Assembly: GCF_001194135.2 (NCBI RefSeq)
Contig: NC_068983.1
Location: 163,026,760-163,090,759, forward strand
Direction of reading: 5' to 3'
DNA length: 64,000 bases
DNA from: Octopus bimaculoides
Taxonomy: Eukaryota
Shown here: piece by piece, positions 1-64,000 of the stretch
How positions within the stretch are numbered: the first letter of the stretch is position 1
How the letters are laid out: each line of letters opens with the position of its first letter
Translations under genes and position numbers: made by a program
Notes under the pieces: model-generated
Databases searched by the model: none
What the model was told of the DNA's origin: nothing
Seen by the model: only the letters and a program-made list of their open reading frames with translations

Positions 1-499
1 TTACTATTCAAATTACTATTCAAATTACTATTCAATTACTATTCAAATTACTATTCAAATTACTATTCAATTACTATTCAAATTACTATTCAAATTACTA
101 TTCAAATTACTATTCAATTACTATTCAAATTACTATTCAAATTACTATTCAATTACTATTCAAATTACTATTCAAATTACTATTCAATTACTATTCAATT
201 ACTATTCAAATTACTATTCAAATTACTATCCAATTACTATTCAAATTACTATTCAAATTACTATTCAAATTACTATTCAAATTACTATTCAATTACTATT
301 CAAATTACTATTCAAATTACTATTCAATTACTATTCAAATTACTATTCAAATTTCTATTCAAATTACTATCCAATTACTATTCAAATTACTATTCAATTA
401 CTATTCAAATTACTATTCAATTACTATTCAATTACTATTCAATTACTATTCAATTACTATCCAATTACTATCCAATTACTATCCAATTACTATCCAATT
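1..499. repeat. Tandem minisatellite, 11/12-bp unit TTACTATTCAA(A), running off the left edge
   Basis: About 43 consecutive units are visible; a TTACTATCCAA variant clusters at the right end. Confidence 0.97.
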
Positions 500-1427
500 A
501 CGTTGTAATGAGTTGTTAAATTTTCGCTGTATCGTACTTCTGCGTTGTATAAATATCAAGACTTATTAACATGGAATGGATTTATAAAACAACTTTATAA
601 TTTATATCATTGAGTTTCTTATATGAAGTTAATAACGTGTATATGTGTATATGTATACAGACACAACACATGCAATTAGTTTTGGAAACTTTATCACTTT
701 GCACAGCTGTATGTCTCAGAGAGATAGGTTCCCTTCAGGAAAAAAAGCTTGTTTTATTTGGTAATAAATTTATTTTGAAGAGATTAATATTTAGTATGTC
801 AAACGATCTGTTAAGAAAAAATTGTAGTACAACAAAATTTGAACGCTGAGAAATGTGACAATATAATATGAAACACAAAATATAGTTTCCTGTCTCTATT
901 GAATCTTAACACTTTTTTTGTGCAGTCTTGCACATTCTTTATGTTCTTTCTCAAATCTTCCAAACAACATGGTGATTTCAATGCTGGCCTCTGCTATAAA
1001 CTATTTTATCTTTCTGGTTTGGTCAAAGCCAACATTGAACCAAGAAATATATTTCGATTCACAACGTGTAGAATATGAATTCTTCACAAATTTTTCGTTG
1101 GTTCCCTTCTCATCCCTGAAATTGCTGGTATAAGTGCGAAAAGTGGTATAGGAAAAAGGAGTGGCATCGTCTGCATACAGATGGCAGCCGTAGAGGTGAC
1201 AAGAATTAGGTTCTTTGGGTAGAAGCGGAAAGATATAGGTATAACCAAAGCCTGGAATTCAGCAAAATTGATAGAATCCGGATCAGAGGTGGCTCCACCC
1301 TTAAAAACCATGTAAGAAGTGGCAGACGAATGGAAACCCTGGCAGAAAGTTGTCAAGAAGATTCGAGCGCCAGGCACGATAGATTGCTTGACTGAAGGTG
1401 AAATATTGAGTACTGTAGTCCAAGGTA

Positions 1428-1492
1428 GACACACTGATAGCTTATGCTTGACACACTGATAGCTTATGCTTGACACACTGATAGCTTATGCT
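1428..1492. repeat. 22-bp tandem repeat x3 (GACACACTGATAGCTTATGCTT)
   Basis: Three head-to-tail copies, the last one base short. Confidence 0.95.
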
Positions 1493-1587
1493 CCAAGGGT
1501 GGTCATGATCTACTTTATATTTTTCAGCCCCCCCNNNNNNNNNNCCCGCGTATAAACAAAAACCACGAATAACTGTTCAGAAAGCCA

Positions 1588-2430
1588 GTTTTTTGCCCAT
1601 AACTCCCTGGTTTTTCGAGCGATTTCCTCCAAATTTGACACGAACATTACTCATGACATAAGAATTGTCTTGTTCAAAATTTTTATCAAGGTCCTCCGCG
1701 TTAATTGTAAAAAATCCGCGAATAACTGCATAAAATTCGTTTATTTTTGCCAATAACTTCCGCAGTTTCCAACCGATTCGTTCCTACATTGGCAAGAATA
1801 TTACCCATGCTTAATTGACTGTTTTAAACTAATGTTTTGTCAAGTTTATTCGCACTAAACTTGCCATTCACTGGATTAAACTTAGATTTTTGCTCACAAC
1901 TTCTGCCGTTTACTCACGCGTCAGGGATTTGGATCAGTTTTACCTCACTGATTTGACCTGTGTACATTAGTGTTTACTTAACCCACTCCTATAATCGCCT
2001 ACGGACATGATTCCCCCCACCACTTCAGCACATATTTTATTCAATTACCCTCCGCTCATATTGTGATAACAATAACACCGGGTGAACTGCGAGCATGACC
2101 TTTGACATATGGGCGTGAACACTATTAATACACACTGTCCTTTTTGATCTGTGTACATTAGTGCTTACTTACCTCCCCCCCCCCCGCCATATTATCGCCT
2201 ACGGCCATGTTGCCCCGCTACTCCAGCCTCTTGTTTGGTGTGAATGACTGCTTCTACCACGTTCTCAGTGTTTACTCTCTCCCCTCCCCCATTATCACTG
2301 ACGATCACAATGTCCCCTTTTCCTCACCATTATCCTTAATGACATGTTAATGGTCTGCCAATGAGGGGTGAACTGTGAACATGACCTTTGACCTATGCGC
2401 ATGAACACTATTGATTGTCCACTGGCACTG
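1588..2430. repeat. Degenerate internal repeats of an unclassified repeat or DNA-element arm
   Basis: TTTTGCCCATAACTCC-type motif recurs at ~1590, ~1745 and ~1886. TGTGTACATTAGTG...ATCGCCTACGG recurs at ~1959 and ~2149. GGTGAACTG..ATGACCTTTGAC recurs at ~2081 and ~2366. Confidence 0.5.
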
Positions 2431-3944
2431 TAATGAGCCCGTCCAATTAATTCTTTGACAGAATTTCATTGGTGGAGCACTGTTCACCTGATCATGCCAA
2501 TATCAAATCATAATTATTGATGCGCTTTTGTGCATATCTGATACGTGCTTCGGCTTACAGGTTAAGCCTACCATTTGATGTACATGATTGCTTTAACTTC
2601 ATGCTTCTTGTTGAAAATTTTCGTTGTCCCCATACTCAATTAAGTTAACTCCTTCATACTGTTGCCGCCTATCAGTTTTTAGCTTGTGTTGTTAAAAAAT
2701 ATTGTATTCAGTGTCTTTGTGTCCACATGCTAAATGCCTGTCCCTGCTTCCACCTGTTTTTGAATAATACGTTTAGTAGGTTCGCTTTTTATACATCGTG
2801 CCAAATTCGTTTTTCAGTGTCCCCTTTTGCCCGTTTATTAAAAAAACTCGCAATTTAAACAAAGTTCAATACTATCGCCATGTCACCTAAGAAAAGAACG
2901 CGCCTGTGAAAAGAGGGAGGGCGAGCCATGTTTCTCTCATGGCCAGTTATATGTCAGACGCTCCAGAGTTGGAAAAAAACAAAATCTATTAGTACTTGCC
3001 ACTAATGGCAAAACGAAAGATGTGGTCTACATAGAGGTATTGTAGGTACTTCATACACCAACTGCTTTCAAATTCGTGAACCTCGGAGCCTCCACTACGC
3101 CAGTACAACCTTGTAGACCTGATATGTGGTGAGTGCTACTGTAGTCATGCTTTCAAAGTTACTAACTTTCCTCAACCATGTTTCTTTTCCTTTGTCCAAC
3201 CTTGATTTGTCATCTGTTTTCGCAGAGTTTCACATTTCACAGCAACAGTTCCGTTGCTTTCGGTGTAAACGAAAACAAAAAGTTCTTTTCAGGGCCACTT
3301 TACATACGGTTGTTACACCGCCTGAGAACGCATTAAAGTCTTTCTCAGGACTTCGTATCAAACTGTTACCGCTTGGCTTCAGCGGTACCCGGCGACCAAT
3401 TTTGTTATAATTTTGTTTCAATAAGCGACCAATTTTGTTACTATTTGGCGTTAACGTTATTTATAACGTAGGAAATTTACTAAGTATCAAAACCATTGTA
3501 GTATTTGAATCCCTAGCAACTCCGAGTACTTCTGTAGTATGATATATCCATAGCTTGGTTAACATCGTTGCCATTTGCTAATTTGTATAACATTGTTACC
3601 AGTATTGTGAAATATGATTTAATTTCCCCAACACCTGGCCAACGCAGGCCCGAAAACATGTATAATTAATGCCGTAAAAATTCATATTATGTTTTAGTGG
3701 GAAATATTTGCCTTTCTTGTATTAAATATTTACTGTTAGATGGTAATTCAATGGAAACATTGAACGTCTGGCCTTTCCTGCTGTTATATATACACGTAAC
3801 AACGATTTTCTCGATGAAAATTACGAAAATATTGATTATCGGCTTATAAGTCAGCGAATAGCTACTAAGTGCCAGTTACTGTCACGTCTTGAAAAAATAA
3901 CTTATTAAAAAAAATCTGATAAAAATCATCAACTTATTCACTGA

Positions 3945-3947
3945 CAC

Positions 3948-4010
<63 letters not shown>

Positions 4011-4505
4011 GTGCGTATATATATGTATATATATGTATATATATATGTGTATATATATGTATATATATACAAATATATATATACGTGTATATATCCAAGT
4101 ATAAATATATTTATACGTCTGTGTGTGTGTGTCTCTCTCTCTATATATATACGTTTGTATGTGCATGCATGTGTGTGCATGTGTGTGTATGCATGCATGC
4201 ATATATATATATATATATANNNNNNNNNNNNNNNNNNNNNNNNNNNNNNNNNNNNNNNNNNNNNNNNNNNNNNNNNNNNNNNNNNNNNNNNNNNNNNNNN
4301 NNNNNNNNNNNNNNNNNNNNNNNNNNNNNNNNNNNNNNNNNNNNNNNNNNNNNNNNNNNNNNNNNNNNNNNNNNNNNNNNNNNNNNNNNNNNNNNNNNNN
4401 NNNNNNNNNNNNNNNNNNNNNNNNNNNNNNNNNNNNNNNNNNNNNNNNNNNNNNNNNNNNNNNNNNNNNNNNNNNNNNNNNNNNNNNNNNNNNNNNNNNN
4501 NNNNN

Positions 4506-4553
<48 letters not shown>

Positions 4554-4600
4554 TTACATACGTACATATATGCTTTTGTGTGTGTGTGTGTGTGTGTTTA
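3945..4600. repeat. Compound (CA)n/(TA)n/(TG)n microsatellites around an assembly gap
   Basis: Directly visible; N-run 4220-4505. Confidence 0.95.
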
Positions 4601-5048
4601 GAAGAAAGACTCAAATAATTTCACCATCTTTCTCTTACCCTTTTTCTTGTCCTCTCATCATGCACAGACTCACATTTTGTTCTCAGCCAAAAAAAGTCTC
4701 AAATATTTTCTAAAGTTTACACATTCGTTTTTTTGTTGTTTAGTCTCTCGATAATGCCCACACGCACACACGCACACACTGCTTCTCCTGCTTTTAGTTT
4801 TAATTCTTTGTCTTTACGTCATCATGTCTTAATACCATTTCTCTTTATAATCACTGGTAGCATTGGGGCTATCGGCCCTGACCCACGATGACTAAATGGC
4901 CATGATATCTACAGCAACAGCCAAGAAGGGGCTCCGTTTATATCCATTTCATTTCGATCCTGTTTCTCAAGCCTTATAGAATTCCCTTATCCTCCGTGTC
5001 TGTTTCCGTCCAATTTGGTTTTTAAACATGCAGTAAATGTTCTACTTT

Positions 5049-5421
5049 GGAGGTGCAATGGCCCAGTCGTTAGGGCAGTGGATTCACGGTCATAGGATCG
5101 CGGTTTCGATTCCCAGACTGGGCATTGTGAGTGTTTATTGAGCGAAAACACTTAAAGCTCCACGAGGCTCCGGCAGGGGATGGTGACAAACCCTGCTATA
5201 CTCTTTCACCACAGCTTTCTCTCACTCTTTCTTCCTGTTTCTGTTGTACCTGTATTTCAAAGGGCCAGCCTTGTCACACTGTGTCACGCTGAATCTCCCC
5301 GAGAACTACGTTAAGGGTACACATGTCTGTGGAGTGCTAAACCACTTGTAGGTTAATTTCATGAGCAGGCTGTTCCGTTGATCGGATCAACTGGAACCCT
5401 CGACGTCGTAAGCGACGGAGT
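5049..5421 (+). mobile_element. tRNA-derived SINE, full length (family C tail)
   Basis: A-box TGGCCCAGTCGTTAG and B-box GGTTTCGATTCCC; tail GATCGGATCAACTGGAACCCTCGACGTCGTAAGCGACGGAGT is shared with copies at 21110 and 51335. Confidence 0.85.
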
Positions 5422-6103
5422 ATCGTAGTAATATTCGCTACCATATTGGAACCATTTTTGCTGTCGTCTCACGGCGACTTTCTCTGCTTTCTCTTTCAAT
5501 ATCTCTGTCATCCAGTTCATCTTTTTCTTTTTCTTCACTTCTCCTCTTTTCTCTCTACACTTTCCTCCACGCTCCTACTTACCTACTTACTCTCTTTCTC
5601 TCTCCAAATTCTTTGTTTTCATCGAATGTCAGCCTGATACTACTATAAGTCATATCGCTCTTTTCTTTCTTCTCGAATCTCCCTCTGAGGACCAAAGTTT
5701 CAACAATTTTCTGACTTCCTTTCTCTCCCAGCGCTATTTCTTTTAATATACAATATTAATTTCATTTGTTATTACAGTCGAGAGACATGAGTGTTTGCGT
5801 GTTTTTAGTGCAGTCGAAAGACAAATGTCTTTCCTATTCTGTATATATTTCGTAGAAAAACTCAAATATATTTTGTATATTTTTTGTATCCTTTTGGTTG
5901 TCCAGTATCTTAATCGGACAACACTCTTCTGCAACAGTACAAGGCGTTTTCAGTGACTCAGTCTTCAATCTTTATTGTATTACTGCCACTGCGTAATATC
6001 ATTTCTGCCTGAAGCTACTGGCACCACCAGATATTGCTGGCACCATCGGGCATCTAATACACGAAGCCTTTCCGTTTAGGCCCATTTTGTTTTGACTAAG
6101 TCA

Positions 6104-6138
<35 letters not shown>

Positions 6139-7012
6139 NNNNNNNNNNNNNNNNNNNNNNNNNNNNNNNNNNNNNNNNNNNNNNNNNNNNNNNNNNNNNN
6201 NNNNNNNNNNNNNNNNNNNNNNNNNNNNNNNNNNNNNNNNNNNNNNNNNNNNNNNNNNNNNNNNNNNNNNNNNNNNNNNNNNNNNNNNNNNNNNNNNNNN
6301 NNNNNNNNNNNNNNNNNNNNNNNNNNNNNNNNNNNNNNNNNNNNNNNNNNNNNNNNNNNNNNNNNNNNNNNNNNNNNNNNNNNNNNNNNNNNNNNNNNNN
6401 NNNNNNNNNNNNNNNNNNNNNNNNNNNNNNNNNNNNNNNNNNNNNNNNNNNNNNNNNNNNNNNNNNNNNNNNNNNNNNNNNNNNNNNNNNNNNNNNNNNN
6501 NNNNNNNNNNNNNNNNNNNNNNNNNNNNNNNNNNNNNNNNNNNNNNNNNNNNNNNNNNNNNNNNNNNNNNNNNNNNNNNNNNNNNNNNNNNNNNNNNNNN
6601 NNNNNNNNNNNNNNNNNNNNNNNNNNNNNNNNNNNNNNNNNNNNNNNNNNNNNNNNNNNNNNNNNNNNNNNNNNNNNNNNNNNNNNNNNNNNNNNNNNNN
6701 NNNNNNNNNNNNNNNNNNNNNNNNNNNNNNNNNNNNNNNNNNNNNNNNNNNNNNNNNNNNNNNNNNNNNNNNNNNNNNNNNNNNNNNNNNNNNNNNNNNN
6801 NNNNNNNNNNNNNNNNNNNNNNNNNNNNNNNNNNNNNNNNNNNNNNNNNNNNNNNNNNNNNNNNNNNNNNNNNNNNNNCATGCAATTGCTTACCCCCAAC
6901 CTCAGTTTCTAGACCAAGGCCTCCACCACGATTTTTAAGAAATATGGTGGAAAACTAGCTCAGGGAGGCAGGGACGCTACTTCCTGAGACCTCTTTCGGA
7001 GGCCCCTACCTA

Positions 7013-7063
<51 letters not shown>

Positions 7064-7221
7064 CAAGTACGTACACACACACACATACACACACATATAT
7101 ATTCTGTCCTTCGTTGTTTCTATGTATAGAAAACAGAATTATACATTCAATGATATCGTGGAAAGGTGTCGGGATGAATAAAAGCTCAGTGGACGCGAAC
7201 GAAAAATTATTATGTGTGCTG

Positions 7222-7257
<36 letters not shown>

Positions 7258-7274
7258 TCATCATCATGTATATA

Positions 7275-8840
7275 AACTCTGTATCACGCTTTTTGCAGGT
7301 CAAATGTTTGTTGATATTTTGAATATTACACATTGTACAAACGTGAAACTTGGTTTACTGAATGATCCTAGGTAGGTACGTACGCAGTAGAAATTTCAAT
7401 CATATTGATAGGCAAAATACATAGTTATCTTGAGTTATGTATTTTGAGGTACTTTCAACTGTGTCACACTTTAGTGCAGGTGTACGAAAATGTCAATTTA
7501 AAGTAATGAAACAAAATATCGTTATATTACCATTTTATTGTAATAATGAAACAGTCTACCGAAGAATAGCAGCAAAAGATATGAAGCAAAGACAATTAAA
7601 TTGTTGGTGCTGTACTTTATTTGTCTACGCAATTCCTTTGTTTAGAAATGACATCAGTTTTTTGTTCACAGAAGCTGTTTGCCGACTAATCTGAGATGTT
7701 TTGGTACTAGTAACTGTTTTGCCCTTTTCCCACTGGGTATCCGTCAATGAAAACTGGATACCTCCTTCATACACTTTCCTCTCCAAGATCGACCAGAGCT
7801 GTTCGATAGGGTTTACGACAGGAGAACAGGAAGGCCAAATCATGAGTGATCGGCCTGTGATTCCCAAAGTTACGCGGCACGAGACTGTTGCCTTGGCTGA
7901 ATGCGAAGGAGCATTTTCATGCATAAAAGTCAAACGCCGTCGACGTGAGAGTGGCAGATAATCTAACCATTGCTGCAAAATGCTTTTCCAGAAACGCGCT
8001 GTAGGAGTTGCTGGTAAGTTTCACATCTTCTGGCACTCAGAAAGGCCCGAAAAGTAGTTCATTTTCTATGATTGCAGCCCAAAACATGACACCACCACCT
8101 CCTTGTTGATACGGAATACGATGCGAGTGAGAGGCTCCAAGAGGCACCCAAACTTTGGTCCATCCGTCGGGGACATCTAGGGTAGCTCTGGCCTCATCCG
8201 TAAAGAGGACATTTTGGAAATTGATATACATGTACCTCGGTGCCCGAGTAACACGCTTTTCTTTGTGGTTCTTGCTTAGGATAGGTATAACGATGCACTT
8301 AACACTTCTGGCCATCTCTTTAAGGATCTTACATCGGATGCTTCTGGACAAAGGAGCAGCCTCAGCACTTTAGTAAATGGCAGCACTTGTGCTATCGAGG
8401 TCTTTTCTTACGTATCTACCTATTTTTCGGATGTCACGCTGGGACACATTTCTTCTCGTACCTTTATCTTGCTTTGGGTTGGTGATGGGGTTTTCCACAT
8501 ACGCCTTCAATATTCTTGTATCGCGACCAAGCTCTTGAGCTAATCTCCCCACAGATAAGCCTTCTGCGAGACCTGCAACAATCCGCGTCTTCTCTGTCAC
8601 TGTCAGACGTCGTTTCAGGGGAAATTTTCGTACACATTCAATAAAGCGTGATACAGTTGAAAGCACCTCAAAATACATAACTCAACATAACTTTGTATGT
8701 AGCCTATCAATAAGATTGAAATGCTCACCGCGTACCTACCTACCTAGGATCTTTCAGTGGACCAAGTTTCACGTTTGTACAATGTGTAATATTCAAAATA
8801 GCAACAAACATTGGCCTGCAACAAAGCGTGATACACAGTT
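7275..8840 (-). mobile_element. Full-length Tc1-like DNA transposon, DD37E (TRT-like), 1566 bp
   Basis: ~200-215-bp TIRs (7275-~7490 and ~8623-8840) with TA on both sides; internal decayed transposase. Confidence 0.93.
7625..8624 (-). pseudogene. Decayed DD37E transposase
   Basis: Paired-like HTH (LTVTEKTRIVAGL..LGRDTR), FTDEARATLDVPDGW, QQGGGGVMFWA, FMH(E)NAPSH and WPSCSPVVNPIEQLW. There are 37 residues between the second acidic position and E. Stops and frameshifts are present. Confidence 0.92.
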
Positions 8841-9220
8841 TATATATGTTGTATGTGTGTGTGTGTGTGCGTGTGTGTTTGTATATGTGTGTTTGCACGA
8901 GCAAAATGAGTGTGTTGTAAATGATACAATGTAATTGAAAATTTGATATCCAGAGAAACCTGATGCTATCCTTTGCTCGCCAATCATCGACGGTATACGA
9001 ATTATTATTTTCAGAGTTTCTTATGCTACATTTCTGATTTGGGGATTCATGAAGGGCATTTCAGCAAATGTCGTGCTATTATTATTAAGAAGAAGAAGGG
9101 ATTTATAGCTTCCTCGCAGAACAATAAGTTGAATGAAGCCTTGTCTTGTAACGAGTGGAGAAAGTCATGGAGTCAAAGTTATCACGAAAGAGTCAAGGAG
9201 TGCATGCGTGTTGTTATGTT

Positions 9221-9610
9221 ATCTTTTATCTGTTACAGGTTACAGTCATTAGACTGTGGTCATACTGGGGCAGCGCATTAATGAAATCTTTAGTCGTGTG
9301 AATCGACTCTGGTACTTACTCTGTTTTAAAGCCTGTTACTTACTCCATCAGACTCTTTTGCCGAACCGCTAAATTACGGGGACGTAAACACACCATCACC
9401 GGCTGTCAAGTAGCGGTGGTGGTGGAGATAAAAACAAGCACAAAGACACACACACATACGAAGGGATTCTTTCAGTTTTCGTCTACAAAATCCACTCACA
9501 AGGCTTTGGTTGACCTCTAGGCTATAGTTGAAGGTGCCACGCATTGGGACTGAACCCAAAACCCTGAGCCATGTAATTGGGAAGTAAGCTACTTACTACA
9601 CAGCTACGCT
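9221..9610 (-). mobile_element. tRNA-derived CORE-type SINE (family A)
   Basis: Reverse strand has a tRNA-like head with B-box GGTTCAGTCCC, body AAAGCCTTGTGAGTGGATTT and an internal CA repeat; 7 copies in the window. Confidence 0.85.
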
Positions 9611-10089
9611 TGTGTGTATGTGCGTTGTTATATTGTATAATTTATTAGAAATAGTCTGGCGGCATAATGACTAGAGACGTCGGATTTGAACATAAAATTA
9701 ACACCGGAATCGGATAAGACATTGAGAAAATTGTAAGCATTATTAGCAGCAAGATTAAAAAGTTATTCAATCTCCAACGGTGGAATAACAATACTATACT
9801 TATTATTTAGTTGAATAACATTAATTATAAAAACCATTCTAAATTTCCTCAATTCAGTCGTGGAATGGTATCTCTCTGACTCGATACCTATTCTCATCAG
9901 GGTCTTAGAATTCCCCAAGTTATATAACAATATAAAAATGAATGACGTAGATAGCATTATACACGCTAAGAAAACTCAGGTCTTCGAGAGCTGTTATGGC
10001 TAGGTTAAAAGAAATCAAACCCCATTCAACGTTAGCAGGGGATCGTTTGATAGAGCACATACATACATACATACATATATACATACATA

Positions 10090-10753
10090 GAAGAACAGGA
10101 GATTGCAGCGAAATACCTAATAAACAAAAGCGACAATGAAGCTCTGAAAGCTCCAAGATGCAAACGAAAATCTTGATTATTTTATGTTTCTCTGGAAGTC
10201 ATCACACACGTGATTAGCAACTACCCCAAAAATGTCACCAAAGCACTAACTCTCTATGCGACATGACATTGTCGCAAAAAGAATACGCAATGCTATTCGG
10301 AAGAAATGGACTATTCTGGATTAGATGTAGGGGATCACCCTGTTATTGAATACGTACACAAATACCAATACGAGCAACATTGGTGGAACATTCCCATCAA
10401 AACATCAGTCATGTGTAAGCATAAGAGGCCGGATGTTATTGTTTGGGGCAGACAAAAAAGTATGCACCGTCGTGGAGGTCAGCTGTCTTGGGGATGTGAA
10501 ATACTCTTTGAAAATCAAAGAGAAAGAGAATAACCAAGGACAAACGCTTCAAAACCAGCAGCCTTCATATCCAGACTCTAAAATCACATTTATACCAATA
10601 ATAATTGGTGCGATTGTCTTTGCGAGTAATTGCCTAAGTGACAATCAAGATAAGCTAGGGTTTTCAGAAAAACAAGTCAACCAACCAACTCACACGTTAC
10701 AAATACCGTTTGTTAGTGACAGTAAAAATATACAAAGTTTTTCTCAAGATTAA
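10090..10753 (+). mobile_element. R4/Dong-like non-LTR retrotransposon 3' fragment (CCHC + restriction-like endonuclease), decayed
   Basis: EEQEIAAKYL, HVISN, MRHDIVAK, HWWNIPIKTSVMCKHKRPD, VCTVVEVSC and FIPIIIGA; frameshifted; preceded by (TACA)n. Confidence 0.85.
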
Positions 10754-11059
10754 AATGTGACATTGTGTTTGTCGTACCGTATCAAAGGCTTTCTTTGGAT
10801 TTCGTACCCCGCTGATACACTTTCAACTCATAAAAACAGATCAATCAACGCTGCTATTGGCAATAACAACAATAATGCAAACTCACGTTTCACGTTCGAA
10901 CCCAAACCATAGTCACTGAAAAGGGATTATGCCATGCGATGCGTGCGCTAGGAATGTTTCCTGTTAAAAGAAAAATATCACAAATGCATGAGACATTTAA
11001 TTACTCACTCTCGTATATTTGTGTATATGTATGCCTAACTCTCTGCATGTATGAATGTA

Positions 11060-12314
11060 TCAGGTCATTAAGAATTTTCTTATGCACCAACTTTGAGGCA
11101 CTCTAATGTTTTATCCTGACAATTCTTTGTTTTAAAACATTGAAGAGTTACATCATCACTTTTCGAAATGCAATTCATGGCATTTGATTATATTGTGAGC
11201 TTTCTCTTGGAAATCAATTTTTGTGAACCCATGGATAGATAAAAAATTCGTGTTGTTTATGAATATGAGCTCCGTCATGGAACCAATGCACTCCAGAGAA
11301 CTCGAAACATCAATGAGATGTTTAGTGAAGATGTGGTGAATGAGCGCACTGTGCAGCGATGGTTTGAGAAGTTCTGGTCAGGTGAATTTACTCTTGAAAA
11401 TCAGCTCCGTGGTAGACCTGACCAAGGTGGATAATGATGGGTTGAAAACTGTAGTGGAAGTGGATACATCTCAGACTATGCGTGAGTTAACAGCAAGGTT
11501 TGATGTTTCGATTCCAACTGTATTGGACCATCTGAAACAAATCAGCAAGGTAAAGAAGATGAACAAGTGGGTGCCACACGAACTGAACGAACATGAAATG
11601 ACACGTCGCCTTGAAACTTGCTGTTCTTTGCTGTCATCGCATAAAAGCGAACCATTTTTGCATCATATTGTTACGTGTGATGAAAAATGAATTCTTATCA
11701 ACAATAGCAAGCGTTCTGCACGGTGGTTGAATAGAGACAAAATGCCAAAACACAATCCAAAAAAGAATATTCACCAGAAAAAGCTAATGGTGTCTATTTG
11801 GTGGTCTAGCGTTGGTGTCATCCACTACAGCTTCATGAAACCTGGTAAGCGAATATGTACATCAACCAATTGAATGAAATGATGAGTGAACTTGCAATTA
11901 AATAACTGAGATTGGTTAATAGAGACTAGCCAATTCTCTTGTAAGACAATTCTCGACAACATGTTGCATAAAGAACGCTACTCTCGTTACAAGAATTGAA
12001 CTTGGAAGTGTTCTGCCATCCACCGTACTCCCCAGACCTTGCACCAACTGACTATTATGTCTTCCAGGCATTACACAACCTTTTTGCAAGGAAAACAACT
12101 TCAAATCCGAAGGTGTAAAAACAGCCTTTCATGATTTCATCACCTCTTGCTCTCCAGAATTGTTCGCTGCCGGCATAAATAAGCTACGGATAAAATGGCA
12201 AAATTGTGTTGATAATTTAGGTGCATACTTTGATTAACTGCATTGCTTTTTTGTTGAGATAAAGTAAAATAAACTTTCTGTTCAAAATCGGACATTTCAT
12301 TCTTAATGACCTAA
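11060..12314 (+). mobile_element. Full-length mariner (DD34D, cecropia/Hsmar1-like), 1255 bp
   Basis: Ends TCAGGTCATTAAGAAT / ATTCTTAATGACCTAA, with TA on both sides. Confidence 0.93.
11231..12237 (+). pseudogene. Decayed mariner transposase
   Basis: ERTVQRWF, WVPHEL, IVTCDEK, DNSRQH and HPPYSPDLAPTDY motifs; several stops and frameshifts. Confidence 0.93.
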
Positions 12315-13114
12315 TATATATGCATATGTGTATGAATGTGTATATGTATATACTTTTTATCTTTATATATCAGCGAAGGAAAGGAACATAGACAAGAAAA
12401 TGAAAGCAATATGTTATTTTTAGTCCATTTGAATGTTTGTATTGTTGAGGAGCGCGTTATGTCAATTCAGAGAGAAGTATTTGGCTATGTGGCGTGAGAT
12501 TAATATCGTTCTTTTGTTAAATCGTGCCAGAATGACAGAAACATTGGCGATTTTTGCATAAAACAAAGGTCACAGAATGTCGATTCCCCTTTAAGTGATA
12601 GAGCTTTCTCTAAATTCATTATCAATGTAATATAATTTTTTTCAATTATTTTTCATTTTAATATATTGCAAATGAACTCAACGAATTTTGAAGAGACTGT
12701 TTTCGTCTCTCCTTCTAAGGAGTGTTTGAAGAATCTCTTTCTCAGGCTTTCGATCGACCTGATGTGTCAATAAATACTTACGGGGTTGTATTTTGCTGAT
12801 AACTTTAATCGGCCTGTCTGTTATTCTCATAAACCTACAGAAGATATGTTGGTCACTCGAGTAATGCACGAAATGCTTGGTGTTAACTTACAATATTGGT
12901 TATAATCCTCACACACACACACACGTGCACATTTATAGCCATTTTCACACATATATTGACGCCTATATACCTAAATTATACAAAAGTTGTGTATATTTCT
13001 ATGAGTGTCTATAAATTTATGCATTTGCTTACGTAAATAAACGAGTGGCGACTCGTAAACTGGATAGTGGTTGTTTGTTCCCAATAGAATACATACATAC
13101 ATACGTAATATATG

Positions 13115-13146
<32 letters not shown>

Positions 13147-13630
13147 ATATATGCATACATCACCCACACACATGTATAAACATAGACAAATGAGTTTGCA
13201 TATATGTGCGTTTGTACATAGCCTGGACCCTTGACTAATTATATATTGTCTAGATTAATCCTGTTGCTTCATGTTTGAGAAAAGTCAACACAATCGAACC
13301 AATTATTTCTCGATAATTTAGTGCAATGCATCTTTTGTCCACTCACATGTTCTAACATGCTTTCTTTTAAAGCTACCGAACACTCTAGGTATTCACTCCA
13401 TCAATCAATCATTTTTGCTATTGAAATTGGAGTGCACATTGAATAGTTATTAATCTTCTGGACTCGTTTCCACACAGGGCAGTTGTTGAAGTGGTAGGCT
13501 TCCACCTTCATTAATTAAGCGAGTGTTGTGTCCAAAAAGTATTTAACAACCTTTTGCAGTTTCTTGTTGTAAAGAACTATTGGAACCGGTGCGAGAAGCA
13601 TCACAGACTGACCACGTTGTCCTATCCGTT

Positions 13631-13838
13631 ATTCTTTACTTTTTTCAGTTATTAAACTGCGGCCATGCTGGGGCAGTGTCTTCAAGTGAATTCTTAGTCA
13701 AGTAAACCGACACCATTCCCGTTTCTTTAAAAACCTGGTACTTATTCTATCCGAACTGTTACGTTATGGTGACATAAACACACAAACACCGGTTGTCAAG
13801 CAGTGATGGGGAACGAACATACACACAAAGGTATAAAG

Positions 13839-13869
<31 letters not shown>

Positions 13870-14050
13870 TTCACACACACACACATACAACGGGCTTCTT
13901 TCAGTTTCTTTCTACCTAGTCCACTCATAAGTCTTTAATTGGTCCGAGGCTATAAAAAAAGACACCTGACCAAGGTGCAACATCGTGGGACTGAACTCGG
14001 AATCATGTGGTCGGGAAGCAAACGTCTTACCACACAGCCACGCATGCGCC
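13631..14050 (-). mobile_element. CORE-type SINE (family A)
   Basis: Same head, body and tail as the 9221 copy. Confidence 0.87.
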
Positions 14051-14347
14051 TAAATCTTATAAAGAAATTTCCGCATGGTCTCACCACTTCTTAGATATAG
14101 TAGCTAAAAATCGAAGCATAATTGCCTATTGCTTTTTTAATGAAGGACTGTTTGATATCGTAATAAGAAAAGAGAATGTATAATTAGGAACAGGCAATGA
14201 TTCATCATAGGTTTATTAATCAAAGATGTCTTGTCTACAATCAATCCATTTACTGAAGAAATAAAAACGCTTAAATACGATCTACATTTGTAATTTCGAT
14301 TGGTCACTTGTTTCATTTTGCAATTTTACTTAAATCAATACTTGACA

Positions 14348-14350
<3 letters not shown>

Positions 14351-14382
<32 letters not shown>

Positions 14383-14575
14383 ATCTCTCTCTCTATTTAT
14401 CTGTCTATGCATGTACGTATGTATGTATCTATGTATCTATCTATCCAGTACCCATCCATCGATTCATCGATCGCTCGTTCGATCGCTCGATCCATCCATC
14501 CATCCATCCATCCATCCATCCATCCATCCATCCATCCATCCATCCATCAATATATCTGTCTGTCTGTCTGTCTGT

Positions 14576-14621
<46 letters not shown>

Positions 14622-14646
14622 GTCTGTCTGTCTGTCTGTCTGTCTG

Positions 14647-14723
<77 letters not shown>
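14351..14723. repeat. Compound microsatellite (CT)n, (CATC)n, (TCTG)n, (TATC)n
   Basis: Directly visible. Confidence 0.97.
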
Positions 14724-14968
14724 GCTTGAAGCATTTGTAATGAATGATATAGATCTTTTTATGAAAAACTTTTAAAACACTACAACTGACAAGCCAGGCA
14801 GAATATGTAAGGCGATGCCAATAAATCAGATAAAGACAAGATATCGCACTACCTTACACAGGTTCCTTAATATTTCTAATATATTTCGGGGAAGCTTCCC
14901 TTTGTCAAATATGAAATAGAAAATGAGTTCCAAATTAACATGTTATAATCGATAGACCATTCAGACAT

Positions 14969-15000
<32 letters not shown>

Positions 15001-15133
15001 NNNNNNNNNNNNNNNNNNNNNNNNNNNNNNNNNNNNNNNNNNNNNNNNNNNNNNNNNNNNNNNNNNNNNNNNNNNNNNNNNNNNNNNNNNNNNNNNNNNN
15101 NNNNNNNNNNNNNNNTGTATGTATGTGGGTGTG

Positions 15134-15165
<32 letters not shown>

Positions 15166-15170
<5 letters not shown>

Positions 15171-15322
15171 AAAAAGCAGCAAATTAAATCACAAAAACTG
15201 TTACTCAGAGTTTCACGTTCCCGTTCGTCGGACAGTTTTGTTTAAAACAAAACTGTGCAACGAACGGGATCGGGAAAATTCTGAGTAACAGTTTTTGTTA
15301 TATTTTTGCTGCTTTTCAATAA
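15166..15322. mobile_element. Palindromic fold-back of a Penelope-like pLTR with hammerhead motif
   Basis: ~73-78-bp inverted arms centred at 15244; the left arm folds as a hammerhead on the minus strand; AATAAA at ~15318. Confidence 0.7.
15194..15239 (-). ncRNA. Minimal type-I hammerhead ribozyme, CCGACGA core variant
   Basis: AAAACTGT-CCGACGA-ACGGGAACGT-GAAA-CTCTGAG-TA-ACAGTTTT: 8-bp stem I, stem II ACG/CGT, near-palindromic stem III, GUA cleavage triplet. Confidence 0.75.
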
Positions 15323-15804
15323 AGTATATTACTCTACCGCAGGTATTCGAGTACTATTTTTTCCAACTTGTTTCGCAATTATATTCATACAATTCACCAA
15401 GTTATACTGTCATTTCACCGACTACTACTCATTGTGCAACCTCCGTGTCTCAGTGTGCAACGGTGAGCTTCAGGATTACCTTTGTCTATCCACTTTCACT
15501 CGCTTTAAAAGGCTGCTGTTATTTCACTTACATTTAATGCTTCCATCAGACATCGGAGCACTGTCGATTCATATATGAGCTAAATATGATATTAAGAAGT
15601 GCTATTCATTGTATGTCCTAGCAAGTAATTATCTTTAGGGCCAATAACAGGTGGTGAAGTTTTCACAGAGGCATCGAGATGTCCCGTAAGGTATTTGTGC
15701 TAAACATTACATATCTCCTTCACATGATATTTATGAATTCCAGTCTTTGCATTTGGCTAATTCATATAGTCATAAAATCATAACACCAATTGCCTCATTT
15801 CACG

Positions 15805-15831
15805 TGTCTAACAACGCACACACACACGACA

Positions 15832-15862
<31 letters not shown>

Positions 15863-15865
15863 GCG

Positions 15866-15898
<33 letters not shown>

Positions 15899-16649
15899 GC
15901 GCACACGTACGTACGTATGTATGTGTGTGTGCATATATGAAAAAGTATTATAAATACAATAAAAAGTGTCTTCTACGTACGTTTCAACGTACGTTAGATG
16001 TTAAAGCAAAACAGTTCTTCAGATAATCACTTTATTGCACCGTTTACACAGATCAATATATATGGACACACACACAGACACATATACACACACATACACA
16101 CAAACACATTTATGTACAAATATACATACTTATTCGTATATATATATATAAACATATATATAAATGCACGCACACACACACACACACATATATACACATA
16201 TCTCTCTCTATATATACATATATGCATATATATATATACATGTATATATATGCATATATATACATATATATATATATGTACATATATATACATATATATA
16301 TATATATATANNNNNNNNNNNNNNNNNNNNNNNNNNNNNNNNNNNNNNNNNNNNNNNNNNNNNNNNNNNNNNNNNNNNNNNNNNNNNNNNNNNNNNNNNN
16401 NNNNNNNNNNNNNNNNNNNNNNNNNNNNNNNNNNNNNNNNNNNNNNNNNNNNNNNNNNNNNNNNNNNNNNNNNNNNNNNNNNNNNNNNNNNNNNNNNNNN
16501 NNNNNNNNNNNNNNNNNNNNNNNNNNNNNNNNNNNNNNNNNNNNNNNNNNNNNNNNNNNNNNNNNNNNNNNNNNNNNNNNNNNNNNNNNNNNNNNNNNNN
16601 NNNNNNNNNNNNNNNNNNNNNNNNNNNNNNNNNNNNNNNNNNNNNNNNN

Positions 16650-16696
<47 letters not shown>

Positions 16697-16775
16697 TATA
16701 TATATATATTTATACACATACGCACACACTCCCCCTCTCTCTCCCCTCCACACACATATATATATATTTCATTAT
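15805..16775. repeat. (CA)n/(TA)n microsatellite tract with assembly gap
   Basis: Directly visible; N-run 16311-16649. Confidence 0.9.
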
Positions 16776-17851
16776 AGAACTTGATAACGTAGCGGCTAAT
16801 GTGAGTCCTATGTGATAACACTATTGGAAGCTGCTGTCAGTTACATGACATGACTATCAAGGCACACGTCACTAATGTTTACATATGCTACGATTTCGTA
16901 GTCTTTGCATTAATTGATTTCCTTTTCTGTCTTCCCGTCCAATGAACAATGCAATTTCTGTTCGAAATCTGCGTGATTGTTGTAATGCCCTTTGACTTGA
17001 CAAAAAGTCGTAAATATAAAAGAAACAGGCAGAAATTATTGGAATCGCAAAGAACGTATTAAACTCAGTGAAGGAGATGAGCAGTTTGAAAACGTGTTTC
17101 GCTCTCTTTGGTCACTTCTATATTTCTCATTACTATACAGTTATCTCCCTTCTTTTGCAATGAAAACACCTGCTAGGAGTCGTCGGAAGTAACATTTATT
17201 CATGAGTAATTAAAATACACAACGAAAACATACATGCATAGTAAATGCTTAAAGGAGAATCTGGATAAACCGGTTAATTCGTACATTACAAGTGCAAACT
17301 ATGAGTGGAACAGTAAATATATGCAAGACTTTTCTCAAATTTAAAATGTGCAATTGATTTTGTTAACGACAATCCAATACTGGAGCTTTGTATCTTTGTT
17401 AGAAACCAGCAGCTTTCTCAGAGGAAGAATCTAAATAATTAAAAACAGGAGAGGGCATACATACATGCACTCATACACACTCAGTGCACATAGATATTAA
17501 TAATAATAAAAATAATTAATACAAAAGTATACTGCCAACGTTATGATAAGTAACACGGTAATACATCCATCCATCCATACATCCATACCTACAAGGCGGC
17601 GAGCTGGCAGAAACGTTAGCAGGCCGGGTGAAATGCTTAGCGGTATTTCGTCTGCTNNNNNNNNNNNNNNNNNNNNNNNNNNNNNNNNNNNNNNNNNNNN
17701 NNNNNNNNNNNNNNNNNNNNNNNNNNNNNNNNNNNNNNNNNNNNNNNNNNNNNNNNNNNNNNNNNNNNNNNNNNNNNNNNNNNNNNNNNNNNCCAACGTT
17801 ATGATAAGTAACACGGTAATACATCCATCCATCCATACATCCATACCTACA

Positions 17852-18048
17852 AGGCGGCGAGCTGGCAGAAACGTTAGCAGGCCGGGTGAAATGCTTAGCG
17901 GTATTTCGTCTGCTTTTATGTTCTGAATTCAAATTCCGCCTTTCATCCTTTCGGGATCGATAAATTAAGTACCAGTTACGTACTGAGGTTGATCTAATCG
18001 ACTGCCCCCCTCCCCAAAAATGTTGTGCCCTGTGCCTAGAGTAGAAAG
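17852..18048 (+). mobile_element. SINE family B (GGCGAGCTGGCAGAA head; Meta-like central domain)
   Basis: A-box-like TGGCAGAAACGTTAG, B-box-like GAATTCAAATTCC, CTTTCATCCTTTCGGGATCGATAAATTAAGTACCAG core and TGTGCCTAGAGTAGAAAG tail. Its 5' part is duplicated at 17594-17656 across a gap. Confidence 0.85.
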
Positions 18049-18119
18049 TATACATACATACATATATATATACATATATATACATACATGCCTATGTGCA
18101 TACATAGTTACATACTACG

Positions 18120-18640
18120 AACTCGAAGCGACAAATCGCGTATTTGGCGTGGGAGACTATTTATCGAAAAATACGATGAATATTATCTCCAACTTTGGAG
18201 CCACAACTATCGGCCTTCTTAAATGACTGGTTAATCTTTAGATAAATTAACTGGGGGAGCCTTTTATTCACGATCGTAGCGATTTTCGATTGAAACTTGA
18301 ATTTAGTATGCAGAGAGTTACTACAAACGACATGGCTGGACACAACATCAACAACACAAACGAGGAACAGAACGAAAACAACAGCTGAACTGGTAAACAA
18401 ATTCTTTCTAGCTTTCTATGAGTTACAAAACTCATTTCTCTTGGAGTTCTGAATTGAATACTGATCTATTCAACTGCTACAAAAAAACGAAACAAAACCC
18501 TGCTGTTGGCTATATGAATCGATTGAAATCATATTGGGACGATCTGTATCCAGAATTAAATCATTTTACTGCGAAGCAACTACGCTAACAAGACACATTT
18601 GTAGAACATAGAAAAATCGAAAGTTATCCTTCTTTCCAAC
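18120..18640 (+). mobile_element. R4/Dong-like retrotransposon 5' fragment
   Basis: ELNTDLFNCYKKTKQNPAVGYMNRLKSYWDDLYPELNHFTAKQLR*Q resembles the R4/Dong N-terminal domain (recalled); preceded by a TACA-rich tract. Confidence 0.65.
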
Positions 18641-18817
18641 TCTACAAACAAAAACGAAAACGTGAATGATGTAAGACCACCACGTGGTTTCGCAGCTTGC
18701 AACATTCCAACAGATTCCATAGTGCCTGCCAGCCAAACTACATTACTGGCCCAAGTAACGGACCACTGTCCCCTTACTACGACTATGGTAAATAGCAGGC
18801 ACAACCGCAACGATTAT

Positions 18818-18818
18818 T

Positions 18819-18865
<47 letters not shown>

Positions 18866-18866
18866 C
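18818..18866. repeat. (TAG)n microsatellite
   Basis: Directly visible. Confidence 0.95.
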
Positions 18867-19357
18867 AGGATTAAATACCGGTGAAATGTGCCCTTACTGA
18901 AATTTTCTGAGGAAAAATAACTTTGGCTTTGAAGTACTCCCTCGAGGGGAGAGTATTCTCTACCAAAATAAGTAAAAAAAACCACCGGTATTAAAATACA
19001 AACAAAAATAGCCTGTTGTTGATGTTGAAATTTCAATGNNNNNNNNNNNNNNNNNNNNNNNNNNNNNNNNNNNNNNNNNNNNNNNNNNNNNNNNNNNNNN
19101 NNNNNNNNNNNNNNNNNNNNNNNNNNNNNNNNNNNNNNNNNNNNNNNNNNNNNNNNNNNNNNNNNNNNNNNNNNNNNNNNNNNNNNNNNNNNNNNNNNNN
19201 NNNNNNNNNNNNNNNNNNNNNNNNNNNNNNNATATATGGCAATTATTTAAATTGTTATAATGTTTTGTTTTATGCACAATTGAATATATAGACAACTGAA
19301 GCTAAATTCCTGCTTCAAAAGAAAGTGTAGTTAAATAGACAAAGAAAGGAGGGGATG

Positions 19358-19392
<35 letters not shown>

Positions 19393-19997
19393 TACTTCAG
19401 ATATAATCAACAAATTCACCTGAGTACACCAAAACTTTGTATAAGCAAAAGCATTTTACTTGTAGCATTTTGCTGGAAGTTTTAACGACTTCATAATTTG
19501 TTGAACATCGGGTACACAGTGCATAGTTTTCATTAATTCAACGAGATAATCCTTGAAAAGTGAATGCTTGTGTGAAGTGGAAAATTATAACATCTAATGT
19601 TATGATAATTTCTACATCTGGTGATTATCAATGCGATGTATACATAATGGTTATAAAACGTGGTGTTTTGCAACAAATAGACAGCTATTTTTGATTTTAG
19701 AATCCAAACAATAAAAACCCAGTGACTACACATGAATTTTAAACAAATATGTTATATGTATGGAAGCTCAGCTGAAAACAGCATAGTGTTAAATACAATA
19801 TATAATATCGTGAGTTAACACCTCAGAAAACTGCTTCAAGCAGCTTATTGTTCATGAAATAGAAAAGTTGCATGTAAATCCTGCCTAATCCTGAGAAATT
19901 CTTATTAATTCTAAATTGCTAATGTTTAAGTTCGATAGCTTTGTTGTACTGGAATGAACTTTGAAATAGCTTTTCTCTGTAACGTAACAACAAGGAT

Positions 19998-20104
19998 GAT
20001 ACAGTTCTATATTTAAGAGATGAGGAATTATTTATATCAGCCGAATGTTGTGTTAACAACAAACAAGATGAGGACAAATATCCGTCAAATGTAAATAATG
20101 TAAA
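19998..20104. mobile_element. Penelope-like pLTR remnant with inverted 5' segment
   Basis: Two blocks that are collinear at 58552-58650 occur here as reverse-complemented block B followed by block A; CAGCCGAA may be a stem II/GAAA remnant. Confidence 0.45.
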
Positions 20105-21109
20105 GAATGTAAGAAGAATGATATTATAAGAGACTGCGTTATGAAAATATTGAAAAGTTAAGAAAACGAAAATTTTAAAAAATTATGTGAAGACTCACTT
20201 TCAAGATATGTTTCCTCACGACAGACAAAATATTTCCAATAATACCAGAAAATAAATTTGGCAAGTAATATAATCATTTATTGGAGCCTGGTGAGAAATG
20301 ATGTACTAGAATACTGGTACTGATCAGTGATAGAAAGAAGTATGAAAATATGAAACAAATCCTGTAATTTGTAGAAATGAAGTTTTCCATTTCACCTTGA
20401 CATTTGGAACATGTGTTATCAAAAACATGGAGTTGATATATTTTATAACATATCTACACTCTGTCGGTGCCGATTAAAATGCGTAAACAACGTGCCAAAA
20501 CGTGGAGTGCAATAAATACTTATTTTCAAAAAGCATTATTCATTTCGTTTTATAAAGGCATCCGCCATTGATTGAAACAATGTTGACTCTCCCGCCCTCC
20601 TTGCGACACACTAGAATAGCCCGCAGGCAACAATATATACCTCCGAACTCTCTCTGTTTTTCCTTGCATTCGAGAAGAGGAACTTACCCGAAATATTGAA
20701 GGACCATTAAAGAACCCATGTAATGCAATACTATATATTTCCGCTATGGTTTCATTTACTCATATCAACTTATATATTTTGACTAACATTTCACCTGCAT
20801 AGCTCACATTTTTCCAGTCGTGTATATTATTCAAATCTTATTTCCTATCTGATCGACTCTTGCCGATGAAGATCTCCCTAAGTCCTCTCCTTTCTAGTGA
20901 ATATAATGCAAAAATAATCTTTGTTTCCACAAGTTTGGGTAATTAATGTCCTCCAAACTACCATATCTCTAGACTATCAAAGTATTACAATATTTTCAAT
21001 ATTTCAATAATTCTCTTTACAAAATCAATAACAACGTAAAAAGAAAAACTTAAGTTTTCAACAGTTTTATTCTTTATAATCTGATGAAGTAACGTCACCG
21101 TAAATAAAG

Positions 21110-21433
21110 ACTGGCACTCCGTCGTTTGCGACGACGAAGGTTCCACTTGATCCGATCATCGGAACAACCTGATCGTGAAATTAACGTGCAAGTGGCTGAG
21201 CACTCCACAGAGACACGCGTACGCTTAACGTCGTTGTCAGGGACACTCAGCGTGACACAGGGTGTGCCAAGGCTGCTCCTTCGTAATGCTGGTACTATTC
21301 ATTTTTCTCAGCTGAGTGGACTGGCGCAACATGAAATAAAGTGTCTTCTTAAAAGACAGAATGTCCCGCCAGCTATTGAACTCCCGACCTTAACGATCAT
21401 GAATCGAATACACTAACCACTCACCCACGCACC
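21110..21433 (-). mobile_element. tRNA-derived SINE (family C tail, CORE/Meta-like middle)
   Basis: The reverse strand has a tRNA-like head, AAGACACTTTATTTCATGTTGCGCCAGTCCACTCAGCTG and the GTCGCAAACGACGGAGT tail. Confidence 0.82.
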
Positions 21434-22069
21434 TTCACTTGTAACAATAGCACTTATATAAAATATGACATGCTCAGGTGTTGAGCGATAATTCGAATTG
21501 AGGCAAATGCTTGAAAGATCAAGTTGCGTTTCACCAAACAGTTCAGTGCTTTACTGTTTACTAAAACATATATCAGCAATGCCCTGAGGCTCACTGGATT
21601 ATAAACCATCATCTATAAATTGGACTTTAGTAAAAGTAAGATAATCCATGAGGTAGATTTATTGTTTTTGGTAGCAACAAAAGGACAAAACAGATCTCAG
21701 CTCGAAACCTTTGCTATGCAAATGCATCGTTTAAAGTATTTTATGATTCACGATTTCCTTGTTCAGTGGAGTCGAGTTTGAGTTTTACTCTTTGTCTTGG
21801 ATGCCATATCAGCGTCGGAATTATGAGTCATTTTGCCTCAGAGTGAATTCTGTATGATGCTATTTTAACATTAAGGACAACGTTGACTATTATTCAGGAT
21901 TGAATCCAGTGGCCAATTGTTTTTATTGCTTCGTTGACTCGCTAAATAATCTTGAAGAGTTGAAACTCAATTGATTCATCCGAAATTTCTGAATGTATTA
22001 TTCGACCATGGAGCTGCACATGGACATTTTACCTTCAAGTGTTTTCTCTCTCTCTCTCTCCCCCCTCTC

Positions 22070-22121
<52 letters not shown>

Positions 22122-23424
22122 GACTACAGAACATTGGATTTAGCTGAGGACATCGGACTGCATGTATTATAATTAGAACGGTTCGTTAGTCTTCTTAATT
22201 ATTCCAATTCCATTCCTCAAGGTGACCATAAAACAGCAACCAGTAATATATTGAAAGGAAAATACATTTTCTCTCCGATAATTAATTTTTCGCTTCGTCA
22301 AAAGCGATCAATATCTCAGCTATGGAAATTTCGAAAGGAAACATCACTTAAATTTGAAATATTTATATTTTAACGCATATCCACACCTTTATAAATATAC
22401 ATCAACACAAACGCACATTACTCACAAAAGCGTGTATAAAATATTTATAACAAACGTCAAAAACTGTAATTTATCAAAATCAAAATAAAATAAAAACCAA
22501 TCGATTCTATAGATTGTAATGACTAAGAGTAATATCATTTTGAATTATGATTTACAATATATACTTTCAATAGTTAATTTATCACTATTTATCTATTCAC
22601 TGGGACGTAAAAGTTCACTAATATTTTGTAAACTTTAACTCACCTCACCCAACATATATATCTGTCGATGGAAAACAAAAAAGATTTGAACGAACCACCA
22701 GAAGAATAGGTTTAAAATATTAGCAATATTTATGCTCTCTGTCAAACACATTAATTGTTTTGTCTGATACACTGTGTAATAACAATACGATAATATCTAA
22801 ATGTGCCACATAGCTTTTCATTGTACAGGTTAGAATGGTCATGTAAAAAAAATGTTGAGGGCTTCATTGTTTGTGTTGATTTCGCAGATGTTAAGCTGTA
22901 GTTAGTGTCTGAAAAGAGATGGTGACTCTTTATAGAAATAATAAAGAGAAGCCATTGTGTAAGACTGAAAAGGATGTTAAACTTATACTTACAAGAATTC
23001 GTATGCTTGGAAGGTGGAAGATCTCATTTTTCATTGATAAACATCTACATAACAATTTTTCATTGAAACGCTTATCCGAGACATATAGACAGTTGTTTTT
23101 AATGAGAAATAACTGGTCAATAAACAATGGAGTATGCATGATATCAATTACCAGTCGACCACAGTAAGAAATAAAATAAGAATCGAGCAGAAATATGTAA
23201 TAAGATGTTCACTTGACAGCTGGCGTGCTGTTACTTGCTGTGTTCCGTGTTCTAAAGATGATTCTTCCTTAATGCTTGTTGAACTGTGTGGAACTAAACC
23301 TGTTTAACGCGCTAGTACGAAGCCATTTGAATCGAAGTTTAAATACATGATATTGGAAGTCAATACATTCGTATCCTTTCACGCAGACGGGTGATATTCA
23401 GTTCCATTGTTGTGTCAACACTGA

Positions 23425-23484
23425 TTTCACTGAAGAGACAGACAATTATTGAATTGTTCATGTCGAAACCTTAAAGTATAGAAT
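23425..23484 (+). ncRNA. Type-I hammerhead ribozyme (CTGAAGA core) in a Penelope-like pLTR remnant
   Basis: CTGAAGA at 23430-23436, stem II GACA..ACAATT/AATTGT..TGTC, GAAA at 23465-68, near-palindromic stem III CCTTAAAG, GUA triplet; one mismatch each in stems I and III. Confidence 0.65.
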
Positions 23485-23564
23485 TAAATGCTATGTTTAT
23501 TTCTGTTCATTTGTCCAACTCGTAAACGTCTAGCGTCTTACTAAGCTGAGAACACAGATTTAGT

Positions 23565-23790
23565 GTGATAGTATGTTGTTAACTTAATGTGACAATCCCA
23601 TAAAAGGTAAGAATGCTACTGGTATTTAGCTCTAGGAAACACCGTTTCCTGTTGGGTTTGACACATTTCCTGTGTCCTTATGTTTTCAAAGTGGAGATAA
23701 GCACCTCCACCCAGCAAAATCAGCATCCAGAGACTAGTTTCAGAGTCATTGCTCCTCATCAGTCTAGTGTAGCATGGCTTGCTAGCTTAG
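23565..23790 (-). mobile_element. Penelope-like pseudo-LTR with hammerhead
   Basis: About 88% identical by eye to 26817-27041 in inverted orientation; contains a minimal hammerhead. Confidence 0.75.
23727..23767 (-). ncRNA. Minimal type-I hammerhead ribozyme, catalytic core intact
   Basis: CTAGA-CTGATGA-GGAGCAATGACTCT-GAAA-CTAG-TC-TCTGG: palindromic stem III (ACTAGT) and GUC triplet; predicted cut between 23732 and 23731. Confidence 0.85.
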
Positions 23791-24078
23791 CTTAATTCTT
23801 TATTACAGGCACAAGGCCTAATTACAGAGTGGACATACAAAGATATGCGCGAACAAAAAACACACGAAAGGATGAATGTGAAATGAATAAAATTACAATG
23901 CAGATGAGATGGTCATCTCGCTCCCGCTGCGAGAGGAAATCGTGGATTCCTTTTCCTAAAAACCTTTTCATTTTACATAACTACTAGCCTCGCTCCGAGG
24001 CGAAACCGTGACTTCCCTTTTCGCTTTTACTCTACAATTATAAACCTTTTAAACAGGATTTACTTATTTTCTTTTCCT
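23772..24078 (-). repeat. Terminal direct repeat, 3' copy
   Basis: Roughly 85-90% identical to 26407-26711; AATAAA near its 3' end and GCCTCG/CGAGGC hairpin. Confidence 0.93.
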
Positions 24079-24136
24079 TTTTTAAACCAAATGCTTTTCA
24101 CAGTATTTTCATCGTAACTTTTGAAAACCTGTTCAT

Positions 24137-25240
24137 TTAACGGTTGCAAAATTTACTTGTTTTGCCTTTTCTTCCCCATAAAAAGTTCAAATAAATGGTT
24201 TTCTCAGTTACAGTCTTTACAAAATTATAACGATGTCTTTCAATTTTGCAATCTTTTAAGTTGGAGTGTCCTATCTCATTATAATTTTTCTTTTTGTTTG
24301 TGTTTTTCATGTCTCTTTTTGTCTCTGTATTTCTGCTGTTTTTTGAATTCTTGTAATTGCGTCTGTATGTCTGTGTGTTCGTGTCTGTGTGTTCGTTTGA
24401 CTGTAATTCTATGTGTTTCGTCTGTGTGTCTATGTCTTTAGGTTTCCGTAATTCTGGGCTGTATTGTTTCTGGTCTGTCTTGTTTCTGGTCTGTCTTGTT
24501 TCTGGTCTGTCTTGTTTCTGGTCTGAATAACCCTGTACTTGTAAGGCCTTTACTGGTAATTCTACTGCTAAATCTTCTCCGTTTCCCGTCGTGGGTTGGG
24601 TTTCCTCTTCCTTTCCTTTACGCTTCTTCAATTCCACTGTCGTCGGTGACTTCCTTCTCTCTCTTTTCCTGGGTTTCACCTCCACAAACTTCCCGTCATG
24701 TTCTGTTTTCTGTTTCTGCGTTTTTTCTACCATTATATCTTCCTGAACATTCTCCTCTACCAGTTCCACTGCTGCTCTAGGGTATTTCCTTCTCAAGTGT
24801 CCTCTTTCACCACATCCGTAACACTTTGGGGGTCTCCCCTCCAACATTATTTCCAGTTTTTCTCCATTTGGCAATTCCAAATTTTCCGCCATTTCGTCGT
24901 AATATTTCGGGCTCACTGCATAGATTATCTCTATACCATAACTCCTCCATTTCTTTTGTTGTGTTCTGCTTATTATGCCAATCTCCACATCTTCACTTTC
25001 CTTCCTCAGCTCTGAAGTAAAAATTCTGGCTATTACCCATTCTGGGTTTATCGACGCTGGGATTCTTCCCACCCTAATCCTAACGATTGTTTTGCCCAAA
25101 CGGTTCGGCATCAGCGTCCATTTCTCTCCCTGTATCAGCCTTTCTCTCTCTAATAGTGCTGCTTTCTCGTCGCTGTGAAATAAATCTTCATCTAATTTTA
25201 CTCTTGTTAAATTTTTTACTTCTGCGATCTTTTTTTCAAT
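24137..25240 (-). pseudogene. ORF1-like unit B (RRM-like region + CCHC knuckle + charged tail)
   Basis: Open for ~365 codons from IEKKIAEVKNL; contains RIRVGRIP, WRSYGIEI and LEGRPPKCYGCGERGHLRRKYP (last knuckle Cys is Tyr). Confidence 0.8.
24465..24525. repeat. 16-bp tandem repeat (TGTTTCTGGTCTGTCT) x3.8 inside ORF unit B
   Basis: Three full units plus 13 bp. Confidence 0.95.
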
Positions 25241-26254
25241 CTATATTCTTCTTATAAATAACCATCTTTCTTATATTCTGTCCTGTCGGTTTCCTTCTAT
25301 TCCATATGTGCGTTATTTTTTCTTGTACCTTCTCCTTCCACTTTTCATATCTCTCTTTTTGATTGTTATTTGTCGACTCCGGTTCCGGGGTTCGAATTGC
25401 ACTCTCTTCCTCTTTCTCTTGTGTTTTCGCCGCCTTTCTTTTTTTTTTGTCTGCACCTTTTGGCAGTGACTCCGCACTTGTCGTTTTCTTGTTTGCCACT
25501 GTTTCTTCTACCTTCTTTTCTTCCTCCACCACTGCCATTTCCACCTCTGCCTGGTTTTTCTCCAATTCCTCCTGTTTATGGGGACACTTTTCCTGCATGT
25601 GGCCCCTACTTCTACAATTATAACATATAGGAGGTCTCCCCTCCACCACGATTCTCAATCGGGTCTCATCGAGGAACATCAGCTCCTCTACTATTTTATG
25701 CAAGTCTGGTAGGGTTATATGGACCACGACTTCTAATCCATAACCCCTCCAATTTATCTCATTAGACTTCTTCACCTTAATTCTACTTCCTTTTCACAGT
25801 TATAGAGGATGGCTGCCACTAGCCATGCCTCGTCTATTTCCGGGGGTACTTTCCCTATCCTGACTCTTGAGGTTCGTTTCCCGCAGTAAGTTTGCAAGAG
25901 TGCCCACTTGGCCGTTCTCAAAGGCACAGTGAAGTATCTTTTTGCTTCTCCGTTCACGAAACGCTCCTCCACTGTGCCGTATTTCTTCCCTCTGGCGTAA
26001 AAAGTGGTCACTTCTTTGACTTCCCGCATACATTCTTCGATGGCTTCAATTTCTGCCACTTCCACACGTTTGGTTTGAACGTTCAATGTGCGATACACAA
26101 TAATTTTCTTCTCGGCTTCTTGCAGACATTCGACAGGTGGCGTCAACCGGAGCCAATTCCCTTCCTTTCTAAACAGTTCATTAAACTTCTTAAAGTCATT
26201 GTCTTCCAACGTTACTTCTTTGCCTGCCACCGCAGCGTAACTGCCAGCTTCCAT
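25236..26254 (-). pseudogene. ORF1-like unit A (frameshift near 25780)
   Basis: ATG at 26254 (MEAGSYAAVA); RVRIGKVPPEI, WRGYGLEV and VEGRPPICYNCRSRGHMQEKCP with an intact CX2CX4HX4C. Confidence 0.82.
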
Positions 26255-26406
26255 ATCTTCACCCAAAAATGGGGAAGAAGGAAACGAATTCAACAGCAAC
26301 AAACAATTCTCAAATTTCCAAAAAATAACAGTTTAAAAAAAATCCAAAGTACAACACTCACCGCTCGCAATCAACAACGCTATCGCCAATCTAAATCAAC
26401 AAAAGG

Positions 26407-26711
26407 GCGTGGCTTGCTAGCTTGATTCTTTATTACAGGCACAAGGCCTAATTACAGAGGGGACATACAAAGATATGCGCGAACAAAAAACACACGAAAG
26501 GATGAAAGTGAAATGAATAAATTACAATGCAGATGAGACGGCCATCTCGTTCCCGCTGCGAGATGAAACCGTGGATTCCTTTTCCTTAAACCTTTACATA
26601 ACTTCTAGCCTCGCTTCGAGGCGAAACCACGACTTCCCTTTTCGCTTCAACCCCACAATTATAAACCCTTTAAACAAATCTTCATACAGGATTTACTTGT
26701 TTTCTTTTCCT
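26407..26711 (-). repeat. Terminal direct repeat, 5' copy
   Basis: Homologous to 23772-24078. Confidence 0.93.
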
Positions 26712-26816
26712 GAAGGGAAGACTGTTACTGTTTAGCAATATATTATTTCTATTTTCAAAAATCAGTGAATGTATTTCACTCGAAATATATATGTTTTCAA
26801 AGGTGGATAAGCATCG

Positions 26817-27041
26817 ACAGCTATCAAGACATGCTACTCCAGACTGATGATGAGCAATGACTCTTAAACTAGTCTCTGGATGTTGGTTTTGCTAGGTGGA
26901 GGTGCTTATCTTCACTTTCAAAACTTAAGGACACAGAAAATGTGTCAAGTCCAACAGAAACAGTGTTTCCTAGGGCTAAATAACAGTAGCATTCTTCCCT
27001 TTCATGGGACTGTCACATTAAGTTGTCAAACATACCATCAC
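26817..27041 (+). mobile_element. Penelope-like pseudo-LTR with mutated hammerhead
   Basis: CCAGA-CTGATGA-TGAGCAATGACTCT-TAAA-CTAG-TC-TCTGG at 26839-26879 (G12 to U); a short inverted piece of the same pLTR lies at 26792-26816. Confidence 0.75.
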
Positions 27042-27810
27042 TTTATCGTGCTGCTACTGCATAAATCTCTGAGAGATTTAGAAATATATTATTACAGATT
27101 TAGTGGTAAGACGGTTTGACGTCTATTTGTAGCATAAAAGAGATCCACATAGTGATCTCTCATATTGTTTATATTAAAATAATTAAGCGTTAGCAATAAA
27201 AGAATATCATAAACCGTAGAGCTTTTGATACCATAAAGGGTTCCGTTTCCTCTCTTCTATTTCTGTGTTTTAACTCATATGAAGGTCGGTGCAGTTTCAT
27301 AGAATGGCTTGTGCACCCCCCCACAAACACACAAACACACATACAAGCAGTCACACGGGTGTACCCACACGACCACACACACACACACACACACATCCAC
27401 ACACGCGCGCGCACACATATACATACACACACACACACATGCAAGCATGGATACACACAGACCAAGTCTCAGACAAACTCAGAGCAGGCCTTGTAAACCT
27501 TGAGCGAGAGGCAAAGTCGCTTGTATCACTGGAAATGTCGCGAATAACGATGAAAGAACATTGGTTAGCAAACAACCGATTGATTGTTTAAACCAGCTCA
27601 TAAAACAAACACTCGATTAATTAGTTGGTAGGATATTTAACCAACTGACTAACAGTAAAGACGTGGAATTGAACCAGTGCGTGTGTTATTATTATTGTTG
27701 ACGTAATGACTCTCCCAAGATGCAACAAAAAAGTACCAAATACTTGTCAGTTTAGTTCACCATATATAACTCTTGAAATATCTGACTTGGGTTTAACTCA
27801 AAAACCAAAT

Positions 27811-28390
27811 ATTCTTTTTTACTCTAGGCACAAGGCCCGAAATTTTTTTTGGGCGGTGGGGAGGAGGGGGGGGAGTCGATTGGTACTTATTTTATCAACC
27901 CCGACAGGATGAAAGGCAAAGTCGACCTCGGCGAAATTTGANNNNNNNNNNNNNNNNNNNNNNNNNNNNNNNNNNNNNNNNNNNNNNNNNNNNNNNNNNN
28001 NNNNNNNNNNNNNNNNNNNNNNNNNNNNNNNNNNNNNNNNNNNNNNNNNNNNNNNNNNNNNNNNNNNNNNNNNNNNNNNNNNNNNNNNNNNNNNNNNNNN
28101 NNNNNNNNNNNNNNNNNNNNNNNNNNNNNNNNNNNNNNNNNNNNNNNNNNNNNNNNNNNNNNNNNNNNNNNNNNNNNNNNNNNNNNNNNNNNNNNNNNNN
28201 NNNNNNNNNNNNNNNNNNNNNNNNNNNNNNNNNNNNNNNNNNNNNNNNNNNNNGTACATATTTTATCGACTCCGAAAGAATGAGAAACAAAGTCGACCTC
28301 GGCGGAATTTGAACTCAGAACGTCACAGCAGACGAAATACCGCTAAGCATTTCGCCCGGCGTGCTAAGGTTTCTGCCAGCTCGCTGCCTT
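27811..28390 (-). mobile_element. SINE family B, split by a gap (possibly two copies)
   Basis: Tail at 27811-27941 and head at 28254-28390 flank the N-run 27942-28253. Confidence 0.8.
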
Positions 28391-28480
28391 CAAAAACCAA
28401 ATATTAAACAATATTGTGGAGATTAGAAAATTACTATTTGTAAATATCACAACATGAGACATTCAGCAACAGTACTTTGG

Positions 28481-28724
28481 AGTAAAGATTGTTTACCAAC
28501 ATAACATGGCAGTCCTGGTTTAGGACTAATGTTGCTGTAATTTAGCCCCAGGAGACATCGTTTCCAGCTGGCTATACGACACGATCTCTGTTCCCTTGTT
28601 TGAAAATATAAGGACACAGATCGTGTCGTATAGTCAGCTGGAGACGATGTCTCCTGGGGCTAAATTACAGCAACATTAGTCCTAAACCAGGACTGCAATG
28701 TTATGTTGGCAAACAACCTTTACT
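28481..28724. mobile_element. ~244-bp fold-back built from a Penelope-like pLTR 3' segment
   Basis: ~115-bp arms with a few mismatches; the right arm TTTGAAAATATAAGGACACAG..CCTGGGGCTAAAT aligns with the pLTR at 26920-26990. Confidence 0.75.
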
Positions 28725-30199
28725 ACAATATTGTGGAGAGTCGCACACTTTTGACAACGAGCTGTGACGGGGATTCACAAATGCAACTGTTGATTACGTG
28801 GCTGAACTATGATATTAACAATGGATGGATAACAGACTCGTTGCAATAGAGTAATTTTAAGTGTCATACAGAGAGCAAGAAAATGATTTATTCGTTTTCT
28901 TTATCGTTCATCCCATGACAAGGTGTTAAATTTATTGCATAGGAGAGCTGCTATCAGTTTTCGCTGTGTTAAACTGACCGATAAAATATTATGGTCTGCA
29001 AACTATTGTTATAATTGTTACGAGAATTAAGGTAATGTTTCGAGAGGGAAGCCATTTGGGAAAAAACAATGCGATCGTTCCCTAAACAAAAATATCTAAA
29101 TTTACGCAATATAATATGGCTTCCAATCATTTTTATGAATAGTATCTAATTGAAGAAAATAAGTAAAAAAATTCCTTGCAGTGTAATTCTAGAATATTCC
29201 AGAATATGGAAGAAAATTATCTTAAGAAAAACAGTGAATTAAAGGTATTCTGTTAATATGCAGAGAGACGAAATATTCCACAATAACTGAACTCCAGAAA
29301 TATGATATTAACTTCGATACAATGTTATTGTTAAAATTGTTGAGTTTATGGCCAGGGATATACAGTTTGAGGTAAGTTACTGGGAATCAACACTGTGATC
29401 CATGAAGTGGCATCAATTTATTCACTGAGGTTGTTTTTCATTCGTATTCATGCTATATTCTCCAGAAAATTCCTGAAATTCACACCGCTTAATTTCATTT
29501 TCCTTACAGCGCAACGCAATTCTGTCGAGCCAAAATAATGCCTTTATATCAGCTGTATTGGTCTGAGAGTTGCAGAAAAGGTGTAATAACTTGTCCCAAA
29601 CGCTTCTACCTGATGTAAAAGAAAGTAAAATATTAAATGTAGCAGAACAATGGAGCAATGTTAGAATGTCATAATAACTTTATATTTTACTCAGATTTGA
29701 TTTCGAGAATATTTCGCAGGTTTTCTCGGCAAGAAACAAATAACAAGCAACGTAGAGATTCCATCTTTCGTTAAATGCCCTTTAACTTGGCAGATTGATA
29801 CATACACACATACATAATACATACATACATACATACATACATACATACACACACACACGTATATCCCCAGACACTTGTCTCAAAGAATATACGCGTAAAT
29901 CCACAAATTGGGTATCATTAAGAAACCGTGTTACAATATAGGGATTCACGGATTGACAGAAGTGTTATGGATGAATCCTCAGGGTCCATACCTGTCATAT
30001 CTGCAGGGCTCTCCCTGATTCTTGAGTACGGTTGAGTTTGCGTTACTTTTCAAAAACTTTAGATCAACATCTGACGAATAAGCACAGGCGGCGGGAAGGG
30101 GAAGGCAGTGTTGGGGAAGAAGGTTTGAATTGAATACATGATTAATTAGCGTGTGCGTGGGTGGGGGTAAAGAACATAGAGTGAGTGAGAGAGGGAGAG

Positions 30200-30960
30200 A
30201 GAGAGAAAGAGGTTGAGAGGGAGATGGAAAGTGTGGTGAGTCTTATGGATTTGGCGAATGTAGCTAAGTCAGCAATGCAGATACCGTTGTAAATATGATA
30301 GAAAAAATTAAAAGGAAGAAACAGTCGGGCAGTGAGTAACTTGACCAGTATATAGAATATTTTGATGTGAATAACTTGACCAATATATAGAATGTTTTTC
30401 ATTGATGTTGGCTTGGATGTTTTTTCTCTTTAGCTATAATTCCATAGCGGATTTTGGCTGCAATACTCTAATATGGGTATTATTTGAACATCAGAGAAAT
30501 CTGAATTTTGATAAGAGCTGAAATATACGCTGACTTACATCGACTCAACTATCTGAAACTATTATTAATTAATATAATATTTTTTTCTGCAAATTATGGG
30601 TAGCTTATCCTGTTAAGGCTATATCATTAGCATTATCTTGCGTTTGAGAATTTAAAAATCACTTCTTTAACTTTTTAAAACATCTCAACGGTTCTAAAGG
30701 CAAACTTCGTTTGTTTGTTTACGTTTATCGTAATTTGAATTTATAATACTTTTAATTATTTGACCATTTCATTCGCCTCTTGACCTAAAAGTGAATGACT
30801 ATGCTAACCCTTTCTCTACAACTGCAGACGTTACCAAGTTAAGAAACCCATCTAATACCAATTTTTTTGACTATGTTTAGATATAGTTTATAAATATTCT
30901 AGTGAAGAAATCTGTGTTCTGGAAGAGCAGGTAGAGGTACCCCCAGGGCACCTAATATCT
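30200..30960 (-). mobile_element. Highly decayed CR1/L2-type LINE RT 3' fragment
   Basis: VPQG-like motif near 30945, PILEYCS near 30475 and IRLTTL near 30235; many stops. Confidence 0.45.
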
Positions 30961-31379
30961 GCTGAACAACTCCAACTCCTCGGAGTCATTTTAAATGTCA
31001 TACAGATACTGTAAAGCGTTTTATTTGTTTGCAGTGTTCTGCCGAATTCATTACGTATGTATCAATGGTCTGTTTAAGTTAGCTTATCTAGTTATAGGAC
31101 ACTTCATCATCAACGTTAACATCATTTTGTTCAATAACATCTTGTATGTGTCAGAAGCAGAAAGTGAAATACCAATCTGATTTGCTTATTTCTAATATTG
31201 TCGCTGCTTTAACGTTACAGTTTGTATCTTATCTGGATAATTTTCTTTTCTGAATTCGAGGGTGGGTTGTAAAGTTCAAAGGTTGACTGTGAAGGAGTAA
31301 TGCTAGCGCTTTGGAATCTTGCATCCATTGATTTCAAACCCTTCTTATTAATAACCGCATTGTTTCTTTCCTGCGAAAA

Positions 31380-31735
31380 TGACATCAGACTGTTCAAAGA
31401 TGACTTCAGAAGTAACTAGTAGCGACTTGCCTTGAAAAAAGACAAAATTTGGTATTGTGGTATTTGCCAAATATCTGCAGGAAAGAGATTAGCCTCCATC
31501 GACATTCATGTTGACTTGGTTGCAACGTTAAGGAGATGACACTCCAGATTTATCAACAGTGCAAAAGTTGGCAGCTGAATTTAGGAGGGTAAGAGAGAGT
31601 CTTGAAGATGACCCAAGGTTTGGACGTCCTTCAACTGCTACCACCGAGGAAAACATTGATCGCGTTCATCACATAGTGATGGACAACAAGCGATTAACTA
31701 TCAATCAAATAGTCAATGCTATTTCATTTATAGTC
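31380..31735 (+). mobile_element. Mariner 5' fragment (irritans-like)
   Basis: STVQKLAAEFRRVRESLEDDPRFGRPSTATTEENIDRVHHIV..RLTINQI. Confidence 0.85.
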
Positions 31736-33109
31736 AAACGAGTAGGAATTATCTTTTCTGCGAATTCCTACATCTCTAACCATTTGTTTGGTGTGTGTTT
31801 AGCATTTCAGAAACGTTGCATTGTTTTCAGAAAGTAGCATAAAAATGAGAATTCATTTCTGTATGAGGAATTTGGTTTGTCCACCAGTCTAGATGCATGA
31901 ATGCGTCGAAGCATACACACATTAATACACGACAGTCTCATACTTATGTATGTTAAAATGTGTTGGAAGTTTTACTCTAATAAGTAATTGATTAAATATG
32001 TTAGAATTCAGTGCATCAGTTCGCCATTTTTTGTAGGATCACCATTACATGTCATATTGCAGTATAAACTAGATAACTCTTAGTAACTTGTTCTAGTTGA
32101 TAATTTGTTTTCTTTCATTCCAGATAGAAAAATAAATGCCTTTACCAATATACTACACAATATTAGTGTAATTTTCTTTGAATGTGTTTGTTAGGGCGCT
32201 ACTCCGTTCGTATTACGCACTAGTTGCTAATACAATTGGAACTGGAATGCTATCTGGAAGCCATTTGCGAAAGAAATGGAATTGTTATTTTTGTATAACC
32301 TTTACATTGTTTAAGAGCAGCTGGGATTGTTGCATCACGTACAAATATTTAAATTTAAGATATTGGAAATCCTGGTATTTCTCTCCATTTTTATGTATTG
32401 AGAGAGGAAATTTATCAGCTCTAGAGAAAGCGTTGTTTTAATTTATAGATCAACGGTTTATTACTTTGTCGGAGGAGTAACAGCATGGTTGACCTTTACA
32501 GACCTTCCTAGACTGGTGAGAACAATGTGGTTGATGTTTAGCAGTTAATTGATAGAGTTAACATTAGTAATAGAGAAAGTGAATATATTTTTAACATACT
32601 CCTGAAATTAATATTTCATAAAACACACATACATACTTACATACCAACACACACGGGCAAATATGTATGTATACATGCATATGTATGTATGTATATATGT
32701 ATATAACAAGATTATTGACATACAAGCTCATGAGAGACACTTAAAAATATAGAAACAAAGTACAGAAATATAGATGTATTTCGAGAAAAGGTCGTCTTGA
32801 CCTTTTGGTTATTTAAAATACAAAAGCAAAAGGATAAAGATTTTCACCAACTGAAAAATCTTTTATACATTTCTCTTTCTCTCTCTCTCTCTCTNNNNNN
32901 NNNNNNNNNNNNNNNNNNNNNNNNNNNNNNNNNNNNNNNNNNNNNNNNNNNNNNNNNNNNNNNNNNNNNNNNNNNNNNNNNNNNNNNNNNNNNNNNNNNN
33001 NNNNNNNNNNNNNNNNNNNNNNNNNNNNNNNNNNNNNNNNNNNNNNNNNNNNNNNNNNNNNNNNNNNNNNNNNNNNNNNNNNNNNNNNNNNNNNNNNNNN
33101 NNNNNNNNN

Positions 33110-33158
<49 letters not shown>

Positions 33159-33916
33159 GTGATGCCAATCCAGCTGGTGTTATTTAATCTACACCAAACC
33201 AAAAACCAAACCTGTTTTAAAAATGAAAACCTATAAAGTGCACAATGTTTCAACTGCGCTACGCGATTTAGAAATTTAAAACTGAAATTATGACAAGCAA
33301 CAAATAGTGAAGTTCTATGTTGAAAATGAAGATTATATAACTATAATCTGATGAATAAAAATGTTCTTTAAACTAGAATTGTTACACTTTATTACAAAAT
33401 TGTGTGACTGCACCATAATAAATACAAATATCATTGCATTATTCGAGAATTAAATTTTGCACAAACCTCATTAATTCTGCACACACATGAATCTGAGCGT
33501 TCGATGTTGTCTTTGCTGAAATATTTTATGTTAGATGAAGGAAATCAACTCATAAACTTGCACGCTTTTCCATCTGAAATTACTAATCAACGGGTTGTAT
33601 ATCATGTTGCTATTCTCTCTGACTTTAATAAAACAATCATCAATATTCTTTCTTTAAACATGTCACCGAAAGAGTGATGTCTAAATTCAAATTCAAAATC
33701 ATTTATACACATCTCGAAGAATGACTCACTTCTTTATAAATGTATTTTATTTACAATGAATGATCGGGACATGTCATGCAACGTTTGAGATAATGAAAAA
33801 AGAAAAAGACAAATTATGGAGAGAAAGTACTTTAATGAGAGTTACTTACTCCTTGGATCACTTGTGGTATTGGAAACTGTCATTGAAGCTGATTGATTGG
33901 TTGATATTTACAGTTC

Positions 33917-33957
<41 letters not shown>

Positions 33958-34540
33958 CCCTACTTCTTTCAAGTAATTGCTGTAGTAAACCTGAAACTAA
34001 GATGACACATTAAATCATTATTTTACAATGGTGGAGATCGGTGAAAGAAGTGACGTACGAGTTTTCTCTTCGTGTAGAGATCAACAGACGCTGGCTGTTT
34101 CATTTTGATATGTTCAAGTTGTGCTCCATTTCGTTTGAAGAATTTTCGATTTGTTTTGCTTCTGCTGTTGGTCGCAGATCCAACAAGTGTACACACCATT
34201 CCTTCCATCACCAAAGTCACCAGTTTGACCTCATAATTGTGAAAAGGACTCCAATTGTCATGGATGCTGATTAATTAAGAAACTAATTTTATATTTTCCC
34301 CGGTTTACATATTTTCTTGTCTAACCTGAATTTTCGTGAGATTTTTGTGGACAATTGACATTTATTAAGTCACACTTTCCTGAGAAGTAACGACACAACT
34401 ACATATTGTCTTGTGTTTGCGAAGTTTTTATTCTGATTTCAAGACCGACAGTGAGTATAAATTCAGTTTTGGCTTTGACAAAAGCCACCTAACATAGGTT
34501 TTAGTTCCTAGTGGCTAACAGGGATCTAACATAGAATATT

Positions 34541-34827
34541 CGTATGGTCAGTTTGCTTCTCAACCACTTGGTACCAGGTTTAGTCCCACTGTGTGACACC
34601 TACGGCAAGTGTCTTTTATTATAACCTCTGGCCAACCATAGCCTTGTAAGTGGATTTGGTAGATGGAAACGGACAGAAGCCCGTCGTATATATATATATA
34701 TATATGAGACTGACAGAATAAGTACCAGGCTTAAAAAGTAAGTACTGGAGTTGATTCGTTCGACTAAAGCACTTCAAGGTGGTGCCCCAGCATGGCCGCA
34801 GTCAAATGACTGAAACAAGTAAAAGAC
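34541..34827 (+). mobile_element. CORE-type SINE (family A), internally deleted
   Basis: GGTTTAGTCCCACTG head, CCTTGTAAGTGGATTTGGTAG body and CATGGCCGCAGTCAAATGACTGAAACAAGTAAAAG tail. Confidence 0.85.
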
Positions 34828-36584
34828 AAAAAAAAATATTATTTCAAATCTTATTTTCCTTTTCTTTTTTTGTTTAGTTTCAGTTGATTCTGTTGATGAT
34901 GTCTATAAAATAGAGAAAAGATATTGTTTACGTTATCGCAATTACCAGCTGCTATAGTTAATATTGTCGTTCTTCTTGTATACCATAGATTCCAGCTTGT
35001 AATCTTATCGCAACTAGTTTTATTCAAGTCCACATTGTTATTTTTCGTATTGAATTGCTTTACGTTGTCGCTCCTGTTATAACAATGGAGGTTATAAACT
35101 GTAATAAATTCTCAACGCTGTCGTAAGTTAAAATATGTCTATAATTGACTGTTAAGTAAACGATATTATATTGCTTAAGAGGCTTCATAGACTCCTGGGC
35201 ATTTTATATAGTGATTCTGCTCAATTATTATTTATATTACTCCTGTTAGAATGAAGAACACTGTCGATTATGTTATGGAATTAATTTATATAGTTCCAGT
35301 CTGTGGTATAGGTCGTGATATAGGTTAACATTTGGTTATTTTAAGATATGATATATTACGTTACACGATATAATATATTACCACTGCTCGTGGTAATAAA
35401 CTATAGTATAACACAAGAAAGCTTCCATCAACATACGGTTTTAATGTAGTAAGATGTTCTTAGGTGTAAGTCAATCTACCCAGTATGTGAGCTGTATAGG
35501 GTTTACGCTGTAGTGGGTATGTTTGGAGGGGTTAACATATTCTAACTCTCAACCTATATATATATCATTAGAATATCATTTGTTCACCTACGCGTAATTC
35601 CGTGTTGTCCCACAAATATACTGTATTATTGGCAACTCACCAGCAAAGCATGTCCTCTTTCTTTCATGTAAAATTAGTTTACACGAAAGAATGGCGTTCG
35701 GCATTGTATCTACGTACAAAATCGATACGTTGGCATAATTTTGAAAGCTTCCATTGTTTTCTACACCAAATTGAATGTAACAAAATGCCGTTTCATTTAA
35801 CCCATACATTATTCTTAAATAGAATTACCTTACACTATCTTTTAGATCATGTTATGGTGTAGATTCTTGTCTTCCAGAATTATTTCTATATCCCTGTTAC
35901 GGCCTTTGATATTGCGTTGCAGAGGTTCCAAAACATTTGAAACAAAATATACATTTTCTGAGAACCTCTAACCCGCGTTACGTTCACTCAACGACAATAT
36001 GAAATAATCCATCTTTTACAAACGAACAAAATCTAATTTGCTTCAAGTAGGAACATAATTCATTACAAGAATAAAGAACTGAGTTAGAAAATGAATTCCT
36101 ACAAATATAATAAGAATATATAATGAATTCTTATCGATATTCTAGTTTGGCTTGACTAGAATTAATAATAAGCTTTGACCGGAAGACGTATTTCGTGATC
36201 TGTCACTGCAGCCTATTGGCTGGAATATTGTATTAGATTATTCACAGATAGCGAATCTTTCAGTGGTGAAAAGAAAGCTCTTTAAAATATAATCTACAAT
36301 ATAGATTTGTTTGCATTTCAATGTGCTAATATAAAAAAGTATTAATAATAAATAATTTTACGGGAATACAGTTATTAATTATAAACTTAAACAATAATGT
36401 GAAGATTATCCTGAAAGCACCTCTTATGCTTTTCGTTTATAAAAGTCAAGAAATAAAAGGATGAAGAGAATATTTCAAAATTCTGATTGCAAAAAGATGA
36501 AATATGGGGTGTATAATGAAGCCAATGCTAGATTTGTAAATTATTTTGTAAAAATGATGGTGTTTTGATTTACATATCTATATT

Positions 36585-36735
36585 TGTTTCAAATTTTGGC
36601 ACAAGGCCAGCAGTTTTGGGGGAGGGGTAAATCCATTACATCGACCCCGGTGCTTAACTGGTGTTTATTTTATTCAAACCGAAAGAATAAGAAGCAAAGT
36701 CGACCTCGGCAGAATTTGAACTCAGAGTGCAAAAA
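36585..36735 (-). mobile_element. SINE family B 3' half, abutting a truncated mariner
   Basis: CTGAGTTCAAATTCTGCCGAGGTCGACTTTG through GGCCTTGTGCC on the reverse strand. Confidence 0.8.
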
Positions 36736-37494
36736 ACGTCGCAATAGAACTCCCAATTTACTGCCAGATTTCGAGAGATGAATTCTTGATGCGCAATACC
36801 GTGGATGTCGAAAGCAAGGATTAGCATGCGCTGAGCTGCGGCTCTGTCGTGCCTTCCAAGGTCGTGGAGATGAAGGGATTTTCCACTGTAACGACCACTC
36901 TTTCGTCTCCGGGTCGTCCCCGTTGATCCAACTCTCGTCACTGGTAATGATTCTCGACTTGAAGGATGGGTCATCAGCGACACGCTGACGGAGATTTGAC
37001 AGACATCGACGCGATGTTCTTTCTGCTCAGTGGTCGGCGGGCGGGGGACAATCGGAGGAGATAAGCTGCATGTCCAATTCAGACGTCAGCATTTCCTGCA
37101 CGGACCTTTATGACAGACCAGCAACATCAGCAATGTTACTGGTTGTCCACCTCTGATCCTCATACAGAAGCAGATAAATTTTCTCCACATTTATGGGGGT
37201 GACGCTAGTGGCAGGTCTCCTAGATTTCTTATCGTCTTCAAATGGCGTTCTTCTGCTTTTGAAGATTCCGTGCCACTCAAAACATTGCGTACGACCAATT
37301 ATCGCGTCACCGTAAGCTTGCCGAAGCATGCTCAAGATCTATGTAGCAGACTTCCCATGTTTAACGCAAAATTTCACAAGTTGCGACGTAAACACACCGG
37401 TATCACATAGCGCACTGCCTCACAAAGTACACTGCGCACGCAGCCGTATGCTGATATCTGTTGGCGCGCTACAGAACTATACCGGAAACCTTTA
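36736..37494 (-). mobile_element. Mariner 5' two-thirds (vertumnana/mellifera-like), truncated
   Basis: VKFCVKHGKSAT, MLRQAYGD, QCFEWH, FEDDKKSRRPATS, RIITSDESW and EFYCDVF; the terminus sits next to TA at ~37495. Confidence 0.88.
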
Positions 37495-37500
37495 TATACA

Positions 37501-37567
<67 letters not shown>

Positions 37568-37571
<4 letters not shown>

Positions 37572-37987
37572 TTTATCTTTACTTGTTTTAGTCATTTGAC
37601 TGTGGCCATGGTGGAGCACCGCCTTGAAGGGCCCTTTAGTCGAGCAAATCGACCCAAGGACTTATTTTTTTTTAAGCTTCGTGATTATTCTACGGTCTCT
37701 TTTGACGAAGCGCTAAGTTGCGGGGACATAAGCACATAACACCAATTGTCAAGCGGTGGTGGGGGACAAACAATGACACAAAGACACACACACGCCCACA
37801 CATACACACGTGCGCGTGCACACGCACATATATGCGACGGGATTCCTTCAGTTTCCGTCCACCAAATCCTCCCACAAGGCTTTGGTCGTCCCGAGACTGC
37901 AGCAGAAGACACTTGTCCAAGGCGCAATGCAGTGGGACTGAACCCGAAACCATATGGTTGGGAACCAAGCTTCTTACCACACAGCCA
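37568..37987 (-). mobile_element. CORE-type SINE (family A)
   Basis: Full head, body and tail match to the other copies. Confidence 0.88.
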
Positions 37988-37989
37988 GA

Positions 37990-38145
37990 TGTCTGGGAAG
38001 TCGCCGGATTTCTTCATGTGTCTCTTCAGCACATCCCCGTATCGCAACCTCTGGCCACCGCAGCTCTGCCTGCCCTGGCGCAGTTCAACATAGAAATCTG
38101 CCTTATCAACATAGAAATCTCCATCTTGCAAGCATAGTACACAGA
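37990..38145 (-). mobile_element. RTE-clade LINE C-terminal fragment
   Basis: ELRQGRQSCGGQRLRYGDVLKRHMK matches the RTE C-terminal motif (GEL..G.R..GGQ..RYKD.LK). Confidence 0.8.
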
Positions 38146-39197
38146 AATAGCCTGAGACAAAATGAGACACAATACATAGAAACCATACACAACGGAATAA
38201 AACTCTGCATCAAAACACTGAACAAAAACATAAAAAAGTATAATATAACACTGAGAGAAAAACTGGTAAATATTTGTATCTAAAAACATCTCAAAAGAAA
38301 GAATCATACAGTATCATGAGTAATTATCGTTATCATTGGAAACAAGAACAACATTTTATTGTGTCGTAATAACAACCTCATATCACAAACATTCACCTAA
38401 AACCACCAGGATCTGAAACAATAACTGCATTCACAAACACTTATAGATATTAGGATCAACATAATCAATTTTCCAGAATGTAGTTTTCTGGTCCAACTTG
38501 AAAATCTAACAATCATTTAAATTGGATGACGTCATCTTTCTGTACACACACATTATAGCTTAGTTTCTGGCATGAAAGATATATATCTTTTGTAAAAGAA
38601 AAAGAAAACCTGGAAAATTACAATGCATTTTCCACGAGGCTCGTTGAGAAATGGATGCCTCGGTTTTCTTAGGGTTAATTAAAAGCAGCTCCTTAAAAAG
38701 ATTTATTCATTGTTATTGCAGATAAAGACCAGAAGATAAAGTATGTGAAAACTACAGCACATTGGATGCGTAAGAAAGGAAAGTTATATCAAGGACTTTT
38801 ATTCGTAGATTAGAAGATCGATGATAGAATGATCGATGAAAGATTGGAGCTGGTTAAGTGGTTAAGGTCCATCCACGCTTTGTTCGGCCATGTGTCGTCG
38901 GGCGACAGTCATGACAGGTGGCCAGAAGTAGTGGAAGTAGTACAATGACCATGGTGTGTCACATGAATATTTTCAGAGCAGCTAAAGCAACCATCGCTAG
39001 TATTGTGTTGTTTAGTAATATCCAGCAGCAAGCCAGCACGTGATGGTCCGTGAGAGTCACAAACAACTGACCATGTATGAACACATTCGTAGTAGTGTAT
39101 AAAGAAGTAACTTATTAAAATTTAACAGAGAAACAAATATTTATTCGAAAGTTTTCTTCAAAGGGATTTTAAAAATGGAGAATCAGCATTTTCTTTC

Positions 39198-39240
<43 letters not shown>

Positions 39241-39526
39241 TATAGATAGATACATATGTACGTACATACATACATACATACATAAAAGAGAATACTGGTG
39301 GAATGTACCAGTGAAGACCTTAATAAAATGTAAGCACAACAGACCTGATATAATGATTCGGAATAGAGAAGAGAAACTGTGCACAGTTGTGGAAATTATC
39401 TGCCCAGCGGATGTTAACATAAAGCTGAAGATCAGTGAAAGAGAGAACACCTATGCTGAACTATTGNNNNNNNNNNAAAGTTTTCTTCAAAGGGATTTTT
39501 AAAATGGACAATCAGCATTTTCTTTC

Positions 39527-39569
<43 letters not shown>

Positions 39570-39612
39570 TATAGATAGATACATATGTACGTACATACAT
39601 ACATACATACAT

Positions 39613-40083
39613 AAAAGAGAATACTGGTGGAATGTACCAGTGAAGACCTTAATAAAATGTAAGCACAACAGACCTGATATAATGATTCGGAATAGAGAAG
39701 AGAAACTGTGCACAGTTGTGGAAATTATCTGCCCAGCGGATGTTAACATAAAGCTGAAGATCAGTGAAAGAGAGAACACCTATGCTGAACTATTGAGAAA
39801 TCTGCAGTTACTCTATCGAGATTACAAGTTCAGGTTTATACCTGTAATTATTGGGGCCCTGGGATATGTAACATATTGCCTAATTACCAATCTTGAGAAA
39901 TTAGGCTTCTCAACACCAGAAAGGAGAAAGCTAATTCGAAGACTACAGATCTAATCCATCACTGGAACTGTAAAAACCTGTAAAACTTTCCAAAGTTAAT
40001 CATTTAAATATAGATGAGCATGTCTAGATATGCAACTATGTGCATGAGAAGACATGCATAAAGCAAAGCATACAAATCTGCAC
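39613..40083 (+). mobile_element. R4/Dong-like 3' fragment (RLE domain + 3' UTR) embedded in (TACA)n
   Basis: EYWWNVPVKT, CKHNRPDIMI, CTVVEIICPAD and FIPVIIGALG; TACA repeats on both sides. Its 5' part is duplicated at 39284-39466 across a 10-N gap. Confidence 0.9.
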
Positions 40084-40259
40084 ACATACATACATACATA
40101 CATACATACATACATACATAAATCATAGTAAACCGGAATGGTTCATCGTGGAATATATCTTCTGAAGTGATGCGAAAGGCCCTGCCTAAATCCTCACATC
40201 TTTCCTCTTCCTCACAGCAAAGAAATATCTAAAAAGGCTTGTCAGACCGCATGAGGGTT

Positions 40260-40950
40260 CCAGCAGATAAAATGCGAAGAATGTTGACCCGGAGGGTAGT
40301 GATTTCACTCAACGACGGGCTTGAGAACCTCACTGGTTTTCCTATCAATTCTATCTGTTAATAGACATTTTTCATGTCTTCCTTGGACACTTGTCGATTA
40401 TGCGGATAAGTCTACGGTAAGTATAAACGTTTTTTTCCTGGAATTACGTTCCCAGATTCAGGGCGTGCCAAGTGGTCTGTTTAGTGTCCAAGAACAACAC
40501 TCCCAGAACCTGCGATTTCTCGAATCTAGTGTTACAGAGATTTGTCATCTCATTCACTTCATGCAAGAAGTGTCTAGATTGGCTGTATCCACAGGCACAT
40601 TCCTATCCCTTCGGAGCATAGAGGGAGCCACATACACAGATGACATCACTTCCAATACACACAGTACAGTCATTCTCCAGACAAGCACTAGCAGACAACC
40701 ATATTTAAATCGGAGACAGCTTTGGTTCCACAGAGGAGTCTACTTCTGCTGCGACTACAGACAATATCCACGGTTGCACACGAACAGATTGGAGAAACGA
40801 AACGTGAGCGTTACGAGACTCTCACGTGGTGCCTTCCTCACGTTACTCATCATTGCACGACGAATTATACTGATTGGTTTCCAGAGAAGTACAGACAGAG
40901 TACAACTGCGAGAACGGATCTGTGTGTATGCGATGCCTTGTTCTAGCTGA
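40260..40950 (+). mobile_element. Decayed L1/Tx1-type RT fragment
   Basis: ATYTDDIT (YADD-like) in the expected context, with weak RPITLLN-like and LDQSKAFD-like upstream motifs. Confidence 0.5.
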
Positions 40951-42513
40951 ATAACTATGCCGTAGGACTGATCGATCGGGGTTGATATGGCGCCACCAAA
41001 GTTTTGAGATATATGGAAAAAATGATATCTACGATGGTGACAGTCATAAGACTTGCAAAACCAGAACCAAATACAGTATATACGAAGTATGGAAGAATGT
41101 AAATATTCTGGCAAATAATAAGGTAGAATAAAAGAAAAATACAAGGTATAAAAATGAAATCATATAAAAATATAATTTGAACCACCAACGCAAAATGTTT
41201 CTGATTCCAGAAATATTAGTTTCTCGTCAGAGGGAAGGAAGGGGGGGGCAGAAGGAGAGAAAGCGAAGCATATACGGTAGAGCTGTAAGCTTTAGGCCAT
41301 TAGTGAGTACAAATGGAACGGAAATTAAAATAAAATCAAATTTCAAATTAATACAGTGAAATGAAAACTCTAAAACGAAGTAAATTATTATCATGGATGT
41401 AATTCAGAAGGATTCGGGGAGAAAGCAGAATATCATGTAAAGTGTAGTGTGTGTGTGTGTGTGTGTGAATATATGTTTCCATGCACATATAGATACAAAT
41501 AGCTATATGCCATTTATCTATGCAATATGATATACGATATATACACATAAATANNNNNNNNNNNNNNNNNNNNNNNNNNNNNNNNNNNNNNNNNNNNNNN
41601 NNNNNNNNNNNNNNNNNNNNNNNNNNNNNNNNNNNNNNNNNNNNNNNNNNNNNNNNNNNNNNNNNNNNNNNNNNNNNNNNNNNNNNNNNNNNNNNNNNNN
41701 NNNNNNNNNNNNNNNNNNNNNNNNNNNNNNNNNNNNNNNNNNNNNNNNNNNNNNNNNNNNNNNNNNNNNNNNNNNNNNNNNNNNNNNNNNNNNNNNNNNN
41801 NNNNNNNNNNNNNNNNNNNNNNNNNNNNNNNNNNNNNNNNNNNNNNNNNNNNNNNNNNNNNNNNNNNNNNNNNNNNNNNNNNNNNNNNNNNNNNNNNNNN
41901 NNNNNNNNNNNNNNNNNNNNNNNNNNNNNNNNNNNNNNNNNNNNNNNNNNNNNNNNNNNNNNNNNNNNNNNNNNNNNNNNNNNNNNNNNNNNNNNNNNNN
42001 NNNNNNNNNNNNNNNNNNNNNNNNNNNNNNNNNNNNNNNNNNNNNNNNNNNNNNNNNNNNNNNNNNNNNNNNNNNNNNNNNNNNNNNNNNNNNNNNNNNN
42101 NNNNNNNNNNNNNNNNNNNNNNNNNNNNNNNNNNNNNNNNNNNNNNNNNNNNNNNNNNNNNNNNNNNNNNNNNNNNNNNNNNNNNNNNNNNNNNNNNNNN
42201 NNNNNNNNNNNNNNNNNNNNNNNNNNNNNNNNNNNNNNNNNNNNNNNNNNNNNNNNNNNNNNNNNNNNNNNNNNNNNNNNNNNNNNNNNNNNNNNNNNNN
42301 NNNNNNNNNNNNNNNNNNNNNNNNNNNNNNNNNNNNNNNNNNNNNNNNNNNNNNNNNNNNNNNNNNNNNNNNNNNNNNNNNNNNNNNNNNNNNNNNNNNN
42401 NNNNNNNNNNNNNNNNNNNNNNNNNNNNNNNNNNNNNNNNNNNNNNNNNNNNNNNNNNNNNNNNNNNNNNNNNNNNNNNNNNNNNNNNNNNNNNNNNNNN
42501 NNNNNNNNNNNNN

Positions 42514-42537
<24 letters not shown>

Positions 42538-42551
<14 letters not shown>

Positions 42552-42797
42552 TGTTCCTTCTCGCGCCATGCCTAGCACATAAGGGCAGGTTTCCCGGTTT
42601 CATTGGCGTATAGGTTCCCCACCTGGATGGGACGCCGGTCTGTTGCAGAGGAGCTGCTAGATGCAGGAGAGAAAGTTGTAGCTGATCAACAAAGGCTCGC
42701 CATTACCTTCCGCTGGTGTCGCATGGAGATTCGGTGTGTGAAACACACACACCATCCGGTCTGAGATTCGAGCCCACGATCCCTCGACCGCAAGTCT
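42538..42797 (-). mobile_element. tRNA-derived SINE family D with (AAC)n tail
   Basis: B-box GGGCTCGAATCTC, GACCGGCGTCCCATCCAGG motif (V/Nin-like) and CAACAACAA tail. Confidence 0.75.
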
Positions 42798-43965
42798 GCT
42801 GGAGTGATTCAGGTTTCTGTGGCATCTTTGTCCACTTGCTTAAACTTTACTGCATTGGGATCGTCCAAATTGTTTTCACGCCTCGATTATATTCTGCAAA
42901 CTAGTCAGCTGTGACAAGCAGTGTTTAGTAGGAGGGTGTGCTTAAAATACTGTTACCACCGACTCCATTAACCTGGAATAACAAATGTTGGCAGGTCAGC
43001 TTATTAGATATATTAACGATGTTGTAAACTTACAATAATCTCGGAAATTTATACGCAACTGCCTCTCTAAAAAAGTTTCAAACTTCTGGAATACACCTCG
43101 TCACTCACTCTCTCTCTCTCGCTCTCTCTCGCTCTCTCTCTCGCTCTCTCTCGCTCTCTCTCTCGCTCTCTCTCGCTCTCTCTCTCTAGTGATCGAGAGT
43201 GCAATACCCTAACAACCAGACACACGCCTTCATGCACATACACACACATGCACGCGCGCTTGTATGTTGTTGTTTTCTTTATGGTGATGCTCTCGTAATA
43301 TTTGGTGTATGTTTAAGCTGAACAAACTAACACTAAGTCTTACAGCTGTCAACAAATATTTAAAACGTCTCTGTATTTCCAGGAAAGCATCTTCAAATGT
43401 GGATGTTAAAAAATATGAAATACATAGATATCACTAACGACTGCACAAACAATTGTACTACATAAAGGCATAAAAGAACAAGAACTATGATAATGTTCTT
43501 TTCTGTTTTATGAAGAGTGAATTGCACAGACTGAACACACACACACACACACACACAATTTAATGCATAAAGAGTGTAATTGTGAAATAGTACAATATAT
43601 ATATTGATGCGCGAATATAAGTCAATGTATACTAAGCGCATAAGATTAAAATATTATTTATCTCTTTTTAACAACATACTTTTAAAATCGTCAAATGATT
43701 AAAAGCAAAATTTATCTATGAAACTTATGAGTATTCTCAAGACATAATCCCGTCATCAAAGACAACATTTTCAAAAGGAAACATAAACACATGGACCATT
43801 TGCAAATTCTCTGAAATCAAAAACAGTAACCCATCATCCTAACTATTCTGCAATTCGTAAAAATTGCAATAAAAATGGATAAAAATCCACTGGAAATTAT
43901 GTCCTGCAATAAGATATCTTTTCTTTCAATGATTTCCTCAAAACTAACACCTATTTATAATATTA

Positions 43966-44167
43966 GTTTCAAATTTTGGTACAAGGCCCGCAATTTTGAG
44001 GGAGGGGAGAAGTCGATTATATCGACCCCAGTGATCAATTGAGACTTGATTTATCGACACCGAAAGGATGAAAAGTAAAGCCGACTTCGGCGGAATTTGA
44101 ACTCAGAACGTAAAGACGAACGAAATGCCGCTGATCATTTTGCTCGGGAAGCTAACGAGTCTGCCCG
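43966..44167 (-). mobile_element. SINE family B
   Basis: Matches the other family B copies. Confidence 0.85.
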
Positions 44168-45265
44168 TTCGTAGAATCGTTAACTAGTCTGTCACCGAAA
44201 TCTAAAGTATTCAACCATTTTTCCAGTATACACGAGAAACCTTTTACTACGTTCCGTAGGTAGCTTGATTCTTTTTTGTCGTGCAATATTTTCTTATTGG
44301 TTATATTTATTTGCTCTGACGTTCAGGTTTTAAGTCAAGTATATTTTACTCTCTTTAAACGCGAATACTATTTTTTATCACCAAAGATTGATTTCTAAGT
44401 CTTTTTTTTCTGCAAGAAATTAATGCAATAATATAAGATTTAATCTTTAATCAGAAACCAGTTAATATCAACAGAGTTAATTACAACTTTGTAATAACAT
44501 AGCAATTCTGTTTCGTGTGAAATGTAAGATTGAGACGAATAAAAGCATTGAAACTATTTTCATGTTGGAATCAATGTTTATAAGAAATTTTGAAGAAGGA
44601 TTCTACAAAAGTAACAACCATCCTCGCTCTGACTCCAAAAACTATCTTTAAACAAAGCATATCTCTTTAAGAACATCACATCCCATTCATATATATTACT
44701 CCGTAACAATACTCCCTACCAAACCCTTCCTACTTCACCTTTCTTATCCATATTACAACAATATCTCTAATTAAATGTTTAAACTTCTTCGACAATTGAC
44801 CTCATGAGCTGGTACGTATAAATCTATAATTGGCTCAAGCGACTATGCTTAAGCACGATTATGTCTATGTATGTATGTATGTATGTATGTATGTATGTAT
44901 GTATGTATGTTTGCATGTCTCTTCTATTTTTTAATTATTATAAATCTTGCACTGAGGAGAGAGCTGGTTTCCAACAAAGATACAAGTCCCCATCTTTGGG
45001 ATGTGGTTAACACAGACAAATTCTATTTGGAACTTGAGAAAATTCTTGCATATTATTACTGTTCCGCTCACAGATTGCATTCGTAATGTACGAATCGGTC
45101 GATTTCTCTTTCTGAAAATCCCAGTTTATCCAGATTCTCCTTTAAACATTTAGTAACAACGCTAGTGCTCCAATTATTATTGATATAAATATGAATTCAT
45201 AGTCAGGATATAGAAGCTGGAGGTTTTGAAGCAGTTGTCCATAGACATCCTCCTTTTCTTTGATG

Positions 45266-45338
<73 letters not shown>

Positions 45339-46263
45339 NNNNNNNNNNNNNNNNNNNNNNNNNNNNNNNNNNNNNNNNNNNNNNNNNNNNNNNNNNNNNN
45401 NNNNNNNNNNNNNNNNNNNNNNNNNNNNNNNNNNNNNNNNNNNNNNNNNNNNNNNNNNNNNNNNNNNNNNNNNNNNNNNNNNNNNNNNNNNNNNNNNNNN
45501 NNNNNNNNNNNNNNNNNNNNNNNNNNNNNNNNNNNNNNNNNNNNNNNNNNNNNNNNNNNNNNNNNNNNNNNNNNNNNNNNNNNNNNNNNNNNNNNNNNNN
45601 NNNNNNNNNNNNNNNNNNNNNNNNNNNNNNNNNNNNNNNNNNNNNNNNNNNNNNNNNNNNNNNNNNNNNNNNNNNNNNNNNNNNNNNNNNNNNNNNNNNN
45701 NNNNNNNNNNNNNNNNNNNNNNNNNNNNNNNNNNNNNNNNNNNNNNNNNNNNNNNNNNNNNNNNNNNNNNNNNNNNNNNNNNNNNNNNNNNNNNNNNNNN
45801 NNNNNNNNNNNNNNNNNNNNNNNNNNNNNNNNNNNNNNNNNNNNNNNNNNNNNNNNNNNNNNNNNNNNNNNNNNNNNNNNNNNNNNNNNNNNNNNNNNNN
45901 NNNNNNNNNNNNNNNNNNNNNNNNNNNNNNNNNNNNNNNNNNNNNNNNNNNNNNNNNNNNNNNNNNNNNNNNNNNNNNNNNNNNNNNNNNNNNNNNNNNN
46001 NNNNNNNNNNNNNNNNNNNNNNNNNNNNNNNNNNNNNNNNNNNNNNNNNNNNNNNNNNNNNNNNNNNNNNNNNNNNNNNNNNNNNNNNNNNNNNNNNNNN
46101 NNNNNNNNNNNNNNNNNNNNNNNNNNNNNCAGCAAGTTGTCACGTGACACTGTCTAAACTTCAACTGACAATGGAGGGTGAGAAGCCACTTCAGTGTCAG
46201 CCTGTCTCACCTAGGCATCTTATGACTTTCAAGCCATATTTGGTCTTCCCGCTTCAGCCATAT

Positions 46264-46332
46264 ATAATTAAGGGATCAGCAGCAGTTGCTTCACCACATA
46301 CCGGAAGCAACTGTTGCTGATCCCTTAATTAT
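46264..46332. other. Near-perfect 29-bp hairpin with 11-nt loop (mini-MITE or pre-miRNA candidate)
   Basis: ATAATTAAGGGATCAGCAGCAGTTGCTTC / GAAGCAACTGTTGCTGATCCCTTAATTAT; the single difference is a G-U pair on the + strand. Confidence 0.9.
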
Positions 46333-46475
46333 GTTTATAAATGTATAAGAACTTTTAAATAAGTTCTTCACCGATAATGGTGTTTACATACCGAAGGGCT
46401 TGGTAAAAATTATTAAGTATTAATTTATTAATAAATTAATAATCCTTTACCCATTTATTTATATATATATTTATA

Positions 46476-47162
46476 CAGAGTGCGATGGGTAAATTGTTGC
46501 CATTTTATATTTATAATTTCGCGCATGCGCGTTGTTTGTTTTTTATTTTGTCGACCACACAGTATAGTAGGGTCAGTTGGGCACCGTCTGTGAGAAAAAC
46601 CTCACGATGATGCAATTCCAATGCAAAAATTTCAGAGTGTTTGGGTGTCAATTTGAGGACAGTACAATTTGAGGACACGTACCGAGTGTGATAAAAATCA
46701 AACATCCAGTCAACATCATGGTGTTTGGAGTGAATACTAGTGATGGCAATGTTATGCCTCCATTCATTTTCCCACTCAACACGGAGGCCTACATCAAGTG
46801 CATGATGGAGGTAGTATTGTCCTGGGTCAAGAGGGTGGCTGCTGGAAGACTCTATGTCTGGCAACAGGACTCTGCACCATGCCACACAAGCAAGAGAACC
46901 CAGTCATGGCTGTCGGATAATTTCTGCGGCCACATAACCCTTAACATCTGGACACCTAACTCTCAAGACTGCAAAGCCCTTGATTATTATGTGTGGGGCG
47001 CAGTTGAGCGAGAGACCAACAAAACTCCTTGTAACACCAAAGATGAACTGAAGGCGTGGATTATGGCAGCACTCACCAACTTATACAAGGAGACCGTCAA
47101 GATGAGTTGCAGGAGATTCCGAAGTCGTCTGGAGGCCGTGGTTGAGGCCAATGGCGATTTTA
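46476..47162 (+). mobile_element. Internally deleted maT (DD37D) transposon; 3' end lost in a gap
   Basis: TA|CAGAGTGCGATGGGTAAATT terminus; open frame 46688-47161 with MVFG, WQQDSAPCH and WTPNSQDCKALDYYVW (37 residues D to D). Confidence 0.88.
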
Positions 47163-48761
47163 NNNNNNNNNNNNNNNNNNNNNNNNNNNNNNNNNNNNNN
47201 NNNNNNNNNNNNNNNNNNNNNNNNNNNNNNNNNNNNNNNNNNNNNNNNNNNNNNNNNNNNNNNNNNNNNNNNNNNNNNNNNNNNNNNNNNNNNNNNNNNN
47301 NNNNNNNNNNNNNNNNNNNNNNNNNNNNNNNNNNNNNNNNNNNNNNNNNNNNNNNNNNNNNNNNNNNNNNNNNNNNNNNNNNNNNNNNNNNNNNNNNNNN
47401 NNNNNNNNNNNNNNNNNNNNNNNNNNNNNNNNNNNNNNNNNNNNNNNNNNNNNNNNNNNNNNNNNNNNNNNNNNNNNNNNNNNNNNNNNNNNNNNNNNNN
47501 NNNNNNNNNNNNNNNNNNNNNNNNNNNNNNNNNNNNNNNNNNNNNNNNNNNNNNNNNNNNNNNNNNNNNNNNNNNNNNNNNNNNNNNNNNNNNNNNNNNN
47601 NNNNNNNNNNNNNNNNNNNNNNNNNNNNNTATGTATGTATGTATATATATGCATATATATATGTAAATATATATATGTAGGTATACATGTATATATATGT
47701 ATGTATATATATTTCTGTGGATATATTTTTGAATGTTTATACATCAATTCTCTCTCTGTACACACACGCACACACATACGCACACACACACACAAACACA
47801 CGCACACAGAGCTTCTTTTATGCGTAGTGATATATAAAAATAGTCAAAAATTGATAAAAGGATGACGTCAATTCATTTAATTATTGTATCGAATATATCT
47901 TTCATAAATAATAGGTTGAGTTGGAAAAATCGCCCCAAGTCAACTTAATCGATGCTTTGAACACTGTCAACCTTTTATATACATACATAAAAACATACAT
48001 ACATATATACATACATACATATATACATACATATATACAGGGATACAAAGATAGATACATACATAGACACACACGTATGTATACAGATGCATAGATACGT
48101 ACATTTATATATATACATTTATATACTTATATATATATCTGTGTATGTGCGTGTGTGTGTGTGTGTGTGTGTGTATGAATGTATTAGTGTGACTATTTTG
48201 CGTATATGTGTGTATAAAAATTGGATATCTGATATTGGAAAAAGCCGAACGCACCAGTATTTATGAATTTGTTTTTATAGAATCCAATATTGAGAGAAAA
48301 ACTATAGGACATTGTTTAAAATAGATAAATTCTTCAGAACTAAACGGAAATATCAAAAGTCTACGGGGAACATTGAATAATTTAGGAGCAAATCGTTGAC
48401 AATTAGTAGCAGTGTTGATAAACTGGATAGAAGAAGAGTAAGGCCATCTATGTTATGTAATGTCTTTAAGAAACATAAACAGGCGAATATGTATGTCAAA
48501 GTCTACTGAAATCTAAGGCTAGCAAAAAATATCTGAAAGAATTGTTTTTATCTGGTTTCAGAGTAAAAAGATAAGGACAAAATGAGAAAAACGGAAGAAA
48601 AAAGAAAAAGAAGCAAAACAAATTGAATTATTGAGAAGAGTAAATAATATTCTTAAATACATTATTAAAGAAAGAAAAAAAATTATAGGTAAATAGGGTA
48701 GAACTTCAAACACAATGGAAATGGAACTGTACTTTGTGATATCGCTCGTCTCTAATATTAC

Positions 48762-48834
<73 letters not shown>
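48762..48834. repeat. (TAT)n microsatellite
   Basis: Directly visible. Confidence 0.95.
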
Positions 48835-48835
48835 T

Positions 48836-49046
48836 AGGTGGCGAGCTAGCAGAATCGTTAGCACGCCGGGCAAAATGTTTCGCGGTATTTCGCCCGTCTT
48901 TACGTTCTGAGTTCAAATTCTGCTGAGGTCGACTTTGCCTTTCATCCATTCGGGGTCGATAAAATAAGTACCAGCTCAGTACTGGCATCGATATAATTGA
49001 CTCATCCTGTCCTGCAAAATTGCTGGCCTTGTGGCAAAATTTGAAA
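48836..49046 (+). mobile_element. SINE family B
   Basis: Full head, core and tail. Confidence 0.88.
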
Positions 49047-49171
49047 CTGTAATTATCATTATTTAAGACGTTGCCCAGTATTCAATATGTTGTTGGTTGA
49101 AGATATTGTATCTACCGGGGGTTTGTACACTCTGTCAAGTCACAACAAGGACCTCAGACAGACAATACTTA

Positions 49172-49502
49172 ATTGTTTTCAATCGGGTTTGCTTGATTGT
49201 TCGTCTGTGAACAAGATATCTGAAAAACCGAACCGCTGGATGGATTCGAATGAAACTTTCAAGGATGTTTGGCCTCGTGACTGGCACGAACTATTAGATT
49301 TTGGGATCGATCTGGTACCGGACAAGGATTCTGGATTATTTTTCCGATTTTTTTTACTTCATTTTTGGGTTCATTTTTAGTATTCCTGTTTGTGAGAGCA
49401 GTTGAGTTTATTTAAGATATTCACATTTTAAAAATCATCTCCGGCTAATCGTTGAGAGGACGTTGGTGTTGACTTGGCGGAGGTTTGCGCTCTCTGAGTG
49501 CT
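49172..49502 (+). mobile_element. DINE/HINE-like (Helentron-associated) non-autonomous element
   Basis: 5' GTTTGCTTGATTGTTCGTCTGTG, GATGGATTCGAATGAAACTT and a 3' end TTGGCGGAGGTTTGCGCTCTCTGAGTGCT; these are typical of that class as recalled. Confidence 0.5.
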
Positions 49503-49549
49503 ATCATCATCATCATCATCATCATCCTCCTCCTCATCATCATCATCAA

Positions 49550-49608
<59 letters not shown>
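49503..49608. repeat. (CAT)n microsatellite
   Basis: Directly visible. Confidence 0.95.
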
Positions 49609-49609
<1 letters not shown>

Positions 49610-49616
49610 TATTTCT

Positions 49617-49832
49617 TAAGGTGGTGAGCTGGTAGAATCGTTAGTACGTCGGACGAAATGCTCAGCGGTATTTCGTCCGCCTTTACGTTATGAGTTCAAA
49701 TTCCTCCGAAGTTGACTTTGCCTTTCATCCTTTGGGAATCGATAAATTAAGTACCAGTGAAACACTGTGGTCAATGTAATCGACTCATCCTCTCTACCAA
49801 ATTTCAGGCCTTGTACCTATAATAGAAAAGAT
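49617..49832 (+). mobile_element. SINE family B
   Basis: Full head, core and tail. Confidence 0.88.
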
Positions 49833-50624
49833 GATTATTAATATCATTATTATTATGGCCATCAGCCGGGCAAGCCAGACTTACCCTTTGCTCTATACCT
49901 TTTATAAATGAATCGAGCATAAATCACGGAAAACTGCTGCATTCAGTTTTGAAATTTGTACCATACTCGAAAACGAGTTGTTTGGTTTTGATTGGTGAGT
50001 TTGGTTTCGTACTCTGTTCCCCATTTTTTGGGGACGTCTCGATTTGATTTTGTTTCTGTAATAGAATTTATTTTTCCCTTTATGGAGAAAACATCAGACA
50101 ATACAGTAAAGCTTGTTCATTCATGAGGGAAGGGGAGAGAGTGAGGAACGTTACCAGAATACATTGAAAGAGAATGTTTGTTGAAGCACGTTATGTCGTT
50201 GCTTTGAAAACAGACGACAGCAAAAATTTCAAAAATAATCATTTTGAAGGTAAACAGAAACTGAAAACTTTTAACAAAGAAAACAATGAAGTCACCGCCA
50301 TCAACACCAACAATAGAAACAAAGACAACAAATTTGAAGACCAACCAAAAATGAATAATTTTACAATGAAAACAATGGAATCACCACCACCGCCGCCGCC
50401 GCCGCCACCACTACCGTTAAAAAAATTTTTAACAGCAACAGCAATGACAAAAACAAACATTAACTACAGAACTAACAACACATCTTTTGCCAAAATTATT
50501 CAACAGACATGGGTGGAACACTCGACTGTGATTTGGGGAAAAATTTCGGGAAAATGTTTGGTGAAACCATATCTCCTAACTCTATTACAAGGCAAGAAAC
50601 ACGAGATCTAACCTCCGCCCACAC

Positions 50625-50830
50625 ACTGTGGCAGGATATAAAAGTTTCTGATCTTAACTAATTGGAAGTGTTATCATGTACATCTTTTGTCTTGGTGTAA
50701 AAGATGGGCTACAGCAAATATTCTGCTCGATACTACAGATTTTCTTGTCAGTTCCCTGACCAGTTAATCATGTCACTTAGTGTTTGATGATATGTGAATC
50801 TCTGATCACAAGCAGGAGTTGTGGGGGAAT
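50625..50830 (-). mobile_element. 3' fragment of another octopus-type interspersed repeat or SINE
   Basis: CTTGTGATCAGAGA..AGCAGAATATTTGCTGTAGCCCATCTTTT..GATAACACTTCCAATTAGTTAAGATCAGAA; recognised from memory only, single copy here. Confidence 0.4.
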
Positions 50831-50879
50831 ATCATAGCCATGTACTCCACCTCCCAATCCCGGTCGATTTGGAGTTAGT

Positions 50880-51130
50880 AAATCTCTTGTCCACCGAGAA
50901 TAGGTGTGAAGGCTTGTGGACCAGACACTCTGATCTCACCGATGGCCACCACTTCCAGATCTAATGATCTAAGATCGTTGTGTGATAGTGGCCCTGATTC
51001 CAAGCTGATTCCAGGTCACGTGCATTAACACTGCCTTTTCTGAGGGCAAGCATGATCGACAAGAGAGAAATTGGTGAGTAAGAACCACTTGCTTTACTTT
51101 GCCTGTCTTCTTTTTGGGGGACATGAAATA
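50880..51130 (-). mobile_element. CR1/L2-type LINE RT fragment, internally deleted
   Basis: VPQKEDRQSKASGSYSPISLLSI (P..K....NYRPISLLS motif) followed by an AFD.VWHQG-like segment. Confidence 0.6.
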
Positions 51131-51334
51131 AGTACCCGTTGAGCACAAGAGGTCAATGTAATCGACTTAACTTTTGCTGGCCTGAATCAAAAATTTGAAC
51201 GAAGAATTATTCTAATGCTATTCGTTCAGCAGACATTAATTGCAGCTCTGTATTTCCTGCTTCTATATAGCGTTATGATTTTCTGTTTATTCTATTGGGT
51301 ACAGAGTGTGCCCTCATATTCTGTGCTAAGTGTG

Positions 51335-51660
51335 AAAGCGTGCGGATCAGTGATTGGAGTATTCAGCTCACAATCGTAAGGTTGTGAGTTCGATTCTTGG
51401 TGGCACGTTGTGTCCCTTGAATAAGACACCTTATTTGACGTTGCTTCACTCCAATCAGCTGATGAAATTGAGTTGTATCTGTAGTTCAAAGGGGGCAACC
51501 TTGCCCCATCCTGTGCCATGTTGAATGTCCATGAGGACTAGATTAAAGATACGCGTAACTATATAGCGCTCAGCCATTTTCATATTAATTTCGCGAGCTG
51601 GCTGTTCCGTTTATTGGATCAGCTAGAACGTTCGTCGTCGTACCTGACGGAGTACCAGTT
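51335..51660 (+). mobile_element. tRNA-derived SINE (family C tail)
   Basis: B-box GAGTTCGATTC, GTGTCCCTTGAATAAGACACCTTATTT core and GTCGTACCTGACGGAGT tail. Confidence 0.82.
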
Positions 51661-52441
51661 TGTTATGTGTTCAGTACCTTGTTATGTTCTTTCCTCTTGG
51701 CTGCATATATCTGTAAATTACGGGATTTCGCATATGTCTCTGTTTGCATTATTTTTAATAATGGCTAATATCACCCATTATTATTAAGGAGTGTCTTTCT
51801 GTCTTTTGTTCCAATATATTATCTCTATTTACAGATCCTGATATTTCGGTAGCGTCTCTATTTCTATTATTGATATATGGTCATCTGCTGGAATTGATAC
51901 ATCGATTAGGCAACATTTATTTTCCTGATGCTCATTGACAACAATATCCGCTAGATTTATCTTAATCTCCCTGTCTGGCATAATTTCCAATGTATCAAAT
52001 ATCTAATACTGTCATACCATTTCCTCCAAGACTGAGTAGCCATAATCAATATGATTGATGGTTTCTTCACAATATTAACATATTTACATTTTATATTCCG
52101 CTTCATTATTCGTTTTCGGTAGTTTCTTAGAGCAACAAAGGCGATGGTATTTCGCTGCGATATTAAAAAAGTTCTTCCATCTCCGCCACGAGCCTTTTAC
52201 TTCTCCAGCCTCGATAAATCTTTATTCTGTTAAATTCTTTCATTTATTAAACTTGTAGGGGTTTATTTGTTTGTTTTAGATTGACAATCCGTAATCCCAA
52301 ATTCATTTTATGTTTTAGCCACTTTTATAGCTTCAGTTATTACTTCTCCATTTAAAACTCTCCGTTCACACAGCATGTTATGCATTTCTCTACTTCCCTT
52401 AAGACTAAACACAGTATTTTGATTTATTCGTATTTTGTAGC

Positions 52442-52481
<40 letters not shown>

Positions 52482-52504
52482 TTCCCTTTTATCATTTATC
52501 AACT

Positions 52505-52650
52505 AAGGCAGCGAGCTGGCAGAATCGTTAGGAGGCCGGGCGAAATACTTCACGGTATTTCGTTGTCTTCATGTTCTGAGTCCCAATTCCGCTGCAGTCG
52601 ACTTTGCATTTCATACTTTCGGGGACGATGAAATAACTACCAGTATAGAA
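52505..52650 (+). mobile_element. SINE family B, 3'-truncated
   Basis: Head and core are present; a family A copy follows. Confidence 0.82.
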
Positions 52651-52693
52651 GAAAGGGTTATTTACCAAATATTCATGCAGTCCAGCATCAGGG

Positions 52694-53034
52694 CTTTTAC
52701 TTGTTTCAGTCATTTGACTGCGGCCATGCTGTAGCACCGCCTTTAGTCGAATAAATCGACCCCAGGACTTATTCTTTGTAAGCCTAGTACTTATTTTATC
52801 CGTCTCTCTTTTGCCGAATCGCTAAGATACGGTAACATAAACACACGAACATCGGTTGTCAAGCGATGGAGGGGGTGGTGACAAACACACACACATACAC
52901 GACGGGATTCTTTCAGTTTCCGTCTACCAAATCCACTCACAAGGCTTTGGTCGGTCTGAGGTTATAGTAGAAGACACTTATCCAAGGTACCACGCAGTGG
53001 GAGTGAACCCGGAACCATGTGGTTGGGAAGCAAA
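52694..53034 (-). mobile_element. CORE-type SINE (family A)
   Basis: Matches the other copies. Confidence 0.87.
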
Positions 53035-53231
53035 TAGTTTTCAAGTTGAGTAGAATATCTACATCTCACACTTTGTGGTATAATCGTTCCGTGAAAGAGT
53101 TCGATAGAATATTGTAAAAGAGGTGATTATTTCTGTTATGTCTGTCTATTTTTACTCCTTCAGTAAGTTTCCAGTTATTATATTTTGTTAAACTGGTTTC
53201 AAAAATGGAACTGCATTCATGCTACCAGTCC

Positions 53232-53354
53232 ACCATCAAAGAATTACTCCGTCACAGTGAATTCCCCCAATACCATCAAAGAATTACTCCGTCACAGTGA
53301 ATTCCCCCAATACCATCAAAGAATTACTCCGTCACAGTGAATTCCTCCAATACC
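53232..53354. repeat. 40-bp tandem repeat x3
   Basis: ACCATCAAAGAATTACTCCGTCACAGTGAATTCCCCCAAT, head to tail, one substitution in copy 3. Confidence 0.96.
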
Positions 53355-53439
53355 TCTTTCAGTTTCATAAAATTTTAATCCCTACTTAGTTTCTATATCC
53401 ATTAACTTACAGAAAATAGGCTTTAAAAACGTGTTTGGC

Positions 53440-53695
53440 TGGGAACAGTTCGGAAGCAGGCTGACTAATTAAATGTCTCCAGGGCCCACCTATAAACGTA
53501 GCAGCCATCAGTAGGACCAAGATTTCCTAGATGTACTTACTGGCCTTACTTACCTACAGAAAGGTTCACACCTCCTTTGCTCGACCCAGATCGAATGGTG
53601 TGGCAGAGCAATTTTGGAAAGGCATTTATTTATCAGTCAGTACAATTCGGATGGTAACTCTGTAGTCCTGGGCCAGAGCAGCAGAGAGAGTGTGT

Positions 53696-53728
<33 letters not shown>

Positions 53729-54260
53729 ATAATTTTAGGAGAGTTTCTGTTTATGCCCCAACTAGATTAATTTCTTTAAACGTTTAAAAATATTCTTGAG
53801 AATGTGATTTGCTCTTTAGTGTTAGTAAACTACCCTAAGAATTTTATTGTTACATGCAATATTTGGTCATTACTACCTTAGCAACAACTGTCTTCAACAA
53901 GTGGTAGCAGACTGGAAGCATTCCCAATCTTATGAACCGTAGAGTGGTGGCGTTGTCAAGGAAGAATCTGATCAAAAAGAAGAGACAGTAAGCAACTTCA
54001 GACTGATAAACCTGCTAAGTACAGAGTTGAAGATTTTGGTAACAATGTTCACAAGCAGAATGGTGCTTCCTGACGGTAACCAGAGATGTGCAATGTTGTT
54101 TGATTCTCGGCAGAGCTATCCACAGAAAAAGTTATTTAATGCGATACATCAAGGAGTTGTCGGCCGGGAATATATCTAGTTGCAGTTGACCTTTAATCAA
54201 CTTCGATCAATTTAATTCCTTAAACATGCATAGCGGTCTGTGATGATCTAAACTCTTCTC
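53440..54260 (+). mobile_element. Decayed, internally deleted L1/Tx1-type ORF2 (APE + RT fragments)
   Basis: FRRVSVYAP (endonuclease), VSNFRLINLLSTELKIL, GRAIH..YLMRYI and LINFDQ (RT). Confidence 0.75.
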
Positions 54261-54789
54261 AGAATAATTGCTTAAGGTCCTTTCTTGAGAGATAATCTCA
54301 TCAAAATATACATGGCATCCTTTCCGCGGCCAGACGAAACGTTTCGGAATCCATATACACAAAACAATAAATTCATTACTTATTTACCTTTCATTCATAA
54401 TACTTTGTGGATGTAACTATTATAAACCTGATAAGGACAGTTATAATTACAGAAACAAGTTTTCATTTATATTTCATTTGTCTCTGTAGGATGACCTTTC
54501 TAATAAATGTACAAGTAACAGTTACTATGAAATTTTCAATGACATGAAAACAATTAGCTTTAAATAAATAAAGAAGCAAACTAATTCCAAGTAAAGATCG
54601 AAACGATTTTGACAAACTGATTAACATTATTTCTTGTCACCGACTGAACTATATTTGCAGGAAACGTCACGGTAAATTACTATGGTAACTAAAGAAGAAA
54701 TGTTGGTGTAAACCCATAGATTTGATATAATGGACTGAACAGAACTCTAGTGCAGTTTGTTTTCTTAAGTCAGAATTTTTGACTTAGTC

Positions 54790-55110
54790 AACGAAGTGAG
54801 CTGGGGATGAGAAGAGTAGAAAAGAGATTAGATTATGTAAAGCGAACAGGACGACCTTCGGGGCGGAATTTAAGAACGTTGATATTCTACAATAAGGATA
54901 TGGAAATAGAAAAAAGGTTAACCAAAATAAAAGGTTTGATAAGAGTAAAATTGGAACAGGATATGTTTGAACCATGTCATAGAGCAGTTTTAGTGGAAAC
55001 AGAGAAAATGGAAAAATTAGTTATTCATAGACAGGATTAAAACAAGTAAAATATATGTTCGTTACGAAAATTTGCCCAATGTAGAGGATGTAATAAAACA
55101 TATAACAGAT
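54790..55110 (+). mobile_element. ORF1-like fragment homologous to the A/B junction of the 23.8-26.7-kb element
   Basis: RPSGRNLRTLIFYNKDMEIEKRLTKIKGLIRVKLEQDMF aligns with KPTGQNIRKMVIYKKNI/IEKKIAEVKNLTRVKLDEDLF. Confidence 0.65.
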
Positions 55111-55432
55111 GAAAATCAAAACCGATTATAAACTGTATAAAAGAACTGTAAAATGAAACTGCGAGCTGGTGGGGTGGGGGGGCTCGTAAGCCAATTCCAC
55201 TTTTCTATTACAAATATCTCATCTCATATTCATCATTCGTTATATGTACCCCATGTTTTGCGTTGTCTGTCCTTGTAATGTCCATTCTTTGTTTCAGGCT
55301 ACATGTCTATAATAAAGATAAACAGACTAGATATTAAATAGTAACATGGTTATTGAATTACACTGCTCCAAATATGTGCATCTAACGACTGAGTATCTCA
55401 TCTATTAGTGAATCGTTATATTTCTGGACTGG

Positions 55433-55595
55433 AAGATGGCAAGCCGGTAGAATCGTTCAAATGCCGCCGAGGTTGACTTGGCTTTTCATCCTTTCGGAGT
55501 GTCGATAAAATAAGTATCAGTTGAACACTAAGGTCGATGTAAAAAACTTAACCTCGCTCCCGAAATTACTGGCCTTGTGCCAAAATTTGAAATCA
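55433..55595 (+). mobile_element. SINE family B with internal deletion
   Basis: The head joins directly to CCGAGGTTGACTTGGCTTTTCATCC; tail present. Confidence 0.78.
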
Positions 55596-56258
55596 ATGTT
55601 TCTGGACAGGATACAGTATACTCTATTGTTTAAGTTTATATAGATGTCGTTGTGCGCAATCCAGTGGTAAACTCTCCAGAAGAATATGATTTGTGACTGC
55701 CGTGCTGTGTTATGAAACTAAAGCTAAGCACCAGTTCTTGGTGGAACATTAGAACGTAGTAACAAATCAGATCCATTAACGTGCAGTTTGAAAACTATTT
55801 TGGTTAAATCATTTCTATTGAAGCAAGTTTTATCCAGATCTAAGGAATTATAGCATTGCCGTAAGTCATCATTATAAGCTGTTTATTGGCTTAAAATTTC
55901 TCGAATTCTTTCAAGTTCAAATGAAGGTGTCAACGTATTGAAATGTGTTGTGTATCTGAGAAGAAATATATAGAACATATGTATCTGAAAACTCCCCTAT
56001 TTGGGTCGTTGAATGCTTTATATTCTGGGATAAGGGGTAACGAACAAGTGACTAATCCTATAGCAGTTGAAACTTTGAAAGCCAGCTGGATTGATGGATC
56101 ACATCATTTAGGATCAGCACAAGTGTACATATTTGAAATTCATTCTTGCGAAGTTGATTTATGAAACTATCAACTTCATTTTAAATTTAAGGACAAGTTG
56201 TAAGCCATACAAACAATCATACAAACAATCCGTTTATAGTTGGAAATAAGTATAGCTT

Positions 56259-56647
56259 CAGGTGTGACTGTATGGTAAGAAGGTTCCGTTTCAACAACAT
56301 GGTTTCGGTTTCAGTCCCACTGCGTCGCATCTGGGGCAATTGTCTTTCACTATAGCCTCAGGACGATCAAAGCCTTGTGAGTGGATTTGGTAGATAGAAA
56401 CTGAAAGAATTCCGTCGTATATGTGTGCGAACGTGTCTGTGTTTGACCCCCACCACCACTCAACAACCGATGTTGGCGTGTTTCTGCCCCCATAACCCAG
56501 CGGTTCAACAAAGGAGACCTATTGAATAAGTGCTAGGCTTTAAAATGATAAGTACGGTGGTTGATTCGTTCGACTAAAATTCCCCAAAGCGGCGCTCCAA
56601 CATGACCGCAGTCCAATTACTGAAACAAATAAAAGATAAAGATAAAA
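56259..56647 (+). mobile_element. CORE-type SINE (family A)
   Basis: Full head, body and tail with (GATAAAA) end. Confidence 0.87.
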
Positions 56648-57683
56648 CAAGATGGATCTAATTAAATTGATGCAAATAGCTGTGCGTTGTTGGTTGTATT
56701 TCGATCTTCCTTGGAAGGAATTTTATTCCATCTGAAAATAAGTTTCCAAAGAGACTATGAAGTAATAAATCATATTTTCTAAAAAGTGATTCACAGTGAG
56801 ATAATAAGATAGATAGCGATTTGATGTGGAAGCCATTTTGTTGTGCCTTATCCCATCTGTAACAGTCTTGTTACCGGTTAATAATATTTATTTGGAATGT
56901 TATTAATGAAAATCATTAATTGTTTTAGCAGATGACACTGACTTGTGCATCATAAGTGATTGAATGTTCGTGCCAAATATAGCAGTCTAATTTGTAGTTA
57001 TAATTAACTTTTTGGCAAAGGATCGGTTCTAAAATCATAAATATTATGCTTCTCAAATTAATTAAGAAATAATGGAACTGATCTTAGTAGTTTAAAGAAC
57101 ACTGATTTATATCATTATACGAAGGAGAATGGCAATCGTTGTCATGTTAATTTAATAACTTTAGCTAAAATATCGATTTAGTTTTAATGAAACCCAACAC
57201 CGGATTTCTTTCTCTTTTTTTGTTGTTCTGAAATACAAAGCTAACTTTGAGAATGCTAAGAGAGAAGATCCGCACAAAAACTTGGGTTTCATTACACGAT
57301 ACTCTTTAAATGCGACTACGAAATATTTCAATGTCTCGCTTCAATTCTAGACAAGATTAAATAACGATAAAGGTCGTGAAAATGTATAATATGATGCTCA
57401 TCTATGTAAATGAAACATTACATAATTTGTATAATTCTTATAATCTTCATTCATTACTTGGTATTTAATTGATAAAGATGAAAGCGGTATTTGAAATACT
57501 TTCAAATGCAAAGGTTATATGTAATACTTCTTTCTCTGTATTATGTATTTGTTTCCTTTTACATCTGATATATTTGTCATTGATCTTCTATAATAGTGAA
57601 GTTGTTCTTAATTTGCTGCTTTTGTATACGCATACAGAGATCTCTTGCGAAACAGACGTTATTTTAACGAGATACATCTTGTA

Positions 57684-57769
57684 ATCACTTGTGGAAACAT
57701 CTACACCAGATATTCAGTATTCCACCCGTGAGGGATCAATGCTAGACGGGTCGAAACAATTGTAGTGAT
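57684..57769 (+). ncRNA. Degenerate hammerhead in a pLTR remnant
   Basis: ATCAC/GTGAT stem I, GAAA-CAATTG-TA and ACCCGT/ACGGGT in stem II; the core has decayed to TTGTGGA. Confidence 0.45.
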
Positions 57770-57890
57770 CAATAATCATTCTCATATCTTCCATCTTCCG
57801 TCTCTCTCATTAATTAAATATATATATATACACGGAAATGTCGAATAGTGATCAACATTGGGGTGGAAAAACATTCTTTATTCATGGGTA

Positions 57891-58069
57891 AGGCTACCAT
57901 TTGTTTCATGTTAAGGAAGTGTTCATCAATTATCAAGCCTATCACATGGAACATCGATGTTCGTCTCTATTTTGGTGCTTTTATCCAAAATGGTAACGAA
58001 CACCGATGTCCCATGTGATAGGCTTGATAAATGTTGAGGGCTTCCTTAACATGAAACCAATGGTAGCTT
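57891..58069. mobile_element. TA-flanked fold-back (MITE-like)
   Basis: ~75-bp inverted arms plus an inner ATTTTGG/CCAAAAT pair; TA at 57889-90 and 58070-71. Confidence 0.7.
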
Positions 58070-58551
58070 TAATCTACACACACACACACGCACGCACACA
58101 CACACACACACACACCCACACACCCACACACCCACCACACACACATACGGGAGAAGTTGAAAATTGACTGGGAATTTTAGATGCTGAACTTTTAAAGACT
58201 TAACCGGTTTCACAGATTTTTCTGATTTCCAAAAGTTGTGATAGTAAAACGTGGGGGATATGTTTCAACTCTGTTGCAACTCTGTCTGAGATCGAAAATT
58301 CTCTTGTTTTTATTAAGAGAACATAACTCAAATTATTATCTGTTTAGAGTGCGGTTTGATTGGCTGAGGATGATCGCTTGATTAGGCTTAGAAATTTTTG
58401 TAAGTTCCCCGCTACCAGTGTCATGTGACAACATCTCTGGCGCCGGAAATTAAGACTGTCACCTTTCAGTGAACGTGTCTTGTGACTGTTCCAAACAAAC
58501 GCTCTTGACCACTACACCACGTGCCTGTGGGCCCACGGGCATCTGGCGTAG

Positions 58552-58650
58552 TGTTGTGTTAACAACAAACCAGATGAGGACAAATGTCCATCAAATGTAA
58601 ATAATCTAAATAATGTACATAATTCCTCATCTCTTAAATATAGGACTGCA
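58552..58650 (+). mobile_element. Second copy of the 19998-20104 repeat (collinear form)
   Basis: TGTTGTGTTAACAACAAAC..GATGAGGACAAAT..AATTCCTCATCTCTTAAATATAG. Confidence 0.7.
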
Positions 58651-60446
58651 TATATATATATGTATGCGAGAGTGTACGTTTGTATGTGTGGATCCTGCAT
58701 ATTCATGTGTTTGTGTGTTTGTGTGTATATGCGAATTTGTCTGTGTAACTCTGTCTTCCTCCCTGTCTCTGTCTCTCTCCCTGTCTCTGTCTCTCTCCCT
58801 GTCTCTGTCTCTNNNNNNNNNNNNNNNNNNNNNNNNNNNNNNNNNNNNNNNNNNNNNNNNNNNNNNNNNNNNNNNNNNNNNNNNNNNNNNNNNNNNNNNN
58901 NNNNNNNNNNNNNNNNNNNNNNNNNNNNNNNNNNNNNNNNNNNNNNNNNNNNNNNNNNNNNNNNNNNNNNNNNNNNNNNNNNNNNNNNNNNNNNNNNNNN
59001 NNNNNNNNNNNNNNNNNNNNNNNNNNNNNNNNNNNNNNNNNNNNNNNNNNNNNNNNNNNNNNNNNNNNNNNNNNNNNNNNNNNNNNNNNNNNNNNNNNNN
59101 NNNNNNNNNNNNNNNNNNNNNNNNNNNNNNNNNNNNNNNNNNNNNNNNNNNNNNNNNNNNNNNNNNNNNNNNNNNNNNNNNNNNNNNNNNNNNNNNNNNN
59201 NNNNNNNNNNNNNNNNNNNNNNNNNNNNNNNNNNNNNNNNNNNNNNNNNNNNNNNNNNNNNNNNNNNNNATATATATATATATATATACACACATATGTA
59301 TATCTATGTATCCATCTATATATTCCTAAAAATTGAGACCAGGCTCTCACTTCCAAAAGTAATTATTTCTAACTCTGGTAAATGCATACAAATTTGTAAA
59401 AGCAGGATACAGTGGTTTGATTTACATTTCTGTCAGTCTCTTGGCACTGATGCTGTCATAACTTTGAAAATATATGGCAAAAAAATCGTAGAGCATTGAG
59501 GTATATGCCTCTGCAAGAACAATGGAGAGGCAATACGAATTATGGGAAGTTTCGACTTCGCTGTGAAAAGGGAAGCAATATTTATTCGTCTTTCTTATTC
59601 CGAAATAATTTTCATTATTTTGTATCTACAGTGGTTTCTCTTTACGAAATCAATAATTCATAATGTTTACCGCCACAGTGCATCAGCTCCGTCTCTATCT
59701 TCGGTTAGAAATTTGAATATCACACATATCCTCCCATATATCCAGCCACGGTCGACAGTGGACATATTTCTTTACACATCGTCCAAAACTTCTTCCACTC
59801 ACTACTTCCTCCGAGAGTACATGGAATACCCTCCCCTTTTCTTAGAAATAAAACCAAGTCACTTTTATCCTCATCTTTTCTAAGAGAAATATTTCATGTA
59901 AGAAAACAGACTCTTTTGTGACATCCGTCTTCATCACTTTTTCCTTTTACCTCATTTGAGACGTCTACAATTTCTATCTACTTTAGAAAGCTAAGATAAT
60001 GAACGAATGCTTTCTCATGTTTTTCGTTATTGGTGTTTTTGTTATTGTTATGTTAATTTGCTGTTCCCAAACATCTTTGTTTTGTGTTTCACAAATTCTA
60101 ACAGTCTCTCTGTTTTCTTGTTTAACTGGCTTCCGTATTTTCGTTCGTTAACTCTTAATTTCTTTCTGTAATTTCAAAATCGTATGGCGCAAGGTGTTTA
60201 TTGACGGTTGTTACCTCTGTCGGTAGCAATTTCTCCTGCGATTATAGAGGTGGATATATTGAACTAATGATATATAATGTAAAATGGATGCTTGCAAAAA
60301 TATTTGTATTCAATGAAATTTCAAATGACTAAAATTTGTTTAATCCAGCCAAGAATGGCGGTGGACTTTGAAATATTCCGAAGCCGTTTTGGAGGCAAAA
60401 TATCTCCAACTCGTCAAAAAGAGAAAAAAAAAACCAAAAAGCAAAA

Positions 60447-60449
<3 letters not shown>

Positions 60450-60505
<56 letters not shown>
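60450..60505. repeat. Poly(A) tract, ~56 nt
   Basis: Directly visible. Confidence 0.95.
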
Positions 60506-60507
<2 letters not shown>

Positions 60508-60864
60508 CAACAAATTCTGCAAAAAGCTGCTGAACAGGAGCTAAATTGTTCAAAATCGCAGATCATTGAAATATGAAAGCAAGAAACAATATAATATTGT
60601 GCATTTATCTTGCAATTTGGGATATGCCCTCCATCGGCTTAAAATAAAAAATCTCAATGGTTTTGGCACCTTCAAACATTAATGTTTCCTGCGTTGGTTC
60701 TTAGCACCTGTGATGCTACAAGAGATGCTCTGTATTATTTTTTTGTAGCATTACAATGTAGTATGACCTTTTCTGTTATCAATGCGGTCTTTACATCAAA
60801 AAGAGTGCAATTTCAATCTTTCAATCATGAATCTCTTTTGCCTTACTGCTAATAATCCTTTCGA

Positions 60865-61070
60865 CTAGAGGTGCAACGCCTGGAATTTTGATGGGTAGGG
60901 GATAAGTCGATTATATCAACCCCAGTGCACAACCAGTGCTTAATGTAGTGACCTCGAAAAGATGAAAGGCACAGTCTACCTCGGCGGTATTTAAACCCAG
61001 ACCATAAAGACGGACGAAATGTCGCTAAGCATTTTGTCCGGAGTGCTAACGATTCAGTGAGCTCGCCGCC
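60865..61070 (-). mobile_element. SINE family B
   Basis: Full head, core and tail. Confidence 0.85.
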
Positions 61071-61267
61071 TTTGTGTTGCTGTTAATAATAAGACAGTTA
61101 ATGTAAGGTTCTGAGTGAACACAGGCTTCAGGAGATATTCAAGAACAAAAGCCATGAAAATATAAGTAATAATATGTATGATGTTGTTCGAAGATAACAA
61201 GAACAGCAAGGAAAAGAACAACATCAATAATAATGCTTTCAAATTAGTTTGAAATTTTGTTACACGG

Positions 61268-61381
61268 CCATGTCGGCCCGAGACTATAATAGACGACACC
61301 TGCCCAAAGTGCCACGCAGTGGGATTGAACCCGGAACCATGTGGTTGTGAAGAACTTCCTACCACTCAACCATGTCTGTGC
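61268..61381 (-). mobile_element. CORE-type SINE (family A), head only
   Basis: GGTTCCGGGTTCAATCCCACTGCGTGGCACTTTGGGCAGGTG on the reverse strand. Confidence 0.8.
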
Positions 61382-63415
61382 CTTGTAGTCGATTTGAAGG
61401 TTACTTTCTACCTTCCTCTATACAATTACCGAGGCTCTGAAAAAGACATGAAAACTCCCGTTCTTTCTCTCTCTCTCTCTCTCTCTCTCTTTGAGTAAAT
61501 GGTAAAAATCAGACAAAAAAAATCCTTTGTATGTTTTGTAACAACGACTTAGAGCAATGGTTAAGTATCCAAAGACATAACATTGTCTCGTAGGTTCCTT
61601 GTTCTTCCCTTCATCCATCTTAGTATAATTCATTACTAATACATTTAATAAAGATATGGAATGAAAAGTAATTTTCTTTCCTTAAGAAAGAAGTCTTGTG
61701 TTTGTGAGAGAAAGCAATTGTTATATATTGTTTCTAGTTTTCCTATCTCGTTTAGTAATTCCATATACATTTATATATTAAATATTTGAAACAATTATAT
61801 GTTAATATTGTGTATATTTCTTCAATATTAATAATTTTATATTTTCTCTAGGAATTTGTTCAATACTAAACTGGTTTTGTGTTTTATCTTTTACAAACGT
61901 ATTTATTTCACAGCTTCATATATAAAATATCAACACTTCAATTCTTAGATGTGAAGGGTAACAAATTATTCCTCAATATAATTTCTTGTCGTCTGATTCC
62001 GTTAAGAAAGTTCACTGACTTTTGATTTAACCTTTCGTGGTTTAATTGAAGTCGAAAGAAGATCTGGAGACATTAATGCATTGTACTGTGTCGAATAAGG
62101 TCCTTGAGGACAAACTATACAAACTATGATAAATTAACAATATTTATTGTATAGACAACCATCAAATGGAACATGGGAAATGTGTCTGGCTAAGTTCTCA
62201 TAAATTTCAAGAATAATGAATATTTATATTCTTTAAATAAGCATGGAAAATATTAAAAATTTATGAATTTTCTAACTATTTTCATTACAATCATATTTTA
62301 AAGGATACAATGGAGGTAATATTTGACAGGAATCATCCAACAAAAGTGAAAGAAAAATTTAAATATTTCATACAATTTCAAAATTGATTCTTTATAAAAG
62401 TCATCTATTATTACCTATTATTATCTTTATATATATTATCTTTATTATTAAATTGAAGACACCGTATCTCTTAATGTTTTAAAATATATCTTTCTCCATT
62501 TAAAGAAACAAAAATGTAATATAGCCAATGTATATTGTATCAGAACTCTAAGATTTATTTATTGTTAACCATAAGCGTATAATATATATATATATATATA
62601 TATANNNNNNNNNNNNNNNNNNNNNNNNNNNNNNNNNNNNNNNNNNNNNNNNNNNNNNNNNNNNNNNNNNNNNNNNNNNNNNNNNNNNNNNNNNNNNNNN
62701 NNNNNNNNNNNNNNNNNNNNNNNNNNNNNNNNNNNNNNNNNNNNNNNNNNNNNNNNNNNNNNNNNNNNNNNNNNNNNNNNNNNNNNNNNNNNNNNNNNNN
62801 NNNNNNNNNNNNNNNNNNNNNNNNNNNNNNNNNNNNNNNNNNNNNNNNNNNNNNNNNNNNNNNNNNNNNNNNNNNNNNNNNNNNNNNNNNNNNNNNNNNN
62901 NNNNNNNNNNNNNNNNNNNNNNNNNNNNNNNNNNNNNNNNNNNNNNNNNNNNNNNNNNNNNNNNNNNNNNNNNNNNNNNNNNNNNNNNNNNNNNNNNNNN
63001 NNNNNNNNNNNNNNNNNNNNNNNNNNNNNNNNNNNNNNNNNNNNNNNNNNNNNNNNNNNNNNNNNNNNNNNNNNNNNNNNNNNNNNNNNNNNNNNNNNNN
63101 NNNNNNNNNNNNNNNNNNNNNNNNNNNNNNNNNNNNNNNNNNNNNNNNNNNNNNNNNNNNNNNNNNNNNNNNNNNNNNNNNNNNNNNNNNNNNNNNNNNN
63201 NNNNNNNNNNNNNNNNNNNNNNNNNNNNNNNNNNNNNNNNNNNNNNNNNNNNNNNNNNNNNNNNNNNNNNNNNNNNNNNNNNNNNNNNNNNNNNNNNNNN
63301 NNNNNNNNNNNNNNNNNNNNNNNNNNNNNNNNNNNNNNNNNNNNNNNNNNNNNNNNNNNNNNNNNNNNNNNNNNNNNNNNNNNNNNNNNNNNNNNNNNNN
63401 NNNNNNNNNNNNNTA

Positions 63416-63452
<37 letters not shown>

Positions 63453-64000
63453 ACTTACATACATTCATACTACACACATACACACATGATAAAATAGACG
63501 AAACGTGATATATTAAAGATACGTTATCGAAAACAAAAGACTTTGTATCTTCCGAAATTAAGAAACATCATTAAATCATTAGATTTTTCAGTTACGAACA
63601 ATATTGGATGCAACAAATATATAAGAAACACTTGGAAAATACAGATCGAAAGTGATATATTTGGAAGTAATCATTTAATTTGCTAGTATGACGGGCATAA
63701 ATCTAATGTTTATATAAATTTTTGACGTGATAAATAGTGCAAATGCATCTTACTCGATCTCGATCATGTTAAATATTTGAAAAGAAAAGAAAAAGCTATA
63801 ATTGTTATTGTTAAATATCTACGAGTTTCTGTTTTGTCTGCTTTTGTTTTACACAGTCTTTCTGCTGTTTTAACGGCTATACTGCGTTCGAAATTGACTT
63901 CCTTGTCTAAACTTTTCAACAGTAAGCTTGTCCTTTTTCCTTCACTAGATTAATTCTCTTCAAACACAACAACGTATTATTATACACATACATACCCAAA

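Follow-up and report, generated by a model that had tools for sequence, protein, structure and literature searches.

In Drosophila, the telomeric element HeT-A of the Jockey clade is gag-only, relies on reverse transcriptase (RT) supplied in trans and lies in head-to-tail order, the 3' end of the upstream copy acting as promoter. The octopus element described here lies in a 64-kb window (the whole stretch of Octopus bimaculoides DNA that was analysed, itself an internal stretch of a gapped scaffold). It is likewise gag-only and arranged head-to-tail, with the 3' end of an upstream copy preceding the next copy, but only one truncated copy precedes it, three relatives stand alone and there is no indication of a chromosome end. 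Of the HeT-A-like arrangement proposed in the preliminary description of this locus, only the gag-only and head-to-tail aspects hold; there is no sign of a function at telomeres or of a 3' promoter.

The mammalian HAL1 ('half-L1') elements are an ORF2-less derivative family of the L1 group in which ORF1 and the UTRs have been kept (PMC5753468). The octopus family also includes several independent 5'UTR-ORF1-3'UTR copies without ORF2 (the window element and the loci L004, L005 and L006), but it represents an independent lineage (Octopoda), its ORF1 is of the RRM plus CCHC kind rather than coiled-coil-RRM-CTD, it ends in a hairpin, AAUAAA and a short tail rather than in poly(A), and it is strongly tied to one target repeat, here called T. 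Target-specific Tx1 LINEs, which are APE-type elements of the L1 group, are known to favour one defined site within a different repeat: Tx1L is found in Tx1D, Keno in U2 genes, Kibi and Koshi in microsatellites and the crocodilian Tx1-Mar in Mariner-N4 (PMC4494074). Like these, the octopus relatives have an ORF2 with APE, RT and zf-RVT domains and the element prefers a defined site in T, although the window element lacks ORF2; repeated hits on one site would be expected to yield head-to-tail copies.

Animal non-LTR retrozymes are tandem repeats of ~170–400 nt, each with a type-I hammerhead, and form circular RNA. The likeness of the octopus locus to these and to Penelope-like elements (PLEs) concerns T only, in its predicted type-I hammerhead (helix I of 5–6 bp, helix II of 4 bp, helix III of 1 bp, palindromic loop) and in a unit of a few hundred nucleotides, apparently of tandem type, with opposite-orientation copies close together (PMC4209133; PMC8557442; bioRxiv 10.64898/2026.07.22.740005). 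There is however no PLE RT or GIY-YIG domain nearby, and T is the target of the ORF1 element, not part of it.

We consider it probable (roughly 75%) that the locus arose by two successive same-site, head-to-tail insertions of an ORF1-only LINE of the L1/Tx1 group into the hammerhead-bearing repeat T. An ORF1-only LINE is a kind of element already known, while the ribozyme-repeat target is new; to our knowledge there is no report of a hammerhead-bearing repeat as a LINE target.

Architecture of the locus

Two direct repeats of 305/307 bp (23772–24078 and 26407–26711) are 85.3% identical over 319 alignment columns, with indels of 12 and 8 nt (blastn E = 1e-104), and are separated by 2.3 kb containing minus-strand zinc-knuckle coding sequence; no further copies were found elsewhere in the 64-kb window. 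On the minus strand both start with AGGAAAAG and end with ...CCTGTAATAAAGAAT(T/C)AAGCT(AAGCT)AGCAAGCCA. They have neither TG..CA termini nor any tRNA-like sequence, and ARAGORN gave no clue to a tRNA-like head or a primer-binding site (PBS). Their last 13 nt are overlapped by a pair of inverted repeats (23565–23787 and 26819–27041; 223 bp, 88% identical) that enclose the entire structure. The direct repeats around the zinc-knuckle sequence, their AATAAA ends and their lack of TG..CA or a PBS are all as first described; the 'long terminal direct repeats' are however not a property of the element, being due to a neighbouring 5'-truncated insertion.

Upstream of the element lies a complete T monomer on the plus strand with its insertion site empty (26731–27100), which has homologous copies in L005 and L006 and carries a degenerate hammerhead motif (26838–26880, plus strand; G12 changed to U, 10.1/11.1 unpaired). 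Between this antisense T and the truncated upstream copy are 19 nt of unexplained source (26712–26730, minus strand); the sense left half of T that would be expected there is missing, the antisense T and these 19 nt standing in its place. The upstream direct repeat, DR5 (26419–26711, minus strand), appears from its homology to the 3' UTRs of L004–L006 to be a LINE copy 5'-truncated to the final ~293 nt of the 3' UTR, with a predicted hairpin GGC-CUUGU-GCC at 26448–26438 and AATAAA at 26434–26429. A remnant of the target T, of the size of a target-site duplication (TSD) and comparable to the TSDs of L006 and L004 (AGCTAGCAAGCCACGCCC, 26405–26422, minus strand), lies between the end of this copy 1 and the T/G-rich 5' UTR of copy 2 (26255–26404, minus strand). 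Copy 2 continues on the same strand with the ORF1 modules AB (25236–26254) and C (24137–25240) and the 3' UTR (23788–24136), the last ~290 nt of which form the downstream direct repeat, DR3 (24078–23788), with its hairpin at 23818–23808, AATAAA at 23804–23799 and the element terminus ...GAATTAAGCTA. The downstream part of T follows in sense orientation (23550–23787, minus strand), corresponding to the left inverted-repeat arm, and its first ~13–19 nt (23787–23769) repeat the remnant at 26422–26405, which fits a TSD.

The minus-strand ORFs at 26302–25772 and 25775–25236 make up one gag-like ORF, ORF1 AB, split by a single frameshift near 25775–25780; it comprises two RRM-like domains and an intact CX2CX4HX4C knuckle (25628–25587). 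A further minus-strand ORF (25111–24137) represents a second, diverged module, ORF1 C, which begins near residue 88–112 of full-length relatives, includes a 16-nt repeat in five copies (24436–24531) and has a degenerate knuckle (24826–24785) in which the final Cys is missing. No 3' UTR separates ORF1 C from the stop codon of AB, which it directly adjoins, and the two modules are assigned to different subfamilies; the body of the element in the window is a chimera of a full, frameshifted ORF1 and a 5'-truncated ORF1 of a second subfamily, a double ORF1 that was not part of the preliminary description. Because of the frameshift, the broken knuckle and the 15% divergence between the repeats, we infer that the window copy is dead.

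ORF1 AB shares 50% identity with the O. bimaculoides protein A0A0L8HDN2. Pfam reports zf-CCHC alone on ORF1, and the nearest octopus homologue has an AF2 model resembling tandem-RRM proteins. A single-sequence, word-indexed protein search recovered only three octopus proteins; a profile built from the window ORFs and octopus homologues retrieved 686 relatives. Exact matching of window ORFs A and C, P0001–P0003 and P0009 yielded no contigs. Several octopus ORF1 homologues are annotated as proteins, and some gene models join ORF1-like parts to WD40 or LDLa domains.

LINE affiliation and loss of ORF2

Among the relatives, three loci carry an ORF2 or its traces. In the ENA contig L001, 6 bp separate ORF1 from a downstream ORF2 of 1158 aa with APE, RVT_1 and weak zf-RVT domains; in the O. 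vulgaris locus L002, an ORF1 of 503 aa precedes an ORF2 of 1132 aa with APE, RVT_1 and zf-RVT, the best PDB match of which is human L1 ORF2p (E = 2e-71); and the O. sinensis locus L003 has an ORF1 together with ORF2 remnants. As L001 and L002 illustrate, LINEs of this group commonly form head-to-tail arrays. The pointers to clade are the similarity of the relatives' ORF2 to L1 ORF2p and the zf-RVT domain; a search with the L001 RT domain returned ENA proteins only and no clade name. These similarities support a LINE origin of the window element within the L1/Tx1 group, as first proposed, be it Tx1 or L1 proper.

The window element has no RT or endonuclease of its own, in agreement with the preliminary description: tblastn with the ORF2 proteins of two related LINEs gave no match within 25 kb of it, and neither domain is present among the window ORFs of at least 150 aa. 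As ORF2 (APE plus RT) is absent in or near this element and also in L004, L005 and L006, it is a non-autonomous derivative and not an autonomous member of the group.

The direct repeat is 71–77% identical (blastn) to the region 3' of ORF1 in L004, L005 and L006, and the 3' UTR block of the family reads TCTCGCAGCGGGAGCGAGATGGCCGTCTCAT...GGCCTTGTGCC..AATAAA. Immediately 5' of AAUAAA is a predicted hairpin with stems GGC/GCC, CCC/GGG or GCC/GGC and an invariant CUUGU loop, a structure shared by the window, L004 and the ORF2-bearing loci L001–L003. This hairpin is 95.8% paired compared to 29–54% with slid partners, two pairs are altered on both sides, and the pairing percentage and covariation score observed are attained by 5 of 500 shuffles. 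By sequence homology, therefore, the direct repeats correspond to the 3' UTR of a LINE family of L1/Tx1 type that occurs across octopods, and the suggestion that the repeat was a LINE 3' UTR is borne out both by the homology to L004–L006 and by the hairpin common to the ORF2-bearing loci.

In the O. vulgaris loci L004, L005 and L006, ORF1 gives way to the 3' UTR within ~150–500 bp and ORF2 is absent by tblastn; in L004 the ORF1 is open (389 aa). All three are solitary units that lack the upstream repeat, and the 'terminal repeat' of the window is thus attributable to one upstream 5'-truncated insertion. Since these three closest relatives also run from ORF1 straight into the 3' UTR, ORF2 loss is a trait of the family, as in mammalian HAL1, in a sample of four loci of which three come from one other species (O. 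vulgaris); the ORF1-only structure first noted in the window thus extends to a family. Among the relatives examined there was no autonomous element that shared this 3' UTR or this target, and the ORF2-bearing ones (L001–L003) do not lie inside T.

The target repeat T and its hammerhead motif

The T unit is ~347 nt long (about 350) with a 17-nt terminal redundancy (TTTAGnAATATATTATT); the monomer at 26731–27100 consists of the right inverted-repeat arm (26819–27041) and a 107-bp 'spacer'. Two T copies flank the window element in inverted orientation, and inverted copies also lie upstream of the element in L005 and L006. In these two loci the inverted-repeat arm precedes the spacer, from which we take T to be a unit of tandem type; the contiguity of T there runs across the unit boundary, and no long T array was seen. 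Empty T sites are present in the window (26731–27100) and in L005. The hammerhead-bearing inverted repeats and the fixed insertion site in T are additions to what was first described.

The element displays a defined target preference, lying at the same site a few bases 5' of the T hammerhead and in the same orientation in four of four loci (window, L004–L006), a small sample. The association may be in part a matter of ascertainment, as the loci were found via annotated ORF1 proteins. The TSDs of L006 (20 bp, AGCAAGCCA(T/G)GCTACTCCAG) and L004 (11 bp, TGCTGGGTTCG) sit inside T, directly around a single 5'UTR-ORF1-3'UTR unit, while that of the window measures ~13–18 bp, with AGCTAGCAAGCCA(+) at both junctions and imperfect agreement beyond 13 nt. 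The loci differ from one another in where the 3' nick lies and in TSD length, which argues that the four insertions were independent. The variable-length TSDs, the truncated DR5 and the truncated ORF1 C together constitute a signature of target-primed reverse transcription.

The motif in the downstream T (23726–23768, minus strand) is composed of a helix I of 5–6 bp, CUGAUGA, a helix II of 4 bp, GAAA, a 1-bp helix III and a palindromic CUAG loop, features described for type-I hammerheads (PMC4209133), with cleavage predicted between 23732 and 23731. In sequence and in its predicted helices I–III it matches the type-I core, namely C3 U4 G5 A6 N7 G8 A9 ... G12 A13 A14, with cleavage expected after H17. 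A strict hammerhead descriptor matches once in the window and in none of 3000 shuffles; the loose core CTGATGA...GAAA by itself gives three overlapping matches against 2.5 expected, which is not significant. Across six T copies 88.9% of cells are paired compared to 32–47% when slid, and four pairs are altered on both sides, a result equalled by 2 of 500 shuffles. These include the change of C3-G8 to U3-A8 (seen in L004), a known covariation of the hammerhead core (PMC4209133). In three of the six copies, helix II lacks the 10.1/11.1 pair.

Rfam searches of the whole window (gathering thresholds), of 23000–29000 and of 23700–23800 (E <= 10) returned no hammerhead and no credible family, the hammerhead models leaving the motif unscored even at E <= 10 on 101 nt, and the weak miRNA-like matches correspond to palindromes or microsatellites. 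A link between hammerheads and octopus repeats was not found in the literature searched. A split hammerhead over the tandem junction of L002 (CTGATAAGGACG...) was dropped when no helices were found. We also rejected a TIR DNA transposon carrying the ORF, with the 12-nt CACTAAATCTGT at the outer ends as its TSD, because T has an internal palindrome (AAATCTCTGAGAGATTT) and forms inverted dimers elsewhere. A Penelope-like architecture, our first reading of the inverted repeats and hammerhead, was dropped on the evidence of the TSDs inside T and the empty T sites.

Insertion history and its alternatives

In the history that we propose, the element would have kept an ORF1 (two RRM-like domains and a CCHC knuckle) and the family 3' UTR, and would have used target-primed reverse transcription to insert into T, a few bases 5' of the ribozyme and oriented like it, with duplication of 11–20 bp of T. 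This duplication would restore the target downstream of each insertion, leaving the site open to a second hit. Copy 1, 5'-truncated to ~293 nt of 3' UTR, would be the upstream 'repeat'; copy 2 would then have landed in the regenerated site, so that 18 nt of T now separate the copies and the remainder of T, including the hammerhead, lies downstream of copy 2. Copy 2 would be the chimera, in which the full ORF1 of one subfamily is followed by the 5'-truncated ORF1 of the other and then the 3' UTR, and a second T monomer in opposite orientation upstream would account for the flanking inverted repeats. For mobilisation the family would probably depend on the ORF2 protein of an autonomous relative, acting in trans and recognising the conserved 3' hairpin that precedes AAUAAA.

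A composite Penelope-like or retrozyme unit is an improbable alternative, in which T and the ORF1 module would have been co-mobilised by a PLE-type RT, the direct repeats being a pseudo-LTR and the inverted T the usual inverted 5'-truncated copy. PLE insertions are typically partly tandem (pLTRs), have a 5'-truncated copy in inverted orientation next to them and contain hammerheads close to the 3' end, and one Chara PLE has a gag-like zf-CCHC ORF upstream (PMC8557442). Two features of the octopus loci can be compared to these: the inverted T that precedes the element in the window, L005 and L006, and the hammerhead that always lies immediately 3' of the element. However the hammerhead lies outside the direct repeat, in T; only 13–18 nt of T follow DR5 before the 5' UTR begins; the 20- and 11-bp TSDs lie inside T, tight around 5'UTR-ORF1-3'UTR; and uninterrupted T copies exist. 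Moreover, ORF1 and the 3' hairpin are common to APE plus RT LINEs and not to PLEs, and neither a PLE RT nor GIY-YIG was found in any locus. We think it very unlikely that the window holds a one-off, that is an autonomous LINE copy with a local ORF2 deletion beside an unrelated truncated copy. The related subfamilies L001–L003 carry ORF2 and the window copy has been rearranged, two ORF1 modules being fused without an intervening 3' UTR, but the three closest O. vulgaris relatives, at different chromosomal sites and with different TSDs, are equally ORF2-less and the ORF1 of L004 is open. Such a deletion with a truncated neighbour was the case named at the outset as contradicting an ORF1-only element; the neighbour is real, but a deletion confined to this copy is very unlikely as L004–L006 share the loss.

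A host gene, encoding a domesticated LINE ORF1 zinc-knuckle RNA-binding protein with the repeats incidental, is hardly credible: the annotation of octopus homologues as proteins and the WD40 and LDLa fusions would suit it, but the frameshift, truncated second module and broken knuckle of the window copy, the LINE UTRs and TSD-like junctions, and a multi-copy family with diverged paralogues do not. Finally, we give almost no weight to an LTR-type non-autonomous element (TRIM- or LARD-like) with the 305-bp repeats as its LTRs. Two direct repeats of similar length do surround a coding body, and an LTR-like derivative had been offered in the preliminary description, but the pair lacks TG..CA ends, a tRNA-complementary PBS and a TSD outside it, the repeats finish in the LINE 3' hairpin and AATAAA, and the gag-like ORF is a LINE ORF1. 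The TSDs flank a single unit, and L004–L006, by which we count this alternative as refuted, carry the repeat at the 3' end only.

Returning to the two-insertion history, an extension of it, which we regard as doubtful, is that the target's own hammerhead serves the ORF2-less LINE through ribozyme-assisted, RNA-guided homing, hence insertion at the ribozyme base. Cleavage of a read-through transcript ~55 nt beyond AAUAAA would give a defined 3' end with a T-derived tail, and this RNA tail would base-pair with T DNA at the nick and so initiate reverse transcription. If true, homing would explain how an element that has no endonuclease of its own comes to show a target preference unshared by the ORF2-bearing relatives seen.

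Besides mammals (HAL1) and flies (HeT-A), octopods have an independent ORF1-only family, which shows that LINEs of a very different lineage, with an RRM-like plus CCHC ORF1, have taken the same route to non-autonomy. For annotation, the locus illustrates how an LTR-like structure can result when one target site is hit repeatedly. If the siting in T at four of four loci holds genome-wide, it would link a LINE lineage to hammerhead repeats, which have so far been tied to PLEs and retrozymes, and the locus offers a tractable case in which to ask whether a target ribozyme shapes the RNA ends of a retrotransposon.

A LINE ORF1 between direct repeats

The window is part of a gapped eukaryotic scaffold (15 N runs, many microsatellites, 15–41% G+C). 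The direct repeats which the preliminary description placed around a zinc-knuckle coding sequence are real: 23772–24078 and 26407–26711 share 85.3% identity over 319 columns (E 1e-104), with no further copies elsewhere in the window. On the minus strand they end in ...GGCCTTGTGCCTGTAATAAAGAAT(T/C)AAGCT...AGCAAGCCA, and reading of these termini bears out the reported lack of TG..CA ends. Between them on the minus strand lie module AB (ORFs 26302–25772 and 25775–25236), a single gag-like frame with one frameshift and an intact CX2CX4HX4C knuckle, and module C (ORF 25111–24137), a second such module, whose knuckle is degenerate. As claimed earlier, no reverse transcriptase or endonuclease was detected: ORF2 proteins from related LINEs, used as tblastn queries, gave no match within 25 kb of the element. 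At 53859–54225 (+) and 50884–50979 (-), tblastn gave weak hits (E 1e-6 and 3e-3) to the O. vulgaris LINE ORF2, in its RT and APE regions; these probably come from another decayed LINE that has no connection with the element. The window also holds an assembly gap at 27883–28312 (N run 27942–28253) between two 59-bp direct repeats sharing 85% identity, apparently a repeat that was collapsed or left unresolved, and an ORF at 46688–47160 (+), running into an N gap, which by eye is similar to the C-terminal portion of a transposase of Tc1/mariner type.

Close protein relatives of the zinc-knuckle ORFs were found in O. bimaculoides only, and members of the wider family in Argonauta hians, O. vulgaris and O. 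sinensis; the DNA accordingly comes from an octopod, probably O. bimaculoides. When 1.84 billion representatives were searched with a profile built from the window ORFs and their octopus homologues, 686 relatives emerged, and no fusion to RT or EN was seen among the long relatives scanned. Proteins on long contigs were reached by word-indexed search using an alignment of relatives. In the ENA contig L001 a gap of 6 bp separates a 643-aa ORF1 from the 1158-aa ORF2 that follows, which has Exo_endo_phos, RVT_1 and weak zf-RVT; in the O. vulgaris locus L002 a 503-aa ORF1 precedes a 1132-aa ORF2 with APE, RT and zf-RVT, for which the best match among solved structures is human LINE-1 ORF2p (E 2e-71); and the O. 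sinensis locus L003 retains ORF1 and remnants of ORF2. Homologues of the 'gag' precede an APE+RT ORF2, and the AF2 model built for its closest octopus homologue (pLDDT 77 overall and ~90 in the core) matches tandem-RRM proteins; the 'gag' is therefore ORF1 of an L1/Tx1-group LINE, with two RRM-like domains and a CCHC knuckle. Two gene models join an ORF1-like segment to WD40 repeats (P0022, 1041 aa) or LDL-receptor class A repeats (P0055, 547 aa); these represent exonised pieces of LINE or else chimeras created by annotation.

Module AB is nearest to A0A0L8HDN2 (50%) and module C to P0013, P0016 and A0A0L8HJ83 (38–47%). Module C starts at about residue 88–112 of full-length relatives, directly at the AB stop codon and with no 3' UTR between the modules; the body is a chimera of two ORF1 modules. 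Either a template switch in reverse transcription or a later deletion would account for it, the one copy fitting both. A 16-nt tandem repeat in five units (TTCTGGTCTGTCTTGT, + strand) occupies 24436–24531 within the low-complexity tail of module C. The window copy is dead, given its frameshift, broken knuckle, and repeats and inverted arms diverged by 12–15%.

ORF2 loss as a family trait and the shared 3' UTR

Among available sequences, module C is closest to three O. vulgaris loci, L004–L006 (38–43% amino acid and 65–78% nucleotide identity), octopus loci being those reached via annotated proteins. They carry, respectively, an open 389-aa ORF1, a 257-aa ORF1 with its decayed tail, and a region homologous to ORF1. 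All three pass from ORF1 to 3' UTR in a few hundred bases with no ORF2 homology, so that the ORF1-only structure is more than a single deletion and ORF2 loss is not a one-off; HAL1 presents the same situation (PMC5753468).

The direct repeat is 71–77% identical to the region 3' of ORF1 in these loci, including a conserved block, TCTCGCAGCGGGAGCGAGATGGCCGTCTCAT, and is the 3' UTR of the LINE family, as had been suggested. In L004–L006 this 3' UTR occurs downstream only; terminal repeats are thus not a family trait, and the proposed repeat-ORF1-repeat structure does not hold at these loci. Head-to-tail copies are frequent in this group of LINEs, L001 and L002 both containing arrays of copies 96–100% identical, some 5'-truncated and abutting the 3' end of the upstream copy. 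L001 (ERZ21867824 ctg117343l, 1–14122) carries an abundant related LINE, hundreds of ORF2 fragments lying on different contigs (66–98% identical to the query). L002 (OX597840.1:31862384-31883409) holds at 4446–19300 three full-length head-to-tail copies, mostly 98–100% identical with a period of ~5280 bp; both ORFs of copy 1 are open, and this LINE looks recently active.

Immediately 5' of AAUAAA is a 3–4-bp hairpin in which the CUUGU loop is invariant and the stem varies: GGC/GCC in L001, L004 and the window, CCC/GGG in L002 and GCC/GGC in L003. It is 95.8% paired, compared to 29–54% with slid partners, and two pairs are changed on both sides; 5 of 500 shuffles do at least as well in percentage paired and covariation score. 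The hairpin is thus common to ORF2-bearing and ORF2-less elements and is probably an RT recognition structure. No autonomous partner with the same 3' UTR or target was seen among the elements examined. The L001 3' end has AGGCCTTGTGCCT...AATAAAG in common with the octopus repeat; L003 ends at 15312–15375 in ...GCCCTTGTGGCCAATAAAAAGAATTA and then (ATT)n, which suggests a microsatellite target for its subfamily.

Repeat T, its insertion site and its hammerhead motif

Inverted repeats of 223 bp (23565–23787 and 26819–27041, 88% identical), absent from the preliminary description, lie on either side of the structure. The final 13 nt of the direct repeat are shared with the left arm, and the same 13 nt end the upstream repeat. 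The right arm and a 107-bp 'spacer' form T, a ~347-nt unit (26731–27100, + strand) with 17-nt terminal redundancy; its two parts are in reverse order in L005 and L006, as expected of a tandem-type unit. In L006 a 20-bp T duplication, AGCAAGCCA(T/G)GCTACTCCAG, lies on both sides of the 5'UTR-ORF1-3'UTR unit (...AATAAAGAGAAA) and stops on the base with which the hammerhead core region opens. L004 has an 11-bp duplication, TGCTGGGTTCG, with the hammerhead next; L005 has its 5' junction at ...GCCATGCTACTC and a deleted 3' junction followed by the T tail. In the window, AGCTAGCAAGCCATGCTAC... of T adjoins the element's 3' end, and AGCTAGCAAGCCA(CGCCC), between the truncated upstream copy and the 5' UTR, is the same T sequence as beyond the 3' end. 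Uninterrupted T copies display the empty site. Insertion is at the same T site and in the same orientation in all four loci examined, and since nick positions and TSD lengths differ, these were independent events. The ORF2-bearing relatives examined are not inserted in T. Such target preference, including for other transposons, is known in Tx1-clade LINEs (PMC4494074). Next to the element, T forms inverted dimers in L005, L006 and the window (in L006 at 7192–7261, with the dimer junction ~10 nt 5' of the cleavage site in the hammerhead). The middle of T is distantly related (72–74%) to a 252-bp near-perfect palindrome (89.7%) at 28477–28728, and a weak Rfam 'mir-5595' match there is merely that palindrome.

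The T arm downstream of the element carries a previously missed type-I hammerhead motif (23768–23726, ORF strand; ACUAGA, CUGAUGA, GGAG-CAAUGA-CUCU, GAAA, CUAG, UC^UCUGGA). It agrees with metazoan hammerheads, which have helices I, II and III of 6, 4 and 1–2 bp, the last with a palindromic loop, and which occur in Penelope-like elements, across metazoan genomes and at times as pairs on opposite strands (PMC4209133). A strict descriptor gave a single match in the window and none in 3000 shuffles; the loose core on its own was not significant in the window, and Rfam hammerhead models left the motif unscored. In an alignment of six copies (two each from the window and L006, one each from L004 and L005), 88.9% of cells are paired, compared to 32–47% with slid partners. 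Four pairs are changed on both sides, which 2 of 500 shuffles attain, including helix I C-G to U-A and core C3-G8 to U3-A8, the latter already known from PLE hammerheads (PMC4209133). Damage includes G12U (window right arm), U4G (one L006 copy) and unpaired 10.1/11.1 (three copies).

A probable second hit on a restored target

The anatomy, homologies, TSDs and site are observed, and the remaining steps we infer. The element would be transcribed from its 5' UTR, ORF1p would bind its own RNA, and ORF2p of an autonomous relative would recognise the 3' hairpin and carry out TPRT into T. Since each duplication leaves a restored target downstream, hitting it again would yield copy-TSD-copy-TSD-T, exactly the arrangement seen in the window. 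The head-to-tail reading offered earlier agrees with this order, while the LTR-like one is displaced by it, the 'LTR' appearance arising from the second hit on T. We speculate that the target's hammerhead may trim read-through RNA, the T-derived tail then guiding the homing of this ORF2-less family.
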